Of a DNA stretch of 36,403 nt, positions 1-36,403 are shown piece by piece (within the stretch, counting starts at the first letter, position 1; each line of letters starts with the position of its first letter). The notes beneath the pieces are model-generated. The model did not search any database and was not told the origin of the DNA. It saw only the letters and a list, made by a program, of their open reading frames with translations. This DNA comes from a virus. Taxonomy: Duplodnaviria; Heunggongvirae; Uroviricota; Caudoviricetes. Both the position numbers and the translations under genes were made by a program. The stretch is taken from IMG/VR virus record IMGVR_UViG_2675903318_000021. One strand, written 5' to 3'.

Positions 1-549
1 ATGCAATTTAATATCCCTACGTTGCTTACACTGTTCCGTGTCATCCTTATCCCATTCTTTGTATTGGTCTTTTATCTGCCTGTCACCTGGTCGCCGTTTG
101 CCGCCGCGCTCATTTTCTGCGTCGCGGCGGTGACTGACTGGTTCGATGGTTTTCTGGCACGCCGCTGGAACCAGAGTACCCGGTTTGGTGCTTTCCTTGA
201 CCCTGTAGCAGATAAAGTTCTCGTGGCTATCGCCATGGTGCTGGTAACCGAGCATTATCACAGCTGGTGGGTGACCCTACCGGCGGCAACGATGATCGCC
301 CGTGAAATTATTATTTCTGCGCTACGCGAATGGATGGCGGAGTTGGGTAAACGCAGTAGCGTGGCTGTCTCCTGGATTGGGAAAGTGAAAACCACTGCCC
401 AGATGGTGGCGTTGGCCTGGCTGCTGTGGCGTCCGAACATTTGGGTTGAGTACGCCGGTATTGCACTTTTCTTTGTGGCTGCGGTACTGACTCTGTGGTC
501 AATGTTGCAATATTTGAGCGCTGCGCGTGCAGATTTGCTTGATCAGTGA
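1..549 (+). CDS. pgsA: CDP-diacylglycerol--glycerol-3-phosphate 3-phosphatidyltransferase (phosphatidylglycerophosphate synthase)
   Basis: 182-aa ORF starting at base 1; translation recognised as enterobacterial PgsA (CDP-alcohol phosphatidyltransferase motif region [10 protein letters not shown]...[10 protein letters not shown]); followed by the tRNA Gly-Cys-Leu cluster as in E. coli-like genomes. Confidence 0.93.
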
Positions 550-599
550 TCGTTTCGGCGTAATTTTCAGCAAACGATCAAAAGTGGTGAAAAATATCG

Positions 600-627
600 T
601 TGACTCATCGCGCCAGGTAAGTAGAAT
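600..627 (+). promoter_or_regulatory. sigma70-type promoter candidate for the tRNA operon (TTGACT-N16-TAGAAT)
   Basis: TTGACT at 600-605 and TAGAAT at 622-627 with 16-nt spacer, about 75 nt upstream of tRNA-Gly. Confidence 0.55.
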
Positions 628-700
628 GCAACGCATCGAACGGCGGCACTGATTGCCAGACGATAATAAAATCAAGTGATTAACTGATTGCTTGATGAAT

Positions 701-776
<76 letters not shown>

Positions 777-830
777 GTTTAAAAGACATCGGCGTCAAGC
801 GGATGTCTGGCTGAAAGGCCTGAAGAATTT

Positions 831-904
831 GGCGCGTTAACAAAGCGGTTATGTAGCGGATTGCAAATCCGTCTAGTCCGGTTCGACTCCGGAACGCGCC
901 TCCA
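831..904 (+). tRNA. cysT: tRNA-Cys (anticodon GCA)
   Basis: 74-nt sequence GGCGCGTTAACAAAGCGGTTATGTAGCGGATTGCAAATCC...GCGCCTCCA with GCA anticodon. Confidence 0.93.
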
Positions 905-916
905 CTTTCTTCCCGA

Positions 917-1003
917 GCCCGGATGGTGGAATCGGTAGACACAAGGGATTTAAAATCCCTCGGCGTTCGCGCTGTGCGGGTTCAAGTCCCGCTCCGGGTA
1001 CCA
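917..1003 (+). tRNA. leuZ: tRNA-Leu (anticodon UAA), long-variable-arm type
   Basis: 87-nt sequence GCCCGGATGGTGGAATCGGTAGACACAAGGGATTTAAAATCCC...GGGTACCA; anticodon loop carries TAA. Confidence 0.93.
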
Positions 1004-1046
1004 TGGGAAAGATAAGAATAAAATCAAAGCAATAAGCAGTGTCGTG

Positions 1047-1069
1047 AAACCACCTTCGGGTGGTTTTTT
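1047..1069 (+). terminator. rho-independent terminator of the tRNA operon
   Basis: Hairpin CCACC-TTCG-GGTGG followed by a T7 run. Confidence 0.75.
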
Positions 1070-1543
1070 TGTATTTGTATTTTGTTAAATGGCGGTAAAG
1101 TGGCGATGGTGTGGCGATATGCAGAAATAATGATAGTACACGTCTGTTTAAACTCTAAGGGTGAAGCAAAACTCTCCTGCAACTCATCTGCATTTCGCAT
1201 ATTGAACTAGGGCCTTGGTTAAACCAAAGTTTTTTCTGGGATCTTCCCACTCAACTTCATTTTTCCTCCTACCATCCACCAAAAGGTGTCTGCGCTACTC
1301 TATCTTTTTTAATCTGACAACATCCTGAGAAAAAGACAAATTCGTTAGATTTACTGTCTTTCTGCTGCCTCGAATGCTGATGTCTGCAGCACTGATAATA
1401 ACTCTATCTCTTTGATATAGATCTTTTTTTTGATGAATTGCACGGCATATTATCGTGATGGCACCTTCTTGTTAAAGGTGTTGTACTCCTCATCTCGATT
1501 TTATGATGTGGGCTATGATTGGTTAGTAATAGAGTGTATCGGT

Positions 1544-1825
1544 ATGCGATGTGGTTTATTAATGGCAATCTGCCTTTGTTTGGTATCTTTTAGTGGGTAT
1601 GCAGCAACAGGAAAGTCAGATGCTCAGATCAAGAAAGAAATAATTAAAGAATCCATTGAATCTTATCCAGGCAATTGTGCGTGTCCGTATAATCATGCAA
1701 GGAATGGTAGTAGATGTGGTGGACGCAGTGCATATAGCCGTACTGGAGGGTATGACGTGGTATGTTATGAAAGTGATGTTACCGATGAAATGATCCGGCA
1801 ATGGAAGCAGGAGAATGCTGAGTAA
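1544..1825 (+). CDS. small secreted Cys-rich protein (signal peptide MRCGLLMAICLCLVSFSGYA; motif CACPYNHARNGSRCGGRSAY); function unknown; ORF as listed could start at 1430
   Basis: AT-rich ORF; hydrophobic N-terminal signal-like segment from the internal Met at 1544; several conserved-looking Cys; followed by a hairpin terminator. Confidence 0.45.
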   Translation: MRCGLLMAICLCLVSFSGYAATGKSDAQIKKEIIKESIESYPGNCACPYNHARNGSRCGGRSAYSRTGGYDVVCYESDVTDEMIRQWKQENAE

Positions 1826-1900
1826 TCTCTTTTAACTGATTTGTTGTGCGAGCATTATGTGCAGTTAACGGCTCACTAGCTAGTGAGAGTTCCAAAAAGA

Positions 1901-1928
1901 AACCCCGCAGTTTTTACGCTGCGGGGTT
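1901..1928. terminator. bidirectional hairpin terminator between the Cys-rich ORF (+) and the hok-like gene (-)
   Basis: Stem CCCCGCAG ... CTGCGGGG with T-rich flank on the plus strand and T-rich flank on the minus strand. Confidence 0.55.
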
Positions 1929-2014
1929 GTTATTCATGCCTATGAGATAGGGTGCCTTATCGGCCTTACCCTAGCAACCGATTGACGGGGAGTTGCCTCC
2001 CCGTCGCGGTTTCC

Positions 2015-2155
2015 TTACTGCTTACACTGTAAGAACGCCGCAAACTCCGCTCCCCAGAAGCTCATCCGTATTTCACACAGCGAACCGTGCAGCATCCAGA
2101 TGATGAGGATTACCGTCACGCAGAACGTGATGGCCGTAAGCGATTTTTGCGACAT
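2015..2155 (-). CDS. Hok/Gef-family type I toxin-like small membrane protein (46 aa: MSQKSLTAITFCVTVILIIWMLHGSLCEIRMSFWGAEFAAFLQCKQ)
   Basis: Not in the ORF track (<60 aa). Hand translation of minus strand; AAGGAG RBS 8 nt upstream of ATG; single TM helix followed by SLCEIR and E-x-AAF motifs typical of Hok/Gef toxins; GC-rich hairpin right after the stop (1984-2005). Confidence 0.55.
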   Translation of the reverse strand: MSQKSLTAITFCVTVILIIWMLHGSLCEIRMSFWGAEFAAFLQCKQ

Positions 2156-2344
2156 AGCGCTTGCTCCTTTGTTGGAGAGGCGCTAACCTATCACTTGCTA
2201 GGTTGACGGGTTAGGGCCTCGGTTAAACAGAAATGTTTTCCGGGGCCTTTCCACATCCGGCCTTCGGGTATTCCCTCCGACCATCAGCCGAAAGGCACCC
2301 GCACGTAATCTATCGCTTTTTTGTTACTCCGGCAATTCTGCCTG

Positions 2345-2605
2345 TTAATTCTGAGGTAAAGGCAAACTCATCTGATTGTTTCCCCTGTGTGAAGCTGGCA
2401 GCTCATGCCACGGGATACCTTCTGATGAGTGAACGCCGGAGGCGTGTTTCGATGTGAATTTATGGAAAGCTTCCAGTGTTGAGAAGCATACGCCGCATTC
2501 CAGGTTGTTACACTGGTAATACTTTTGCCGCACGGTGTTTGAATCATTTTCCGGACGACTGGTGCGGATACGGGCAGATGCGCCACAAAGCGGACAACGG
2601 AACAT
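2345..2605 (-). CDS. ogr: Ogr/Delta-family zinc-finger late gene transcriptional activator
   Basis: Small ORF beginning MFRCPLCG...YYQCNNLECG (two Cys pairs, Ogr-like), directly downstream of D on the same strand as in P2; AAGGAGG RBS. Confidence 0.8.
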   Translation of the reverse strand: MFRCPLCGASARIRTSRPENDSNTVRQKYYQCNNLECGVCFSTLEAFHKFTSKHASGVHSSEGIPWHELPASHRGNNQMSLPLPQN

Positions 2606-2647
2606 AGCGACCTCCTTTAACGTGGTGCTGCCGCTATTCTAAGTTGC

Positions 2648-3757
2648 TCACTCTGTTTCCGCTATCCATTCCGGGATTTTTGCCTCAAGCTCAAGCTGCG
2701 TGGTAAAGCCGCTGTTATCAATGGTGTGCTCGGCTTTTGCAATAATCCAGTCCTGATTATCAATCTCGCTTTTAAATCCTGTTACCGTGCCATGCATTTC
2801 GGGGTAGAGTTCTGCTCGTCCACGTGCCAGCGTGATGGAGAATGATGCGGCTCCGCGTTGTAGTTGTTGCCACTTTGCCGCCGCTGCGCGTCTTGCTGCC
2901 TGCTCGTTCTGATAAGTCTTGCGTAACACAAACACATTGCCTTCCGCGCCTTCCATATAATCACCTTCACGGCTGCTGCTTTTCTCTTTTTTCGGTTTTG
3001 GCGGTTTGCGGCGTTTCACGCTGACTTTTTTCTTTTTCCCGTAATTAAGATCAAGCCAGTAAGCGCGTACCCCCGTATACGCCTCGCGGTCAGCAATGCG
3101 GAACTGATGGCGATCGCCGCTGCTGCGTGTGATGGCGAACGATGGCAACGGCTGGCCCTGTGCGTTCACGCCACCGCCGGGCATGATGAATAACAGATTA
3201 CCGCTTTTTACCGTGGTGATTGCGCCCAGCATTTCCGCCATGCGCGTAAGGAAGGACATGTCACTTTCTTCGGTCTGGTCGGCGTGGTCGATTTCGATAT
3301 CCATCAGCATTTCGCTGATTTGCGGTTTCAGACCGTACCGATGAGCGATGGCGGATACCACACGCTCAACGGTCACATCATGCCAGGACACCTCACGTTT
3401 AACGTTAAATTCATCCCGAAAATCTGCGCTTCTGGCTGAAACAGTCAGCCTGTCCGGCGGTCCTTCGTGTGCGATTTCATCAACAATGTAAGAGCCTTTT
3501 TCTGTCAGCGGTTCGCCTTTCCAGCCAATGAGAACCGTCAGGCGCGCGCCCCGTGGCGGTAGCCGCAACTGACCATCCGCATCATCCAGCGTGATGGTGA
3601 GCTGGTCTGCCTCAAATCCCCGGTTGTCGGTCAGCGACAGGCTCATCAGGCGCTCTGCCACGCCGGACAGCGTTTTACCCTCCGCGAGAATATCAAAATC
3701 CGGCATTTTTACGGGGTCTGTGCCCTGACTGAGCAATTGCATGGTGGTGTCGGTCAT
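2648..3757 (-). CDS. D: phage late control / tail protein D (gpD-like)
   Basis: Translation from Met at 3757 (MTDTTMQLLSQG...) recognised as P2 gpD-like; GGGAGGG RBS upstream of this Met; ORF track extends spuriously to 3889. Confidence 0.85.
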   Translation of the reverse strand: MTDTTMQLLSQGTDPVKMPDFDILAEGKTLSGVAERLMSLSLTDNRGFEADQLTITLDDADGQLRLPPRGARLTVLIGWKGEPLTEKGSYIVDEIAHEGPPDRLTVSARSADFRDEFNVKREVSWHDVTVERVVSAIAHRYGLKPQISEMLMDIEIDHADQTEESDMSFLTRMAEMLGAITTVKSGNLLFIMPGGGVNAQGQPLPSFAITRSSGDRHQFRIADREAYTGVRAYWLDLNYGKKKKVSVKRRKPPKPKKEKSSSREGDYMEGAEGNVFVLRKTYQNEQAARRAAAAKWQQLQRGAASFSITLARGRAELYPEMHGTVTGFKSEIDNQDWIIAKAEHTIDNSGFTTQLELEAKIPEWIAETE

Positions 3758-3914
3758 CTGTTCCCTCCCTGTGCGGCATGGTCGCATGTGCGTGCGGAGG
3801 GGGTTACTGCTTTTTGTTGTCGCCGGGTCGGGAGAACGGCGCAGGGGTGAGATTACGCGCGTGGTGGGTGATGATTGTTGCCGAATCATTTAACGGATAC
3901 AAGGGGCTGAAGCT

Positions 3915-5099
3915 ATGAGTGAAACTCGTTTTCATGGTGCCCGTGTTACGGAAAATACCGACCTGGTAACAGCGATTAACGATGTTGATTCCAGCGTTAT
4001 CGGTATCGTGGCAACGGCGGATGATGCGGACGCGAAGCTGTTCCCGCTGAACAAGCCTACACTGCTGACCCGCGTCAATGACGTGCTGGGAAAATGCGGA
4101 ACAACGGGGACGCTTTATCGTGCGCTTAAGGCCATCGCAGACCAGGTGAGCACAAAGGTGATCGTCGTTCGCGTGGCTGAACACAAAGAAGAAGACGGTA
4201 AGACGCAGGATCAACTGGTTATCGGTGGTTCTGAGGATGACGGCAGCTATACGGGGATGTATGCGCTGCTTGTTGCAGAGCAGGATGAAAGCATCGGATA
4301 CCGTCCGCGTATTCTGGCCGCGCCGGAGCTGGACACGGAGGCGGTGACAAAATCCCTGTGCGTGATTGCGGGTAAACTGCGCGCGTTTGTGTATGCCACA
4401 TGTCATGGTTGTAACACGATGGCTGAGGCGATTACCTACCGCCAGAAATTCAACGAACGTGAGGTGATGCTCTTATGGCCTGACTTCATCGCCTACAACC
4501 CGAAAAGTGGCAAAAACGAAACGTTCCCCGCGCCTGCTTATGCGTGCGGCCTTCGTGCGTACATTGACCATGAGCAGGGCTGGCACAAATCGCTGTCCAA
4601 TGTTCCGGTTAAAAATGTGCTGGGAATGTCCAGGCATGTGTTCTGGTCGTTGCAGGCCGAAGACAGTGATGCCAACAGCCTCAATAACAAAGAAATCACG
4701 ACCATTATTCGTCGCAACGGGTTCCGCTTCTGGGGCAACCGCACACCGGAAACGAACGCCTACATCTTTGAGGTGTATACCCGAACCGCACAGGTGCTGG
4801 CTGATTCAATTGCGGAAGCGCAGTTTGAAACCATCGACAGTCCACTGACGCCTGCGAACGTGAAGGATGTTATCAGTGCCATCAGGGCAAAACTGGATTC
4901 GCTGGTTACTGCCGGGAAACTGATTGGTGCGGAGTGCTGGTATGACGTGGTGGATAACGGCACCACGGATTTACGTCAGGGACGTGTGCGTATTCGCTAC
5001 AAATATACGCCCGTTCCGCCACTGGAAGACATGGAGCTTTACCAGACGTTTACCGATGAATTCTTTGGTCCCGCATTTGCGGTGCTGGGAGGTGCCTGA
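3915..5099 (+). CDS. FI: contractile tail sheath protein (gpFI-like)
   Basis: 394-aa ORF; N-terminus and length match P2 FI-type sheath proteins; stop overlaps next start (ATGA). Confidence 0.9.
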   Translation: MSETRFHGARVTENTDLVTAINDVDSSVIGIVATADDADAKLFPLNKPTLLTRVNDVLGKCGTTGTLYRALKAIADQVSTKVIVVRVAEHKEEDGKTQDQLVIGGSEDDGSYTGMYALLVAEQDESIGYRPRILAAPELDTEAVTKSLCVIAGKLRAFVYATCHGCNTMAEAITYRQKFNEREVMLLWPDFIAYNPKSGKNETFPAPAYACGLRAYIDHEQGWHKSLSNVPVKNVLGMSRHVFWSLQAEDSDANSLNNKEITTIIRRNGFRFWGNRTPETNAYIFEVYTRTAQVLADSIAEAQFETIDSPLTPANVKDVISAIRAKLDSLVTAGKLIGAECWYDVVDNGTTDLRQGRVRIRYKYTPVPPLEDMELYQTFTDEFFGPAFAVLGGA

Positions 5100-5611
5100 T
5101 GGCTGTGCCAAAACATCTTCGCTTTTTTACGTTGTTTGTGGATGGTGAAAACGAAGTGGGCAAAGTGACATCCGTCACGCCGCCCAAACTGACGCGCAAA
5201 ACCGACAGCTATCGTGGTGGTGGCATGATGGGGGCGGTAAGTATTGATCTCGGTCTGGACGACTCCGCGCTTGATGCGAGTTTTGTTATGGGGGGAGCTG
5301 TTCGTGCGCTGTTCCTTAAATATGGCGGCACGATTGACGGCACGCTGCTGCGTTTTGCGGGTGAATACTACACCGATGCAGAAAGCGATCTGTATGAGAT
5401 CGAGATGCGCGGGCGTGTGACGGAAATTGATATGGGGGAAGCCAAACAGGGGGAAGCCACATCACACACTTACGCTGTCAAAAACACCTACTACAAGCTG
5501 AGCGTTAACGATCGCCCGCTGTGGGAAATCGACCTGTTGAACCACATCTACCGGAAGGACGGCAAGGACATTGTGCCTGACCGTATCCGTTCCGCGCTTG
5601 GGCTTGGCTGA
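5099..5611 (+). CDS. FII: tail tube protein (gpFII-like)
   Basis: 170-aa ORF immediately after sheath; P2 FII-like length and sequence. Confidence 0.88.
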   Translation: MAVPKHLRFFTLFVDGENEVGKVTSVTPPKLTRKTDSYRGGGMMGAVSIDLGLDDSALDASFVMGGAVRALFLKYGGTIDGTLLRFAGEYYTDAESDLYEIEMRGRVTEIDMGEAKQGEATSHTYAVKNTYYKLSVNDRPLWEIDLLNHIYRKDGKDIVPDRIRSALGLG

Positions 5612-5666
5612 TAAGTAATATGCAGGCGGCGCAGTGCGTCGCCTCTGACTGAAAAGGAGACAACTG

Positions 5667-6041
5667 ATGAAAGACATCGATACTGAAACCCGGAATAACA
5701 CCGTGGCGGATGATGTGACGGCAGGTGAGGATATGGCTGTCGAACGTGGCGTAAAACTGACCCGACCAATTGAGCGTGGTGGCGAAAAAATCACGTATGT
5801 GGAGATCACCGGGGCTATTGAGCAGGCTGGATCCCTGCGTGGTCTGTCGCTGTCTGATGTGCTGAATCTGAAAGCGGATACCATGTTTATGCTGTTGCCT
5901 CGCGTGACCTCGCCACGACTGGATGAAGTGATGATTAAAAAAATGTCGTCACGCGATTTTATTCAGTTGTGCGCTGTGGCTGTAAATTTTATGAGCGAGC
6001 CAGACTCTGGCGCGAAGAGCGTGCAGGAGACGGCAGCGTAA
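5667..6041 (+). CDS. E: tail assembly chaperone gpE-like
   Basis: 124-aa ORF with AAGGAG RBS, located between tube and tape-measure genes; gpE-like. Confidence 0.8.
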   Translation: MKDIDTETRNNTVADDVTAGEDMAVERGVKLTRPIERGGEKITYVEITGAIEQAGSLRGLSLSDVLNLKADTMFMLLPRVTSPRLDEVMIKKMSSRDFIQLCAVAVNFMSEPDSGAKSVQETAA

Positions 6042-6205
6042 TCACCCTGGTGTGCTTTGAGCACATCGAAGATCTGGTGGCGGATATTGCCGCCATTTTT
6101 AACTGGTCGCCCGCCGAAATCTTCATGATGACGCCCGGCGAAGTGGTTAGCTGGCGCGAGCGGGCGGCACTTCGCAGCGGGAATGCAGATAATGAAGACT
6201 CTTGA
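5984..6205 (+). CDS. E' extension, expected to be expressed as an E+E' fusion by -1 ribosomal frameshift (candidate slippery heptamer A_AAT_TTT at 5984-5990; alternative slip on the A7 run at 5937-5943)
   Basis: -1 frame is open from 5939 to 6205 and overlaps the 3' part of E and the start of T, as for the P2 E/E' pair; no independent start with RBS. Confidence 0.6.
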   Translation, partial: KFYERARLWREERAGDGSVITLVCFEHIEDLVADIAAIFNWSPAEIFMMTPGEVVSWRERAALRSGNADNEDS

Positions 6206-8999
6206 TATCCGGGTCGCTTTCAGCGCCGTTGACAGGCTGATCCGGCCTGCCGAAAACGCCCGCCGCCTGATGGGGCAGTTTGGTGACTCCATCCAGCGAA
6301 CGCAGGGGGCGATTAAAAATCTCGAGCGTCAGGCGCGTTCATTTGAGCGCGCCCGTGACGCTGTCAGTAAAGCGGATGCTGGCATCGTGAAAGCACGACG
6401 CCAGCTTAACGCCCTTAATCAGTTACAACGTACGGGTACAGTGCTCAGCGAAAAACAACAAAAGCTGATGCAGCAGTTAAGCACCCGGCTTGAACGCCTG
6501 AATGAATCGCGCACACGGGAAATTCAAAAAATGCGGGAGCTTGGCGGAGAGCTGAAACGCCACGGCATTTCCCTGACAGGCAGCGATAACACCATCCAGC
6601 AGGCCATCAGACGCACCGAACAGTACAACAACCAGCTTGAACGCGAACGGCAGGCGCTTGCGCGTGTAACGCGGGCGCGTGAGCGGTATTCGCGCGCGCA
6701 GGAAACAGCGGGAAAACTGAAAACAGGTGGTGCACTGGCAATTGGTGCGGCAGCGGCGGGCGGCTATGCTGCCGGGCGTTTTTTGCAGCCTGCGATCGGG
6801 TTCGGCAAAGAGATGTCCCGCGTTCAGGCACTGACGCGAATCGACAAAAACAGCCCGCAGTTTAAGGCGCTGCGTGAGCAGGCGTTAAAACTTGGATCTG
6901 AAACACCGTTTACTGCGAGTGATGCCGCCAGTGGGCAGAGCTTTCTGGCAATGGCTGGTTTTACTCCGCAGGCCATTCAGGCCGCATTGCCCGGTGTTCT
7001 TAATATGGCGCTGGCAGGTGGCGTCGAACTCGGCGAGACGGCTGATATAGGCTCCAATATCCTCACACAGTTCAACCTGACAGCCGATCAAATGGACCGG
7101 GTTGGCGATACGCTGACAGCGGCATTCACCCGGACCAATACTGATTTACGCGCGCTGGGCGAAACCATGAAGTATACCGGTCCGGTTGCCGCAAAACTTG
7201 GTATCAGTCTTGAAGAAGCGGCAGCCATGGCCGGGATGCTTGCCAGTAATGGTCTTCGTGGAAGCGATGCTGGTACGGCCATGCGCGCAAGTCTGTCCCG
7301 CCTTGCATCACCGCCAAAAGCTGCGGCTGATGCGCTGAAAGAGCTGGGGGTGTCAGTTGCTGACGCCAGGGGCAAAATGCGCCCGATGGAGGATGTGCTG
7401 CTTGATCTCTATAAGGCGACACAAAAATACGGACAGGTGGACCAGGTTTCCTTCTTCAAGGACATCGCCGGAGAAGAGGCGTTCGTTGGTTTGCAGACGC
7501 TTGTTGCGGCGGCTGGTTCAGGAGAGCTGCAAAAACTGACCAGAGAATTGCAGGGGGCAAGGGGAGAGGTCGATCGCGTCGCAAAAGTAATGGCCGATAA
7601 TCTTGATGGGGACCTGAAAAATCTCGACAGCGCATGGGAAGGTCTTCGTATTCGCATCAGTGATCTGGTTGACGGTCCGCTGCGTTCTGTCACGCAGTGG
7701 CTCACGCGGGTGCTTGAAAAAATCACCTCGCTGGCGCAGGCCCATCCGGTACTGACACGCCAGCTACTGATAGCAGGCGGTGCGTTGCTGGCAATGACTG
7801 CAACGATTCGCTCGTTGTCGCTGGTTATTGGGGTGCTTTACGGAAAGCTGGCCACCCTGCGTCTTGGTTTTGACATTCTTACCCGGTCAATGAATGTCGT
7901 CAGGGTGTTGCCTGCGCTGTGGGGAATGCTGACGGGTTCCGTTTCTTTGCTGGGAGGCGCTATCGGGGCGCTGTTCAGTCCGGTTGGTCTTATCGTGGCT
8001 GCGCTTGCCGGAGCTGCCGTTCTTATCTGGAAATACTGGGATCCCATCAGGGCATTTTTTGCCGGGGTGTTCAGCGGGATTATGGAAAGGCTGACCCCGT
8101 TGCGCGAAACCTTTGAACGGTTTGGCCCTGTTTTTGACGCAATCGGAAGCGGGATCAGCCAGGTGTTTAACTGGTTTAAATCGCTGCTGTCACCGATGGA
8201 GTCCAGCAAGGAAACGCTGGATAAATGTACCAGTGCTGGCGAGATATTCGGTAACGTTCTTGGCGGTGCGTTACAACTTGTTCTGACACCTGCAAAAATG
8301 CTACTGGATACGCTGGCGTGGATACTTGAAAAACTTGGCGTCCTTCCGGATGAAGCTGAAAGGGCGCGCAAGAAAATCGAAGACGCACAGCGTGCGGCCA
8401 TTCTTCGGGACAAGGTTGCCTTACTTCAGGGGGACCTGGCGAAAATCAATCCGCCGAAGCCTGTGGAAAATGGCAATGGCACCGGAGGTGATAAACCCAA
8501 AGACAACAAACCGCTCACAGACAGCAATACCGGGACGCTACGCAGACTCAGCAAAATTGCTGATAACACAGGTAAGCTGGTTGATGAGACGAAAAAACGC
8601 ATTGGCCCCGGCGATATTGTCTTTAAGAACCTGCCCCGCGCACTTGCTGTTCGTGGGGAGTGGCAGGAGCGGAAGATTGCGCAGGTCAGTAAGCCTGCCC
8701 CCGCAATTAATATCACCCCCGTGGTCCCGGCACCGCTGCCTCCGGCGCTGGTCCCTGTTGTTGCGGCCAGCTCCCGCCCGGTGGCGGAGGCCATACGATC
8801 TCCAGTGGCATCAGTTCCTGTAACTTCCCGTAACCGGGAGCCTGTTGCCTCCGGATTTGGTGGTGAAATTCATGTTCATCTGCATAACGTTGTTACGCAG
8901 AATCCCCGCGAACTGGCGAAACTGGTCGGTGAAATGGTCAGGGCAGAAATGGAACGGCGTGCCCGTGCCGGGCGTGGCAGTTTTTACGATAAAGATTGA
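6183..8999 (+). CDS. T: tail tape measure protein (gpT-like)
   Basis: 938-aa ORF, coiled-coil-rich N-terminus, hydrophobic central segment, position after E/E'. Confidence 0.9.
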   Translation: MQIMKTLDIRVAFSAVDRLIRPAENARRLMGQFGDSIQRTQGAIKNLERQARSFERARDAVSKADAGIVKARRQLNALNQLQRTGTVLSEKQQKLMQQLSTRLERLNESRTREIQKMRELGGELKRHGISLTGSDNTIQQAIRRTEQYNNQLERERQALARVTRARERYSRAQETAGKLKTGGALAIGAAAAGGYAAGRFLQPAIGFGKEMSRVQALTRIDKNSPQFKALREQALKLGSETPFTASDAASGQSFLAMAGFTPQAIQAALPGVLNMALAGGVELGETADIGSNILTQFNLTADQMDRVGDTLTAAFTRTNTDLRALGETMKYTGPVAAKLGISLEEAAAMAGMLASNGLRGSDAGTAMRASLSRLASPPKAAADALKELGVSVADARGKMRPMEDVLLDLYKATQKYGQVDQVSFFKDIAGEEAFVGLQTLVAAAGSGELQKLTRELQGARGEVDRVAKVMADNLDGDLKNLDSAWEGLRIRISDLVDGPLRSVTQWLTRVLEKITSLAQAHPVLTRQLLIAGGALLAMTATIRSLSLVIGVLYGKLATLRLGFDILTRSMNVVRVLPALWGMLTGSVSLLGGAIGALFSPVGLIVAALAGAAVLIWKYWDPIRAFFAGVFSGIMERLTPLRETFERFGPVFDAIGSGISQVFNWFKSLLSPMESSKETLDKCTSAGEIFGNVLGGALQLVLTPAKMLLDTLAWILEKLGVLPDEAERARKKIEDAQRAAILRDKVALLQGDLAKINPPKPVENGNGTGGDKPKDNKPLTDSNTGTLRRLSKIADNTGKLVDETKKRIGPGDIVFKNLPRALAVRGEWQERKIAQVSKPAPAINITPVVPAPLPPALVPVVAASSRPVAEAIRSPVASVPVTSRNREPVASGFGGEIHVHLHNVVTQNPRELAKLVGEMVRAEMERRARAGRGSFYDKD

Positions 9000-9005
9000 G
9001 GAGTC

Positions 9006-9500
9006 ATGGCCATGATGATGATCTACGGCATGTTTGTTTTTGAGCTGCGCACGCTGCCGCATCAGCAGTTACAGCAAAACAAAAGCTGGCGGCATGTGAA
9101 AAATGAACGCGTTAACCGTTCAGCAAGCTGGCAGTATATCGGTGCAGGTGATGATCGCATCGTTCTTTCTGGTGTGCTTTATCCTGAAATTACAGGTGGC
9201 GAAGTGTCGCTGTCGCTGCTGACCACGCAGGCGTATACAGGACGACCCTGGCCTTTGATTGATGGCGTCGGGCAGATTTACGGCATGTATGTCCTGACTG
9301 AAACGAATACGACCCGCTCCGAGTTTGATCGCTACGGTAAGGCGAAAAAGATAGAATTTTCACTGACTCTTGAACGCTGTGATGAGGATTTGCGGGAGCG
9401 CCTGCAATCCTCATCGTTCAGCGATATGTTGTCCGGCTTCAAAGATAAGGTGACATCATCCCTTAATAGCGCGGCCAGCTCAGTTAAGGGGCTGCTCTGA
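9006..9500 (+). CDS. U: tail protein gpU-like
   Basis: 164-aa ORF following tape measure with GAGGAG RBS; gpU-like. Confidence 0.85.
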   Translation: MAMMMIYGMFVFELRTLPHQQLQQNKSWRHVKNERVNRSASWQYIGAGDDRIVLSGVLYPEITGGEVSLSLLTTQAYTGRPWPLIDGVGQIYGMYVLTETNTTRSEFDRYGKAKKIEFSLTLERCDEDLRERLQSSSFSDMLSGFKDKVTSSLNSAASSVKGLL

Positions 9501-9656
9501 TTTAACGTATGTCGCCAATTTCCTGATGAAGGTGACTGGCGACTTGCTGTTGTATGTCCTTCTCAGAAAATTGTTTTTGAATAACAAATAACAGGATTTT
9601 ATAATCTCTTAACCTTATAACATGTGTGGTCTGAAATAATAATTAAGGAGATTTTC

Positions 9657-10229
9657 GTGCTGTCTTACTTAATGGCAATTCACTTTGTTTTATTTGGGAA
9701 CTCTACTAATTTAAAAAACTTCTGGAAACATGAAGTAATTCGGCGGAAACGTATGGATATCTGGAGGCTTTTAAGAGAGAAAAAGCAGCGTAACCGGAAT
9801 TTCCTTTTCTGGTGGCGGTTGGCTAACGAAATGTATATTAATGGTAATAAATTACATAAAAAAGCAGCCAAAAAGTTAAACAGTAAAATAATTAACAAAT
9901 TTGGTTGTGAAATAGGATTGGGAGCAAATATTGGAAAAGGGTTAACAATTCCCCATCATGCTGGAATTGTTGTTCATTTTGCTGTTGATGCAGGTGAAAA
10001 TCTGGTATTACGACAGAATACTACGATTGGACAGATAGATGGTGACATACCTGGTTCAAGAGTAAAAATTGGTAGTAACGTTGATATCGGAGCTAATTGT
10101 TGCATCATTGGATTATCACGTAAAATCGGGGATAATGTAAAAATAGGCGCAATGTCTTTTATAAATAAAGATATACCATCGAACTGCACATATATAACTA
10201 AAAAGAGCGGTGTTGTATTGTATAAATAG
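9657..10229 (+). CDS. hexapeptide-repeat (left-handed beta-helix) acetyltransferase, WcaB/CysE-like; cargo gene in the Z/fun-equivalent slot
   Basis: AT-rich ORF; AAGGAG RBS 6 nt before GTG at 9657 (ORF track starts at 9624); repeated [LIV]-G-x-x-x-x hexapeptide pattern (GCEIGLGANIGKG, IGSNVDIGANCCIIG, IGDNVKIGAMSFI). Confidence 0.7.
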   Translation: MLSYLMAIHFVLFGNSTNLKNFWKHEVIRRKRMDIWRLLREKKQRNRNFLFWWRLANEMYINGNKLHKKAAKKLNSKIINKFGCEIGLGANIGKGLTIPHHAGIVVHFAVDAGENLVLRQNTTIGQIDGDIPGSRVKIGSNVDIGANCCIIGLSRKIGDNVKIGAMSFINKDIPSNCTYITKKSGVVLYK

Positions 10230-10236
10230 AGCACAT

Positions 10237-10266
10237 AAAGCCATCGATATTTCTATCGATGGCTTT
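10237..10266. terminator. bidirectional hairpin terminator between acetyltransferase (+) and gene G (-)
   Basis: Perfect inverted repeat AAAGCCATCGATA-TTTC-TATCGATGGCTTT flanked by T runs. Confidence 0.7.
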
Positions 10267-10272
10267 TTCTTT

Positions 10273-10851
10273 TTATTGTGGGGCGACTGGCCACTCAATA
10301 TCCGCTGCTACTGTTGTATCAACACGATTCAACAATACCCGATATGTCTTCCATGCAGCCAGTAACGATGCCTCTTCTTCCGTCGCAATATCCAAATCTA
10401 CAGCATCCTGAAGTGGCGCAATATGCTCGCTAGCTACCTGCATCAGGCTGTTTTTTGTTTCTTCCGCCTCCTGGCTCCGAAACAGTTTTTCTGCTTCTGC
10501 ATCTTTCACCCAGGATGTACCGTTCCACTTCTGAAACTCCCCTTCCGGGGATAACCAGGTGACATTTTCCGGTAATGGGCCAAGTTCAGAAATAAATAAC
10601 GCGTCGCCGGAAGCCACGTCATAGACGGTATAACCCCGATGGTCTTCAACGAGATGCCACGATGCCTCATCAGTGTTGAAAACAGCCACGAAGCCAGCCG
10701 GAATATCTGGCGGTGCAATATCGGTACTGTTTGCAGGTAGACCTGTATGAGGTGGAATATATGCGTCACCGTCACCAATAAATTCATTAGTTCCGGCCAG
10801 CAGATTATAAATTTTGAGGGTTCGTGATTGTTTACTCATTCTGAATGCCAT
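10273..10851 (-). CDS. G: tail fibre assembly protein (gpG-like)
   Basis: 192-aa ORF directly downstream of the fibre gene with overlapping stop/start. Confidence 0.8.
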
Positions 10852-13121
10852 TATGCAAGCCTCACAATATAGTTAAATGCGATGTTTTTGACGGTGTTTT
10901 CCGCGTTACCAGCAGCGTTTACGGTGATGGTGTGTCCATGTGAGCCAATCGCAACGGAGTGCGTGTGTGCACCAATACCGACAGTGTGCTGATGAGAACC
11001 AATACCTACAGTATGAGAATGTGAGCCAGAGGAACCTGTTGTTGCTGATGTATATTGAGTTGCCAGACGCCCAGATGTCAGTGGAATTTTCCCCCACTGG
11101 TTTGCACCATCTGATGTTGGTATTGAATGCGTGTGACTCCCGGCGTTACTGGTAGTTTTGGTCCCATAGTCAAATAGTGAGGTTGTTTTCGTCCCGTAAT
11201 CAAACGACGATGTGGTTTTCGTACCCAAATCCGTACTGGATACGCTGGCGCTGTGGGTGTGCGATTTAATGCCGTCCTGTTCCTGAGACAATACGGCACG
11301 ACCACTGGCGGGCTTGCCCTTAATCGTCCAGCCACGCATATCAGGGATCACGCCTGACGGATAAGCGGCTGCAAGTTTCGGGTAGGCAGATTTGTCAAAA
11401 GTCTGCCCCTGCATCAGGGCATAACCAGACGGAACGGTATCTGATGGCCACGGGATTGGTGCACCGACTGGATAAAACTCTGCAGGAGGATGAGCCGAGG
11501 TGTAAAGCTGCGCCCACGGCGACCAGTTTGCGTCGGTCGTATCCCGTCGTGAACGAATAAATGCCGGAGCATGAGCACCGCTTGTACCACTCCAGCCGAT
11601 GAGTAACTCACCTTCGCCAACGGCTGTCATCCCTTTCAGGTGAATGATATTTCCATACGCTGTTGGATATCCGTTGTTATACACCTCGTATAACTCAAGA
11701 CCTGTTGCCCCCTGCGTATTGTCTGTCAGCGCGGTTACCTGACCTTTTGAAGCCAGATTAACTGATGATACTGCTGTTCCACCTGACGGTAACGCCCCGA
11801 TCTCTGATGCCGTTGGCTTATTTCTGGAGTTATAGTCCCTTCGCCAGCCAGGTGAATAATCTGTTCCGTGATTAATATAGGTAAACTGGGCGTTAGTTGT
11901 TCCACCACCAGTGGAGGTGGTCGGTGTGGTAATGCGGATCGTCATCGCTGACTTTATCCCCATTACTTCAATGACAGCTCCGGCGAGATGAATATTACCG
12001 CAGTCAGTATCAGTAATGATTTTATTATTGCCATAAGACCAGGAACCCTTGCACATCCAGTATGGATGGTTAAATGCTCCCTGAGAATCCAGCCACTCGA
12101 TAAACTGTGCAGTCGTCCAGTTTCCTGTTGTTGTGCTTACTGACCCACCGAAGGCACGGCAGGCACCAATATTTTTCGTAAAGGTGTCTTTGCCAGGGAT
12201 ATCCGCACCGTTCTGATCTTTCTGCAGACGTTTCTCAGCATTGTCATAGGCTGTTTTTACTGCCTTTGGTGTCGCGGCAAGCGTTTCAGATGTGCTGTTG
12301 GTCGCGCTGCTTAGCTGGATTATCCCTTTCTGTGCTGTTGTTGCATCCTGTGCGGTGTATTTCCCGTTAGCCAGGTCATAGGCTGCCTTTACCGCCTTTG
12401 GTGTTGCCGCCAGCGTTTCTGAATCGCTGTTGGTGGCGCTACTGAGCTGGACAATGCCTTTTCGCGCTGTAGTGGCGTCCTGTGCGGTATATTTCCCGTT
12501 AGCAAGGTCATAGGCTGCCTTGACCGCTTTCGGCGTTGCGGCCAGTGCTTCAGACGTGCTGTTGGTGGCGCTACTGAGTTGAACAAAGCCTTTTGCGGTC
12601 AGCGAGGCGTCCGGGTGACGTCGTGACTGTTCATGTTCTTTCAGTTTGTCATTCACGTAATCCACTGTGGCCATAACCATGGTGTTATCCACGGTAAGCG
12701 CCACGGTGGCAGTGCTGGATACGGTCAGAATGGTGCGAAATGTTTGTGCACGTCCGGATCCTTCGGCAACGGCTGGCTTGTAACTTTCGGCAGTATTGCC
12801 CACCGCGATCAAATCGCCGTGCTCATCAAATACACCAATTTCCCGGATCCAGAATCCGCCCGTTTCAGGAGGAATAACCAGCTCCGCAATAATGCGGTTC
12901 TGATGTGTTGCGTCCAGGATGACGCGATTAACAGTATGTCGCCACACCTCATGCACCAGACGGGTCTGCTTACTGTCTGGTGTGGGCAACGTGCCGCCAC
13001 CGTCGCCCACGGCCATGTGAGTCAGGTGGACAGGATTACCATCTGGCGCGGCTGCCTGAGCTAATTTTTTGGCACCAGTATCAGTGATAATGGTTTTAAA
13101 TTTTCGTGTTGTGGTACTCAT
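10851..13121 (-). CDS. H: long tail fibre protein (gpH-like) with internal tandem repeats and His-rich C-terminal repeats
   Basis: 756-aa ORF; conserved P2 H-like N-terminus; three 44-aa tandem repeats; C-terminal HTHS/HxH and [10 protein letters not shown] repeats. Confidence 0.85.
12243..12620. repeat. three tandem ~132-bp repeats inside the tail fibre gene (encode 44-aa repeat VQLSSATNS...[10 protein letters not shown])
   Basis: Direct visual alignment of three consecutive units starting at about 12243, 12375 and 12507. Confidence 0.8.
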
Positions 13122-13123
13122 GC

Positions 13124-13654
13124 TTAATCGTCCGGATAAATGGTAATGACTTCACCGTCGTAAGTTGCTGCCGCCGCGAAAATATCCCCCGGGATCTCCT
13201 GAATGATATTCAGCCCTGTCATGTGGCGGCTGACCGGGCGGGCATCAGCAATCAACCGCTCCATTTCCAGATACATTTCCTCCGTCACGCCACTGTCCAG
13301 CGTGCCGACTTCAACGGTAAATGTTCCCGGTTCTCCGCCGAACTCCCACCACTCAGACACACGAATGAGGTATCCCAGCGGCTCAATGGCCCGGCGCAGT
13401 GCGCTGATGGTCCCTTTGTGTCGGTGTATCAGCCATGCATCACGAATAACCTGTCGCTTTGTCTCTTCCGGCCAGTTGCGATCCCAGCGGTCAACGGAAA
13501 ATGCCCAGGCGAGATAAGGCAGCAGATGCACCGGGCAGGTGTCCGGCGACCACAGCGTGTTGAGGTCTACCGGAATGTCTGTAATGCGCGTTCCGACAGC
13601 TTCGGCACAACGCATGAAATTGCTGGCTGATGGCGGTAACAGTGAATTACTCAT
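13124..13654 (-). CDS. I: baseplate protein gpI-like
   Basis: 176 aa from Met at 13654 (ORF track start 13687 would overlap J by 41 nt); position between J and H. Confidence 0.8.
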
Positions 13655-14543
13655 TACGCCCACCTTCGCTGATGGTGAATGACTCACAGCGCGCCGCCTG
13701 TATGTCGCTGATGGCCATATTCTGTGTGGGTTCGATTATCTCCACGCGTTGCACACCGTGCACATGCAGTGCGGCAGCAATGGCTGACAACGCCACGTCC
13801 TGACCGATAAGCCCCTGCTCAGACAGCCACTTCCTGAACGACGATTCCGCCGCGGCCAGAATAGGTTCGGATTCCGGGCCGGGGTAAAAGTACAGTTTTG
13901 CATTCAGCCGCCATGTCACGATTCTGGCGCTCTGTACAGTAAGGCGGTCGGCCACCGGGCGGGTATCCTCTGCATTCAGAACAGCGCGAACGGTATTAAG
14001 CAACGCCTCCGTTGCTGTGCCGTCGCCCTCTGTGGACAGGATGGAAACCGTCACACAGGCCGGAGACGGGCTGATGGCCCGCGCATCACGCACCAGACCG
14101 CTGGCGCTGCGTGCAAAATACTCGTATGCGCCTGACGGGCCTGCAACACTCAGGCCGTCATACGCCCGCTGCGCCCGCAGTCTCAGCGAGGTGTCGCTCT
14201 CCATCACCGCGTCGGTGGTACCCGTTGCCGGAGTGATAACCAGGCGCTTTGTGTTCATATTGCCCGCGAGGTTGTCCAGGTTTGTCCCTGAACCGTGGCT
14301 TAACATGCAGGCGCGTGCGCCCTCGTTAACCCGCTGGCGTAACAGCATTTCACGAAACGACATGGTTTGAGCGATAACGTTAAGGGGTTCCGATTCCAGC
14401 TCCAGCGCGGCGGAAACGGCTTCACGCTGTTCGGCGGGATAGGACGCAATCATCATGGCCTTTGTGTCAGCCAGAATTGCCTCAAAGTCAGGCTCCGCGA
14501 TGATGGCGGGTTCCGGTAACTGGGAAAGGTCAACGGCAGGCAT
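13647..14543 (-). CDS. J: baseplate J-like protein
   Basis: 298-aa ORF, P2 gpJ-like size and position. Confidence 0.85.
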   Translation of the reverse strand: MPAVDLSQLPEPAIIAEPDFEAILADTKAMMIASYPAEQREAVSAALELESEPLNVIAQTMSFREMLLRQRVNEGARACMLSHGSGTNLDNLAGNMNTKRLVITPATGTTDAVMESDTSLRLRAQRAYDGLSVAGPSGAYEYFARSASGLVRDARAISPSPACVTVSILSTEGDGTATEALLNTVRAVLNAEDTRPVADRLTVQSARIVTWRLNAKLYFYPGPESEPILAAAESSFRKWLSEQGLIGQDVALSAIAAALHVHGVQRVEIIEPTQNMAISDIQAARCESFTISEGGRNE

Positions 14544-14546
14544 GAT

Positions 14547-14897
14547 TTACTCTCTCAGCGTGATGGTTAATTCAACATTCTGCATGGTCTGCATGACAGT
14601 GCCCGACAGCGTCACCCCGGCGCGGCCTCCTGCCTTCCAGACAACGTCGATGGCGTCCAGGGCAATGCGGGGTTCCCATCGTGTCAGTGCAATCACGGCA
14701 GCGCTCATGCATTGCAGACGCGTGGTGTTATTCATGGGTTCGTCAATCAAATCAGGCACAAGGCTGCCATATTCCCGTCGCATAACCCGGCTTGCCAGCG
14801 GGGTGGTCAGGATGTCCCTGACTGACTGTTTCAGGTGCTCCATATCGTTCAGGTTTCCCGTTCCGTCCGGATTCATTCCTGTGTAGCGGGTTGTCAC
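14547..14897 (-). CDS. W: baseplate protein gpW-like (gp25/W family)
   Basis: 116-aa ORF between V and J. Confidence 0.8.
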   Translation of the reverse strand: MTTRYTGMNPDGTGNLNDMEHLKQSVRDILTTPLASRVMRREYGSLVPDLIDEPMNNTTRLQCMSAAVIALTRWEPRIALDAIDVVWKAGGRAGVTLSGTVMQTMQNVELTITLRE

Positions 14898-15475
14898 TGC
14901 GGGCCTCCTGTCGAATCGCTGCCACCTTTAACGCCACCGTGCTTATGCGTATGCACTGTGATGCCGTTTGAGGTGAAATCGCCGCCACTGTGCGTGATAT
15001 TGCCGCTCATCTTTCCCCCTTTTGTGACGTCAATCTCGGCTGTTTTCAGAAGGTTTGTGCATTCCACGACGGGCGTATCCAGTTTCACGCTGACGGATGC
15101 CTGCAAAGTGGCCGTTTTCATGCCGCTGGCACTCAGTGCGCCTGCGTCCGCGTCGTAGCGGAACACCGCGCCGTCCGGCGCGCTGACCACGATTTCTTTC
15201 AGGCTTTTGCCGGGTGCCGGACTGGCATCACTCCACAGGCTGCCAATTATCATGGCGGTTTCCGGGTTGCCGCCAATGCAGGCAATTACCACCTGTTCGC
15301 CGGGTGATGGCGGCAGCCACACATTGAAGGCTCCCGCGCGCGTGGTGTTCCAGCGCAACCAGCCTGTTTCCAGTTCGCCGCTGCGAACGCGCACGCACCA
15401 GGACTTCTCATCAACTTCAGAGATAATCCCGGTGCGGATGATGTTGCTCAGCAGTCGCATGAGTTCTGCGCTCAC
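14894..15475 (-). CDS. V: baseplate spike/assembly protein gpV-like
   Basis: 193-aa ORF, Gly-rich C-terminus, position upstream of W. Confidence 0.8.
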   Translation of the reverse strand: MSAELMRLLSNIIRTGIISEVDEKSWCVRVRSGELETGWLRWNTTRAGAFNVWLPPSPGEQVVIACIGGNPETAMIIGSLWSDASPAPGKSLKEIVVSAPDGAVFRYDADAGALSASGMKTATLQASVSVKLDTPVVECTNLLKTAEIDVTKGGKMSGNITHSGGDFTSNGITVHTHKHGGVKGGSDSTGGPQ

Positions 15476-16116
15476 CGTACAGCCTCCGCAATCCGGCCCA
15501 GCACCGTGTTATAAATCAGGCGTTCATCTGCCTGGCTGATACCCAGCAGCTCACGTACCGGGTAATCGGTGAAAATGCCCGGCGCAACCTGATCGCGCTC
15601 ACCGAACTGATGAACGCGTGCAATACGTGCAGCCACGCCGCTGTAACCCACCGTCACACCGGAAGCATCTGCACGGGCTTTCAGGTAGCGGGCGGTGCGC
15701 AGTTTTACGAACATGGGGACGCGCTTTGTGCTGTCCTGGTTGATGCGCCGGGTGCGTATTTCCAGAAAACGGTCGATGTCATCCCGGTAAAACGTGCGGA
15801 TATTGTTTTTATCCTCATCCCACCCGGTAATGGTTCGCCCGTATTTCCCCGTGTCGTGATGCCAGTTTTTCAGCGTGCGTGCTTCGTTATTCCAGATAAA
15901 GCGAATGCGCTCCTGTATCCGGGTTACGCGGCGTCTGCGTGGTGTCCATGCGGTCCCGTCCGGCGCTTTCTGTGACCGGATGCGCGCCTGCTGGGCGCGG
16001 CGTAAATCCTGTGCCAGCTTTCTGGCGATGTTATTGATGGCCTGCTGATTCAGGCTGTCGCGGATGGCCTCAAAGGTTTCATCCACGCGGGTGAATGCCT
16101 TATCCATCGCTTTCAC
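15472..16116 (-). CDS. S: tail completion / virion morphogenesis protein gpS-like
   Basis: 214-aa ORF between R and V; basic N-terminus. Confidence 0.7.
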   Translation of the reverse strand: MKAMDKAFTRVDETFEAIRDSLNQQAINNIARKLAQDLRRAQQARIRSQKAPDGTAWTPRRRRVTRIQERIRFIWNNEARTLKNWHHDTGKYGRTITGWDEDKNNIRTFYRDDIDRFLEIRTRRINQDSTKRVPMFVKLRTARYLKARADASGVTVGYSGVAARIARVHQFGERDQVAPGIFTDYPVRELLGISQADERLIYNTVLGRIAEAVR

Positions 16117-16567
16117 CCCACGTCACATCCTGGAATACATGCGACCAGTCGCCTTCGGAAGAGGGCAGACGGGGTTTTGGCTCCGGCAGGTGTTCTGCCT
16201 GCGGTGTCCCCTGACTGTTGCGCGTAATGCGAACGCGTTCCCGCAGGGGGAGCGTAAACAGGAGATCGGCGCTGTCATCGTCATTGATAACGGCGGAGAA
16301 TTTGATGTCCTGATTACGCTCAGGGTTGAGCAACAACTGTGGCTGATTTTCGGATAACCACGCCAGTAGCGGCAGCGTGAGGTCGTCCAGCTCCCCGGCG
16401 TAATCCATGACAAACATCACCATCTGATAGCGGTAAACAAACGAGGGCGTTTCTCCGGTCGTTTCAATGTTGCCGCTCTCCACGAAAATGGTGAATTTTT
16501 CCGGGTTGGCCTGACACCATCGGCATGAACGGGTCATGGCTTCACGCAGGGAATCAGTTTTCAGCAT
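16100..16567 (-). CDS. R: tail completion protein gpR-like
   Basis: 155-aa ORF (same length as P2 R) downstream of lysis genes. Confidence 0.75.
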   Translation of the reverse strand: MLKTDSLREAMTRSCRWCQANPEKFTIFVESGNIETTGETPSFVYRYQMVMFVMDYAGELDDLTLPLLAWLSENQPQLLLNPERNQDIKFSAVINDDDSADLLFTLPLRERVRITRNSQGTPQAEHLPEPKPRLPSSEGDWSHVFQDVTWGESDG

Positions 16568-16844
16568 GGTTGTTGTCCTCGTTGTTCAGTCGTTGCAGCC
16601 GGCGCTGTTCCAGTAATTCAATGGCCCGTTTATCCGCGTTACAGGTTTCCAGTGCATCCAGAAGGCGGTCGCCCCATATACCGAGATTTCCCCATGTGGG
16701 AGTATCAGGGAAGGGGGGAGGCATTACCGGTATGGTCAGCGTCTGCGGTATAAGCCGGACTGACGGCGCTGGCCGTGGCGCGTTCTGCGTGCCTGCGCAA
16801 CCTGTCAGTAAAACGAGCGTCAGGCAAAGCGTGGGCGCATTCAT
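16554..16844 (-). CDS. outer-membrane spanin lipoprotein (Rz1/LysC-like), nested in +1 frame within the i-spanin gene
   Basis: From Met MNAPTLCLTLVLLTGCAG: lipobox LLTGC, Pro-rich mature region; overlaps 3' end of the Rz-like ORF. Confidence 0.65.
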   Translation of the reverse strand: MNAPTLCLTLVLLTGCAGTQNAPRPAPSVRLIPQTLTIPVMPPPFPDTPTWGNLGIWGDRLLDALETCNADKRAIELLEQRRLQRLNNEDNNHAEN

Positions 16845-17112
16845 CTTTTGCAATATCGTTGCGTAGCTGTTCACGTCTGGCCTCTCCGTCCTGATTGCGT
16901 TGCTGATTTTCCGCGCGGAGTTGTGCCAGCACCTGCTGCATATCCTGTACCCCGGCGCTGATGATATTCAGGGTGTCGGCGGTACTTTTCAGGGCGCTGG
17001 CCTGCGCTTCGTTTCTGGCGTTCTCCCGACCCAGCGACCACGACAGACGCATGGATGTTCCCCATGCGGCAATCAGAAGGAAAGCGACACCCAGCGTGGG
17101 CCAGAGCTTCAT
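16705..17112 (-). CDS. inner-membrane spanin (Rz/LysB-like)
   Basis: From Met MKLWPTLGVAFLLIAAW (N-terminal TM) then coiled-coil; ATGA overlap with endolysin stop. Confidence 0.7.
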   Translation of the reverse strand: MKLWPTLGVAFLLIAAWGTSMRLSWSLGRENARNEAQASALKSTADTLNIISAGVQDMQQVLAQLRAENQQRNQDGEARREQLRNDIAKDECAHALPDARFTDRLRRHAERATASAVSPAYTADADHTGNASPLP

Positions 17113-17501
17113 GCCGGATAGGCTCCGTGTGGTAACTGAAAATGCGGTCCGTCTTTCAGGGTCTTCCAGTCTCCGCCCCATTCCACCGGAATATTCAGTT
17201 CCCGGCTGGCCTGTCTGAATGCTGCTGCGATTTTTTCGTACTGCGGCCATTCCCATGACACCTGGCTGCCGACATAAGCCACAACATCCACGGCATGCCC
17301 CGTAAGGTGGCGGCTGTTCATGGTCTGGCTCTTACCCGTGGCCACAAGTTGCTTCTGGCGGTAACGGCTGCGCACCCCTTCGGTGATACCAAAATCCACT
17401 TCCGAGATTTCCAGTGCCCGTCGGGTCACTTTCACCAGATCAGGATTTACACCCTGCAAATTCTTTTCGCTCCGGCTGCTGAATTTAAATGTGTTGCTCA
17501 T
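17109..17501 (-). CDS. endolysin, peptidase M15-type (zinc D-Ala-D-Ala carboxypeptidase-like fold)
   Basis: 130-aa ORF with SRHLTGHAVD and DGPHFQL motifs (His/Asp metal ligands typical of M15 peptidases); between holin and spanins. Confidence 0.7.
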   Translation of the reverse strand: MSNTFKFSSRSEKNLQGVNPDLVKVTRRALEISEVDFGITEGVRSRYRQKQLVATGKSQTMNSRHLTGHAVDVVAYVGSQVSWEWPQYEKIAAAFRQASRELNIPVEWGGDWKTLKDGPHFQLPHGAYPA

Positions 17502-17819
17502 TCGTCCTTCTCCTTCACCCTGCGATTAAAGGCCGCAATAACCTTGTCGCGTGCTTTCTCTGCGCCCATAAAACCGATTGATGCGCCGATAAACGTCACG
17601 GCATCTTCAGGAAACCCGAAGAAGCGCAACGACCCGGCCACGGCCATGGCAAGAACGCCGCACGCCAGCGATCCCGTTACGGTCTGAACCAGTGTTCGTC
17701 CGTCATAAAGACTCATCAGCGCGGAAATGCTGACTGCCGCGCCTACTGCATACACCGTTGGCAGGTGGTCAAAGAGCCACGCAATAACCTGCTCTGTGAT
17801 CCCTGTTTGAATGGTGCTC
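17498..17819 (-). CDS. holin candidate
   Basis: About 107 aa from GTG at 17819 (GGGGGAG RBS); hydrophobic TM segments; N-terminal 70 codons of the listed 180-aa ORF overlap gene X and are treated as spurious. Confidence 0.55.
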
Positions 17820-17823
17820 ACTG

Positions 17824-18030
17824 CTACTCCCCCCACAACTGAATCATTTCTCGTTTCTTCTTCTCCGGCTCCGGCATCTCCACTTCCTGCCCGGCGTCCA
17901 GAAATACCTGCTGACAGAGTCCGGGGTTGGCATCCAGCACCTTTTCGGTGACGCCCTGCGTCGTGCCGTAGTACCGGAAACAGAGCGAATCCACGGTGTC
18001 GCCTTCCAGTGCCTTCACTTTCATCAGCAC
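17824..18030 (-). CDS. X: tail protein gpX-like
   Basis: 68-aa ORF MLMKVKALEGDTVDSLCFRYYG... resembling P2 gpX; located between L and holin as in P2. Confidence 0.75.
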   Translation of the reverse strand: MLMKVKALEGDTVDSLCFRYYGTTQGVTEKVLDANPGLCQQVFLDAGQEVEMPEPEKKKREMIQLWGE

Positions 18031-18527
18031 AGCTCCGCAAAGATTCGCGGGCGGCGCAGAATGTCAGAGATGGCCCAGCTCACATCGCGCCACAAATCCG
18101 ATGTCTGTATATCCAGTGCGTCCGCCCGGCGGTCGCCCTTATCCGTTGTGTCCGCATCGCGGTAACGCTCCAGAATCAGGGCGCGTGTGGCGGTATAAAC
18201 AGCATTGCGCCAGTGCCAGAGATTGACGCTTTCTCCGTTAATTACGGGGGCCGGAACATCGGCCAGCGTCTGATGGCCAGCCGCCTGCTGTTCCTGCTGC
18301 CACGCTTCCAGCTCGCGGGTAACGTGTGCCACGGCCCCGGTGGCGGTATGCAGCAGGCGGGAGGTGGTCACGCGGCCCGGCAGTCGTATCGCCAGACGCA
18401 GCTCACGCAGCACAATATCCGGCCAGAATGCACCCGCTGAAATACGGGTATCACCATCATCGGTATCGGTGATGTCGTCCTCTGCGGGTCCGGGGTTGGT
18501 TCTGGCAACCATACTCATGGGGTTCAC
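18024..18527 (-). CDS. L: head completion/stabilisation protein gpL-like
   Basis: 167-aa ORF downstream of M. Confidence 0.8.
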   Translation of the reverse strand: MNPMSMVARTNPGPAEDDITDTDDGDTRISAGAFWPDIVLRELRLAIRLPGRVTTSRLLHTATGAVAHVTRELEAWQQEQQAAGHQTLADVPAPVINGESVNLWHWRNAVYTATRALILERYRDADTTDKGDRRADALDIQTSDLWRDVSWAISDILRRPRIFAELC

Positions 18528-18619
18528 TCCTGAAAAAATCGGGCGGTGGGTGCGCGGTGTAAACGGTCACGGAGTCAAACCGGAACACCGCGCACGCCGC
18601 CCGCTGACGGGGTCAGTCG

Positions 18620-27346: not shown

Positions 27347-30147
27347 TTTCCACTGGTCAGGCCACCCCGCAGCAGGTCTGCTTTGCGGCGGGCACGTTCA
27401 GTGGTTTCACTGATTCTCTGTGCGTGCTCTGCGTCGCGGATGGCGCGCAGCATGTCAGAAAGCACGGTAACGGGTGTTTTCATGGTGTTCTGGTCCTGCT
27501 GAAGTGTGGATGCCAGGCGTGTGGCGGCTTCAGGGTCTGATGCCCCCAGCTGTGCCAGATAGCTGGCGACCGGGTTATGGCGGATCTCCGTGCTGCTTAC
27601 ACCGTGATTACGGCTCAGGCGCTGCCAGAGCTGCGTGATTCGGCTGTCCGGGCGGGTATCCGGTTTGCGTACAATTTCAAATCCCTGCGGTGCAATGATG
27701 CTGCCGTCAACGTACAGACTGCCGCCCCGTAACAGGTGCTGCATTTGTTGTTCACCGATATGCAGGCCGAGAGATTCAGCAGACTCCCGCCATTCTCTAG
27801 CGAGTAATTCGTGGTTATCAGGCAAAGGCCGCTGCTGTTTGCGGCTCTGTGTCCAGCTCTGCATTTCATCACTGCTGTTTTTTGCCTGTTTGTCACGAAG
27901 CGAACGCATCAGCGCCCGGCGTTCGTGCCGTTTCAGTGAGCGCACCCATTCATCCACATCAACGCCGTCAGGAAGCTGCGGCCACGGTGCTGGCCGTTCT
28001 TCCGGCTGTTCTGTCCCGTTGTTGTCCGTTTCCTGTACACGGGGACAGTTATTGCCACGAGTCCAAGGGGCGGCAGGGCCGCCCTGAAGGTCAAAACCAT
28101 TTTCGCGGGCGCTGTCTTCCGCTTCCGGTTTACGTCTTACCAGCTTCCAGTTATCCGGATGCGTGCACACACGGGAGGATTCCCCGATGAGCGGCGACCA
28201 GATCCCGTAAATCTGTACACTCTGTTCGCCGTAATCGTTCAGCTCATCTGCGAGGTCGTAGGCGGTGCGAATCAGGTAGTCTTTGCGTGGAACAAGTACG
28301 CCGCCCTGTTTCTCTATGTAGGTGGCAAAACATCCGGCATCAGCGGCAGCGAGTACCGCATCCATTGCGTCATCCTTCAGCCGTTGCGGGCCTTCCGGGT
28401 TGCGTGCCATCTGGCTGGCAAGGCGGCGGAGTTCACGCCACACCTGACGGGAGGGGATACCAAAGAACTGGAACTGGCGGACACGGTGAAGGCGCGCCCA
28501 GCCGATGGCGCGTTCCACGCTCTCGGCCATTGATTTTCCGGTTTCGTGGTCAACGCGTGGCTTGCCCGTTTTCGGGTCGATGCCATCCACGGCGCGGCTG
28601 TCTAGGTTCTTTCCGATGTAGGTGGCGATGTAGCTGGTTGGCGTACCTTTTGAGCCGTCGACGTACTCCGCCTTAAAGCGTGGGGTAATATCATCACCCA
28701 GCTCGTGACGATCTTCCTGAATGGCAATATCGCGGGTGTGGGACACAATGGTGTCGATTTCTTCCGGATGAGCAAAGACCATCATATGCCAGTGCACGGT
28801 GCCGTCATGGTGAGGCTCCACCGTGCGGATGCCATACCAGCGCAGGCCGTCGCGGTTCAGTTTCTTGCGGACCGCCGCAAAAAACGTGTTAACCAGGTAA
28901 TCGCTGGAGTCGCGCATGGTGGCTCCGTTCCATTTGGGATTCGGATGACCGTTCTCTGTTGTGGCGTGGTATTTTGACGGGCAGGTGACAGTCAGAAACA
29001 CCGCTTTGTCGCCACGGGCTTCGGCCAGAAGTTCCAGCCCCTTCATGGTGGCCATCATTTCTGCCTTACGGTGAACCGGGTTACTTACTCCCGCGTAATA
29101 CACTGTTTCGAGATCAATCGTGAACCCGTCTTCGTTTTCCAGCATAAAACTTTTCAGGAAATCGCGTGTTTTCTCGCGCTGTGCGCGAAACTCGCTTAAC
29201 GCGTCCTGGCTCAGATAGGGTGATGTTTTTCTGGAAACCAGACAGGCGGCGCGGAGTTGTTCTTCTCTCCACTCGCAACGTAACAGCCACAGTTTGCGTT
29301 TCCACCATTCCGCACAGGTCAGGCGAAGGATTGCGCCCGGCAGCAGCTCCGTGTCCGGTTCGTTCCTCCGGTCTTTGTCTGTTGTCAGTGCGTCATAATG
29401 TGGAGGCATGGCGTGCAGGTGTAACGCCATGCGGGCCAGCATCTGATACGCCTTCAGCGTTACATCCATGGTCAGTTCGCCATCAGTCGCGCCAAAGCCA
29501 TCGCAGAGTTTTTCGAAGGTGCTGCTGAACATCGCCGCCGTCATGGTGGCCAGCGTCTGTATCTGGTGTTTGTTGAGCTGCGGCAGGTAAAGCAAATCGT
29601 CCAGGCGTTCGCGTCCGGCAAGGGAGCGATAACCCGGTGTCAGCCAGCGGCTGTCGGTGCGGTCCAGACGTTCGAATATTTTGCGCAGGGTTCCGCGTGC
29701 ATAGCGTTCCGCCTGCCAGCTCTTTTTGCCTTTCTGACGATCGGCTTCCTGCTTCTTGCGCAGGAAAGAGAGGTGGCGGCTCAGAGGTTCTCGCAGATAA
29801 ACGGGAAGCGCCTTCAGTGTGGCAAAGGCACGGGCCACCGGGTCTTGTTCTGTTGCCCGGCGCTTACTGATGATGCTCTGTGCCAGCTTTTCACGCTGTC
29901 CGGCTTCCTCAAGGGATGCCATGAGTTTTTTACCCATGGCGGATTGTGCGAAAAAGGCTTCCTCCTTCGCTTCCTGTTCTTCCCGGGCCTTTTTGTCCGC
30001 CTCAAGGTAGTAACGGATGGCGCGTTGCAGGTCGGTTTCAGTTTCCTGCCTGTGCTCCGTAAATCTGGCCGGATCAATGGCTGGCCGTGGTTCATTCCAG
30101 CTCCATGCAAACTCACTCATGGCTGGTATCCTGTCACGCGCTGCCAC
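27280..30147 (-). CDS. A: replication initiation endonuclease gpA-like (HUH rolling-circle initiator)
   Basis: About 950-aa ORF with HUH-type motif VHWHMMVF and Tyr-rich YIATYIGK segment; more likely start is the Met at 30120, which overlaps the upstream gene stop (ATGA). Confidence 0.85.
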   Translation of the reverse strand: MAARDRIPAMSEFAWSWNEPRPAIDPARFTEHRQETETDLQRAIRYYLEADKKAREEQEAKEEAFFAQSAMGKKLMASLEEAGQREKLAQSIISKRRATEQDPVARAFATLKALPVYLREPLSRHLSFLRKKQEADRQKGKKSWQAERYARGTLRKIFERLDRTDSRWLTPGYRSLAGRERLDDLLYLPQLNKHQIQTLATMTAAMFSSTFEKLCDGFGATDGELTMDVTLKAYQMLARMALHLHAMPPHYDALTTDKDRRNEPDTELLPGAILRLTCAEWWKRKLWLLRCEWREEQLRAACLVSRKTSPYLSQDALSEFRAQREKTRDFLKSFMLENEDGFTIDLETVYYAGVSNPVHRKAEMMATMKGLELLAEARGDKAVFLTVTCPSKYHATTENGHPNPKWNGATMRDSSDYLVNTFFAAVRKKLNRDGLRWYGIRTVEPHHDGTVHWHMMVFAHPEEIDTIVSHTRDIAIQEDRHELGDDITPRFKAEYVDGSKGTPTSYIATYIGKNLDSRAVDGIDPKTGKPRVDHETGKSMAESVERAIGWARLHRVRQFQFFGIPSRQVWRELRRLASQMARNPEGPQRLKDDAMDAVLAAADAGCFATYIEKQGGVLVPRKDYLIRTAYDLADELNDYGEQSVQIYGIWSPLIGESSRVCTHPDNWKLVRRKPEAEDSARENGFDLQGGPAAPWTRGNNCPRVQETDNNGTEQPEERPAPWPQLPDGVDVDEWVRSLKRHERRALMRSLRDKQAKNSSDEMQSWTQSRKQQRPLPDNHELLAREWRESAESLGLHIGEQQMQHLLRGGSLYVDGSIIAPQGFEIVRKPDTRPDSRITQLWQRLSRNHGVSSTEIRHNPVASYLAQLGASDPEAATRLASTLQQDQNTMKTPVTVLSDMLRAIRDAEHAQRISETTERARRKADLLRGGLTSGNKKQTETGFTNPVNEQKTRRDI

Positions 30148-30506
30148 TCCTGCGAGAAGAGGGCAGAAAGGCGGTTAAATTCAGCGGTGTATTCACTCAG
30201 CGAGGCACACCCGCCAGCAGTGCGATGCGCCAGCATTGCCGCAAATACGGAGGCCGGGGAGTCGTAATACGCCAGCAGTGATTCTCCGTGTGGTGTCAGG
30301 CAGTGCAACGCCAGCCCGTGTGGTGTGAAGTCCACGCGGTAGCAGTCGTCTACTGTGAAATAAAGGGTGTCTGCATTCTCTGGTTTTGTGGTGCGTGCTC
30401 TGTTGTCACGACCACGGATGTAGAGATCAAATAATCCCTGAAGAACGGGAGCCAGACGGGTGTCCTGTGTGCGCACCCATCTTGTGAAGTCATGAGCGTC
30501 AATCAT
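30117..30506 (-). CDS. hypothetical early protein, translationally coupled to A
   Basis: 129-aa ORF; stop overlaps A start. Confidence 0.5.
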   Translation of the reverse strand: MIDAHDFTRWVRTQDTRLAPVLQGLFDLYIRGRDNRARTTKPENADTLYFTVDDCYRVDFTPHGLALHCLTPHGESLLAYYDSPASVFAAMLAHRTAGGCASLSEYTAEFNRLSALFSQEWQRVTGYQP

Positions 30507-30596
30507 GCTGCAATTCTCTTTACTACAGATGTGCGAAGGCCTCCCGCCGCAAGGTGCAGGAAAGGCCCGGAACAGGAATTAATGGAGTTTGTTTTG

Positions 30597-30809
30597 CTAC
30601 TGGAAGAGTTGTTGCAGCTCGCGCAGATCATCCGCCAGATAGCTGAAAACAGAGGCGGAATAGATGTTCGATAGCGCGTGGCTGCGCTCATGCAGCATAT
30701 TGATGTGCATGATTTGCGCGACGCGTGATGCGCGGAAAAGTCTACGGTTGATTTCAGTCTGGATGTGACGACGCGCAGCGTATGCGCGCTGTTGTTTGCG
30801 GTTTGCCAT
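30597..30809 (-). CDS. hypothetical small basic protein
   Basis: 70-aa ORF in early operon orientation. Confidence 0.4.
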   Translation of the reverse strand: MANRKQQRAYAARRHIQTEINRRLFRASRVAQIMHINMLHERSHALSNIYSASVFSYLADDLRELQQLFQ

Positions 30810-31131
30810 GGTGTGGCCTCTTTGCTCGGTGATAGAAATAGCTCACCATCCAGAGTTGAGAATCTCGGGGTGGCGAGACGTACAGGGTTCTCAACACCGG
30901 AGAGCAAAGAATCCGGCCCGACCGAAGTCGGCCCCGTACGCCCCGCCATAATTCTGACGCGAAAAAGACGTGGCAATACAGTACGCACAAAAAAACCGCT
31001 GGCGCGGTTATGCGCTTTGCTCTGTATCGGGTTGAGAATCCCGGCACCCGTTTTATGAGGTGCAGCGGAAATGTAACCTGACTGATTGCGGCATGGCAAG
31101 CGGTTTTTTTGTGTGTGCATGTTCTGGTTTC

Positions 31132-31431
31132 TTACTGGTTCAGAAAAAAATCAAAAACCTTGTCAATGCGTTGCAGCAGCTCTTGCTGTATTGCTTCCGG
31201 CGTTTCCGGTTCGCCTGGTGCCTCCAACGTCGCGCAGAAATCAGCGATTTCATGATGGAGTGTCAGGCGAATGGCAGGAGCCGTGGTTCTGGCGTGCTCC
31301 AGCTCATCCAGCAGTGCCAGCACAGCAGACGGCGAGAGCATTGCGCGAAATGCCAGTAATTTTTGAGGCGTTGCCATTCGTTGCAGGGCAAATGCCAGTT
31401 CGCGTAGCTTCTGGTGGTTGATGGTGCTCAT
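31132..31431 (-). CDS. hypothetical early protein
   Basis: 99-aa ORF; stop/start overlap with neighbour. Confidence 0.45.
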   Translation of the reverse strand: MSTINHQKLRELAFALQRMATPQKLLAFRAMLSPSAVLALLDELEHARTTAPAIRLTLHHEIADFCATLEAPGEPETPEAIQQELLQRIDKVFDFFLNQ

Positions 31432-31694
31432 GTTCTGGCTTCCTTTAGTAGCTGGTTAAACATGTGAGTAAGTGGATTGCTACACCCGAACGGCATCGGG
31501 TTTACGTGGTAAGAAGCCTGGCCTCCAGTTTTGCGAGCGCGACCACCTGTGCTGCGGTTTGTTCTGATGACTAAGCCGCCGCGCCAAAGTTGGCGTAACT
31601 CAGCATTAATGGCTGTGGTTGGAGTATTCAGTGCTGCGGCGATCTCTCCGCCGCTACAACCCGGATGAGTAGCGATGTAGTCCAGAATGGTCAT
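31428..31694 (-). CDS. small winged-helix DNA-binding protein candidate
   Basis: 88-aa ORF; segment GCSGGEIAAALNTPTTAINAELRQLWRGGLV resembles a wHTH recognition unit. Confidence 0.45.
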   Translation of the reverse strand: MTILDYIATHPGCSGGEIAAALNTPTTAINAELRQLWRGGLVIRTNRSTGGRARKTGGQASYHVNPMPFGCSNPLTHMFNQLLKEART

Positions 31695-31894
31695 CTGCGT
31701 GGCTCCTGTACCTGTCGGATAAGATTCACCCGCGCCACGTTGGTGGCGCAGAAGTAAGTACCGTCAGTGAGGTAGATGTGGTGTGCATCCTTTTCCGAAC
31801 GATGTTTGTCGATAGTGGTAATCAGGCGTTCGTCGACCTCGTATTCGCGCCCTCTGGAGGTAAAGCGAACGACGGGAAAATGCTTAATTGCCAT
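31691..31894 (-). CDS. hypothetical small protein
   Basis: 67-aa ORF overlapping neighbours by 4 nt. Confidence 0.4.
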   Translation of the reverse strand: MAIKHFPVVRFTSRGREYEVDERLITTIDKHRSEKDAHHIYLTDGTYFCATNVARVNLIRQVQEPRR

Positions 31895-31917
31895 TGCACC
31901 CCCTTTGTCCAGTAACC

Positions 31918-32328
31918 CTATGCGTTAAATACGGTGTGTCGGGCGTCATCAATGAATGCAACTTGAGAGCGCTCTATCAGGCGGAGATTTGTCAGAAGCG
32001 TTGATTCCCTTATGGGGTGAGGAGTGATCAGGTATTTGTTCTGTAATCCGGCGATAATGGTGTATCGCTGTGGCTCCGAGCCAATAGTGTAAATAAGGCG
32101 TCCGGTGTCAGATAAATCCAGTCCGGTGACTGGTTTAGTTTTGAGAAGCGCAAGTTCCACACCCTGTTCTTCGATGATTTTGGCAGCCTCTGCCGTGACT
32201 TTTGCGACTATCATTGTGTGGGTTGCGACGTCCATGTGAGCATTGGCCACGGCTTTTTTCGCTACTTCGCTTTCCATCTTTGAAATTTCTTTCAGTGCTC
32301 TGATGATACCTTCTTCTTTTGCGTGCAT
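31918..32328 (-). CDS. hypothetical early protein
   Basis: 136-aa ORF with GGAG RBS. Confidence 0.45.
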   Translation of the reverse strand: MHAKEEGIIRALKEISKMESEVAKKAVANAHMDVATHTMIVAKVTAEAAKIIEEQGVELALLKTKPVTGLDLSDTGRLIYTIGSEPQRYTIIAGLQNKYLITPHPIRESTLLTNLRLIERSQVAFIDDARHTVFNA

Positions 32329-32421
32329 TTTTGTATCTCCGTTATTTGCGTGTGCGAATACCTCCGTTAATACGGATGGTTTTCACGTTTTCTTATTTAA
32401 TTTGATGTTTTATTTGTATCG

Positions 32422-32535
32422 TTATTCATCAGAGAAAAAACGCTCGATCTTTTTCACTGAATTAATAATTCGCATAATCCCAATGGCGCAGGCCACCGAA
32501 ATAATCAGAACAAGCCATGAGATAAATATACTCAT
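32422..32535 (-). CDS. 37-aa single-pass transmembrane peptide (MSIFISWLVLIISVACAIGIMRIINSVKKIERFFSDE)
   Basis: Not in ORF track; ATG overlaps the TGA stop of the upstream 80-aa gene (ATGA coupling); GGGGAA RBS; hydrophobic helix plus charged tail. Confidence 0.45.
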   Translation of the reverse strand: MSIFISWLVLIISVACAIGIMRIINSVKKIERFFSDE

Positions 32536-32774
32536 GCGATATTCCCCAGCTTATACGGTTCAATATGTTCTCCGCATTCTGCGGCACAGATCAGCTCGGA
32601 AAGTTCGTTAAGTGCATCCAGATCATCAGCGTAAAAAGCCACGTCATACAGACTCCGGATTGCCCTGGTCAATGAGTCACGGGCTGCACGTTCAGCATGA
32701 ACGCCTGATGCGCTTAAGCGAAAATAAAAACGCTCAAGTGCTTTGTTGATGAGTGTTTTATATTCTTTGTCCAT
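32532..32774 (-). CDS. hypothetical small acidic protein
   Basis: 80-aa ORF in early operon. Confidence 0.45.
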   Translation of the reverse strand: MDKEYKTLINKALERFYFRLSASGVHAERAARDSLTRAIRSLYDVAFYADDLDALNELSELICAAECGEHIEPYKLGNIA

Positions 32775-32785
32775 TGCAACACCCT

Positions 32786-33064
32786 TTAATCTGCTTTCTG
32801 AATTTCAGCTTCTGAATCCATGCAGATAATTTCGATATAGGGTTTATCGCCATTAACCTGACGTGCCTTTTCAGCTTCGCTAATGATTTCGTGTACAGTC
32901 TGGTACGGAAGTTCTACGGTCAGGCGCGTGCCGTTCAGATAAACGTAAGTAGCTGCATTTTTTTCTGATGGGACGACTCCATCAATAGCTGATGCGCGTA
33001 ATAACAGTTCACCGCGAAAATCAATAAAACGGATAAATACACCTTGTGCATGCTCTTTGGTCAT
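32786..33064 (-). CDS. hypothetical protein
   Basis: About 92 aa from Met MTKEHAQGVF (listed ORF start at 33124 would overlap upstream gene). Confidence 0.4.
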   Translation of the reverse strand: MTKEHAQGVFIRFIDFRGELLLRASAIDGVVPSEKNAATYVYLNGTRLTVELPYQTVHEIISEAEKARQVNGDKPYIEIICMDSEAEIQKAD

Positions 33065-33074
33065 AAAGCACCTG

Positions 33075-33425
33075 TTATAAATCAGCCTGTTTAATAAAAC
33101 TTTGCCCGCGAAGCAGACGATCAACCGTGCGAAGTGCTTCGTATAATGTGAAATCCTGCCCGAAGTGATTGTCGCCGCAGTTCAATGCAAAAATGCGGTT
33201 TCCGGTAAACGGATTGCGTGGGCATTTGTGGACCACGATTCCAGCTTTCTCAATCAGCCAGGCATGCTCGCCGATTTGTTTTACAGCGTGGCCATCCGGT
33301 GTTGCGTGCGTCTCGTTCAGGTTATAGCGACTGTTACTACGTGATGCACTGGTAGCGACGTGGTGTACATGGCGTTCTACGCCATTACGAAATTTGGAGT
33401 ATGGATTATTAGCGTTTTTTTTCAT
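33075..33425 (-). CDS. hypothetical protein
   Basis: 116-aa ORF in early operon. Confidence 0.45.
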   Translation of the reverse strand: MKKNANNPYSKFRNGVERHVHHVATSASRSNSRYNLNETHATPDGHAVKQIGEHAWLIEKAGIVVHKCPRNPFTGNRIFALNCGDNHFGQDFTLYEALRTVDRLLRGQSFIKQADL

Positions 33426-33446
33426 GATGGTGCTCTGTTCATTGTT

Positions 33447-33650
33447 TTAGCTGTTAGCCAAAGCGTCTTTTAACATCGCCACAAGGTTTACTTCAGGCTT
33501 TTCCATTTTGGCGCGTTTGGGGCGGATAATAATTCGACCGTCAGCCAACATCTTTTTGCACGTATTAAGAGGGATACCTGTTATCTCTGCATATTTCTGC
33601 AGGGATACATAGGGGGCATTCACATTGATATTGATGGTTATACCTGACAT
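33447..33650 (-). CDS. small HTH DNA-binding protein (Cox/AlpA/excisionase-like candidate)
   Basis: 67-aa ORF; YVSLQKYAEITGIPLNTCKKMLADGRI looks like a helix-turn-helix unit. Confidence 0.45.
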   Translation of the reverse strand: MSGITININVNAPYVSLQKYAEITGIPLNTCKKMLADGRIIIRPKRAKMEKPEVNLVAMLKDALANS

Positions 33651-33666
33651 CCCACTAGCCTCCTGA

Positions 33667-33873
33667 TCAGGAAGATTTGTTTTGTTCTTTCTGGGTTAGC
33701 TCTAGGCCGCGAAGGAAGATCATGCGCGCCATGTTAGAGGATGAGCGTTGTTCTTTAGCTGCCATTTCATCAATGACGGCTCGCTCCTCAAGGGACAGCC
33801 GAAGTGCCAGTCTTGGACCTGTGGCGGTGTTACGCGGAATGCGTGATCTGGTATCGTGAAGAACTTGTTTCAT
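33667..33873 (-). CDS. ribbon-helix-helix regulator, first gene of the early (lytic) operon; Cro/Cox-analogous candidate
   Basis: 68-aa ORF; RLALRLSLEERAVIDEMAAKEQRS...MARMIFLRGL fits beta-strand/helix/helix RHH pattern; divergent from repressor gene. Confidence 0.5.
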   Translation of the reverse strand: MKQVLHDTRSRIPRNTATGPRLALRLSLEERAVIDEMAAKEQRSSSNMARMIFLRGLELTQKEQNKSS

Positions 33874-33948
33874 AGTGGTATATTGTGATCATCTAATAGC
33901 TCGTGAAATCATTTTGGTATCAAAAAAGATACCTGTCAAGGTTTTTGT
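33874..33948. promoter_or_regulatory. divergent switch region with operator-like palindrome GGTATC-A6-GATACC and further GGTAT(C/A) half-sites
   Basis: Perfect 18-bp palindrome at 33916-33933; GGTATA at 33878 and GGTATC at 33850. Confidence 0.5.
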
Positions 33949-34353
33949 ATGAAAAATGATATTGGTCAGCGGTTGCGTGAGGAAAGGGAAAGATTGGGAC
34001 TTAGTCAAGTTGCCATGAGCGACATTGGTGGAGTCAAAAAGCTAACTCAGCTTAGATATGAGAAAGGAGATAGCTTTCCTGATGCTGCGTATTTGGCAGC
34101 GCTGTCTCGTTTTGGCCTTGATGTTCAGTATGTTGTGTTGGGAATTCACTCACCTGAAACTTATAACGATGATGAGCAGGAGTTGATTACTCGCTTTCGA
34201 GCAGCTTCGTTAGATGTGAAAAACGCGGTGATTGGGGCTTTAAAAGGTGCGATCAGTGAAAAGGAAACTCAGCCATCAGGACGTGAGTTAAATATTTCTG
34301 GTGGTAATAACCGTATCGCTGGTCGTGACTATAACGAAACTAAGGGTAGGTGA
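33949..34353 (+). CDS. HTH_XRE-family repressor (immunity repressor candidate, C/CI-like)
   Basis: 134-aa ORF; N-terminal IGQRLREERERLGLSQVAMSDIGGVKKLTQLRYEKG is a canonical XRE-type HTH; divergent from RHH gene and co-oriented with int. Confidence 0.7.
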   Translation: MKNDIGQRLREERERLGLSQVAMSDIGGVKKLTQLRYEKGDSFPDAAYLAALSRFGLDVQYVVLGIHSPETYNDDEQELITRFRAASLDVKNAVIGALKGAISEKETQPSGRELNISGGNNRIAGRDYNETKGR

Positions 34354-34368
34354 TAGTAGGGAGGTGAC

Positions 34369-35019
34369 ATGGCCGTCAACTCAAACGGTTCAAACAATCG
34401 CGTTGCTGGGCGTGATTTTCACGAAAAGAATATTCAGATAGAGCGATATGATGGTTCTCATACTGTCAATATCGCAATCCCTTCGAATAATGATGATGAC
34501 GATCGCCCTTTGCTTAAGGCTCAGCGTAAGGAGCTAAATAGCTTGGTTGCTGCTATTGCAGAAGCTAGCAATACTGAAGCGTTTATTATTTGGCAAAAAG
34601 TACATGCGGAGATTGGTGTAGCTGGTATTGATGATATGACAGTAAATCAATATAAAACAGCGGAGAGTTTTCTGCATGCAATGCTTGAGCGATGTAAAGA
34701 TCATGATGCCTGTAAGGCTCTTGTAAGTTTATTACTACGTAACAGTGAAGACTGTGGACTTCGACAAAAACTTCTGCGGTATTGCCATATCAATTTCGGT
34801 ACAGGACGTTTAAACGATCTTACTCGTTCTCAGTTACAGTCTGCATTGTCGTGGTTAGAGCAACAATCGGCATCAAGCCACACAGAGAGTTCGACCTTAC
34901 CAGAAGTCCGACTTCGTGCTTCAGAATTAATCCGACTTTATCCAAAAGAAATAATATTCTTTATCTGCGTAGGGGTTTTGGTAGGCGGTGTCATTTCTAG
35001 GGCGTTTTTTAATTTGTAA
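34369..35019 (+). CDS. hypothetical protein with C-terminal transmembrane anchor; N-terminus repeats a motif found at the repressor C-terminus
   Basis: 216-aa AT-rich ORF with GGGAGG RBS after three consecutive in-frame stops; C-terminal IIFFICVGVLVGGVI helix; N-terminal NNRVAGRDFHE vs repressor NNRIAGRDYNE. Confidence 0.6.
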   Translation: MAVNSNGSNNRVAGRDFHEKNIQIERYDGSHTVNIAIPSNNDDDDRPLLKAQRKELNSLVAAIAEASNTEAFIIWQKVHAEIGVAGIDDMTVNQYKTAESFLHAMLERCKDHDACKALVSLLLRNSEDCGLRQKLLRYCHINFGTGRLNDLTRSQLQSALSWLEQQSASSHTESSTLPEVRLRASELIRLYPKEIIFFICVGVLVGGVISRAFFNL

Positions 35020-35048
35020 TCTTACTTGAGCTAAATTGAGGTAATGAT

Positions 35049-35396
35049 ATGAAAGTAAAAAAGGTTCAACTATTAGTTACTTTTTTATCTATGTTTTCTT
35101 TTTCCGCCGTCGCAATGCCTTTTAAAACTATTGAACGTGAGAGTTTCAATGGGGTATGGCCATTTAATTCTGATGAGGTTCAATTACAGTGTCTTGATGG
35201 TAATCCTTATGTGATGAATTTTGACGATAATAAGTTATATGCACTTACAGGTTTGGCTCGAATAAAAGGTAAAACATTTGGTGCGTTACCGTTAGATAAC
35301 AATAATCCATTTTGGCTAGATAATGATGCCGCCCCAGGGTTAAAAAAGAGTCTGGGGGATGTCACTAAGGCTGCATTTGATTTATGTGATAAGTAA
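35049..35396 (+). CDS. small secreted/periplasmic protein (signal peptide; tentatively YebY/DUF2511-like)
   Basis: 115-aa AT-rich ORF; N-terminal MKVKKVQLLVTFLSMFSFSAVA signal sequence; family assignment is from memory only. Confidence 0.55.
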   Translation: MKVKKVQLLVTFLSMFSFSAVAMPFKTIERESFNGVWPFNSDEVQLQCLDGNPYVMNFDDNKLYALTGLARIKGKTFGALPLDNNNPFWLDNDAAPGLKKSLGDVTKAAFDLCDK

Positions 35397-35401
35397 CTAA
35401 A

Positions 35402-36403
35402 ATGTCGGTTCGTAAGATTCCATCAGGTAAATGGCTTTGCGAATGTTATCCCTACGGGGCATCGGGAAAACGCATTCGTAAACAGTTTGCGACAAAAAGT
35501 GAGGCGCTCTCTTATGAGCGCCGTTTAATGAATAGTAGAGTTGGAGACGAGTTTCAAGATGGTTCTGGTCCTCGTCTTTCTGAGTTGATTGCTCGTTGGT
35601 TTGAGATGTACGGTAAAACCTTGTCCTCTGGTGCAGAGCGCAAAGTCAAACTTGAGGCGATTTGTTCCAGGCTGGGAGATCCATTTGCTTCTCAGTTTGA
35701 CAAAAATATGTTTGCCACTTATCGGGAAAGAAGGCTATCAGGAGAATGGAATCCCAAGGGGAAGAAAAAACTTAGTGAAGCAACCGTTAATCGCGAGCAG
35801 TCATATCTACATGCTGTTTTTGCCGAACTGAAGCGCCTTGGGGAGTGGTCTGGTGAAAACCCCCTGACTGGTATTCGCAAGTTTCGTGAGGAAGAAAAGG
35901 AACTGGCGTTTCTGTATGTAGATGAGATTGAACGCCTTCTGATTGCGTGTGATGAGTCACGGAATAAAGATTTGGGGGTTGTTGTCCGTATTGGGCTTGC
36001 GACTGGTGCTCGGTGGAGTGAAGCAGAAGGATTAAAGCAATCTCAAGTACTGCCCGGTCGAATCACATTTGTTAAAACTAAAGGAAAGAAGAACCGCACT
36101 GTACCGATTTCACCTCAATTGCAGGCTATGCTTCCCAAAAAACGAGGAGCGCTATTTTCACCATGTTATGAGGCTTTTGACGCTGCAATTAAGAGAGCGA
36201 AGATCGAGCTTCCTGATGGGCAATTAACTCATGTGCTACGTCACACGTTTGCCAGTCATTTTATGATGCGGGGCGGAAATATTCTTGTGTTGCAAAAAAT
36301 ACTGGGGCATAGCGATATAAAAATGACTATGCGTTATGCGCATTTTGCTCCAGGTCATTTAGAGGCTGCTGTTGAATTGAACCCTTTTGACAATAGAGGG
36401 TAA
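35402..36403 (+). CDS. int: tyrosine-type site-specific integrase (P2/186 Int-like)
   Basis: 333-aa ORF ending at the window edge; C-terminal catalytic region with R...HxxR...Y pattern (VLRHTFASHFMMRGG...MRYAHF). Confidence 0.9.
   Translation: MSVRKIPSGKWLCECYPYGASGKRIRKQFATKSEALSYERRLMNSRVGDEFQDGSGPRLSELIARWFEMYGKTLSSGAERKVKLEAICSRLGDPFASQFDKNMFATYRERRLSGEWNPKGKKKLSEATVNREQSYLHAVFAELKRLGEWSGENPLTGIRKFREEEKELAFLYVDEIERLLIACDESRNKDLGVVVRIGLATGARWSEAEGLKQSQVLPGRITFVKTKGKKNRTVPISPQLQAMLPKKRGALFSPCYEAFDAAIKRAKIELPDGQLTHVLRHTFASHFMMRGGNILVLQKILGHSDIKMTMRYAHFAPGHLEAAVELNPFDNRG

What the first reader, a model, noticed from the sequence alone, without database searches (positions are those of the whole stretch)
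2015..2344. Unlisted Hok/Gef-like type I toxin locus between the tRNA cluster and ogr
A 46-aa minus-strand ORF (2015-2155) with a strong AAGGAG RBS encodes one TM helix followed by SLCEIR...E-x-AAF...CK, which is the signature architecture of Hok/Gef/HokA-type toxins. The roughly 190-nt leader (2156-2344) and the 3' region show features expected of hok mRNAs: a GC-rich hairpin just after the stop (GACGGGGAG-TTGC-CTCCCCGTC, 1984-2005) and a leader segment CCTAGCAA (2196-2203) complementary to a 3' segment TTGCTAGG (1968-1976), reminiscent of the tac/fbi long-range pairing. It sits at the prophage-host junction, so it may be cargo or a junction islet.
Basis: partly seen in the sequence, partly recalled or inferred. 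Interest (0 to 1): 0.6.

Follow-up and report, generated by a model that had tools for sequence, protein, structure and literature searches.

The report
Prophage-borne hok/sok toxin–antitoxin module
This is a genuine but ordinary hok/sok-type toxin–antisense-RNA module carried as cargo by a P2-like prophage; the same small toxin gene is already annotated in hundreds of E. coli genomes, and a peptide differing by one residue was among those found toxic in a published survey.

Summary
A 46-aa minus-strand ORF (2015-2155) with an AAGGAG ribosome-binding site passes the Pfam Hok/Gef threshold. It sits in a 407-nt, strongly structured transcript (2300 to 1894). The leader matches Rfam's hok-leader model 'sok' end to end, at E 1e-8 but below the gathering score.

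- The leader is about 145 nt, not 190.
- The true 5'-3' (tac/fbi) pairing is 2286-2300 with 1950-1966.
- The CCTAGCAA/TTGCTAGG pairing is real and conserved, but it is a second, inner long-range helix. Its leader half is also the predicted target of the Sok 5' tail.

A Sok-like antisense RNA is predicted on the + strand (about 2196-2250), with promoter TTGCTC-17-TAACCT.

A 124-bp exact att repeat and integrase arm-type repeats place the locus inside the prophage. It is cargo, not a junction islet.

The module occurs in 1751 of 5426 complete E. coli genomes. RefSeq annotates it 'Hok/Gef family protein', and it is present in phage P88. The exact peptide is listed in a 2026 Hok survey, and a V16A variant is listed among the representatives cloned for its toxicity assays.

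The only departure from plasmid R1 hok/sok is the lack of a conserved mok leader ORF. Already known; low interest.

The parts
2307..2335 (-). hok promoter: -35 TTGCCG (2330-2335), 17-nt spacer, -10 TAGATT (2307-2312). It starts 10 nt after the ogr stop codon.
   Evidence: Read directly from the sequence, with coordinates. Both hexamers are conserved in homologues whose upstream context is unrelated, and similarity between modules begins at the -35. The consensus scanner did not report this promoter.
1894..2300 (-). Full-length hok mRNA, 407 nt.
   Evidence: The 5' end is set by position 1 of Rfam RF01794 aligning at 2300 and by the conserved GGGTGCC. The 3' end is the intrinsic terminator on the minus strand. 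The MFE is -182.5 kcal/mol with z = -7.7.
2286..2300 (-). tac-like 5' element, GGGUGCCUUUCGGCU.
   Evidence: It pairs with 1950-1966 in the MFE fold. The duplex dG is -30.4 against shuffles of -18.9 +/- 3.4. A 5'-3' duplex of -21 to -36 kcal/mol is present in 14 of 14 homologues.
1950..1966 (-). fbi-like 3' element, AGGCCGAUAAGGCACCC.
2242..2251 (-). ucb-like box, GAAAGGCCCC, the alternative partner of tac in the 3'-shortened mRNA.
   Evidence: RNAalifold consensus of 14 homologues and the fold of mRNA nt 1-318.
2190..2202 (-). Leader arm CCUAGCAAGUGAU: one half of the second long-range helix, and the predicted target of the Sok 5' tail.
   Evidence: It pairs with 1970-1983 in the full-length fold, and an equivalent duplex is predicted in 14 of 14 homologues. 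In the shortened mRNA it sits in the loop of a GAGGC...GCCUC hairpin.
1970..1983 (-). 3'-UTR arm AAUCGGUUGCUAGG. It carries the same UUGCUAGG as the Sok 5' tail.
2164..2183 (-). hok Shine-Dalgarno AAGGAG (2164-2169) and anti-SD GCGCCUCUCC (2174-2183), which form a hairpin just before the AUG.
   Evidence: MFE folds. Both arms are nearly invariant in 14 homologues.
2015..2155 (-). hok coding sequence: 46 aa, with one hydrophobic helix (about residues 6-23) and Cys27 and Cys44.
   Evidence: Pfam PF01848 30.1 bits against a cutoff of 22. PHROG 251 82.8 bits. dN/dS 0.13-0.50 against homologues. RefSeq WP_000078920.1 'Hok/Gef family protein'. Alignment with known Hok proteins.
1984..2005 (-). GC-rich hairpin 9 nt after the stop codon.
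   Evidence: Compensatory changes occur at 4 pairs.
1894..1928 (-). Intrinsic terminator of the hok mRNA. The same hairpin reads as a terminator-like site on the + strand, after the ORF at 1544-1825.
2161..2189 (+). Predicted Sok promoter: -35 TTGCTC (2161-2166, overlapping the hok SD), 17-nt spacer, -10 TAACCT (2184-2189).
   Evidence: Coordinates. The sense-strand GGTTAG is invariant in 14 homologues. The sokW promoter-down mutagenesis primer changes the equivalent GGTTAG; this is my inference from Table 2 of PMC8621323. The promoter is too weak for the consensus scanner.
2196..2250 (+). Predicted Sok-like antisense RNA, about 55 nt: an unpaired 5' tail (UUGCUAGG...) and a 3' hairpin (2214-2247) followed by UUU.
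   Evidence: Fold. The hairpin is more stable on this strand than on the hok strand in 14 of 14 homologues (-20 to -27 against -12 to -15 kcal/mol), with two alternative inner stems. The ends are inferred, not mapped.
949..1072 (+). attL: an exact 124-bp direct repeat covering the 3' part of tRNA-Leu(UAA) and its terminator. The second copy follows the integrase gene, just outside the window.
   Evidence: AAGTGGCGAT-type repeats lie at 1098-1118 and just after the int stop codon.

Best explanation
The locus is a self-contained hok/sok-type type I toxin-antitoxin module of about 440 bp (2335 to 1894, minus strand). It is carried as accessory cargo by a P2-like (P88/Xuanwuvirus-type) prophage integrated at the tRNA-Leu gene (leuZ position).

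Shown by sequence analysis:
- The ORF encodes a Hok-family membrane peptide under purifying selection.
- The transcript is predicted to close on itself through a 5'-3' helix and a second inner helix.
- The hok Shine-Dalgarno sequence sits in a conserved hairpin.
- The opposite strand carries a conserved promoter-like site and a hairpin that is more stable on that strand.

Inferred by analogy with plasmid R1 hok/sok and from structure prediction:
- The full-length mRNA is translationally inert and masks the Sok target, because the 3'-UTR element UUGCUAGG occupies the same leader segment as the Sok 5' tail.
- Slow 3' trimming releases the 5' end, which then pairs with the GAAAGGCCCC box.
- A new hairpin forms that shows CCUAGCAA in its loop and captures the anti-SD. 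This exposes the hok ribosome-binding site.
- The short-lived Sok RNA pairs with that region and triggers silencing and decay.
- If Sok supply stops, Hok is made, inserts into the inner membrane and kills or lyses the cell.

The most likely roles for the phage are prophage stabilisation, help with lysis on induction (as shown for hokW-sokW), or both.
For: Protein:
- Pfam HOK_GEF above its threshold and PHROG 251 at E 2.5e-23.
- The best NCBIfam match is HokA. Identity is 41% to a HokA-like sequence and 28% to R1 Hok, with the conserved Cys/Thr of the helix and the L-C-E motif.
- Cys27 and Cys44 are invariant in 25 relatives.
- dN/dS is 0.13-0.50.

RNA:
- RF01794 aligns over its full length, from mRNA position 1 to the hok AUG, at E 1.2e-8. 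It does the same in 11 homologues.
- Fold z-score -7.7.
- The 5'-3' helix is kept in 14 of 14 homologues, and an equivalent inner duplex is predicted in all 14.
- The open conformation is predicted by the alignment consensus and by the shortened mRNA.
- The Sok hairpin is strand-asymmetric in 14 of 14 homologues.

Cargo status:
- 124-bp att repeats and arm-type repeats flank the element.
- The same module lies next to ogr in phages P88, Chuche, P884B11 and others.

Prior knowledge:
- RefSeq names the gene 'Hok/Gef family protein'.
- The exact peptide is number 1628 in the supplement of bioRxiv 10.1101/2025.08.07.668861.
- The survey's table of cloned representatives lists variants 72_1621 (V16A) and 72_1589 with plasmid names. 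42 of the 45 homologues tested were toxic, and the three non-toxic ones are from other clusters.
- The R1 mechanism is summarised in PMC9841398. hokW-sokW function is described in PMC8621323.
Against: - No transcript, Sok RNA or toxicity data exist for this exact allele, so RNA ends and promoters are predictions.
- The Rfam score is below the gathering threshold (47.3 against 59), and both NCBIfam Hok models are far below their cutoffs.
- The Sok promoter hexamers are weak (3 of 6 each) and the terminator tail is only UUU.
- There is no mok-type leader ORF. The mok frame has no start codon, and the ORF from the conserved upstream AUG (2256) stops at positions from -101 to +134 in different homologues. 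[quoted passage not shown] The activation step therefore cannot be copied from R1 and rests on predicted folds only.
- The biological role in a P2-like prophage is untested.
Confidence: 0.9

Rival explanations
1. It is a decayed, inactive hok relic. The ORF and RNA resemble hok/sok, but the lack of a mok leader ORF means Hok is never translated, as was proposed for some chromosomal hok loci.
For: There is no start codon in the mok frame, and the upstream ORF is variable. In R1, stop codons in mok upstream of hok abolish toxicity. Earlier authors suggested that chromosomal hokA, hokB and hokC loci are inactive, as summarised in the preprint introduction.
Against: - The ORF is intact in every full-length homologue sampled, and dN/dS is 0.13-0.50.
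- The promoter, SD hairpin, Sok promoter and both long-range helices are conserved in different genomic contexts.
- The module is present in 1751 of 5426 genomes.
- The lack of mok is shared by the whole cluster rather than being a lesion of this allele.
- Cluster representatives are listed among the peptides cloned for the toxicity assays, and none of the three non-toxic peptides is from this cluster.
Confidence: 0.07
2. It is a host-side junction islet or a remnant of an older element at the tRNA-Leu gene, not part of the P2-like prophage.
For: About 1.3 kb lies between the tRNA and ogr, and it contains a second, truncated hok leader. The left part (1073-1893) has no match in the phage records listed.
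Against: - The 124-bp repeat brackets everything from 1073 to the integrase, and no third att copy was seen in 990-2400.
- Arm-type repeats abut the core on both sides.
- The hok module lies next to ogr in free phage genomes and in related prophages at other sites such as serS and raiA.
- In the two genomes whose context was examined (EDL933 and 55989), 1073-1893 lies beside this prophage.
Confidence: 0.03

Closest known systems
Hok 'cluster 72' of Escalera-Maurer et al. (bioRxiv 10.1101/2025.08.07.668861); RefSeq WP_000078920.1; PHROG 251 'MokW-like host killing'
   Same: The exact 46-aa peptide is listed in the survey supplement as number 1628. The cloned representative 72_1621 differs only by V16A. 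The gene has the same position next to ogr in phage P88 and related phages.
   Different: Nothing at the protein level. The survey deliberately did not analyse the Sok, mok or mRNA structure of these loci, and those are described here.
hok/sok of plasmid R1
   Same: - A small membrane toxin with the SLCEIR motif.
- A roughly 400-nt mRNA closed by 5'-3' pairing.
- A GC-rich hairpin after the stop codon, and the fbi element just before the terminator.
- The SD held in a hairpin.
- An antisense RNA gene whose -35 overlaps the hok SD, with 17-nt spacing.
- An alternative tac/ucb pairing after 3' shortening (PMC9841398).
   Different: - 28% protein identity, and 46 rather than 52 aa.
- No mok: the position of the R1 mok AUG, 58 nt upstream of hok, reads AAC here (R1 sequence recalled from memory), and no conserved overlapping ORF exists.
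- The Rfam score is below the gathering threshold.
- It is carried by a prophage rather than a plasmid.
HokA (E. coli chromosomal hokA)
   Same: It is the best NCBIfam match, and both periplasmic cysteines are encoded, as in HokA. Identity to a HokA-like sequence is 41%.
   Different: It scores 35.8 bits against the HokA equivalog cutoff of 89, so it is not a HokA orthologue. Its genomic context is also different.
hokW-sokW of Stx2 prophage Sp5 (PMC8621323)
   Same: Both are prophage-borne hok/sok modules, and the Sok -10 lies at the equivalent GGTTAG of the sense strand. hokW-sokW shows experimentally what such a module can do for a phage: earlier lysis and about twofold more released phage.
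   Different: HokW is 51 aa and belongs to the HokD-like cluster 35, with about 30% identity. It sits in a lambdoid rather than a P2-like phage. Stx2a phages additionally carry a cluster-72 module whose DNA is 83% identical to this one.

Membership tests
Hok/Gef protein family (Pfam PF01848) | Match to the family HMM at or above the curated gathering score | tested here: met
   30.1 bits against a cutoff of 22, E 3.7e-7, residues 7-44 on profile positions 5-42 of 42.
Hok/Gef protein family (Pfam PF01848) | A peptide of about 50 aa with an N-terminal hydrophobic helix, a conserved L-C-E motif and a C-terminal periplasmic tail. The cysteine pair corresponds to Cys29/Cys46 of HokB. | tested here: met
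   In the alignment with R1 Hok, HokB-E, a HokA-like sequence, PndA, SrnB and HokW, C12, T14, L26, C27 and E28 are conserved. C27 and C44 are invariant in 25 relatives, with the same 17-residue spacing as 29/46 (cysteine role).
Hok/Gef protein family (Pfam PF01848) | Toxic to the cell when expressed | not testable with these tools
   From the literature only. The one-residue variant 72_1621 and 72_1589 are listed with plasmid names among the survey's cloned representatives, and none of the three non-toxic peptides named is from this cluster. The exact allele has not been tested.
HokA (NCBIfam NF007290, equivalog) | Score at or above the curated equivalog cutoff | tested here: not met
   35.8 bits against 89. 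It is related to HokA but is not a HokA orthologue.
Hok family toxin (NCBIfam NF007279, subfamily) | Score at or above the curated cutoff | tested here: not met
   23.6 bits against 73.
PHROG 251 (MokW-like host killing) | Match to the phage protein family profile | tested here: met
   82.8 bits, E 2.5e-23, full length.
[quoted passage not shown] | Match to Rfam RF01794 (hok leader / sok) at the gathering score | tested here: not met
   47.3 bits against 59, although E is 1.2e-8 and the match covers model positions 1-157. All 11 homologues with a hit also fall below the threshold, at 38.6-53.5 bits.
[quoted passage not shown] | A roughly 400-nt mRNA whose 5' end pairs with a 3' element just upstream of the terminator (tac/fbi) | tested here: met
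   The mRNA is 407 nt. The pairing is in the MFE fold. The duplex dG is -30.4 against shuffles of -18.9 +/- 3.4, and it is kept in 14 of 14 homologues.
[quoted passage not shown] | A cis-encoded antisense RNA (Sok) within the leader, 5' of the toxin ORF | tested here: inconclusive
   There is a promoter-like TTGCTC-17-TAACCT with an invariant -10. The hairpin plus UUU is more stable on the antisense strand in 14 of 14 homologues. No expression data are available, and the promoter is below the scanner's criteria.
[quoted passage not shown] | An overlapping leader ORF (mok) whose translation is coupled to hok | tested here: not met
   No ATG, GTG, TTG, CTG or ATH codon lies in the mok frame upstream of hok. 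The ORF from the conserved upstream AUG ends 35 nt before the hok AUG here, and at positions from -101 to +134 in homologues.
[quoted passage not shown] | 3' processing to an active mRNA and RNase III cleavage of the Sok duplex | not testable with these tools
   Only predicted refolding of shortened mRNAs is available.

The most novel reading that the evidence does not exclude
The whole 46-aa Hok cluster, including this locus, may be a mok-independent variant of hok/sok. In this reading translation is switched directly by RNA refolding. A 3'-UTR copy of the Sok 5' tail (UUGCUAGG) masks the Sok target in the full-length mRNA. After 3' trimming, a hairpin (GAGGC...GCCUC) captures the anti-SD and opens the hok ribosome-binding site. 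Sok binding to the 5' arm of that hairpin would release the anti-SD again.
Probability: 0.3. Interest if true: 0.3.

Novelty: already known. Interest (0 to 1): 0.1.

Why it matters
It matters little beyond correct annotation. The finding shows that the small toxin gene missed by the first gene list is real and belongs to a very common prophage-borne Hok cluster.

Two practical points follow.
- Rfam's 'sok' model misses every leader of this cluster that was scanned at its gathering score. The antitoxin RNA therefore goes unannotated, even where the toxin CDS is annotated.
- This cluster lacks a recognisable mok ORF. That makes it a convenient natural test of whether mok-coupled translation is essential for hok control. 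The recent Hok survey explicitly left this question open.

Tried and rejected
- The consensus promoter scan of 1000-2700 found neither the hok nor the Sok promoter. Its only hit, at 1475-1447, is unrelated. Both promoters were placed by homology and conservation instead.
- RNAalifold on 14 homologues did not return the tac/fbi helix. Two sequences are shifted by 2 nt in that part of the alignment, and the consensus chose the alternative tac/ucb pairing. I therefore tested the 5'-3' pairing sequence by sequence with RNAduplex.
- I looked for a mok ORF in three ways: canonical and near-cognate starts in both alternative frames, in-frame N-terminal extension, and the ORF from the conserved upstream AUG. 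None is conserved.
- I considered the 28-aa ORF (2198-2284) and the 21-aa ORF (2191-2256) as leader peptides. Both were rejected because their frames and stops are not conserved.
- The genome-contig scan gave only 7 loci. Three were in assemblies labelled Planococcaceae, Vagococcus and Xanthomonas; these are probably contamination and were not used.
- A literature search for hok in P2-like phages found nothing specific.
- The second hok-like leader (1208-1310) was checked as a possible second locus. It has no hok ORF, no Sok promoter region and no Rfam hit at E<=1.

Full report
**Setting.** The window begins with pgsA and the tRNA-Gly/Cys/Leu cluster (701-1003). It then runs through a P2-like prophage to the stop codon of its integrase at 36403. 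In a complete E. coli genome carrying nearly the same DNA, the element lies between the tRNA-Leu gene and yecA.

An exact 124-bp direct repeat brackets the element. It covers the 3' part of tRNA-Leu plus its terminator. One copy is at window 949-1072; the other follows the integrase gene. AAGTGGCGAT-type repeats lie just inside both copies, at 1098-1118 and just after the int stop codon. These look like integrase arm-type sites (inference). Everything from 1073 onward, including the finding, is therefore inside the integrated element.

**The observation.**
- The ORF is at 2015-2155 on the minus strand and encodes 46 aa.
- AAGGAG lies 8 nt before the ATG.
- The hairpin at 1984-2005 is present.
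- The 8-nt complementarity lies at 2195-2202 and 1970-1977, which is 1-2 nt from the coordinates given.

**The protein.**
- It passes the Pfam Hok/Gef threshold, at 30.1 bits against 22.
- It matches PHROG 251 at E 2.5e-23.
- Its best NCBIfam match is HokA, but it falls far below both curated NCBIfam cutoffs. It is a family member, not a HokA orthologue.
- Aligned with the known toxins, it keeps the helix Cys/Thr and the L-C-E motif. Identity is 41% to a HokA-like sequence and 28% to R1 Hok.
- Cys27 and Cys44 are invariant among 25 relatives. They have the spacing of the Cys29/Cys46 pair, which is reported to form a disulfide needed for HokB toxicity.
- Against homologues, dN/dS is 0.13-0.50, so the ORF is under purifying selection.

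**The mRNA.** Rfam's RF01794 is called 'sok', but it is written in the hok-mRNA sense. It runs from the mRNA 5' end to the hok AUG. It aligns over its full length to 2300-2145 on the minus strand at E 1.2e-8, below its gathering score (47.3 against 59). Eleven homologous loci behave the same way.

- The 5' end is therefore about 2300, and the leader is about 145 nt.
- Upstream lie TTGCCG-17-TAGATT (2335-2307), immediately after the ogr stop codon.
- No terminator-like site was found between ogr and hok.
- A minus-strand intrinsic terminator lies at 1928-1894.
- The resulting 407-nt RNA folds with z = -7.7.

In that fold, nt 1-15 (2286-2300) pair with 1950-1966, just upstream of the terminator. 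This is the tac/fbi arrangement described for R1. The same 5'-3' duplex, at -21 to -36 kcal/mol, is present in all 14 homologues examined. Its inner half differs in sequence between homologues.

One perfect 8-mer is expected about 0.3 times by chance. An equivalent duplex is nevertheless predicted in all 14 homologues, with sequence differences in both arms. It clearly beats shuffled controls (at most 1 of 300) in 9 of them, including the window, and is marginal (4-18 of 300) in the other 5.

The hok SD is held in a hairpin with GCGCCUCUCC. Both arms are nearly invariant.

**The antisense RNA.** On the + strand, TTGCTC (2161-2166, overlapping the hok SD) and TAACCT (2184-2189) are 17 nt apart. 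The corresponding sense-strand GGTTAG is invariant in 14 homologues. From the primer table of the hokW-sokW paper, I infer that the sokW promoter-down mutation alters the equivalent GGTTAG.

Downstream lie an unpaired tail beginning UUGCUAGG and a hairpin (2214-2247) followed by UUU. In all 14 homologues this hairpin is 5-14 kcal/mol more stable on the antisense strand than on the hok strand. This is because of G-U pairs, and two alternative inner stems occur. That asymmetry is what an antisense RNA gene predicts. The promoter is weak by consensus and was not reported by the scanner. No expression data are available.

**Conformational switch (inferred).** Folding the mRNA shortened to nt 1-318, and the alignment consensus of 14 homologues, both give an alternative 'open' form.
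- tac pairs with GAAAGGCCCC (2242-2251).
- A hairpin GAGGC...GCCUC forms. It shows CCUAGCAA in its loop and takes up part of the anti-SD, leaving the SD largely unpaired.

This parallels the R1 full-length/truncated switch. The 3'-UTR arm and the Sok tail share UUGCUAGG and compete for the same leader segment. That would explain why the full-length RNA is inert to Sok (inference).

**The one real difference from R1.** In R1, a mok ORF starts 58 nt upstream of hok, and its translation is required. Here the mok frame has no start codon of any usual kind. An upstream AUG (2256) with a GAAGG SD is conserved in 12 of 14 homologues. Its ORF ends anywhere from -101 to +134 relative to the hok AUG. 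Here it is 21 codons long and ends 35 nt before hok. The motif is more likely conserved as RNA, because it overlaps the ucb-like box. The lack of mok is a property of the whole cluster, not damage to this allele.

**Distribution and prior knowledge.**
- The 453-bp module has a match in 1751 of 5426 complete E. coli genomes. It is nearly always annotated 'Hok/Gef family protein' and usually lies next to ogr.
- The exact protein is RefSeq WP_000078920.1.
- The module lies next to ogr/D in phages P88, Chuche, P884B11 and others, annotated 'MokW-like host killing'.
- Copies with 73-83% DNA identity lie in lambdoid Stx2a phages and other islands.
- Similarity between contexts starts at the hok -35 and stops at the terminator, so the module is a discrete unit.
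- A 2026 preprint surveying Hok diversity lists this exact peptide (number 1628). Its table of cloned representatives lists 72_1621 (V16A) and 72_1589 from the same cluster with plasmid names. It reports that 42 of the 45 homologues tested were toxic, and the three exceptions are from other clusters. [quoted passage not shown]
- For a different prophage module, hokW-sokW, deletion halved phage release after induction.

**Verdict.** The locus is ordinary and already catalogued. The corrections concern the leader length, the identity of the tac/fbi pair, and its status as prophage cargo. The lack of a mok ORF across this Hok cluster is the only point that might repay experiment.

Noticed in passing
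window 1208-1310 (minus strand), extending to about 1322: There is a second, truncated copy of the hok promoter and 5' leader. It matches 2212-2322 with a local alignment score of 55, against 16.5 +/- 2.3 for shuffles and a maximum of 26 elsewhere in the window. It has no hok ORF, no Sok-promoter region and no Rfam hit. It lies next to the attL arm and looks like a relic of an earlier hok module or of recombination near attP.
   Followed up: partly
window 1544-1825 (+): This ORF encodes a 93-aa cysteine-rich protein with a signal-peptide-like N terminus (MRCGLLMAICLCLVSFSGYAA...). It matches PHROG 27544 (unknown function, E 1.5e-59) and no Pfam family. The 1073-1893 segment matches 654 E. coli genomes, and in the two examined (EDL933 and 55989) it lies beside the prophage at the tRNA-Leu gene.
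   Followed up: partly
window 949-1072 and 1098-1118; L001 37555-37564 and 37660-37783: A 124-bp exact att repeat, unusually long, covers the 3' part of tRNA-Leu(UAA) and its terminator. AAGTGGCGAT/GTGGCGAT repeats lie on both sides of attP and are probably integrase arm-type sites.
   Followed up: partly
window 30866-30953 and 30989-31063 (minus strand): Rfam hits above the gathering score to C4 antisense RNA (78.5 bits) and isrK (62.8 bits) lie side by side in the early region of the prophage.
   Followed up: no
window 10310-10508 (minus strand): An Rfam IS009 hit (189 bits, gathering score 117) lies inside the region annotated as the tail fibre assembly gene.
   Followed up: no
window about 25928-27203 (minus strand); L001 27078-28353: The P2-like prophage carries genes annotated as plasmid segregation protein ParM and a plasmid partitioning/stability protein, next to the replication endonuclease gene.
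   Followed up: no
window about 9657-10229 (+); L001 10807-11379: A serine O-acetyltransferase gene sits between the tail genes and the tail fibre genes. It is probably another accessory (moron) gene.
   Followed up: no
L011 1546-1963 (E. coli JNEC-KY175): This is a mosaic hok module. Its promoter and leader are almost identical to the window's, but the coding sequence is very divergent (dS about 2.1). That points to recombination inside the module. In this prophage a Com/DNA-methyltransferase pair lies between hok and the att end.
   Followed up: no
L018 5772-7315 (E. coli O157:H7 EDL933): In the EDL933 prophage at the same tRNA-Leu site, an IS30 element occupies the place of hok, ogr and part of gene D.
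   Followed up: no
L004, L005, L008: Identical or near-identical copies of this enterobacterial hok locus occur in assemblies labelled Planococcaceae, Vagococcus sp. and Xanthomonas pisi. The most likely cause is contamination of those assemblies.
   Followed up: no
window 12237-12593: Three tandem 132-bp repeats, 75-82% identical, lie inside the large tail fibre gene.
   Followed up: no
window 2648-5099: The D-ogr-hok block is on the opposite strand to the tail sheath and the genes that follow it. The same arrangement is seen in phage P88, where the tail protein gene next to hok and the tail sheath gene are on opposite strands. From memory, this differs from the P2 gene order.
   Followed up: no

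Follow-up and report, generated by a model that had tools for sequence, protein, structure and literature searches.

An old, fixed inversion of the tail sheath-to-U block in a P88-like P2-family prophage, with a candidate bidirectional late promoter between D and FI

The window, by which we mean the whole 36,403-nucleotide stretch of viral DNA analysed here, encodes homologs of Q, P, O, N, M, L, X, R, S, V, W, J, I, H, G, FI, FII, E, T, U, D and ogr (26–73% identity when compared by tblastn with annotated P2 and 186). Genes were called from open reading frames with Pfam and PHROG, and the identities of the tail genes are backed by Pfam matches. On the minus strand, ogr (2345–2605) encodes an Ogr/Delta-type zinc-finger late activator of 86 amino acids, which matches phrog_603 (transcriptional regulator, E 4e-15) and shares 36–38% identity with P2 Ogr and 186 B in tblastn. 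A 72-aa frame at 2368–2586 was rejected as ogr, as it has no Pfam match whereas the 86-aa frame matches the Ogr-type PHROG. On the same strand lies D (2648–3757), which encodes the baseplate hub or late control protein D of 369 aa (Pfam Phage_GPD, phrog_52), 49–50% identical to the D proteins of P2 and 186 (tblastn). Its ATG at 3757, just preceded by the Shine–Dalgarno sequence GGGAGGG, agrees with the phiSM and P88 annotations; a 413-aa frame reaching 3889 was rejected as D, its upstream extension being absent from homologs.

The sheath-to-U block is encoded on the plus strand. It comprises the tail sheath gene FI (3915–5099; Pfam Phage_sheath_1, Gp18_domIII_N and sheath_1C; 45% identity with P2 FI), the tail tube gene FII (5099–5611; Phage_tube, E 2e-45), the tail assembly chaperone gene E (5667–6041; a weak Phage_TAC_7 match and 35% identity with P2 E) and its extension E′, a −1 frame ORF at 5969–6205 assigned from the frame relation and the P88 annotation; by likeness to P2, E and E′ are presumably related by a frameshift. 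The tape measure gene T (6183–8999; PhageMin_Tail, E 1e-56) and the tail protein gene U (9006–9500; Phage_P2_GpU, E 6e-39) complete the block. Convergent with U, and closing the long minus-strand late operon, are tfa/G (10273–10851) and the tail fibre gene H (10851–13121), which together carry the Pfam set Caudo_TAP, Phage_tail_fib, Phage_fiber_2 and Collar.

Between U and tfa lies a plus-strand hexapeptide acetyltransferase gene (9657–10229; Hexapep, phrog_2154), which the original prediction had placed in the Z/fun slot in P2-like orientation. That assignment was mistaken, as the gene belongs to an unrelated low-GC moron (9577–10266; GC 0.37) that promoter and terminator scans bound with a sigma70-like promoter (9577–9605) and a hairpin terminator (10237–10266), both on the plus strand. 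The cassette is 91% identical to one in phages Ro157c2YLVW and JL22 and accompanies a lambda-like tfa/fibre module that is also present in unrelated phages.

The arrangement FI-FII-E/E′-T-U (3915–9500) on the plus strand, with D, ogr and the G-to-O genes on the minus strand, had been read from the sequence at the outset and is borne out by ORFs, Pfam/PHROG and tblastn. Against annotated P2 and 186, FI–U is collinear with the P2 plus strand and the rest, namely D, ogr and the genes from G to O, is reversed; one inversion of the 5.6-kb FI–U segment alone explains the map. The canonical co-oriented unit FI-FII-E-T-U-D-ogr is not found in the window, where FI–U stands opposite to D and ogr. P2 and 186 (Peduovirus, Eganvirus) have the same gene set and the same order within each block, with 33–60% amino-acid identity to the window, but there FI-FII-E-T-U-D is one operon on the strand of V–G and ogr, and U and D overlap; in the window, D lies 5.2 kb away from U on the opposite strand.

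Its sequence places the window among the P88-like (Xuanwuvirus) prophages of E. coli, within the P2 family. P88 and other Xuanwuvirus members (P884B11, 500465-2, PhiR44_2, Chuche and Citrobacter phage Shae_phiSM) share 93–96% nucleotide identity with it over ogr-D-FI-U, in one unbroken piece of 7.3 kb, and the structural proteins are 94–100% identical through the late region. These phages also match the window in order and orientation: D, ogr and the fibre-to-head operon share one strand, and FI–U occupies the other. ParM/ParR-like genes are common to them and the window, as is a replication gene of the P2 type; the cargo and the fibre-distal region differ. The same divergence of D and FI, in which the strand opposite to D carries U-T-E-FII-FI, is seen in SEN4/5 (Senquatrovirus), ST16-OXA48phi5.4 (Reipivirus), phiT5282H (Novemvirus), 3LV2017 (Reginaelenavirus) and Serratia phage KSP20, which belong to other genera, carry other cargo between U and the fibre genes and have D proteins 63–77% identical to that of the window.

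The inverted layout is thus present in five ICTV Peduoviridae genera, and canonical FI-to-ogr synteny is a trait of P2 itself rather than one that defines the family. Of 5426 complete E. coli genomes, 1355, about a quarter, are collinear with the window across the left (D/FI) junction. Species-representative genomes from more than 20 Enterobacterales genera supplied 80 loci with a D homolog, of which 51 have the inverted layout and 28 the canonical one, and the identity of D to the window protein is at least 61% in the former and at most 54% in the latter. The implication of the original prediction that the arrangement is peculiar to this prophage is therefore wrong; the prevalence check that it had proposed returned the outcome it had named as a refutation, a lineage trait common across a large clade.

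D and FI diverge across a spacer of 157 bp (exactly 3758–3914, read directly from the sequence), and the spacer is 122–198 bp long over the 51 related loci. Ogr/Delta/B-dependent late promoters of P2 carry a partial dyad, TGT-N12-ACA, centred about 55 bp upstream of the transcription start, and are activated by a phage zinc-finger protein acting via the alpha subunit of RNA polymerase. An exact scan for TGT-N12-ACA returned five sites, fewer than chance would give, none of them at the start of an operon. The D/FI dyad emerged only when the D/FI and O/P spacers were compared and the clade was aligned. In the 51-sequence alignment, a putative Ogr-type activator dyad lies at 3818–3835 (centre 3826.5), reading TGT-N12-ACA in 29 sequences and TGT-N12-AGA in 18; AGA is the form in the window and, as far as sequence can tell, the one its lineage uses. 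There is a single dyad per spacer, and the 51 diverged spacers align without indels to about 50 bp on either side of it.

Flanking the dyad are two −10-like hexamers, from which, together with the conserved geometry, we infer two promoters and their dependence on Ogr. On the FI side, GATGAT (3870–3875, plus strand; consensus gAttAT) occupies +43.5 to +48.5 from the dyad centre in 51/51 sequences and would belong to a promoter PF of the FI operon. Its mirror on the D strand, GACCAT (3778–3783, minus strand; −48.5 to −43.5), falls in a column with the consensus AAnCAT, free of indels in all 51 sequences, and would belong to a promoter PD. Both hexamers are placed as for transcription starts at about ±55 of the centre, with the reservation that the window dyad is AGA and not an exact ACA. 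The D side of the spacer also bears the CGCGCGCG block, as does the P side of the O/P spacer. This geometry points to a late promoter that fires in both directions and by which D would stay under late control. D was originally predicted to need a promoter of its own; we agree, and a candidate appears to be present in the spacer.

It could instead be that D has no Ogr-dependent promoter on the PF dyad and is read from an unrelated constitutive or early promoter, or from an antisense promoter inside FI. We regard this as unlikely, although it is the most credible of the alternatives considered here. The D-side hexamer GACCAT is weak as a −10 in the window, D would have a leader of only about 14 nt, the dyad has AGA in place of the canonical ACA, and a sigma70 consensus scan of 2200–4100 gave nothing relevant, including in 3758–3914. 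Activator-dependent P2 late promoters, however, lack sigma70 −35 elements, so an empty scan is what would be expected of them. Moreover, the mirror hexamer and its strict spacing are kept across the 51 diverged spacers even though the D start codon lies at varying distances from the dyad, and the layout of CGCGCGCG plus hexamer recurs in the O/P region, on its P side, and at the promoter in the S–V gap of SEN4.

A single dyad between D and FI is matched by a second at the O/P divergent spacer (21451–21468, centre 21459.5), recognised as a putative activator site by comparison with the D/FI spacer. It shares with the D side of D/FI a 34-nt distance to its −10 (TAATCT) and the CGCGCGCG block, and exact copies of TTGTTGT-N12-AGAAC occur in these two spacers only. 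A near-copy of the D/FI site was found inside the Rz-like spanin gene (17020–17043); considered as a PV equivalent, it has neither TGT nor a −10 at the right distance. Unlike P2 and 186, the window has no S–V intergenic gap for a PV promoter, whereas SEN4 keeps the gap, with a perfect TGT-N12-ACA site.

Each neighbour-joining tree of D, FI, FII and U contains the bipartition of inverted and canonical lineages, whereas the trees of the baseplate genes J and I lack this split; the ‘clade’ is therefore a lineage of the tail-shaft and D module and not of whole genomes. The mosaicism of tailed-phage genomes, and the evident exchange of J and I between inverted and canonical lineages, could invite the reading that the original tail shaft was replaced by a foreign cassette, taken from another myovirus lineage and inserted in reverse. 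We consider this improbable. FI–U is as close to P2 (33–46% amino-acid identity) as are the head genes and D (35–50%), with the same holding for 186, and D, which lies outside the block, splits as cleanly between the two lineages as FI, FII and U do. The gene order within the block is kept, and so is the spacing between dyad and FI (88.5 bp, compared with about 83 bp in P2).

There is next to no chance that a site-specific recombinase, such as a Gin/Cin-like invertase, turns the 5.6-kb block as a programmed invertible segment. P88 and phiSM do carry a DNA invertase directly downstream of U, next to an alternative fibre/tfa segment, but it serves the fibre segment; the window has there the acetyltransferase moron with a lambda-like tfa and fibre C-terminus, and no serine invertase gene was found between U and tfa by ORFs and Pfam. 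SEN4, the Reipivirus phage and the Reginaelenavirus phage are inverted with no adjacent invertase. The block lacks flanking inverted repeats (none was found pairing 3758–3914 with 9501–9656), and the opposite orientation, sought with a synthetic un-inverted U-to-D junction, occurs in 0 of 1414 E. coli genomes, as against 1355 genomes with the D/FI junction. A strain-specific event or a misassembly, the latter raised at the outset, can be dismissed as hardly conceivable, since both junctions are 100% identical in the complete chromosome NZ_CP027388.1, the right junction is collinear in 495 complete E. coli genomes besides the 1355 with the left, and independently sequenced phages have the same layout.

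Wide distribution, clean trees of FI, FII, U and D, no un-inverted junction and no inverted repeats therefore identify an ancient fixed inversion rather than a switch, an assembly error or a module of foreign origin. The flip of FI–U is an old and fixed trait of the P88-like group, and hence ordinary. Very probably, then, this P88-like prophage descends from an ancestor in which FI–U was inverted once, became fixed and was co-inherited with D, with the dyad most likely serving divergent PF and PD. The FI-FII-E/E′-T-U block would have been turned long ago, with one breakpoint between U and D and the other upstream of the activator site of PF, and would have stayed so ever since, passing down together with D. 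The event would have brought the symmetric Ogr-binding dyad of PF to about 70 bp upstream of D, where it most likely drives two divergent late promoters with starts about 55 bp from its centre, PF reading FI–U and the new PD reading D, with read-through into ogr. The dyad would be shared just as, in P2, a single site serves both PP and PO. ogr would retain a small promoter of its own, for which TAGAAT (2636–2641, minus strand), in the 42-bp D–ogr spacer, is the candidate −10-like hexamer; a hexamer of TAGAAT/TATAAT/CATAAT/TATACT type is conserved through the inverted clade at about 35 nt before the start codon of ogr.

A broader proposal, to which we give an even chance, is that the late regulon of P88-like phages and of the wider tail-shaft and D clade may run on two bidirectional Ogr sites only, O/P and D/FI, with four promoters. 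The inversion of FI–U would have been tolerated since the symmetric activator site moved upstream of D and created an Ogr-dependent PD, and the near-copy inside Rz could be a relic, or a weak internal promoter replacing the lost PV.

The arrangement itself carries little weight as a discovery; it can be seen in public annotated genomes of phages from KSP20 and P88 onward, and in about a quarter of complete E. coli genomes. It is not mentioned in the papers on P88 (PMC5285337), SEN4 (PMC5261728), the C. rodentium prophages (PMC6456863), Serratia PP4 (PMC9826266) or the Xenorhabdus tailocin (PMC13280938), and we found no paper stating it in words, Casjens and Grose 2016, the review likeliest to describe it, lying outside the scope of that search. 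For prophage annotators and synteny-based classifiers, D divergent from FI should not be read as an anomaly or an assembly error, and the orientation of FI–U relative to D is a clean binary marker, Enterobacterales-wide, of a deep lineage of the tail-shaft and D module. The most useful result is the candidate bidirectional D/FI promoter, inferred from sequence geometry, which suggests that a symmetric activator site can let an inversion split an operon while its regulation is kept.

The regulatory arrangement proposed here has close parallels in P2 and 186. Like the window, both encode a zinc-finger activator (Ogr/B) and have a control region between divergent P and O that contains a single activator site, centred in P2 and 186 about 55 bp from both starts; their annotated ogr/B promoters lie at the same place as the candidate ogr promoter. 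PP/PO of P2 (p12/pV of 186) is a single partial-dyad site between two divergent late operons, as D/FI would be, and its annotated centre in P2 is 55–56 bp from both transcription starts. In P2 PP/PO and in the window spacers, the −10 elements are symmetric and about 44–49 bp from the centre, and the spacers are alike in size, at 173 bp in P2 and 154–157 bp in the window; the half-site is ACA in the P2-type site and AGA in the window lineage. The D/FI pair itself has no counterpart in P2, and the architecture that its sequence points to is that of PP/PO.

The genes and strands of the window, a P2-like E. coli prophage, were established from an ORF map, Pfam and PHROG matches and direct reading of the sequence. 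On the minus strand lie ogr (2345-2605) and D (2648-3757), separated by 42 bp with ogr downstream. The tail-shaft block occupies the plus strand and comprises FI (3915-5099), FII (5099-5611), E (5667-6041, plus a -1 frame ORF extending to 6205), T (6183-8999) and U (9006-9500), followed by a hexapeptide acetyltransferase gene (9657-10229). The minus strand resumes with tfa/G (10273-10851), the tail-fibre gene H (10851-13121) and, beyond H, I, J, W, V, S, R, the lysis genes, X, L, M, N and O, in that order; P and Q are on the plus strand past O. Since D starts at 3757, with a GGGAGGG Shine-Dalgarno sequence in front, the spacer between D and FI is exactly 157 bp (3758-3914). When the window proteins were compared by tblastn with the annotated P2 and 186 genomes, FI through U were collinear with the P2 plus strand and all other late genes, D and ogr included, were reversed. 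One inversion of the FI-U block thus describes the difference from P2, and the original prediction of this layout, with D and FI divergent across 157 bp and only the FI-U segment inverted, is borne out.

Plasmid-style maintenance genes are present, though the prophage is integrated and has an integrase (35402-36403). They are a hok/mok-like small membrane toxin ORF (1430-1825, plus strand) near the ogr-proximal end, where the P88 annotation has a MokW-like host-killing gene, and a ParM/ParR-like partition pair (25928-27203, minus strand) adjoining the replication gene.

The inverted layout is a lineage trait, as its distribution and protein trees show. A D alignment was searched against a single genome from each bacterial species, and the best 80 loci were taken. 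Among these, 51 have the inverted layout, with V W J I H G followed by U T FII FI on the opposite strand and then D and ogr, and every D is at least 61% identical to that of the window; in the 28 canonical loci, no D exceeds 54%. The inverted loci span more than 20 genera, including Salmonella, Citrobacter, Klebsiella, Enterobacter, Kosakonia, Pantoea, Erwinia, Pectobacterium, Brenneria, Serratia, Yersinia, Hafnia, Edwardsiella, Morganella, Providencia, Xenorhabdus, Photorhabdus and Symbiopectobacterium. Neighbour-joining recovers the exact inverted/canonical bipartition for each of D, FI, FII and U, but not for the baseplate proteins J and I, for which some inverted-clade loci are up to 77% (J) and 94% (I) identical to canonical-clade loci. 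The trait therefore marks a deep lineage of the tail-shaft and D module, and these identities indicate that the two lineages have exchanged the baseplate and fibre module by recombination. The original note had named a large clade with this orientation as the finding that would reduce it to a lineage trait, and such a clade is what these loci show.

The window prophage is P88-like (genus Xuanwuvirus, family Peduoviridae). Its ogr-D-FI-U region is 93-96% identical to those of P88, P884B11, 500465-2, PhiR44_2, Chuche and Citrobacter phage Shae_phiSM, all with the inverted arrangement, which is shared by Salmonella phage SEN4 (Senquatrovirus), Klebsiella phages ST16-OXA48phi5.4 (Reipivirus) and 3LV2017 (Reginaelenavirus), Enterobacter phage phiT5282H (Novemvirus) and the partial record of Serratia phage KSP20. 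D is at least 63% identical to that of the window in 48 of 523 phage records with a D homologue; the next-best matches reach only 53%. A chimeric U+D query placed U next to D, both on one strand, in 388 of 521 phage records, among them P2, PSP3, L-413C and phages of Burkholderia, Ralstonia, Acidovorax and Xanthomonas. In NC_049344 (520873) and NC_049341 (503458), both close relatives, an IS21-family (IS100-like) element inside the ogr-to-U region splits the match into pieces.

Other origins of the layout were rejected. The block is not a foreign module: its amino-acid identity to P2 and 186 (33-46%) is similar to that of the head genes and D (35-50%), so it has been in the genome as long as the other genes have. 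As for an invertible switch, no inverted repeats pair the left and right junctions of the block, and a synthetic 'un-inverted' junction, built from the final 450 nt of U and the initial 450 nt of D, occurs as one place in none of the 1414 E. coli genomes having both halves; the orientation is therefore fixed. Misassembly is ruled out: the complete chromosome of E. coli 2011C-4251 matches the window at 100% identity across both junctions, and of 5426 complete E. coli genomes, 1355 match the D/FI junction (3300-4400) collinearly at ≥95% identity and 495 are collinear over the U-tfa junction, acetyltransferase included.

One earlier proposal, that the acetyltransferase sits in the Z/fun slot and keeps the P2-like relative orientation, did not hold, as it is no Z/fun counterpart. 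The gene lies in a segment of low GC (0.37) with its own sigma70-like promoter (TTGAAT-17-TATAAT, 9577-9605, plus strand) and a strong hairpin terminator with a 13-bp stem (10237-10266, plus strand), both found by sequence scan. The gene, the neighbouring tfa and the fibre C-terminus recur as one cassette, at 91-92% identity, in two unrelated phages, vB_EcoM-Ro157c2YLVW and JL22. The acetyltransferase is possibly a lysogenic-conversion gene for surface acetylation. H is itself chimeric: its N-terminal ~298 residues are P88-like (93%), and its C-terminal part, like the tfa, matches the lambda stf/tfa region at ~90% identity. Where the window has the acetyltransferase and lambda-like tfa, P88 and phiSM have a Gin/Cin-like DNA invertase together with a different fibre/tfa pair.

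The original note pointed out that D and ogr must have a promoter of their own. The D/FI spacer itself is inferred to be a bidirectional late promoter with a shared activator site. We aligned 51 non-redundant spacers of the inverted clade by anchoring on the element TTGTTGT-N12-AGAAC. Each holds a single Ogr-type dyad (TGT-N12-ACA in 29, TGT-N12-AGA in 18, the window among them, and close variants in 4), and indels are absent to ~50 bp on each side despite high divergence otherwise. A -10-like hexamer (consensus gAttAT; GATGAT in the window, 3870-3875, plus strand) lies on the FI side at +43.5 to +48.5 from the dyad centre, mirrored on the D side at -48.5 to -43.5 by AAnCAT (GACCAT in the window, 3778-3783, minus strand). 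The window half-site is AGA, not ACA, and its D-side hexamer is weak. This geometry would place the transcription start of FI-U at ~3882 and that of D at ~3771, which suggests that the inversion brought the symmetric activator site of PF, the putative FI operon promoter, to a position immediately ahead of D, from which it would now serve both directions. Antisense ORFs, small or long, called across this spacer and the FI 5' end (3804-4406, minus strand, in the window; gp50 of P88, L001 2529-2660) carry the label 'hypothetical protein' in the annotations of P88 and of many E. coli genomes. These calls lie over the conserved promoter region and the start of FI, and are probably spurious.

The anchoring element occurs exactly twice in the window, in the D/FI (3814-3837) and O/P (21447-21470) spacers; at no other window site is the dyad accompanied by a GT prefix, by a CGCGCG block and, 34 nt downstream, by a -10-like hexamer. 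The CGCGCGCG block on the D side recurs on the P side of the O/P spacer and in a promoter-like element of the SEN4 S-V gap. In the window S and V overlap, without the PV promoter gap found in SEN4 and P2. The mechanical ORF of the scaffold protein O begins at 21411 (minus strand), upstream of the predicted start of its late promoter PO; the second Met, at 21378 (MANEKK...), has a Shine-Dalgarno sequence, agrees with the P2 gpO N-terminus (MAKK...) and the P88 annotation, and gives an O/P spacer of 154 bp, nearly that of D/FI. A 23-nt near-copy at 17020-17043 (minus strand), inside the gene for an Rz-like spanin (16705-17112), equals the D/FI activator site at 21 positions (GTGGTCGCTGGGTCGGGAGAACG versus GTTGTCGCCGGGTCGGGAGAACG), far beyond chance. 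In it GGT replaces TGT and the -10-like hexamer 34 nt downstream is absent; this near-copy could be a remnant, or else a weak promoter within the gene that drives Rz1-R-S-V. A candidate ogr promoter has a -10-like TAGAAT (2636-2641, minus strand) ~35 nt before the ATG, kept across the inverted clade as TAGAAT, TATAAT, CATAAT or TATACT; P2 and 186 likewise have annotated promoters for ogr and B.

In the publications consulted, which deal with P88, SEN4, phiSM, a Serratia relative and Xenorhabdus tailocins, the inversion goes unremarked. As the arrangement is plain in annotated public records and very common, it is already known and of little interest in itself; only modestly new are the predicted bidirectional D/FI promoter and a late regulon that would accordingly run from just two such regions, which varies a design already described. 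P88 and other Xuanwuvirus members, the closest known entities, are the same as the window apart from the cargo after U. The nearest known mechanism is the shared activator site of the divergent PP/PO promoters of P2 (p12/pV in 186), where a single annotated site centred at 3072 lies 56 and 55 bp from the divergent starts at 3016 and 3127.

Follow-up and report, generated by a model that had tools for sequence, protein, structure and literature searches.

A beta-helix acetyltransferase gene travelling with a tail fibre cassette in a P88-like prophage, and its possible role in lipopolysaccharide modification

The nearest functional precedent for the gene described here is neuO of prophage CUS-3, which encodes a beta-helix O-acetyltransferase that is cytoplasmic and acetyl-CoA-dependent and alters a surface glycan of the lysogen, its acceptor being the polysialic acid of the K1 capsule (PMC3046976). 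Other phage acetyltransferases are known to act on O-antigen or capsule (PMC7067206, PMC6586298). Lysogenic conversion by LPS acetylation, with superinfection exclusion, is also brought about by enzymes of the Oac/GtrC/OafA type (acyltransferase-3 family; PMC7067206, PMC9558356), although these are integral membrane proteins whose fold is unrelated and which work from the periplasm (PMC9558356). Of the bacterial enzymes of related fold, the serine acetyltransferase CysE of E. coli (EC 2.3.1.30, 273 aa) holds serine and cysteine in a pocket formed by Asp92, Asp157, Arg192 and His193, with His158 and Asp143 as catalytic dyad (PMC9547175). WcaB is likewise soluble and is thought to use undecaprenyl-PP-linked sugar intermediates of colanic acid in the cytoplasm, the compartment also proposed here. 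With regard to location, fun(Z) of phage P2 lies directly 3' of the fibre assembly gene G and points towards it, and a terminator separates the two.

The window analysed in this study is a stretch of 36,403 nucleotides from a Caudoviricetes virus (IMG/VR record IMGVR_UViG_2675903318_000021), and the features surrounding the gene are collected in Table 1. An earlier interpretation drawn from the DNA letters (the sequence-only reading) had proposed a P2-like phage with an AT-rich single gene between U and G, encoding a beta-helix acetyltransferase resembling WcaB and CysE, as lone cargo of a slot equivalent to that of Z/fun. The gene is intact (573 nt) and its coordinates and AT-richness were confirmed, at 33% GC against 50–59% in the flanks (0.335–0.338 for the gene; the wider ranges are 0.48–0.59 for the upstream tail genes and 0.45–0.56 for the downstream fibre genes). 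The open reading frame extends from 9624 to 10229, and the GTG start within it is supported by E. coli records of 100% identity, as annotated by NCBI PGAP; neither this start nor the RBS varies across four independent contexts. The gpU gene forms the left flank and lies outside the cargo.

Table 1. Features of the acetyltransferase locus and its flanks, in positions of the 36,403-nucleotide window
Feature	Positions	Strand	Remarks
gpU tail protein, last gene of inverted FI-U operon	9006-9500	+	Pfam Phage_P2_GpU, 5.5e-39
Hairpin after gpU stop	9503-9552	+	core stem 9511-9517 / 9537-9543, then U-rich stretch
Predicted sigma-70-like promoter	9577-9605	+	TTGAAT-17-TATAAT, 10/12 consensus matches; prediction only
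RBS AAGGAG	9645-9650	+	six bases 5' of GTG 9657; direct sequence reading
Acetyltransferase gene	9657-10229	+	190 aa, PHROG 2154
Intrinsic terminator	10237-10276	+	perfect 13-bp stem, 4-nt loop (10237-10266), then T-run TTCTTTTTAT
Tail fibre assembly (chaperone) gene, gpG/Tfa equivalent	10273-10851	-	Pfam Caudo_TAP, 6.7e-41
3' end of tail fibre gene H	10851-11476	-	C-terminal ~208 residues; whole H 10851-13121

The RBS and the perfect hairpin terminator, both claimed previously, were also found as described. The terminator, located where the acetyltransferase gene and the fibre assembly gene converge, folds at -20.3 kcal/mol (z -5.1), and none of 200 shuffled sequences was as stable. A further hairpin follows the gpU stop (fold of 9470–9575, -34.9 kcal/mol, z -3.1; 1/200 shuffles as stable) and probably terminates the FI-U tail operon, shielding the acetyltransferase gene from late transcription, so that with a hairpin at each end the gene would be insulated on both sides. 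The predicted promoter has the same sequence in the O157 and O111 copies, and in a third myovirus context (L022) homology starts at 9575, two bases 5' of the -35 hexamer. Copies in P1-like phages carry another, stronger promoter-like site (TTGACA-18-TAAAAT, 11/12). From these features, 9575–10276 appears to be a self-contained moron with a predicted promoter, an RBS and a terminator of its own; a deviant composition together with an own promoter and terminator, by which such elements are recognised, is present, the promoter being a consensus prediction.

The assignment of the phage and of the slot had to be revised. The phage is P88-like (Xuanwuvirus/Gemsvirus) rather than P2-like, and its FI-U tail operon points the opposite way from that of P2, so that U instead of FI borders the slot. 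The comparison with Z/fun therefore holds for the convergent topology towards the fibre assembly gene, as in P2, but not for the other flank, which is FI in P2 and U here, nor for the gene itself, since no homology between Fun(Z) and the window protein was detected by BLASTP (best E = 6.5). In the closest relatives (P88, 500465-2 and Shae_phiSM) the same position is occupied not by a gene of Z/fun type but by a DNA invertase with an alternative fibre tip and assembly gene, a cassette equivalent to the P1 C segment (cin) and the Mu G segment (gin); the window prophage, in contrast, has neither an invertase nor a second fibre set. A remnant invertase site near the gene was considered and rejected, as a search for the gix/cix-like core AAACCNNGGTTT with at most one mismatch returned one match, at 1221, which is at chance level and far from the locus.

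Nor did the gene enter as lone cargo. Backbone homology to P88-like phages stops at 9506 and resumes only at approximately 12256–12385, while the stretch from 9575/9665 to ~11476 is common to P1-like phages and a third myovirus type at 88–96% identity, the blastn block ending inside H in each case (JL22, 11476; L022, 11472; Ro157c2YLVW, 11506). This unit of ~1.9 kb comprises promoter, acetyltransferase, terminator, tail fibre assembly gene and fibre tip, the latter being the C-terminal part of H with a collar domain and a His-x-His-rich tip (Pfam domains). Such a pattern of shared and broken homology indicates that the acetyltransferase gene was not inserted independently but came in with a cassette that exchanged the fibre assembly gene and the C-terminal portion of H as well. 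In P1-like phages the cassette is located between U and tfa, and in JL22 and Ro157c2YLVW the acetyltransferase is part of the invertible C segment, whose two fibre assembly genes, opposed in direction, flank it. The gene is named sacF in the JL22 paper.

The association with fibre genes extends to distant homologues. At 80% identity the family forms 35 clusters, and in 11–12 of these a convergent fibre assembly gene lies within 100 bp. Members of unrelated phages only 36–45% identical to the window protein hold this same convergent position (Hafnia phage yong2, vB_EcoM-613R2, Citrobacter phiNP and the contexts L190–192), their fibre assembly partners having a mutual identity of only 33–80%. 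Strict co-variation of acetyltransferase type with fibre type was considered and is not supported. Lambdoid phages carry the same fibre tip and assembly gene at ~95% identity without the acetyltransferase, their homology beginning only at 10287, and a 77%-identical fibre assembly gene is partnered with an acetyltransferase only 36% identical; because of these two observations the pairing with receptor specificity must be regarded as loose. Since phages in general tend to collect added genes 3' of their tail fibre genes, a hotspot for such insertions, the synteny could also reflect insertion bias and co-transfer and not function.

The protein is predicted by profile matches and structural modelling to be a left-handed beta-helix acetyltransferase with a fold of the SAT/WcaB type, in agreement with the sequence-only reading. 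The best NCBIfam matches were EpsC (6.7e-21), CysE (1.4e-16) and WcaB (1.9e-14), all below their curated cut-offs (EpsC-type NF041874, 74.7 bits against 150; WcaB TIGR04016, 52.6 against 194.65, and NF007564, 53.4 against 196; CysE TIGR01172, 60.9 against 210.65, and the longer model NF008349, 36 against 397), and the Pfam Hexapep match of 23.6 bits was slightly below its cut-off of 27, with precomputed PF00132/PF14602 matches found in most homologues. PHROG 2154, in contrast, was matched over nearly the full length (E = 1.2e-86, residues 13–190 to profile positions 3–181 of 185); this family carries the database label "unknown function". The AlphaFold2 model (pLDDT 96.4) has five N-terminal helices followed by a left-handed beta-helix, an alpha-helical domain occupying residues 2–82 and the beta-helix residues ~85–180. 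Foldseek matched beta-helix enzymes at a probability of 1.00, the best being serine acetyltransferases with a query-normalised TM-score of 0.70–0.76. The closest characterised E. coli protein is WcaB, with 31% identity against 23% for CysE, and it belongs to the same superfamily branch, sharing a short helical N-domain before the beta-helix and an HH motif at the catalytic His. WcaB differs in that its gene belongs to the K-12 wca cluster, whereas the window gene is a lone gene in a prophage and the genes of its family occur on phages and plasmids and encode conserved motifs of their own (FWWRLANE, IRQNTTIG and IGAMSFINKDIP). Homologues number 335 at E ≤ 1e-5 (best E = 1e-120).

Catalytic residues, the absence of which would have spoken against an acetyltransferase, are present as His100 and Glu85. 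His100 aligns with CysE His158 and is His in 106 of the 107 aligned family members; position 85, which corresponds to Asp143, carries Asp or Glu in all 107, and the residue matching Gln178 is kept in 106. The product would be a soluble, probably trimeric, acetyl-CoA-dependent O-acetyltransferase of the SAT/WcaB-like branch.

Given this likeness to CysE in overall fold, dyad and Gln178, the protein might be what PGAP and all source names call it, a genuine serine (O-)acetyltransferase, acting as a feedback-free auxiliary metabolic gene that, in a lysogen or in the course of infection, provides more O-acetylserine and cysteine or induces the CysB regulon. The top PDB matches by both sequence and structure are indeed serine acetyltransferases, although their dominance is partly due to there being no WcaB-type structure among the matches. 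The C-terminal tail of the CysE type, with its terminal Ile required for CysK binding and feedback, is also absent, which would abolish both; the protein ends ...SGVVLYK about 10 residues past the beta-helix, and C-termini across the family are short and variable. What decides against this function is the serine-binding pocket. The segment carrying Asp92 is missing from the family, the position of Asp157 holds Pro (48), Ala (16), Gly (9) or others among the 107 members, with Asp outside the seven commonest residues, the position of Arg192 is Arg in just 22 of 107, and His193 is deleted or variable. The TIGR01172 score is furthermore far below its cut-off, and in the contexts examined the neighbours are LPS or phage fibre genes and never cys genes. 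Because the serine-binding residues are absent, a true serine acetyltransferase, which the sequence-only reading had kept as an option, was rejected on active-site grounds and is considered improbable, and the label "serine acetyltransferase" is probably wrong as judged from the alignment.

The gene was found in 530 of 5426 complete E. coli genomes (~10%), carriers including O157:H7 and the other major Shiga-toxin-producing serogroups O111, O103, O45 and O121, and it also occurs on P1-like phage-plasmids. With this spread, its many homologues and the low dN/dS given below, the open reading frame is not one that arose by chance. Among viral contigs and annotated records there are approximately 66 close copies, all of full length except four (L156, L161, L172, L173) that are interrupted by a contig end or an IS, and O157:H7 prophage remnants in which H, T and D are lost or broken have kept the gene whole. 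Homologues also occur on plasmids, including solo copies on virulence and IncF plasmids, and in the ESSI2_ev040 phage the homologue adjoins an Abi gene.

About 40 contexts of homologues were inspected, and about half of these were uninformative, being chromosomal orphans, plasmids or positions near integrases. In Leminorella grimontii the gene order is GT8, waaY, waaZ, acetyltransferase and a convergent waaL; WaaZ is 65% identical to that of K-12, and the acetyltransferase occupies the place of waaU in K-12. In a Halomonas genome, too, the acetyltransferase is partnered by a WaaZ homologue, the order in Halopseudomonas is hldE, an msbA-like gene and the acetyltransferase, and in one Pseudomonas the gene adjoins wbpA/B-like genes. 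Two prophage contexts combine LPS and fibre genes. In Xenorhabdus prophages the acetyltransferase is followed after a gap of 59 bp by a GT25 gene ("LPS biosynthesis", 123 bits), and in a Morganella prophage by a GT9 heptosyltransferase-like gene, each pair being convergent with a tail fibre gene. No wca, capsule or enterobacterial common antigen (ECA) cluster was found as a location among the homologues examined. The window gene itself stands alone outside the LPS core genes, the E. coli copy having no partner glycosyltransferase, and we know of no description of O-acetylation of the E. coli LPS core. These neighbourhoods lend support to the earlier suggestion that a surface polysaccharide may be modified and a receptor masked; taken as a whole, the sequence-only reading is partly supported.

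It may be that the gene encodes a lysogenic-conversion enzyme which O-acetylates an LPS sugar, probably of the core, and possibly masks the receptor of the fibre, a reading in which we place about as much belief as doubt; the LPS acceptor, the expression in the lysogen and the masking are all steps that we infer in this analysis. Expression would be independent of the phage late operons and presumably take place in the lysogen. An LPS sugar would be O-acetylated on the cytoplasmic face of the inner membrane during assembly of the glycolipid, with the core oligosaccharide as best candidate, and the lysogen surface would no longer be a good receptor for phages with that kind of fibre, the benefit being superinfection exclusion or fewer progeny lost on debris. 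Acetyltransferase, fibre assembly gene and fibre tip are physically joined and pass together between P88-like, P1-like and other myoviruses. Such an enzyme would differ from NeuO, which belongs to another beta-helix subfamily, was absent from the PDB sequence matches at E ≤ 0.01 and is phase-variable through heptanucleotide repeats, none of which were seen in the window gene. It would also differ from the Oac/GtrC/OafA enzymes in being a soluble beta-helix protein that must act on the cytoplasmic side.

We think it unlikely that the enzyme instead acetylates another envelope glycan (colanic acid, ECA, O-antigen or capsule), where the gain would be in host fitness, for example in immune evasion, in biofilm or in resistance to unrelated phages, and not in masking the receptor of the linked fibre. 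That WcaB of colanic acid is its closest characterised E. coli relative would fit, as would the O-antigen or nonulosonic-acid genes adjoining one Pseudomonas and one Halopseudomonas homologue and the solo copies on virulence and IncF plasmids, which suggest a host-directed benefit; the known prophage acetyltransferases also target capsule or O-antigen (PMC3046976, PMC6586298, PMC7067206). The partners waaY/waaZ/waaL, GT9, GT25 and hldE/msbA, however, indicate the core and not capsule, and no examined homologue lies within a wca, capsule or ECA cluster. The serogroups O157, O111, O103, O45 and O121 have unrelated O-units. As alleles at least 97% identical are found across strains of all five, an acceptor specific to one O-unit, and with it an O-antigen-specific acetyltransferase, is thought unlikely. 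Acetylation of a small molecule (an antibiotic, bacteriocin or toxic metabolite), or a role in phage defence or counter-defence unrelated to surface glycans, is quite improbable in our estimation. Other beta-helix enzymes detoxify chloramphenicol, streptogramins and sugars, and its distribution as a single mobile gene, over phages, plasmids and islands of several bacterial orders, is what resistance or defence cargo typically shows, with the P2 Z/fun-type slot and the place beside the Abi gene of ESSI2_ev040 being defence hotspots. Against this, the PADLOC models returned no match to any known anti-phage defence system at E ≤ 1, no xenobiotic members are known in the subfamily whose fold includes a helical domain at the N-terminus, and the recurrence of waaZ, GT25, GT9 and fibre genes as partners would be left unexplained. 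Finally, the gene could be a decaying or silent passenger hitchhiking with the fibre cassette, since in E. coli its transfer always takes the fibre assembly gene and fibre tip along, and an AT-rich gene of 33% GC may be silenced by H-NS. This was already disfavoured and is very improbable: dN/dS between alleles is 0.04–0.19, which shows purifying selection, with a nearly invariant beta-helix domain, hundreds of genomes carry an undamaged copy, also in degraded prophages, and the active site is kept across 107 diverged members.

Whatever the acceptor, the functional annotation now attached to this gene is probably incorrect, and it concerns ~10% of complete E. coli genomes. If the LPS core is the acceptor, no soluble phage enzyme of the beta-helix type would have been shown to modify it before, and an unnoticed LPS chemotype would come to light in important pathogens, which would matter for the host range of therapeutic phages, for phage typing and possibly for resistance to serum or antimicrobial peptides. 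The waaZ, GT25 and GT9 partners offer concrete hypotheses as to the acceptor, and travel with the receptor-binding cassette suggests that phages may exchange "key and lock-cover" jointly. A broader and more tentative reading, which we regard as possible though rather doubtful, is that PHROG 2154 as a whole represents widespread cytoplasmic LPS-core O-acetyltransferases within the host-range cassettes of temperate myoviruses, including the invertible fibre segments of P1-like phages. Were this true, receptor specificity (tip and chaperone) and receptor masking would be swapped as one unit, and ~10% of complete E. coli genomes would have an unrecognised acetyl modification of the LPS core, with carriers including most O157:H7 records among the matches.

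A functional study of the gene was not found in the literature, the only paper that discusses it calls its role unknown (PMC9603915), and a paper on the O157 proteome makes no mention of the window protein. In a paper on C. rodentium prophages a homologue is listed, without further comment, as "fitness" cargo.

The protein encoded between gene U and the fibre assembly gene was characterized by profile search, fold modeling and alignment. Its best NCBIfam matches were EpsC (74.7 bits), CysE (60.9) and WcaB (52.6), far under the curated cut-offs of 150, 210.65, and 194.65, respectively. PHROGs placed it firmly in phrog_2154, labelled "unknown function" (E = 1.2e-86), and a PADLOC scan of the protein gave no match. 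An AlphaFold2 model built on 107 homologs (pLDDT 96.4) has five helices (residues 2–82) followed by a left-handed beta-helix, and is matched best in the PDB by serine acetyltransferases (query-normalised TM-score 0.70–0.76, identity 19–28%). The WcaB/CysE-type resemblance proposed in the sequence-only reading was correct, the window protein being 31% identical to WcaB and 23% to CysE.

Active-site states were obtained from an alignment with Escherichia coli CysE and WcaB and from residue counts over the 107 family members, using the residue roles listed for E. coli CysE (PMC9547175). In agreement with the acetyltransferase assignment, the catalytic residues are present: the catalytic base (CysE His158) is His in 106/107, its partner (Asp143) is Asp or Glu in 107/107, and the pocket residue Gln178 is Gln in 106/107. 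Among the residues binding serine/cysteine, Asp157 is replaced by Pro/Ala/Gly and others, the segment bearing Asp92 is absent, Arg192 is Arg in only 22/107, and His193 is deleted or variable. The C-terminal tail is also missing. Since the catalytic residues are kept and the serine-binding ones are not, the protein would be a competent O-acetyltransferase that uses acetyl-CoA and belongs to the serine acetyltransferase (SAT)/WcaB-like branch, but it lacks the features that define a SAT. The gene almost certainly encodes a functional O-acetyltransferase. On the CysE cut-off, the serine-binding residues and the tail, a serine acetyltransferase is improbable, and the database name of the 190-aa product (WP_000954201.1), "serine O-acetyltransferase," is probably an over-annotation.

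The earlier description of an AT-rich single gene with its own RBS and a perfect hairpin terminator held in every detail. The start at GTG 9657 is backed by the annotation of 100%-identical E. coli records, and RBS and GTG are unchanged across four independent genomic contexts. GC content is 0.335 over the gene, against 0.48–0.59 upstream and 0.45–0.56 downstream, and being AT-rich it may be silenced by H-NS. With one hairpin after gpU and another after the gene itself, the acetyltransferase unit is insulated on both sides.

Positions of the acetyltransferase gene, its signals and related features in the window and in fetched comparison loci (L numbers, each with its own coordinates)
Feature	Sequence	Position	Strand	Remark
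Acetyltransferase ORF	window	9624-10229	+	
RBS AAGGAG	window	9645-9650	+	six bases 5' of GTG 9657
Promoter-like site TTGAAT-17-TATAAT	window	9577-9605	+	consensus match only
Terminator, perfect 13-bp hairpin, 4-nt loop, T-run	window	10237-10276	+	-20.3 kcal/mol, z -5.1
Second hairpin, directly 3' of gpU stop codon	window	9503-9552	+	z -3.1; probably terminator of tail operon
D (gpD ORF)	window	2648-3889	-	413 aa
FI-FII-E-T-U	window	3915-9500	+	
Plasmid partition ATPase gene (ParM/StbA-type)	window	26244-27203		
gpA replication gene	window	27280-30147		
Repressor-like HTH gene	window	33949-34353		
Two small genes	window	34369-35396		
Integrase	window	from 35402		
Invertase and second fibre set at acetyltransferase position	L004; L005; L006	9175-11642; 4363-6384; 6861-9565		
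waaZ-acetyltransferase pair, conserved Leminorella/Halomonas	L034; L043	2428-5815; 3010-4393		
Two-gene cargo beside tail fibre	Xenorhabdus L196/L197; Morganella L195	6001-8653; 4867-8520		
Plasmid homologs (EPEC EAF; IncFII; Pseudomonas)	L012-L016; L200; L025	6001-6594; 6001-6810; 1549-2154		
O157:H7 prophage remnant (JEONG-1266)	L019	2849-11207		

The window prophage is complete and integrated beside pgsA and tRNA-Gly/Cys/Leu, with the integrase at its right end. It had been taken for a P2-like phage; its organization and closest relatives (Shae_phiSM, 500465-2, 503458, and P88) are instead those of P88-like Peduoviridae (Xuanwuvirus/Gemsvirus). In this layout FI-FII-E-T-U is inverted relative to V-W-J-I-H-G on the - strand (span 2648–9500 vs. 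10273–15475), and U therefore abuts the acetyltransferase slot; D, ogr and a hok/gef-like toxin gene lie left of FI on the - strand. The proposed equivalence with the Z/fun slot stands on one side only. In P2 itself fun(Z) is immediately downstream of G and convergent with it, the same topology as the acetyltransferase and its fibre assembly gene, whereas the other neighbor is U and the Fun(Z) sequence is unrelated. P88, 500465-2 and Shae_phiSM have in this slot an invertible host-range segment, made up of a DNA invertase gene and an alternative, opposed set of fibre tip and fibre assembly gene. An invertase is missing from the window prophage, whose fibre is fixed.

Cassette borders were defined by pairwise blastn. 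Homology to the P88 backbone ends at 9506, six bases past the U stop, and returns only at ~12256–12385, inside H; therefore the acetyltransferase gene came in by exchange, together with the fibre assembly gene and the C-terminal part of H. The blocks 9665–11476 and 9665–11506 are 88% identical to the P1-like phage-plasmids JL22 and Ro157c2YLVW, respectively, where the acetyltransferase, between U and tfa, is part of the invertible C segment associated with cin. Block 9575–11472 is also present, at 96% identity, in a third myovirus prophage, which is not of the P2 type and lies near yfhH; this homology begins two bases 5' of the -35 hexamer. Lambdoid phages (mEp460_ev081, PhiR42_1, PhiR26_1 and others) have window 10287–12462 as side tail fibre genes at ~95% identity, so fibre modules cross myovirus/siphovirus lineages. 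These phages have the fibre assembly gene and tip without the acetyltransferase, which places the moron proper at ~9575–10286.

HMMs for the acetyltransferase family and the fibre assembly proteins were used to scan 193 fetched loci, and matches of at least 180 bits formed 35 clusters at 80% identity. Among these, 11–12 have the acetyltransferase converging on a fibre assembly gene ≤100 bp downstream, including clusters with only 36–45% identity to the window protein (Hafnia phage yong2, E. coli phage vB_EcoM-613R2, Citrobacter phage phiNP, and IMG/VR loci L190–192), and a Buttiauxella prophage has the gene convergent with the fibre gene itself. This distribution argues that the synteny is old and not just recent hitch-hiking. 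Against reading function from it, added genes in general tend to accumulate downstream of fibre genes, and pairing of acetyltransferase type with fibre type is loose: the partner proteins are mutually 33–80% identical and track acetyltransferase similarity only partly. Other members lie at prophage ends, next to integrases or as chromosomal orphans, and many contexts are uninformative on function. Plasmids also carry ~50% identical homologs as lone cargo, so the family extends beyond phages: in EPEC EAF plasmids the gene follows the bfp pilus operon at a distance of a few kb, in a Pseudomonas plasmid it neighbors a relaxase gene, and a further copy is on an IncFII plasmid.

Four chromosomal homologs sit with LPS or polysaccharide genes. 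In Leminorella grimontii the order is GT4, GT8, waaY, waaZ, acetyltransferase, then convergent waaL, mirroring K-12 waaJ-waaY-waaZ-waaU/waaL with the acetyltransferase in the waaU position; its WaaZ is 65% identical to that of K-12 and the block has 25–33% GC throughout. A Halomonas genome has a waaZ homolog paired with the acetyltransferase gene, adjoining a UDP-glucose dehydrogenase gene. Halopseudomonas oceani has hldE, an msbA-like exporter, the acetyltransferase, then a nonulosonic-acid locus, and in a Pseudomonas species the gene is 1.5 kb from wbpA/B-like genes. A second line of evidence for LPS comes from two prophages: in Xenorhabdus bovienii a GT25 "LPS biosynthesis" glycosyltransferase gene (123 bits) follows 59 bp after the acetyltransferase, and in Morganella the gene that follows is GT9 heptosyltransferase-like (32.6 bits, cut-off 22), each pair being convergent with a tail fibre gene. 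The hicAB toxin–antitoxin genes lie just upstream of the cargo in Morganella and phiNP. No homolog inspected was located in a cys, wca or capsule cluster.

Because of these waaZ, waaY, waaL, GT9, GT25 and hldE/msbA neighborhoods, lipid A-core oligosaccharide would be the best candidate acceptor. The E. coli gene, however, stands alone without a partner glycosyltransferase, and we give an LPS-related glycan about an even chance. LPS core is a common receptor for the Tfa-dependent fibres of P1, P2 and Mu. The permanent linkage to fibre tip and chaperone therefore suggests receptor masking, which could exclude superinfecting phages or protect progeny against adsorption to debris; selection for masking of the fibre's own receptor remains a tentative and rather doubtful proposal. 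As a soluble beta-helix protein the enzyme must use acetyl-CoA in the cytoplasm; by analogy with WcaB and NeuO (PMC3046976), its substrate would be a glycolipid intermediate that has yet to be exported.

Well-known phage enzymes that acetylate surface glycans include the Oac/GtrC-type membrane acyltransferases (PMC7067206, PMC9558356), NeuO of CUS-3 (PMC3046976) and the Atr enzymes of Acinetobacter prophages (PMC6586298). The present family differs in its SAT/WcaB-like fold subfamily, in a predicted target that is probably core rather than O-antigen or capsule, and in its location within host-range cassettes that are exchangeable and in some cases invertible. Earlier work noticed the gene without explaining it: the JL22 copy was named sacF, "reason unknown" (PMC9603915), and the phiNP homolog was listed as a "fitness" gene (PMC6456863). 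As a type the gene is ordinary, yet it is common among pathogenic E. coli, its annotation is probably wrong, and a concrete hypothesis about it can now be tested.

Of 5426 complete E. coli genomes, 530 carry the gene, with 533 chromosomal and 66 plasmid locations. Alleles from seven contexts give pairwise dN/dS values of 0.04–0.19, with nearly all replacements in the first ~60 residues and an essentially invariant beta-helix domain. The O157:H7 remnant has a D gene truncated by IS30, a frameshifted tape measure gene and an IS3 fragment in place of H, yet its acetyltransferase is intact (97.2% nucleotide identity, dN/dS 0.04 vs. the window allele). These comparisons indicate a working gene.

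The partition ATPase gene adjoining gpA is an uncommon feature among integrated P2-type phages; this pair recurs in the O157 remnant, together with a 'plasmid partitioning/stability' gene. The two small genes between the HTH gene and the integrase, one without a Pfam match and the other DUF2511, may be further cargo in the other classic accessory slot. The gpD ORF is of equal length in 500465-2. In a RefSeq strain identical over the acetyltransferase locus, gpD is annotated only as a 266-aa product and a pseudogene fragment, probably because its start site was misannotated and not because the gene has decayed; the same strain differs from the window by an IS3 insertion close to the tRNA genes.

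Follow-up and report, generated by a model that had tools for sequence, protein, structure and literature searches.

A conserved DUF4754, membrane peptide and hairpin module in the early operon of a P88-like Escherichia coli prophage

Results

Genes and features of the early region

The window analysed here (the whole stretch of DNA, 36,403 nucleotides long) is an E. coli prophage of the P88-like type (Xuanwuvirus, P2-like). Five genes, all carried by the minus strand, occupy positions 31918-33425. From 5' to 3' on that strand, they are a 116-aa DUF4761 gene (33075-33425; PF15958 at 214.6 bits, phrog_2492), which is the first after the Cox-like gene, a 92-aa early gene (32786-33064; phrog_3800), an 80-aa DUF4754 gene (32532-32774; PF15946, phrog_2549), a 37-aa peptide gene (32422-32535) and a 136-aa gene (31918-32328; phrog_9338). 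A sequence scan locates a strong promoter-like site, TTGACA-17-CAAAAT, at 33939-33911, next to the repressor gene, from which the operon runs through its Arc-like and Cox-like genes as far as gene A. The peptide gene lies between the immunity switch, where the promoter-like site is found, and gene A, in agreement with the early-operon placement proposed in a first-pass annotation of this DNA. The same annotation described ten or more small proteins of the early operon as having no recognisable function, which is too broad a statement, as Arc-like, Cox-like, MarR-type wHTH, Ead/Ea22-like and Derepression proteins can be assigned. Part of the operon encodes the isrK and C4 RNAs, instead of the 205-aa ORF drawn over them. 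Sequence searches of the DUF4754, DUF4761, 92-aa and 136-aa proteins against the PDB returned nothing below an E-value of 0.06.

The DUF4754 ORF (32774-32532) ends with a TGA codon at 32534-32532 and the 37-codon ORF starts with an ATG codon at 32535-32533. The two genes overlap by 4 nt (ATGA, 32532-32535), and the minus strand reads AAGCTGGGGAATATCGCATGAGTATA at the junction. An ATG overlapping the upstream stop codon had been described beforehand, and the upstream gene can now be named as the DUF4754 gene. The peptide, MSIFISWLVLIISVACAIGIMRIINSVKKIERFFSDE, has a mean Kyte-Doolittle hydropathy of 2.68 in its best 19-residue window, and residues 3-21 reach about -2.9 kcal/mol as a position-independent sum on the Hessa scale. 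These residues would form a transmembrane (TM) helix, followed by the juxtamembrane motif GIMRII, which is conserved, and a charged tail of the form K..IE..F. With four basic and three acidic residues in this tail, the single TM helix and charged tail predicted earlier find support in both hydropathy and residue counts. The G+C content is 36% in the peptide ORF and 33% in the spacer separating it from the next gene (32329-32421), versus 52% in the whole window; the spacer is thus as AT-rich as had been noted.

Annotation and distribution of the peptide gene

The peptide gene is not undiscovered. It was "unlisted" only in the ORF list of the first-pass annotation, and both GenBank and RefSeq annotate it. 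In phage P88 it is gp07 (SF19_gp07, YP_009113050.1), named 'membrane protein', and UniRef uses the name 'Prophage membrane protein'. RefSeq/PGAP lists hypothetical proteins WP_000021659.1 and WP_000021655.1 (the latter in O157:H7 EDL933), and the record of phage 569R5 also annotates the gene. P88 gp07 and its RefSeq and UniRef equivalents are the same gene as ours, also following DUF4754 with an ATGA overlap and encoding 37 aa, and differ from the window peptide in nothing of substance. The window peptide shows 81-97% full-length identity to 12 phage records, and the exact sequence, as 'Prophage membrane protein', occurs on at least 1000 public contigs. The region was found in 1363 of the 5426 complete E. 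coli genomes (about a quarter), including O157:H7 EDL933. Apart from a 'Vagococcus' contig that is probably contaminated, a scan of genome contigs recovered E. albertii alone, so that the family is restricted to Escherichia and closely related enterics.

Conservation and selection

Conservation of the reading frame in relatives had been named beforehand as a test of the ORF. At 100 of the 101 related loci, both the ORF and its upstream neighbour are intact and overlap by ATGA, the sole exception being the indel-ridden record of phage 503458. Because the frame and its overlap are kept so consistently, the 37-codon ORF is, judged from these comparisons, a genuine conserved coding gene beyond chance.

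The peptide ORF is under purifying selection. Its dN/dS is 0.22 within the clade of the window and 0.23-0.34 between clades, for which dS is saturated (0.77 to above 1.2), while the DUF4754 gene has a dN/dS of 0.07. Between clades, identity amounts to 62-72% for nucleotides, 57-62% for the peptide and 28-45% for its DUF4754 partner. Twelve residues of the peptide are invariant (S6, W7, L10, I11, G19, I20, I23, I24, K28, I30, E31 and F34), a pattern which exceeds the needs of a generic anchor. By contrast, a few phages that appear intact carry 30- or 45-aa variants in which the C-terminal 7 residues have been lost by truncation or exchanged by frameshifts, indicating that the extreme C-terminal tail is dispensable.

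We considered whether the frame might be held open by some other DNA or RNA constraint and yield no functional protein. Candidate constraints are mRNA structure at the 3' end, an antisense transcript ending at the terminator-like hairpin of the plus strand (see below), or low divergence. The family is indeed narrow, as most copies are at least 85% identical; the region is AT-rich, the opposite-strand hairpin lies just downstream, and the extreme C-terminus tolerates frameshifts. However, the frame and the ATGA overlap persist between clades at saturated dS, and changes at third codon positions dominate (11, 6 and 18 variable sites at first, second and third positions, respectively). Among 39 distinct sequences, both other coding-strand frames and two of the three reverse frames contain stops in every sequence, and the third reverse frame in 28. 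As Shine-Dalgarno-like motifs are also maintained across clades, we regard this explanation as highly improbable.

Translational coupling to DUF4754

The peptide gene always adjoins a DUF4754 or DUF4754-like gene, and this holds in three clades, both divergent clades sharing the ATGA junction. Within the last DUF4754 codons, 7 nt 5' of the ATG, a GGGGA (32547-32543) forms a weak Shine-Dalgarno-like sequence, with an anti-Shine-Dalgarno duplex energy of -5.5 kcal/mol (-4.2 to -5.5 kcal/mol across the clade of the window). Divergent clades carry GAGGTG, GAGGAG or GAGAGGG at -6.9 to -8.5 kcal/mol, with differing encoded residues. Such purine runs are kept in all clades despite the differing C-terminal residues of the upstream protein. 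This geometry supports a translational coupling of the peptide gene to DUF4754, probably via the ATGA junction.

The DUF4754 protein of the window matches PF15946 over its full length (residues 1-80) at 181 bits, the Pfam gathering threshold being 27 bits. Divergent partners score 57.9 bits (locus L093) and 23.2 bits (locus L099), the latter below the threshold. The protein is acidic (pI 5.0) and its AlphaFold2 model (pLDDT 88.2) predicts a bundle of three helices, for which Foldseek found no match at E ≤ 0.001 in PDB and BFVD. Foldseek hits to generic helical bundles or hairpins, including Vipp1/PspA at E 0.4-2, were not significant, whether for DUF4754 against PDB and BFVD or for the 136-aa protein against PDB. 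A BLASTP match between DUF4754 and P2 gpB, at E 0.003 among 14 sequences, did not hold up in hhalign, which gave it a probability of 1.7%. Database entries of DUF4754 with 103-128 aa were also considered as fusions of DUF4754 with the peptide; they proved to be frameshifted or assembly-error reads into other frames. Finally, locus L094 pairs a DUF4754 of the window type with a clade-2 peptide, a combination that speaks against a tight co-evolution of contacts between the partners.

A conserved hairpin in the spacer

The spacer contains a conserved hairpin or palindrome (32354-32386), with a core at 32363-32376 reading TCCGT-ATTA-ACGGA on the minus strand and a family consensus of GAAAAC..ATCCGY-N4-RCGGAGG. 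Its fold energy is -15.8 kcal/mol for the sense strand (z -4.7) and -13.3 kcal/mol for the antisense strand (z -3.8). All three clades retain the hairpin, whereas the rest of the spacer (about 80-93 nt in divergent clades) diverges. Three base pairs have changed on both sides (GC/AU, CG/UA and CG/UA), and 90.6% of cells are paired, versus 26-56% when the 3' partners are slid. These compensatory changes support a structured RNA or a palindromic site; they come from close relatives and are not decisive.

The scan flags the hairpin as terminator-like on the plus strand only, where a T-rich run follows it. An intrinsic terminator acting on the sense strand was rejected, as the minus-strand stem is followed by GGUAUUCGCACACGC and lacks a U-run. 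The scan of the spacer for a minus-strand promoter of the 136-aa gene found none.

The novelty here lies in the arrangement, a single conserved module made up of the DUF4754 gene, the peptide gene and, downstream, the ATCCGY-N4-RCGGAGG hairpin. Directly after the hairpin comes a variable gene slot, occupied in the window by the 136-aa gene. Among the loci examined, this gene is present in 35 and absent in 44, and a 67-aa gene follows directly where it is absent. It is missing from P88, P884B11, PhiR44_2, Chuche and 520873, and at least four other unrelated genes occupy the first position of the slot elsewhere. The AlphaFold2 model of the 136-aa protein is confident only in an N-terminal helical hairpin and has no Foldseek match in the PDB at E ≤ 0.001.

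Searches for function

Searches of the peptide against Pfam, PHROGs, NCBIfam and PADLOC returned only noise (PET117 at E 0.025, phrog_5620 at E 0.4), even with the E-value cutoff relaxed to 10. An exhaustive phmmer search recovered seven clusters, all of the same family, and no characterised small membrane protein. None of the five genes in 31918-33425 matches a PADLOC model; among ten operon proteins, one marginal match (E 0.0073) concerns the MarR-type protein, which is encoded outside this region. The literature searched contained no functional data on DUF4754, DUF4761, Xuanwuvirus, P88, CP-933T or the peptide. Neither these sources nor the PDB sequence and fold searches provide a link to the host-takeover, anti-defence or toxin-like activities raised in the first-pass annotation, which are conjectures.

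Two candidate identities were set aside. A holin would fit the small size and charged C-terminus, but the gene belongs to the early operon (Cox-like to A) and not to a late lysis cassette with an endolysin. Blr shares the pattern W-[IL]-V-L-[VI]-[VI]-S-V with the peptide, and 9 of 32 positions of the TM segment are identical. As the exhaustive search did not recover Blr, we treat this likeness as a matter of TM composition, not homology.

Discussion

A putative early lytic effector in the inner membrane

The present results mainly confirm that automatic annotation is right in calling a tiny peptide gene, a solid and ordinary outcome of modest reach. Regarding function, we propose that the peptide may be an effector with an accessory role at the inner membrane early in lytic growth, coupled to and paired with DUF4754, and modulating a host membrane target; we put the probability of this reading at roughly 0.55. 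The peptide would be made from the Pe transcript, early in the lytic programme. Ribosomes terminating on DUF4754 might re-initiate at the ATGA, aided by the weak internal Shine-Dalgarno sequence, so that DUF4754 and the peptide would be made together. Once inserted, the peptide would probably expose its two N-terminal residues to the periplasm and its basic amphipathic tail (GIMRII..K.IE..F) to the cytoplasm. The three-helix bundle of DUF4754 and the peptide may then act as a working pair, the peptide binding or modulating a host inner-membrane protein or complex in a non-essential, accessory function. In that case it would be comparable to small membrane proteins by which other phages prevent cell division or take over the host in another way. 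The gene, lying just before what may be an inter-segment RNA structure, also takes the place at which phage 186 has its host-interference genes fil and dhr.

The same architecture could instead be that of a membrane-damaging toxin, which would depolarise or permeabilise the inner membrane in the manner of type I toxins or holins and serve abortive infection, addiction or the timing of host metabolic shutdown, with DUF4754, produced immediately beforehand at a constant ratio, as a neutralising partner or chaperone. The peptide is small, strongly hydrophobic and has one TM segment, as expected of a type I toxin. Its N-terminal TM helix and charged C-terminal tail match the general Fst/Ldr/Hok type, and the obligatory coupling to a small, acidic and soluble protein would suit a neutralising partner. 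However, toxin family profiles from Pfam and NCBIfam gave no match to the peptide even at E ≤ 10, and Rfam detected no antisense RNA in 31918-33425; with E ≤ 1, it matched nothing within or close to 32422-32535. Antisense promoter-like sites are at chance level (7 found versus 7.6 expected), and the single one at 32451-32478 is within this expectation. In addition, the gene is coupled and internal to an operon instead of being a stand-alone locus with a structured leader, and the conserved polar and charged positions of the tail suggest a specific contact over bulk membrane damage. A toxin therefore appears unlikely to us.

Another explanation, modelled on the early T4 proteins Imm and Sp, is that the peptide acts during lytic growth as an exclusion factor, preventing secondary phages from passing their DNA into the cell or from completing some other step at the membrane. 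Superinfection exclusion is commonly achieved by small inner-membrane proteins, and the gene is early, non-structural, very widespread in E. coli genomes and next to a variable slot for accessory genes. Yet an operon controlled by the repressor is expected to be off in a lysogen, the state in which exclusion usually brings a benefit, and the peptide has no likeness to known exclusion proteins (nothing below E 0.3 in PHROGs, exclusion families included) or to PADLOC models. Moreover, it is conserved and syntenic, whereas most phage-borne defence cargo is variable, and the known defence hotspot of P2 lies elsewhere, between gpA and gpQ (PMC9122126). We consider an exclusion role improbable.

Returning to the proposed early effector, a more specific version of it can be formulated, which we advance tentatively and hold to be rather doubtful. 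The DUF4754 gene, the gene of the 37-41-aa peptide and the hairpin might be an undescribed early-lytic module of Xuanwuvirus-type prophages, whose two proteins would specifically inhibit a host inner-membrane machine (e.g. the divisome, a defence sensor bound to the membrane or an FtsH-like protease). In this module, the hairpin would delimit, and perhaps control, a recombination slot for early accessory genes (candidate counter-defence genes), distinct from the gpA-gpQ defence hotspot of P2-like phages. If the pair does target a host membrane machine, it would offer a compact phage probe for division, membrane proteolysis or defence. Similarly, early accessory genes of P2-like phages, possibly with counter-defence roles, could be sought in the slot that follows the hairpin.

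Comparison with known systems

The closest positional parallels come from phages 186 and P2. In the orders apl-cII-fil-dhr-tR1 of 186 and cox-orf78-B-terminator of P2, fil and dhr (before tR1) and orf78-B (before a putative terminator) take the same place in the early operon as the peptide module. In all three cases, the last small genes of a first segment are followed by an intergenic RNA structure, a non-essential block and gene A. Fil (75 aa) inhibits cell division and Dhr (66 aa) host replication, and both are soluble. BLASTP found no meaningful similarity between the genes of the module and those of 186 or P2; the shared position is an analogy, not a homology. A further difference is that the hairpin of the window lacks a sense-strand U-run.

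Type I toxins of the Fst/Ldr/Hok/TisB kind resemble the peptide in having fewer than 60 aa, one hydrophobic helix and a charged tail. They differ in that the peptide has no antisense RNA, stand-alone locus or family match, and is coupled to an upstream gene.

SPO1 gp56, which blocks division, and T4 Imm and Sp are likewise made early and are non-structural; each spans the membrane once and acts at the inner membrane of the host. At about 80 aa, they are longer than the peptide and unrelated to it in sequence, and no coupling of their genes to a DUF4754-like partner is known. Finally, E. coli itself encodes small inner-membrane regulators, such as AcrZ, MgrB, MgtS, Blr and CydX, each of which binds a larger membrane protein, and the peptide shares both their size class and their architecture.

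Layout of the early operon

This window is a P88-type member of the P2-like prophages (genus Xuanwuvirus, Peduoviridae). Fourteen phage records, among them P88, P88_4B11, 520873, 503458, vB_EcoM-569R5/705R2, Chuche, PhiR44_2 and Citrobacter phage Shae_phiSM, match region 31400-33700 at 85-94% identity, and a prophage of E. coli 2011C-4251 is 100% identical to region 32330-32780. The genes of interest all lie on the minus strand and together form the early operon, at the head of which a promoter-like site (TTGACA-17-CAAAAT, 33939-33911) adjoins the divergent HTH repressor gene (33949-34353). The operon opens with an Arc-like gene (33873-33667, phrog_3431) and a Cox-like gene (33650-33447, phrog_575), followed by the DUF4761 gene (33425-33075), a 92-aa gene (33064-32786, phrog_3800), the DUF4754 gene (32774-32532), a 37-aa ORF (32535-32422), a 93-nt spacer and a 136-aa gene (32328-31918, phrog_9338). 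Further on come a 67-aa gene, a MarR-type wHTH gene, an Ead/Ea22-like gene, the isrK and C4 RNAs, a Derepression-family gene, a 129-aa gene and replication gene A.

Several annotations in and around this operon deserve comment. The 45-aa plus-strand ORF WP_001673482.1 (PGAP), within 33677-33859, lies opposite the first early gene, whose 68-aa minus-strand product is an Arc-like repressor by PHROGs (E 1e-28); RefSeq has probably called the wrong strand here. PhiR44_2 and P88_4B11 carry, between the Cox-like and DUF4761 genes, two annotated 35-aa ORFs with a 4-nt overlap (2582-2793 of their loci), which the window lacks. The C4 antisense RNA (RF01695, 78.5 bits), the isrK RNA (RF01394, 62.8 bits) and the Derepression-family gene after them (PF25738) form an arrangement like that of the antirepressor modules under RNA control in P1 immI and P4. 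A 205-aa ORF, annotated in some phage records (e.g., as "transcriptional regulator"), overlaps both RNAs and is probably spurious, because its sole Pfam match (Phage_ASH, E 0.0016, below threshold) falls over the RNA genes; C4, isrK, the Derepression gene and this ORF occupy 30866-30953, 30989-31063, 30597-30809 and 30503-31120 (minus strand). On the lysogenic side, two extra genes between the repressor gene and int (34369-35019 and 35049-35396, plus strand) encode a 216-aa protein whose C-terminus is hydrophobic and a 115-aa DUF2511 protein whose N-terminus resembles a signal peptide; both genes are candidate lysogenic-conversion or exclusion morons.

A conserved peptide gene coupled to DUF4754

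At the junction between the DUF4754 gene and the small ORF, the minus strand reads GGGGAATATCGCATGAGT, the TGA of the former overlapping the ATG of the latter (ATGA), and the product is MSIFISWLVLIISVACAIGIMRIINSVKKIERFFSDE. Its hydropathy maximum is 2.68 (19-residue window), while all other operon proteins stay at or below 1.27, and a simple Hessa-scale sum, at about -2.9 kcal/mol, speaks for insertion into the membrane. The tail holds four basic and three acidic residues, and the positive-inside rule would place the N-terminus outside and the C-terminus inside. G+C content is 36% in the ORF and 33% in the spacer, versus 52% in the window. The first-pass annotation, which had described this ORF with its ATGA overlap, hydrophobic helix, charged tail and AT-rich spacer, was thus correct.

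Our comparison covered 101 related loci, drawn from phage records, E. coli genomes, IMG/VR contigs, E. albertii and other assemblies. Of these, 100 have the ORF open and in ATGA overlap with an intact upstream ORF; the sole exception, phage 503458, carries several single-base indels, which truncate its DUF4754 too. One locus, from a "Vagococcus sp. WN89Y" contig (NZ_JBQPOM010000071.1), is an E. coli-type prophage segment (DUF4754 98% identical) whose presence under a Gram-positive label most likely reflects assembly contamination. The 39 distinct nucleotide versions vary at 11, 6 and 18 sites in first, second and third codon positions, and mean pairwise dN/dS is 0.22, versus 0.07 for DUF4754. 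All 39 have stops in both other coding-strand frames and in two reverse frames, and 28 have them in the remaining reverse frame as well.

When 1.84 billion representative proteins were searched exhaustively with phmmer, only seven clusters came back, every one of the peptide's family. Two are 41-aa versions (62% and 57% identity), each found on at least about 1000 E. coli contigs. Both keep the same arrangement: a DUF4754(-like) gene, the ATGA overlap, a purine-rich SD-like run (GAGGTG or GAGGAG, 6-8 nt upstream of the peptide start), the peptide gene and a spacer of about 80 nt. Their upstream partners have 80 aa, are 41% and 28% identical to the window's DUF4754 and score 57.9 and 23.2 bits against the Pfam model. 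Between these clades dS ranges from 0.77 to more than 1.2 (saturated), while dN is only 0.26-0.32; the frame has therefore been kept by selection on the protein. Twelve positions are invariant (S6, W7, L10, I11, G19, I20, I23, I24, K28, I30, E31, and F34), and a few phages, whose variants have 30 or 45 aa, have lost or exchanged the final seven residues. That the small ORF might be an open frame of no function is unlikely because of this between-clade conservation, which also bears out the expectation that relatives would retain the frame. Judged by its sequence, the small ORF is a true gene for a membrane micro-protein, conserved and translationally coupled.

The gene itself is not new: annotation pipelines already call it, and it is very common. 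It is gp07 of P88 ("membrane protein"), a "putative membrane protein" in phage 569R5, "Prophage membrane protein" in UniRef and, as a hypothetical protein of PGAP, WP_000021659.1 or, in O157:H7 EDL933, WP_000021655.1. Of 5426 complete E. coli genomes, 1363 contain the surrounding 451-nt region, and a "hypothetical protein" is annotated beside DUF4754 in 39 of the 40 matches listed (the remaining one aligns over just 63 nt of the query). A literature search on DUF4754, DUF4761 and the accessions found no paper mentioning them, and the Xuanwuvirus and P88 papers found give no function for these genes. What we add is modest: DUF4754, the peptide and a hairpin as one conserved module, with a variable slot behind it.

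Possible roles of the peptide

For the five genes of 31918-33425, profile libraries gave no functional link (DUF4761, phrog_3800, DUF4754 and phrog_9338 are all entries with no assigned function), and PADLOC and NCBIfam gave no match. DUF4754 is confidently modelled as a three-helix bundle (pLDDT 88), for which a fold search found no significant neighbour. With moderate confidence, we favour the peptide as an accessory effector of the early lytic programme: translational coupling would have it made together with DUF4754, and it would act in the inner membrane, where it would bind a host membrane protein. Alternatively, it could be a membrane-damaging toxin neutralised by DUF4754, or an exclusion factor. 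In the recombinant locus L094 a window-type DUF4754 sits beside a divergent clade-2 peptide (41 aa), a caution against taking tightly co-evolved contacts between them for granted. The same locus (GCA_900536625.1, 1-2795) has a P2-like early operon except that, about 1.3 kb upstream of DUF4761 and separated from it by a single 176-aa gene, lie Mu-like MuA and MuB transposase genes; it may be a Mu-like insertion or hybrid element.

A hairpin and a variable slot downstream

The spacer has diverged between clades except for GAAAAC..ATCCGY-N4-RCGGAGG, which forms a hairpin (core 32363-32376, extended stem 32354-32386). Its fold energy is -15.8 kcal/mol on the sense strand (z -4.7) and -13.3 on the antisense strand (z -3.8). 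Among 23 distinct versions, three base pairs show changes on both sides, and pairing holds in 90.6% of cells, versus 26-56% with partners slid.

Gene content directly 3' of the hairpin differs among loci: a 67-aa gene follows in 44 (including P88), a 136-138-aa gene with mosaic N-terminal halves in 35 (including the window), and unrelated genes of 105, 92, 87 or 71 aa in the remainder. In the 136-aa family, the C-terminal half (KYLITP..RES..LTNLRLIERS..FIDDA) is conserved, and the N-terminal helical hairpin is swapped between variants. In the model of the window's protein this hairpin is confident and the C-terminal half poorly predicted; Foldseek gave only sub-significant matches, those of the N-terminal hairpin being to hairpins of Vipp1/PspA (E 0.4-2). 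The slot is not the gpA-gpQ locus, the published defence hotspot of P2-like phages (PMC9122126). In the window, that hotspot carries the plasmid-stability genes ParM/StbA (273 and 230 bits) and StbB and a second Ead/Ea22-like gene (together at 25928-26374, 26244-27203 and 25529-25864, minus strand), i.e., an actin-type partition system where defence systems are commoner.

Because no U-run follows the hairpin on the sense strand, we ruled it out as a classical terminator of the early transcript. On the plus strand, a conserved GTTTTC/T-rich run follows it, and there a terminator scan flags the hairpin as terminator-like. The hairpin may terminate antisense transcription, serve in processing or stabilising the early mRNA, or be a palindromic site for a protein. 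The corresponding position is occupied in 186 by tR1, after fil-dhr, and in P2 by a putative terminator, after B; as an analogy, this likeness of layout is positional only, without homology.

Follow-up and report, generated by a model that had tools for sequence, protein, structure and literature searches.

In the SinR/SinI system of Bacillus subtilis, an antagonist inactivates a repressor by forming a hetero-complex with it through a shared oligomerisation segment. Exclusion genes are known to lie between repressor and integrase in Lactococcus phage Tuc2009 (sie2009), S. thermophilus phage TP-J34 (ltp) and Vibrio phage K139 (glo), and their products are located in the envelope and expressed in the lysogen. 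In amyloid signalling pairs, two neighbouring genes encode the same short motif, one at the C-terminal and the other at the N-terminal end of its protein (bioRxiv 10.1101/2020.01.06.895854; 10.1101/2024.11.07.622273); the published bias of the bacterial motifs, of ca. 25 aa, is an enrichment in Q, N, G, V and I and a depletion of K, P and L. That Flk of E. coli is tail-anchored is established (PMC6794478, PMC13344023). The YebY/DUF2511 family has no demonstrated anti-phage role, and yebY homologues have already been noted in Enterobacteriaceae beside genes for phage integrases and CI-type repressors (PMC8689200).

The stretch of DNA that we analysed, hereafter the window, has 36,403 nucleotides and ends with four genes, for the repressor, ORF216, ORF115 and the integrase, all on the + strand and separated by gaps of 15, 29 and 5 nt. 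The reading frames named in the earlier note are all present as described there. The relevant features are:

33447–33873, − strand: divergent early genes, Cox-like (67 aa, 33447–33650) and RHH/Arc-like (68 aa, 33667–33873)
33949–34353, + strand: prophage repressor, 134-aa XRE-type HTH protein (Pfam HTH_31/HTH_19/HTH_3; PHROG transcriptional regulator/repressor matches)
34288–34338, + strand: shared peptide in the tail of the repressor, aa 114–130, LNISGGNNRIAGRDYNE, followed by the basic end TKGR (BLASTP against the ORF216 head)
34351–34368, + strand: repressor/ORF216 junction, with stops TGA TAG TAG at 34351–34359 and the Shine-Dalgarno sequence GGAGG at 34360–34364, at the last stop
34369–35019, + strand: ORF216, 216 aa, predicted C-tail-anchored inner-membrane protein of the Flk_N family (PHROG 5825, E=4e-103; NCBIfam Flk)
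34375–34425, + strand: head copy of the shared peptide, ORF216 aa 3–19, VNSNGSNNRVAGRDFHE (similarity to the repressor tail)
34501–34884, + strand: helical Flk_N domain, ORF216 aa 45–172, two related helical units (AF2, Flk profile)
34942–35013, + strand: transmembrane tail anchor, ORF216 aa 192–215 (Kyte-Doolittle, AF2 helix)
35049–35396, + strand: ORF115, 115 aa, predicted secreted protein of the YebY/DUF2511 family (Pfam DUF2511, PHROG 2950)
35402–36403, + strand: tyrosine integrase, the gene that closes both operon and window (Pfam Int_N, 5e-32; Phage_integrase, 2.5e-22)

The repressor gene occupies the position of P2 gene C, opposite the cox-like gene; the identities of the early genes are also supported by the annotation of phage 520873 (97.7% identical), and a promoter-like site, TTGACA-17-CAAAAT, lies on the − strand at 33939–33911. 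In the AF2 model, the repressor consists of an HTH domain (aa 5–64, pLDDT ca. 90), two more helices (aa 74–106) and a disordered tail (aa 107–134, pLDDT 41–46), and neither the Pfam search nor the model revealed a recognisable self-cleaving peptidase domain. The Shine-Dalgarno sequence is separated by 4 nt from the ATG of ORF216, and a search for + strand terminator-like sites between the repressor, ORF216, ORF115 and int found none. Co-transcription of ORF216 and ORF115 with the repressor is thus plausible, given this lack of a terminator, the ribosome-binding site before ORF216 and the tight packing of the genes. Both genes are AT-rich, as had been claimed, with GC contents of 0.412 for ORF216 and 0.353, the lowest, for ORF115, compared to 0.44 for the repressor, 0.451 for int and 0.521 for the window. 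The three consecutive stops previously reported between repressor and ORF216 are indeed there, but they are incidental because in the Klebsiella and Serratia loci the repressor ends in a single TAA, without extra stops.

The end of the repressor and the start of ORF216 share a motif exactly as quoted in the earlier note: LNISGGNNRIAGRDYNE and VNSNGSNNRVAGRDFHE are identical at 10 of 17 positions and positive at 15 (BLASTP E=2e-5), and the two proteins are alike nowhere else in BLASTP comparisons. The underlying DNA has diverged, also as reported, with 30 of 51 nt in common and the same codon at only four of the ten identical residues, which argues for selection on the peptide at the protein level. 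The head copy lies inside the most conserved part of ORF216 (aa 1–40, 34369–34488; AF2-disordered, pLDDT ca. 42), whose invariant residues include G7, N10, R11, D16 and E19, and the tail consensus [VI][ST]G.G[NHQ]R[VIA]AGRD[FY].E..K is kept in dozens of repressor homologues. Both copies are the best-conserved parts of their proteins, yet they are in termini that AF2 predicts to be disordered, a combination typical of peptides that fold on binding.

Several candidate origins of this similarity were rejected. Chance is ruled out by the BLASTP E value of 2e-5, by the recurrence of the motif and by the co-variation described below. Recent gene conversion or a DNA repeat is ruled out by the nucleotide divergence (30 of 51 nt in common), the differences being mostly synonymous, and a read-through or fusion protein by the in-frame stops, three here and one in other loci; we found no HTH-Flk_N fusion among 142 family clusters in 1.84 billion representatives. 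An internal pseudo-repeat of the HET-s r1/r2 type in the ORF216 head was not significant for the class of the window (p ca. 0.2), and only for a few distant family members was it suggestive (P0125, p=0.014; P0161, p=0.006).

The two genes between repressor and integrase had been described as a two-gene cargo, a description that suits ORF115, which sits in a variable slot, and fails for ORF216, which is conserved with the repressor. The Flk_N gene lies directly downstream of a motif-tailed HTH repressor in 96 of 97 scored close-family loci, the exception being L020, and also in almost all remote-class loci with a readable upstream gene, with junctions ranging from a 4-nt overlap to a 24-nt gap. 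The pair occurs in both P2-like and Mu-like prophages, and it is kept while the downstream cargo changes and while the HTH changes, with several unrelated N-terminal sequences bearing the same tail. Searching from the repressor side, Flk_N was downstream in both of the two motif-tailed homologues examined, and a repressor homologue without the tail motif had no Flk_N neighbour. In remote-class loci L117, L118, L136 and L137, no repressor ORF was called upstream of the motif-headed Flk_N gene, and the reading frame is open far upstream of this gene. Because it directly follows the repressor whatever the DNA-binding domain, the cargo or the type of prophage, ORF216 belongs with this type of repressor as its conserved partner and is not cargo. 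No third phage-encoded partner conserved beside the pair was found in the loci compared. P2-like prophages with the repressor-Flk_N module are present in ca. 10% of complete E. coli genomes, O157:H7 included, and the Flk_N protein is very common in prophages of Klebsiella, with P0095 occurring in 1158 index blocks. We found no description of the module in the literature searched; two of the papers on amyloid motifs do not contain the terms 'HTH' or 'repressor', and 'helix-turn-helix' does not appear in bioRxiv 10.1101/2020.01.06.895854.

The earlier note had named a lack of recurrence in homologues among the results that would refute its reading; this refutation clearly fails, as the motif recurs in the homologous loci examined. 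Moreover, the motif class of the tail is matched at the head of the partner (35 pairs, permutation p≤5e-5), with mean Smith-Waterman tail-head scores of 51.5 for cognate vs 31.7 for non-cognate combinations. The classes are, tail first and head second:

G.GNR.AGRDY.E and G..NR.AGRDF.E
QQFNGPVG.V..GDVVN and QQF.GAVEQVAAGDIKN
QTFHG.VGQ.VAGN..N..GV.FNVG and QDFHG.VGQ.A.GDINN.G..I.L
EFAARDIVN and QFAGRDIVN
GQIAGGNIY and EQIAGRDIY

An example of a class C peptide is QTFHGSVGQSVAGNVTNKSGVTFNVGD. The shared peptides have a median length of 18 aa (range ca. 9–32), those of the window's class being the shortest and most charged, and are enriched in N (3.1x), G (2.2x), Q (2.1x) and V (1.6x) and depleted in K (0.45x), L (0.26x) and P (0.13x), with isoleucine at 1.03x. 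One locus, L110, shows no convincing shared motif (score 25). Two motif classes occur within a single host genus, Pectobacterium, which suggests that recognition is partner-specific rather than dependent on a host factor; this specificity is seen between classes and not within them, since within a class another head often scores higher than the cognate one. The co-variation amounts to concerted evolution, and binding of both peptides to a third, co-evolving site could give the same pattern. Because tail and head co-vary across the classes, we favour a shared interaction peptide, one of the two explanations previously offered for the similarity; the two copies change in concert, which contradicts the other, an old duplication surviving as a passive relic.

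The sole strongly hydrophobic stretch of ORF216 is its C-terminal end (KD19 of 2.36 at aa 195–213), where AF2 places a helix (aa 192–215), in keeping with the C-terminal anchor already recognised, and this hydrophobic end is kept across the family. Helices between aa 50 and 172 are modelled with pLDDT 80–93. PF27202 (Flk_N) is a precomputed match in the 98%-identical representative P0001 and in nearly all of the 120 homologues listed. The NCBIfam Flk profile NF007987 aligns by its positions 20–149 of 339 to aa 37–166 of ORF216, with 58.1 bits (E=8.6e-16) for a cut-off of 353 bits, which places the protein outside the equivalog. Only Flk_N and the transmembrane helix were identified in ORF216, with no NTPase, TPR or WD domain found, and the AF2 model had no significant fold match in the PDB, only insignificant globin-like and Stl-like ones. 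The Flk_N profile also matches C-terminal regions of Rha- and AntA-type phage regulators (E=1e-5 to 5e-4, whole library). By analogy with Flk, we infer that the Flk_N domain and the head peptide face the cytoplasm. PADLOC yielded no match for ORF216 or ORF115, and only weak HTH-level matches of the repressor to RmrA and control proteins; PHROG 6521 ('moron ... membrane protein') matches ORF216 aa 5–110.

ORF115 scores 28.2 bits against Pfam DUF2511 (PF10709), above the cut-off of 21, and also matches PHROG 2950 (E=2e-39) and the PDB structure 7n0j of YebY (E=0.003). Its N-terminus contains a signal-like hydrophobic stretch, in line with the signal peptide assigned before, and W37, C48 and C113 are where YebY has its conserved Trp and its disulfide cysteines (PMC8689200). 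As judged from its sequence, ORF115 is a periplasmic YebY/DUF2511 moron, the exchangeable cargo of this prophage. Indeed, the slot after the Flk_N gene holds zero to three unrelated genes in sister prophages, be they YebY-like, BRCT/WYL, TIR-TM (a defence gene) or for membrane proteins, or nothing. It behaves like a moron slot because its occupancy varies among syntenic prophages; ORF216, conserved with the repressor, shows no such variation.

The reading that we favour, and to which we give an even chance of being right, is that repressor and ORF216 form a conserved two-protein module for immunity and regulation that communicates via the shared peptide, with ORF115 as separate, exchangeable cargo. 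The repressor promoter would drive both genes in the lysogen, probably with translational coupling. ORF216 would be inserted in the inner membrane by its C-terminal tail anchor, leaving the helical domain and the flexible head in the cytoplasm, and the repressor would expose the same peptide after a flexible Ala/Ser-rich linker, beyond its DNA-binding and helical core. The two copies would pair directly and partner-specifically, like with like, in a beta-strand or cross-beta type of contact; by capturing repressor tails, ORF216 would make the repressor toggle between a free, active form and a membrane-bound or aggregated, inactive one. Repressors without a recognisable self-cleaving peptidase domain would thereby have a modulator of their own that responds to a signal, ORF216 acting most likely as an anti-repressor or as a trigger of induction. 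Physical contact between the repressor and ORF216, as well as their co-transcription, is what we infer here, and the direction in which ORF216 regulates is our guess; if it is an anti-repressor, encoded as it is in the same operon as the repressor, it would need a triggering signal.

A bolder version, possible but doubtful, is that the peptide is a cross-beta templating element of the amyloid-signalling type acting on a transcription factor, that is, a prion-like lysis-lysogeny switch. A signal at the membrane would cause the head peptides of clustered ORF216 to nucleate a beta-fold, which would recruit and convert the repressor tail, resulting in an all-or-none removal of repressor from solution and in prophage induction. 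Motif classes would insulate co-resident prophages, and the switch would be at work in many Gammaproteobacteria, in prophages of both the P2-like and the Mu-like kind.

In phage lambda, CIII is a competitor of CII for FtsH, and in Mu the degradation of the repressor by ClpXP is controlled by its C-terminal tail. By the same token, the peptide might be a tag for a protease, a chaperone or another factor, with ORF216 competing for this factor or presenting the repressor to it. We consider this unlikely, even if the two peptides are similar and not complementary, as competition for one site predicts, both are terminal and disordered, the repressor tails end in a basic cluster, and the module is present in Mu-like prophages. 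Very different motif classes coexist in Pectobacterium and in closely related Enterobacterales, however, and since host proteases are conserved, recognition by the host would not make both proteins switch class in a matched way; besides, the pair lacks a conserved phage-encoded third partner.

It is distinctly improbable that ORF216 works with ORF115 in lysogenic conversion or superinfection exclusion, the motif similarity being a by-product, for instance of a junction duplication, with no regulatory role. The position between repressor and integrase does house exclusion genes in other phages, ORF216 is predicted to be an inner-membrane protein expressed with the repressor, and its match to PHROG 6521 carries a moron annotation. 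Nevertheless, ORF216 is not variable but accompanies this repressor type almost everywhere, the variation being confined to the next slot; its conserved parts would face the cytoplasm, if the analogy with Flk holds; the matched change of the two copies from class to class is not what a passive duplication would give; and ORF216 has no PADLOC match. The exclusion function suggested earlier is not the most economical reading for ORF216. As the protein is common in Klebsiella, a classically non-flagellate genus, a flagellar role is disfavoured too, and we see very little chance that ORF216 acts in the manner of host Flk, with binding to the flagellar export gate and an effect on flagellar type III secretion switching and on motility in the lysogen. 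This idea draws on the homology to the N-terminal domain of Flk (E=8.6e-16; PF27202) and on the same tail-anchored topology (PMC13344023, PMC6794478), but the 58 bits are far below the equivalog cut-off of 353, host Flk proteins are devoid of the N-terminal peptide, and the link with the repressor tail would be left unexplained.

Returning to the favoured module of repressor and ORF216, a peptide that changes in step in a repressor and in its membrane partner points to an undescribed way of controlling a repressor, as far as these sequences can tell. If real, this co-evolving coupling would feed a signal so far unrecognised, possibly one from the cell envelope, into the decision between lysis and lysogeny, and the gain would extend to related Mu-like prophages besides the P2-like ones. 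If cross-beta templating were true, amyloid signalling would reach beyond cell-death effectors into gene regulation. For annotation purposes, the Flk_N gene should be counted as part of the immunity module and the slot after it as a hotspot for cargo and defence genes (TIR-TM, BRCT/WYL, YebY-like).

Among the known systems, sie2009, ltp and glo share the operon position and provide a fit for ORF115 and the variable slot (occupied elsewhere by TIR-TM or BRCT/WYL genes), although ORF216 differs from them in being conserved together with the repressor. ORF115 resembles YebY, which comes from the E. coli yobA-yebZ-yebY operon and belongs with MlbQ to the DUF2511 family, in its signal peptide, Trp37 and Cys48-Cys113 pair, but its similarity to YebY is low (E=0.003) and it has no copper-operon context. 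ORF216 resembles Flk (Fluke/RflH), which inhibits the flagellar type III secretion switch in Salmonella and E. coli, in its helical N-terminal domain, which is homologous, in its C-terminal tail anchor and, by analogy, in its cytoplasmic orientation (PMC13344023, PMC6794478). Flk, however, is a chromosomal protein of ca. 330 aa without the shared peptide, whereas the prophage proteins have 190–216 aa, are below the equivalog threshold, adjoin a repressor and are found in non-flagellate hosts.

The genomic signature is the same as in the amyloid signalling pairs, such as fungal HET-S/NWD2, bacterial BASS with Bell-domain/NLR proteins and Bab/Agp with BASS11 from an E. coli prophage. As in these, the motif lies beside flexible linkers, is disordered in the monomer, varies in class between pairs, and is enriched in N, G, Q and V and depleted in K, L and P, with one partner associated to the membrane. 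Unlike in these, the protein with the C-terminal motif is a DNA-binding XRE-type repressor and not a pore-forming Bell/HeLo or other immune effector, and its N-terminal counterpart is a small tail-anchored Flk_N protein and not an NLR/STAND or TPR sensor; the peptide is also shorter (median of 18 vs ca. 25 aa), not enriched in isoleucine and, in the class of the window, rich in R, D and E. The logic that we propose is that of SinR/SinI (and SlrR/SlrA), with an XRE-type HTH repressor and the protein of a neighbouring gene carrying the same terminal segment. The two systems have no sequence relationship, and the Sin segment consists of paired helical hooks, with SinI small and soluble, whereas here an N/G/Q-rich, probably beta-forming peptide would link the repressor to a membrane-anchored partner with an additional Flk_N domain.

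The window comprises a complete prophage of the P2-like type (Peduoviridae, genus Xuanwuvirus), with the lysogeny module at its right end:

33447-33650, minus strand: Cox-like gene, 67 aa
33667-33873, minus strand: RHH/Arc-like gene, 68 aa (very weak Pfam RHH matches, E=0.075; "Arc-like repressor" in the phage 520873 annotation)
33949-34353, plus strand: HTH repressor
34369-35019, plus strand: ORF216
35049-35396, plus strand: ORF115
35402-36403, plus strand: integrase

The early promoter is followed by two small genes, the RHH/Arc-like gene and then the Cox-like gene, rather than by a single cox gene. The window stops precisely with the int stop codon and therefore looks like an entire predicted prophage, not a random genomic slice. 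The 1.5 kb at 33900-35420, comprising the repressor, ORF216 and ORF115, show 97.7% identity with Escherichia phage 520873 and find matches in 521 out of 5,426 complete genomes of E. coli, many O157:H7 strains among them. In the comparison of the module region, the window (36,403 nt) and the 36,404-nt IMG/VR UViG_2923344815_000003 are near-identical. The GC content falls from 0.52 for the window to 0.44 in the repressor, 0.41 in ORF216 and 0.35 in ORF115. No terminator-like site was found on the plus strand between the repressor and int, and the arrangement is consistent with a single operon spanning both. In P2, C and int are co-transcribed.

Every feature described in the earlier note (open reading frames, shared motif, stop codons, membrane segment, signal peptide and AT-richness) was found in the window. 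The repressor ends with ...LNISGGNNRIAGRDYNETKGR (the tail) and ORF216 starts with MAVNSNGSNNRVAGRDFHEKNIQI (the head). BLASTP aligns them over 17 residues, 10 identical and 15 positive (E=2e-5), and detects no other similarity between the two proteins. The underlying DNA has diverged, as had been noted: 30 of 51 nucleotides are common and the codon agrees for only 4 of the 10 identical residues, so the similarity is kept at the protein level. The three consecutive stops between the copies are that of the repressor and two further in-frame ones (TGA TAG TAG, 34351-34359). Since the last TAG overlaps the ORF216 Shine-Dalgarno sequence (GGAGG, 4 nt ahead of the start), the extra stops seem to be a side effect of this ribosome-binding site; they are limited to the E. 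coli lineage, with a single TAA in the Klebsiella and Serratia loci. In the repressor model, the HTH and two helices are well predicted and the tail (aa 107-134) is disordered.

By its profile matches, ORF216 shares homology with the N-terminal domain of Flk, a flagellar regulator, and its homologues fall in Pfam PF27202 (Flk_N). It belongs to PHROG 5825 (E=4e-103), whose function entry is "unknown", and matches the NCBIfam Flk model with E=8.6e-16, yet scores only 58 bits where the cut-off is 353. Flk is a C-tail-anchored inner-membrane protein that faces the cytoplasm (PMC13344023, PMC6794478). The C-terminal anchor proposed for ORF216 is indeed there, as a single hydrophobic helix at the extreme C-terminus. 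An AF2 model, made with 30 homologues, shows a confident helical domain (aa 45-172), then a linker that varies and, at the end, a TM helix (aa 192-215); conservation in the family is highest in the first 40 residues, yet these are left disordered (pLDDT about 42). When 1.84 billion representatives were searched exhaustively with the profile, only 142 clusters came up, none with an HTH-Flk_N fusion: proteins of about 190-216 aa, with the N-terminal peptide, Flk_N helices and C-terminal TM, and host Flk proteins of about 330 aa without the peptide. The Flk_N profile also finds matches in the C-terminal parts of two other proteins, one of the Rha family (P0229, E=1.1e-5) and one of the AntA/ORF6C antirepressor type (P0255, E=5e-4). 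These similarities, weak but significant library-wide, suggest a relationship between the Flk_N helical unit and a domain found in regulatory or antirepressor proteins of phages, and are compatible with an anti-repressor-like role for the Flk_N partner. Separately, seven proteins (P0215, P0235, P0239, P0245, P0250, P0161 and P0154) carry a similar N-terminal peptide (e.g. G.VGDVAGRD[IV][IV]N) and then one Flk_N-like unit, but their C-terminal region (250-330 aa) is of another, non-membrane kind.

The gene order in Klebsiella, Serratia and E. coli loci is repressor, Flk_N gene, variable gene and int. We scored 97 close-family loci (42 distinct) from one genome per species and IMG/VR, and in 96 of them, L020 being the exception, an HTH repressor of 126-137 aa precedes the Flk_N gene at a gap of 2-18 nt. 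The motif thus recurs in homologues, as close-family repressors upstream of Flk_N genes end in [VI][ST]G.G[NHQ]R[VIA]AGRD[FY].E..K; these repressors share their C-terminal helices, linker and tail but differ in the DNA-binding N-terminus, which comes in several sequence types unrelated to each other. P0366, a repressor homologue from a P2-like E. coli prophage, lacks both the tail motif and a Flk_N neighbour. The interval from the Flk_N gene to int (35020-35401 in the window; loci L002-L106, L025 and L141) holds 0-3 unrelated genes and is a cargo hotspot. It contains YebY-like proteins, BRCT+WYL-like proteins (288-298 aa; weak matches to PADLOC PDC-S48 and WYL), membrane proteins (242-244 aa), zinc-ribbon-like proteins (117-131 aa), coiled-coil TM proteins, small acidic proteins and, in the remote locus L025, a lipoprotein with a TIR-TM defence protein (PADLOC E=4e-103). 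The earlier note had taken ORF216 and ORF115 together as a two-gene cargo; this holds for ORF115, in the moron slot, but ORF216 belongs with the repressor as its companion, because the slot varies while the pair stays.

ORF115, the exchangeable cargo of this prophage, has the N-terminal signal-like segment attributed to it and is a predicted secreted protein of the DUF2511/YebY family (Pfam, 28.2 bits vs 21; PHROG 2950; PDB YebY 7n0j, E=0.003). It retains Trp37 and the Cys48-Cys113 pair; in YebY the equivalent residues are conserved and the cysteines disulfide-bonded, and YebY homologues adjoining phage integrase and CI-type repressor genes have already been noted (PMC8689200).

Remote family members come from further P2-like prophages and from transposable prophages of the Mu-like type, the latter marked by rve transposase, Mu gp27 and DUF2730. 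In these Mu-like prophages (L107, L110 and L146, and L119-L135), an HTH repressor with the tail motif and a Flk_N tail-anchored protein lie at the prophage end; therefore, the module moves between unrelated temperate phage types. The head peptides of remote members differ from that of the window, and in almost every readable pair the adjacent repressor tail has changed alike.

Motif pairs of repressor tails and Flk_N partner heads
tail ...GVGQQFNGPVGTVTTGDVVN...; head MNQQQFHGAVEQVAAGDIKN...
tail ...KQTFHGSVGQSVAGNVTNKSGVTFNVGD...; head MSQDFHGDVGQAAAGDINNYGVSISLVD...
tail ...SGGEFAARDIVNH...; head ...DGQFAGRDIVNN...
tail ...GEGQIAGGNIY...; head ...AEQIAGRDIY...
tail ...GDINGQFAGNKIVN...; head ...GTAQGQFSSRDIIN...

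Mean Smith-Waterman scores for 33 of the non-redundant pairs were 51.5 for cognate and 31.7 for non-cognate tails and heads, and the observed cognate sum was reached in 0 of 20,000 permutations. One exception is L110 (2570-3675), where no shared motif is convincing (score 25); its tail and head lack the N/G/Q-rich motif and show acidic, helical-looking segments (EDEELDEVHVGRILKLVVNR vs SEKDEKLDKLSSKLIEGLIEV), whose weak similarity may be due to chance. In four other remote loci (L117, L118, L136 and L137), the Flk_N gene is motif-headed and the upstream repressor ORF was not called.

Because both conserved, flexible termini stay alike while switching class together, selection must act on their similarity, and for this reason we take the repressor and ORF216 as a regulatory module. 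Like peptides are expected from like-with-like pairing, such as in-register beta stacking, or from competition for one site. Tail-anchored ORF216 would communicate with the repressor via the shared peptide, and most likely would capture or inactivate it at the membrane upon a signal; we infer both the direction of this effect and the triggering signal.

The tail-head similarity would also be accounted for by a decoy or degron recognized by a third-party reader, for which lambda CII/CIII-FtsH and the Mu repressor with ClpXP are precedents. We consider this improbable, since it leaves class switching within one host genus unexplained: Pectobacterium contains two motif classes, which argues against a conserved host factor as the reader. 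That ORF216 and ORF115 form an exclusion cargo fits ORF115 and its slot, but is at odds with the conservation and co-variation of ORF216, and appears more doubtful still. A Flk-like flagellar role for ORF216 is unlikely, given that proteins of this type abound in Klebsiella prophages and widely miss the Flk equivalog threshold.

For the components of the repressor-Flk_N module, the catalogues offer no more than "unknown function" (PHROG) or a domain family (Pfam), and we found no description of the pairing or of the shared peptide in the literature searched; a word search of amyloid-motif papers found no "HTH" or "repressor" in some and no "helix-turn-helix" in another. With three divergent family members as tblastn queries (ORF216, window 34369-35016; P0144; P0153), the family was absent from 50,697 GenBank phage records except for the prophage-derived Escherichia phage 520873, whose Flk_N ORF is unannotated and was matched in three pieces. 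Roughly 10% of complete E. coli genomes contain the module, as do many Klebsiella genomes, and the phages that carry it may rarely be isolated as plaque formers.

One short motif at the C-terminus of one protein and the N-terminus of the adjacent product is the signature by which amyloid signalling motifs were discovered in fungi and bacteria (bioRxiv 10.1101/2020.01.06.895854; 10.1101/2024.11.07.622273), recently shown to be functional in the E. coli prophage defence pair Bab/Agp. Motif placement in the repressor-Flk_N pair matches this signature, and the composition of the shared segments (median 18 aa, against about 25 aa) follows most of the bias published for such motifs (N 3.1x, G 2.2x, Q 2.1x, V 1.6x, K 0.45x, L 0.26x, P 0.13x), though isoleucine is not enriched (1.03x). 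However, known pairs join a pore-former and an NLR rather than a repressor and a Flk_N tail-anchored protein, and the motif class of the window is short and charged; an amyloid-signalling-type element acting on the pair is a tentative possibility. The action proposed for ORF216 follows a similar logic to that of SinI/SinR and of the membrane sequestration of regulators. We rate the pair as a repressor with a co-encoded modulator or as a motif-sharing gene pair, with a realistic chance that it is something more unusual.
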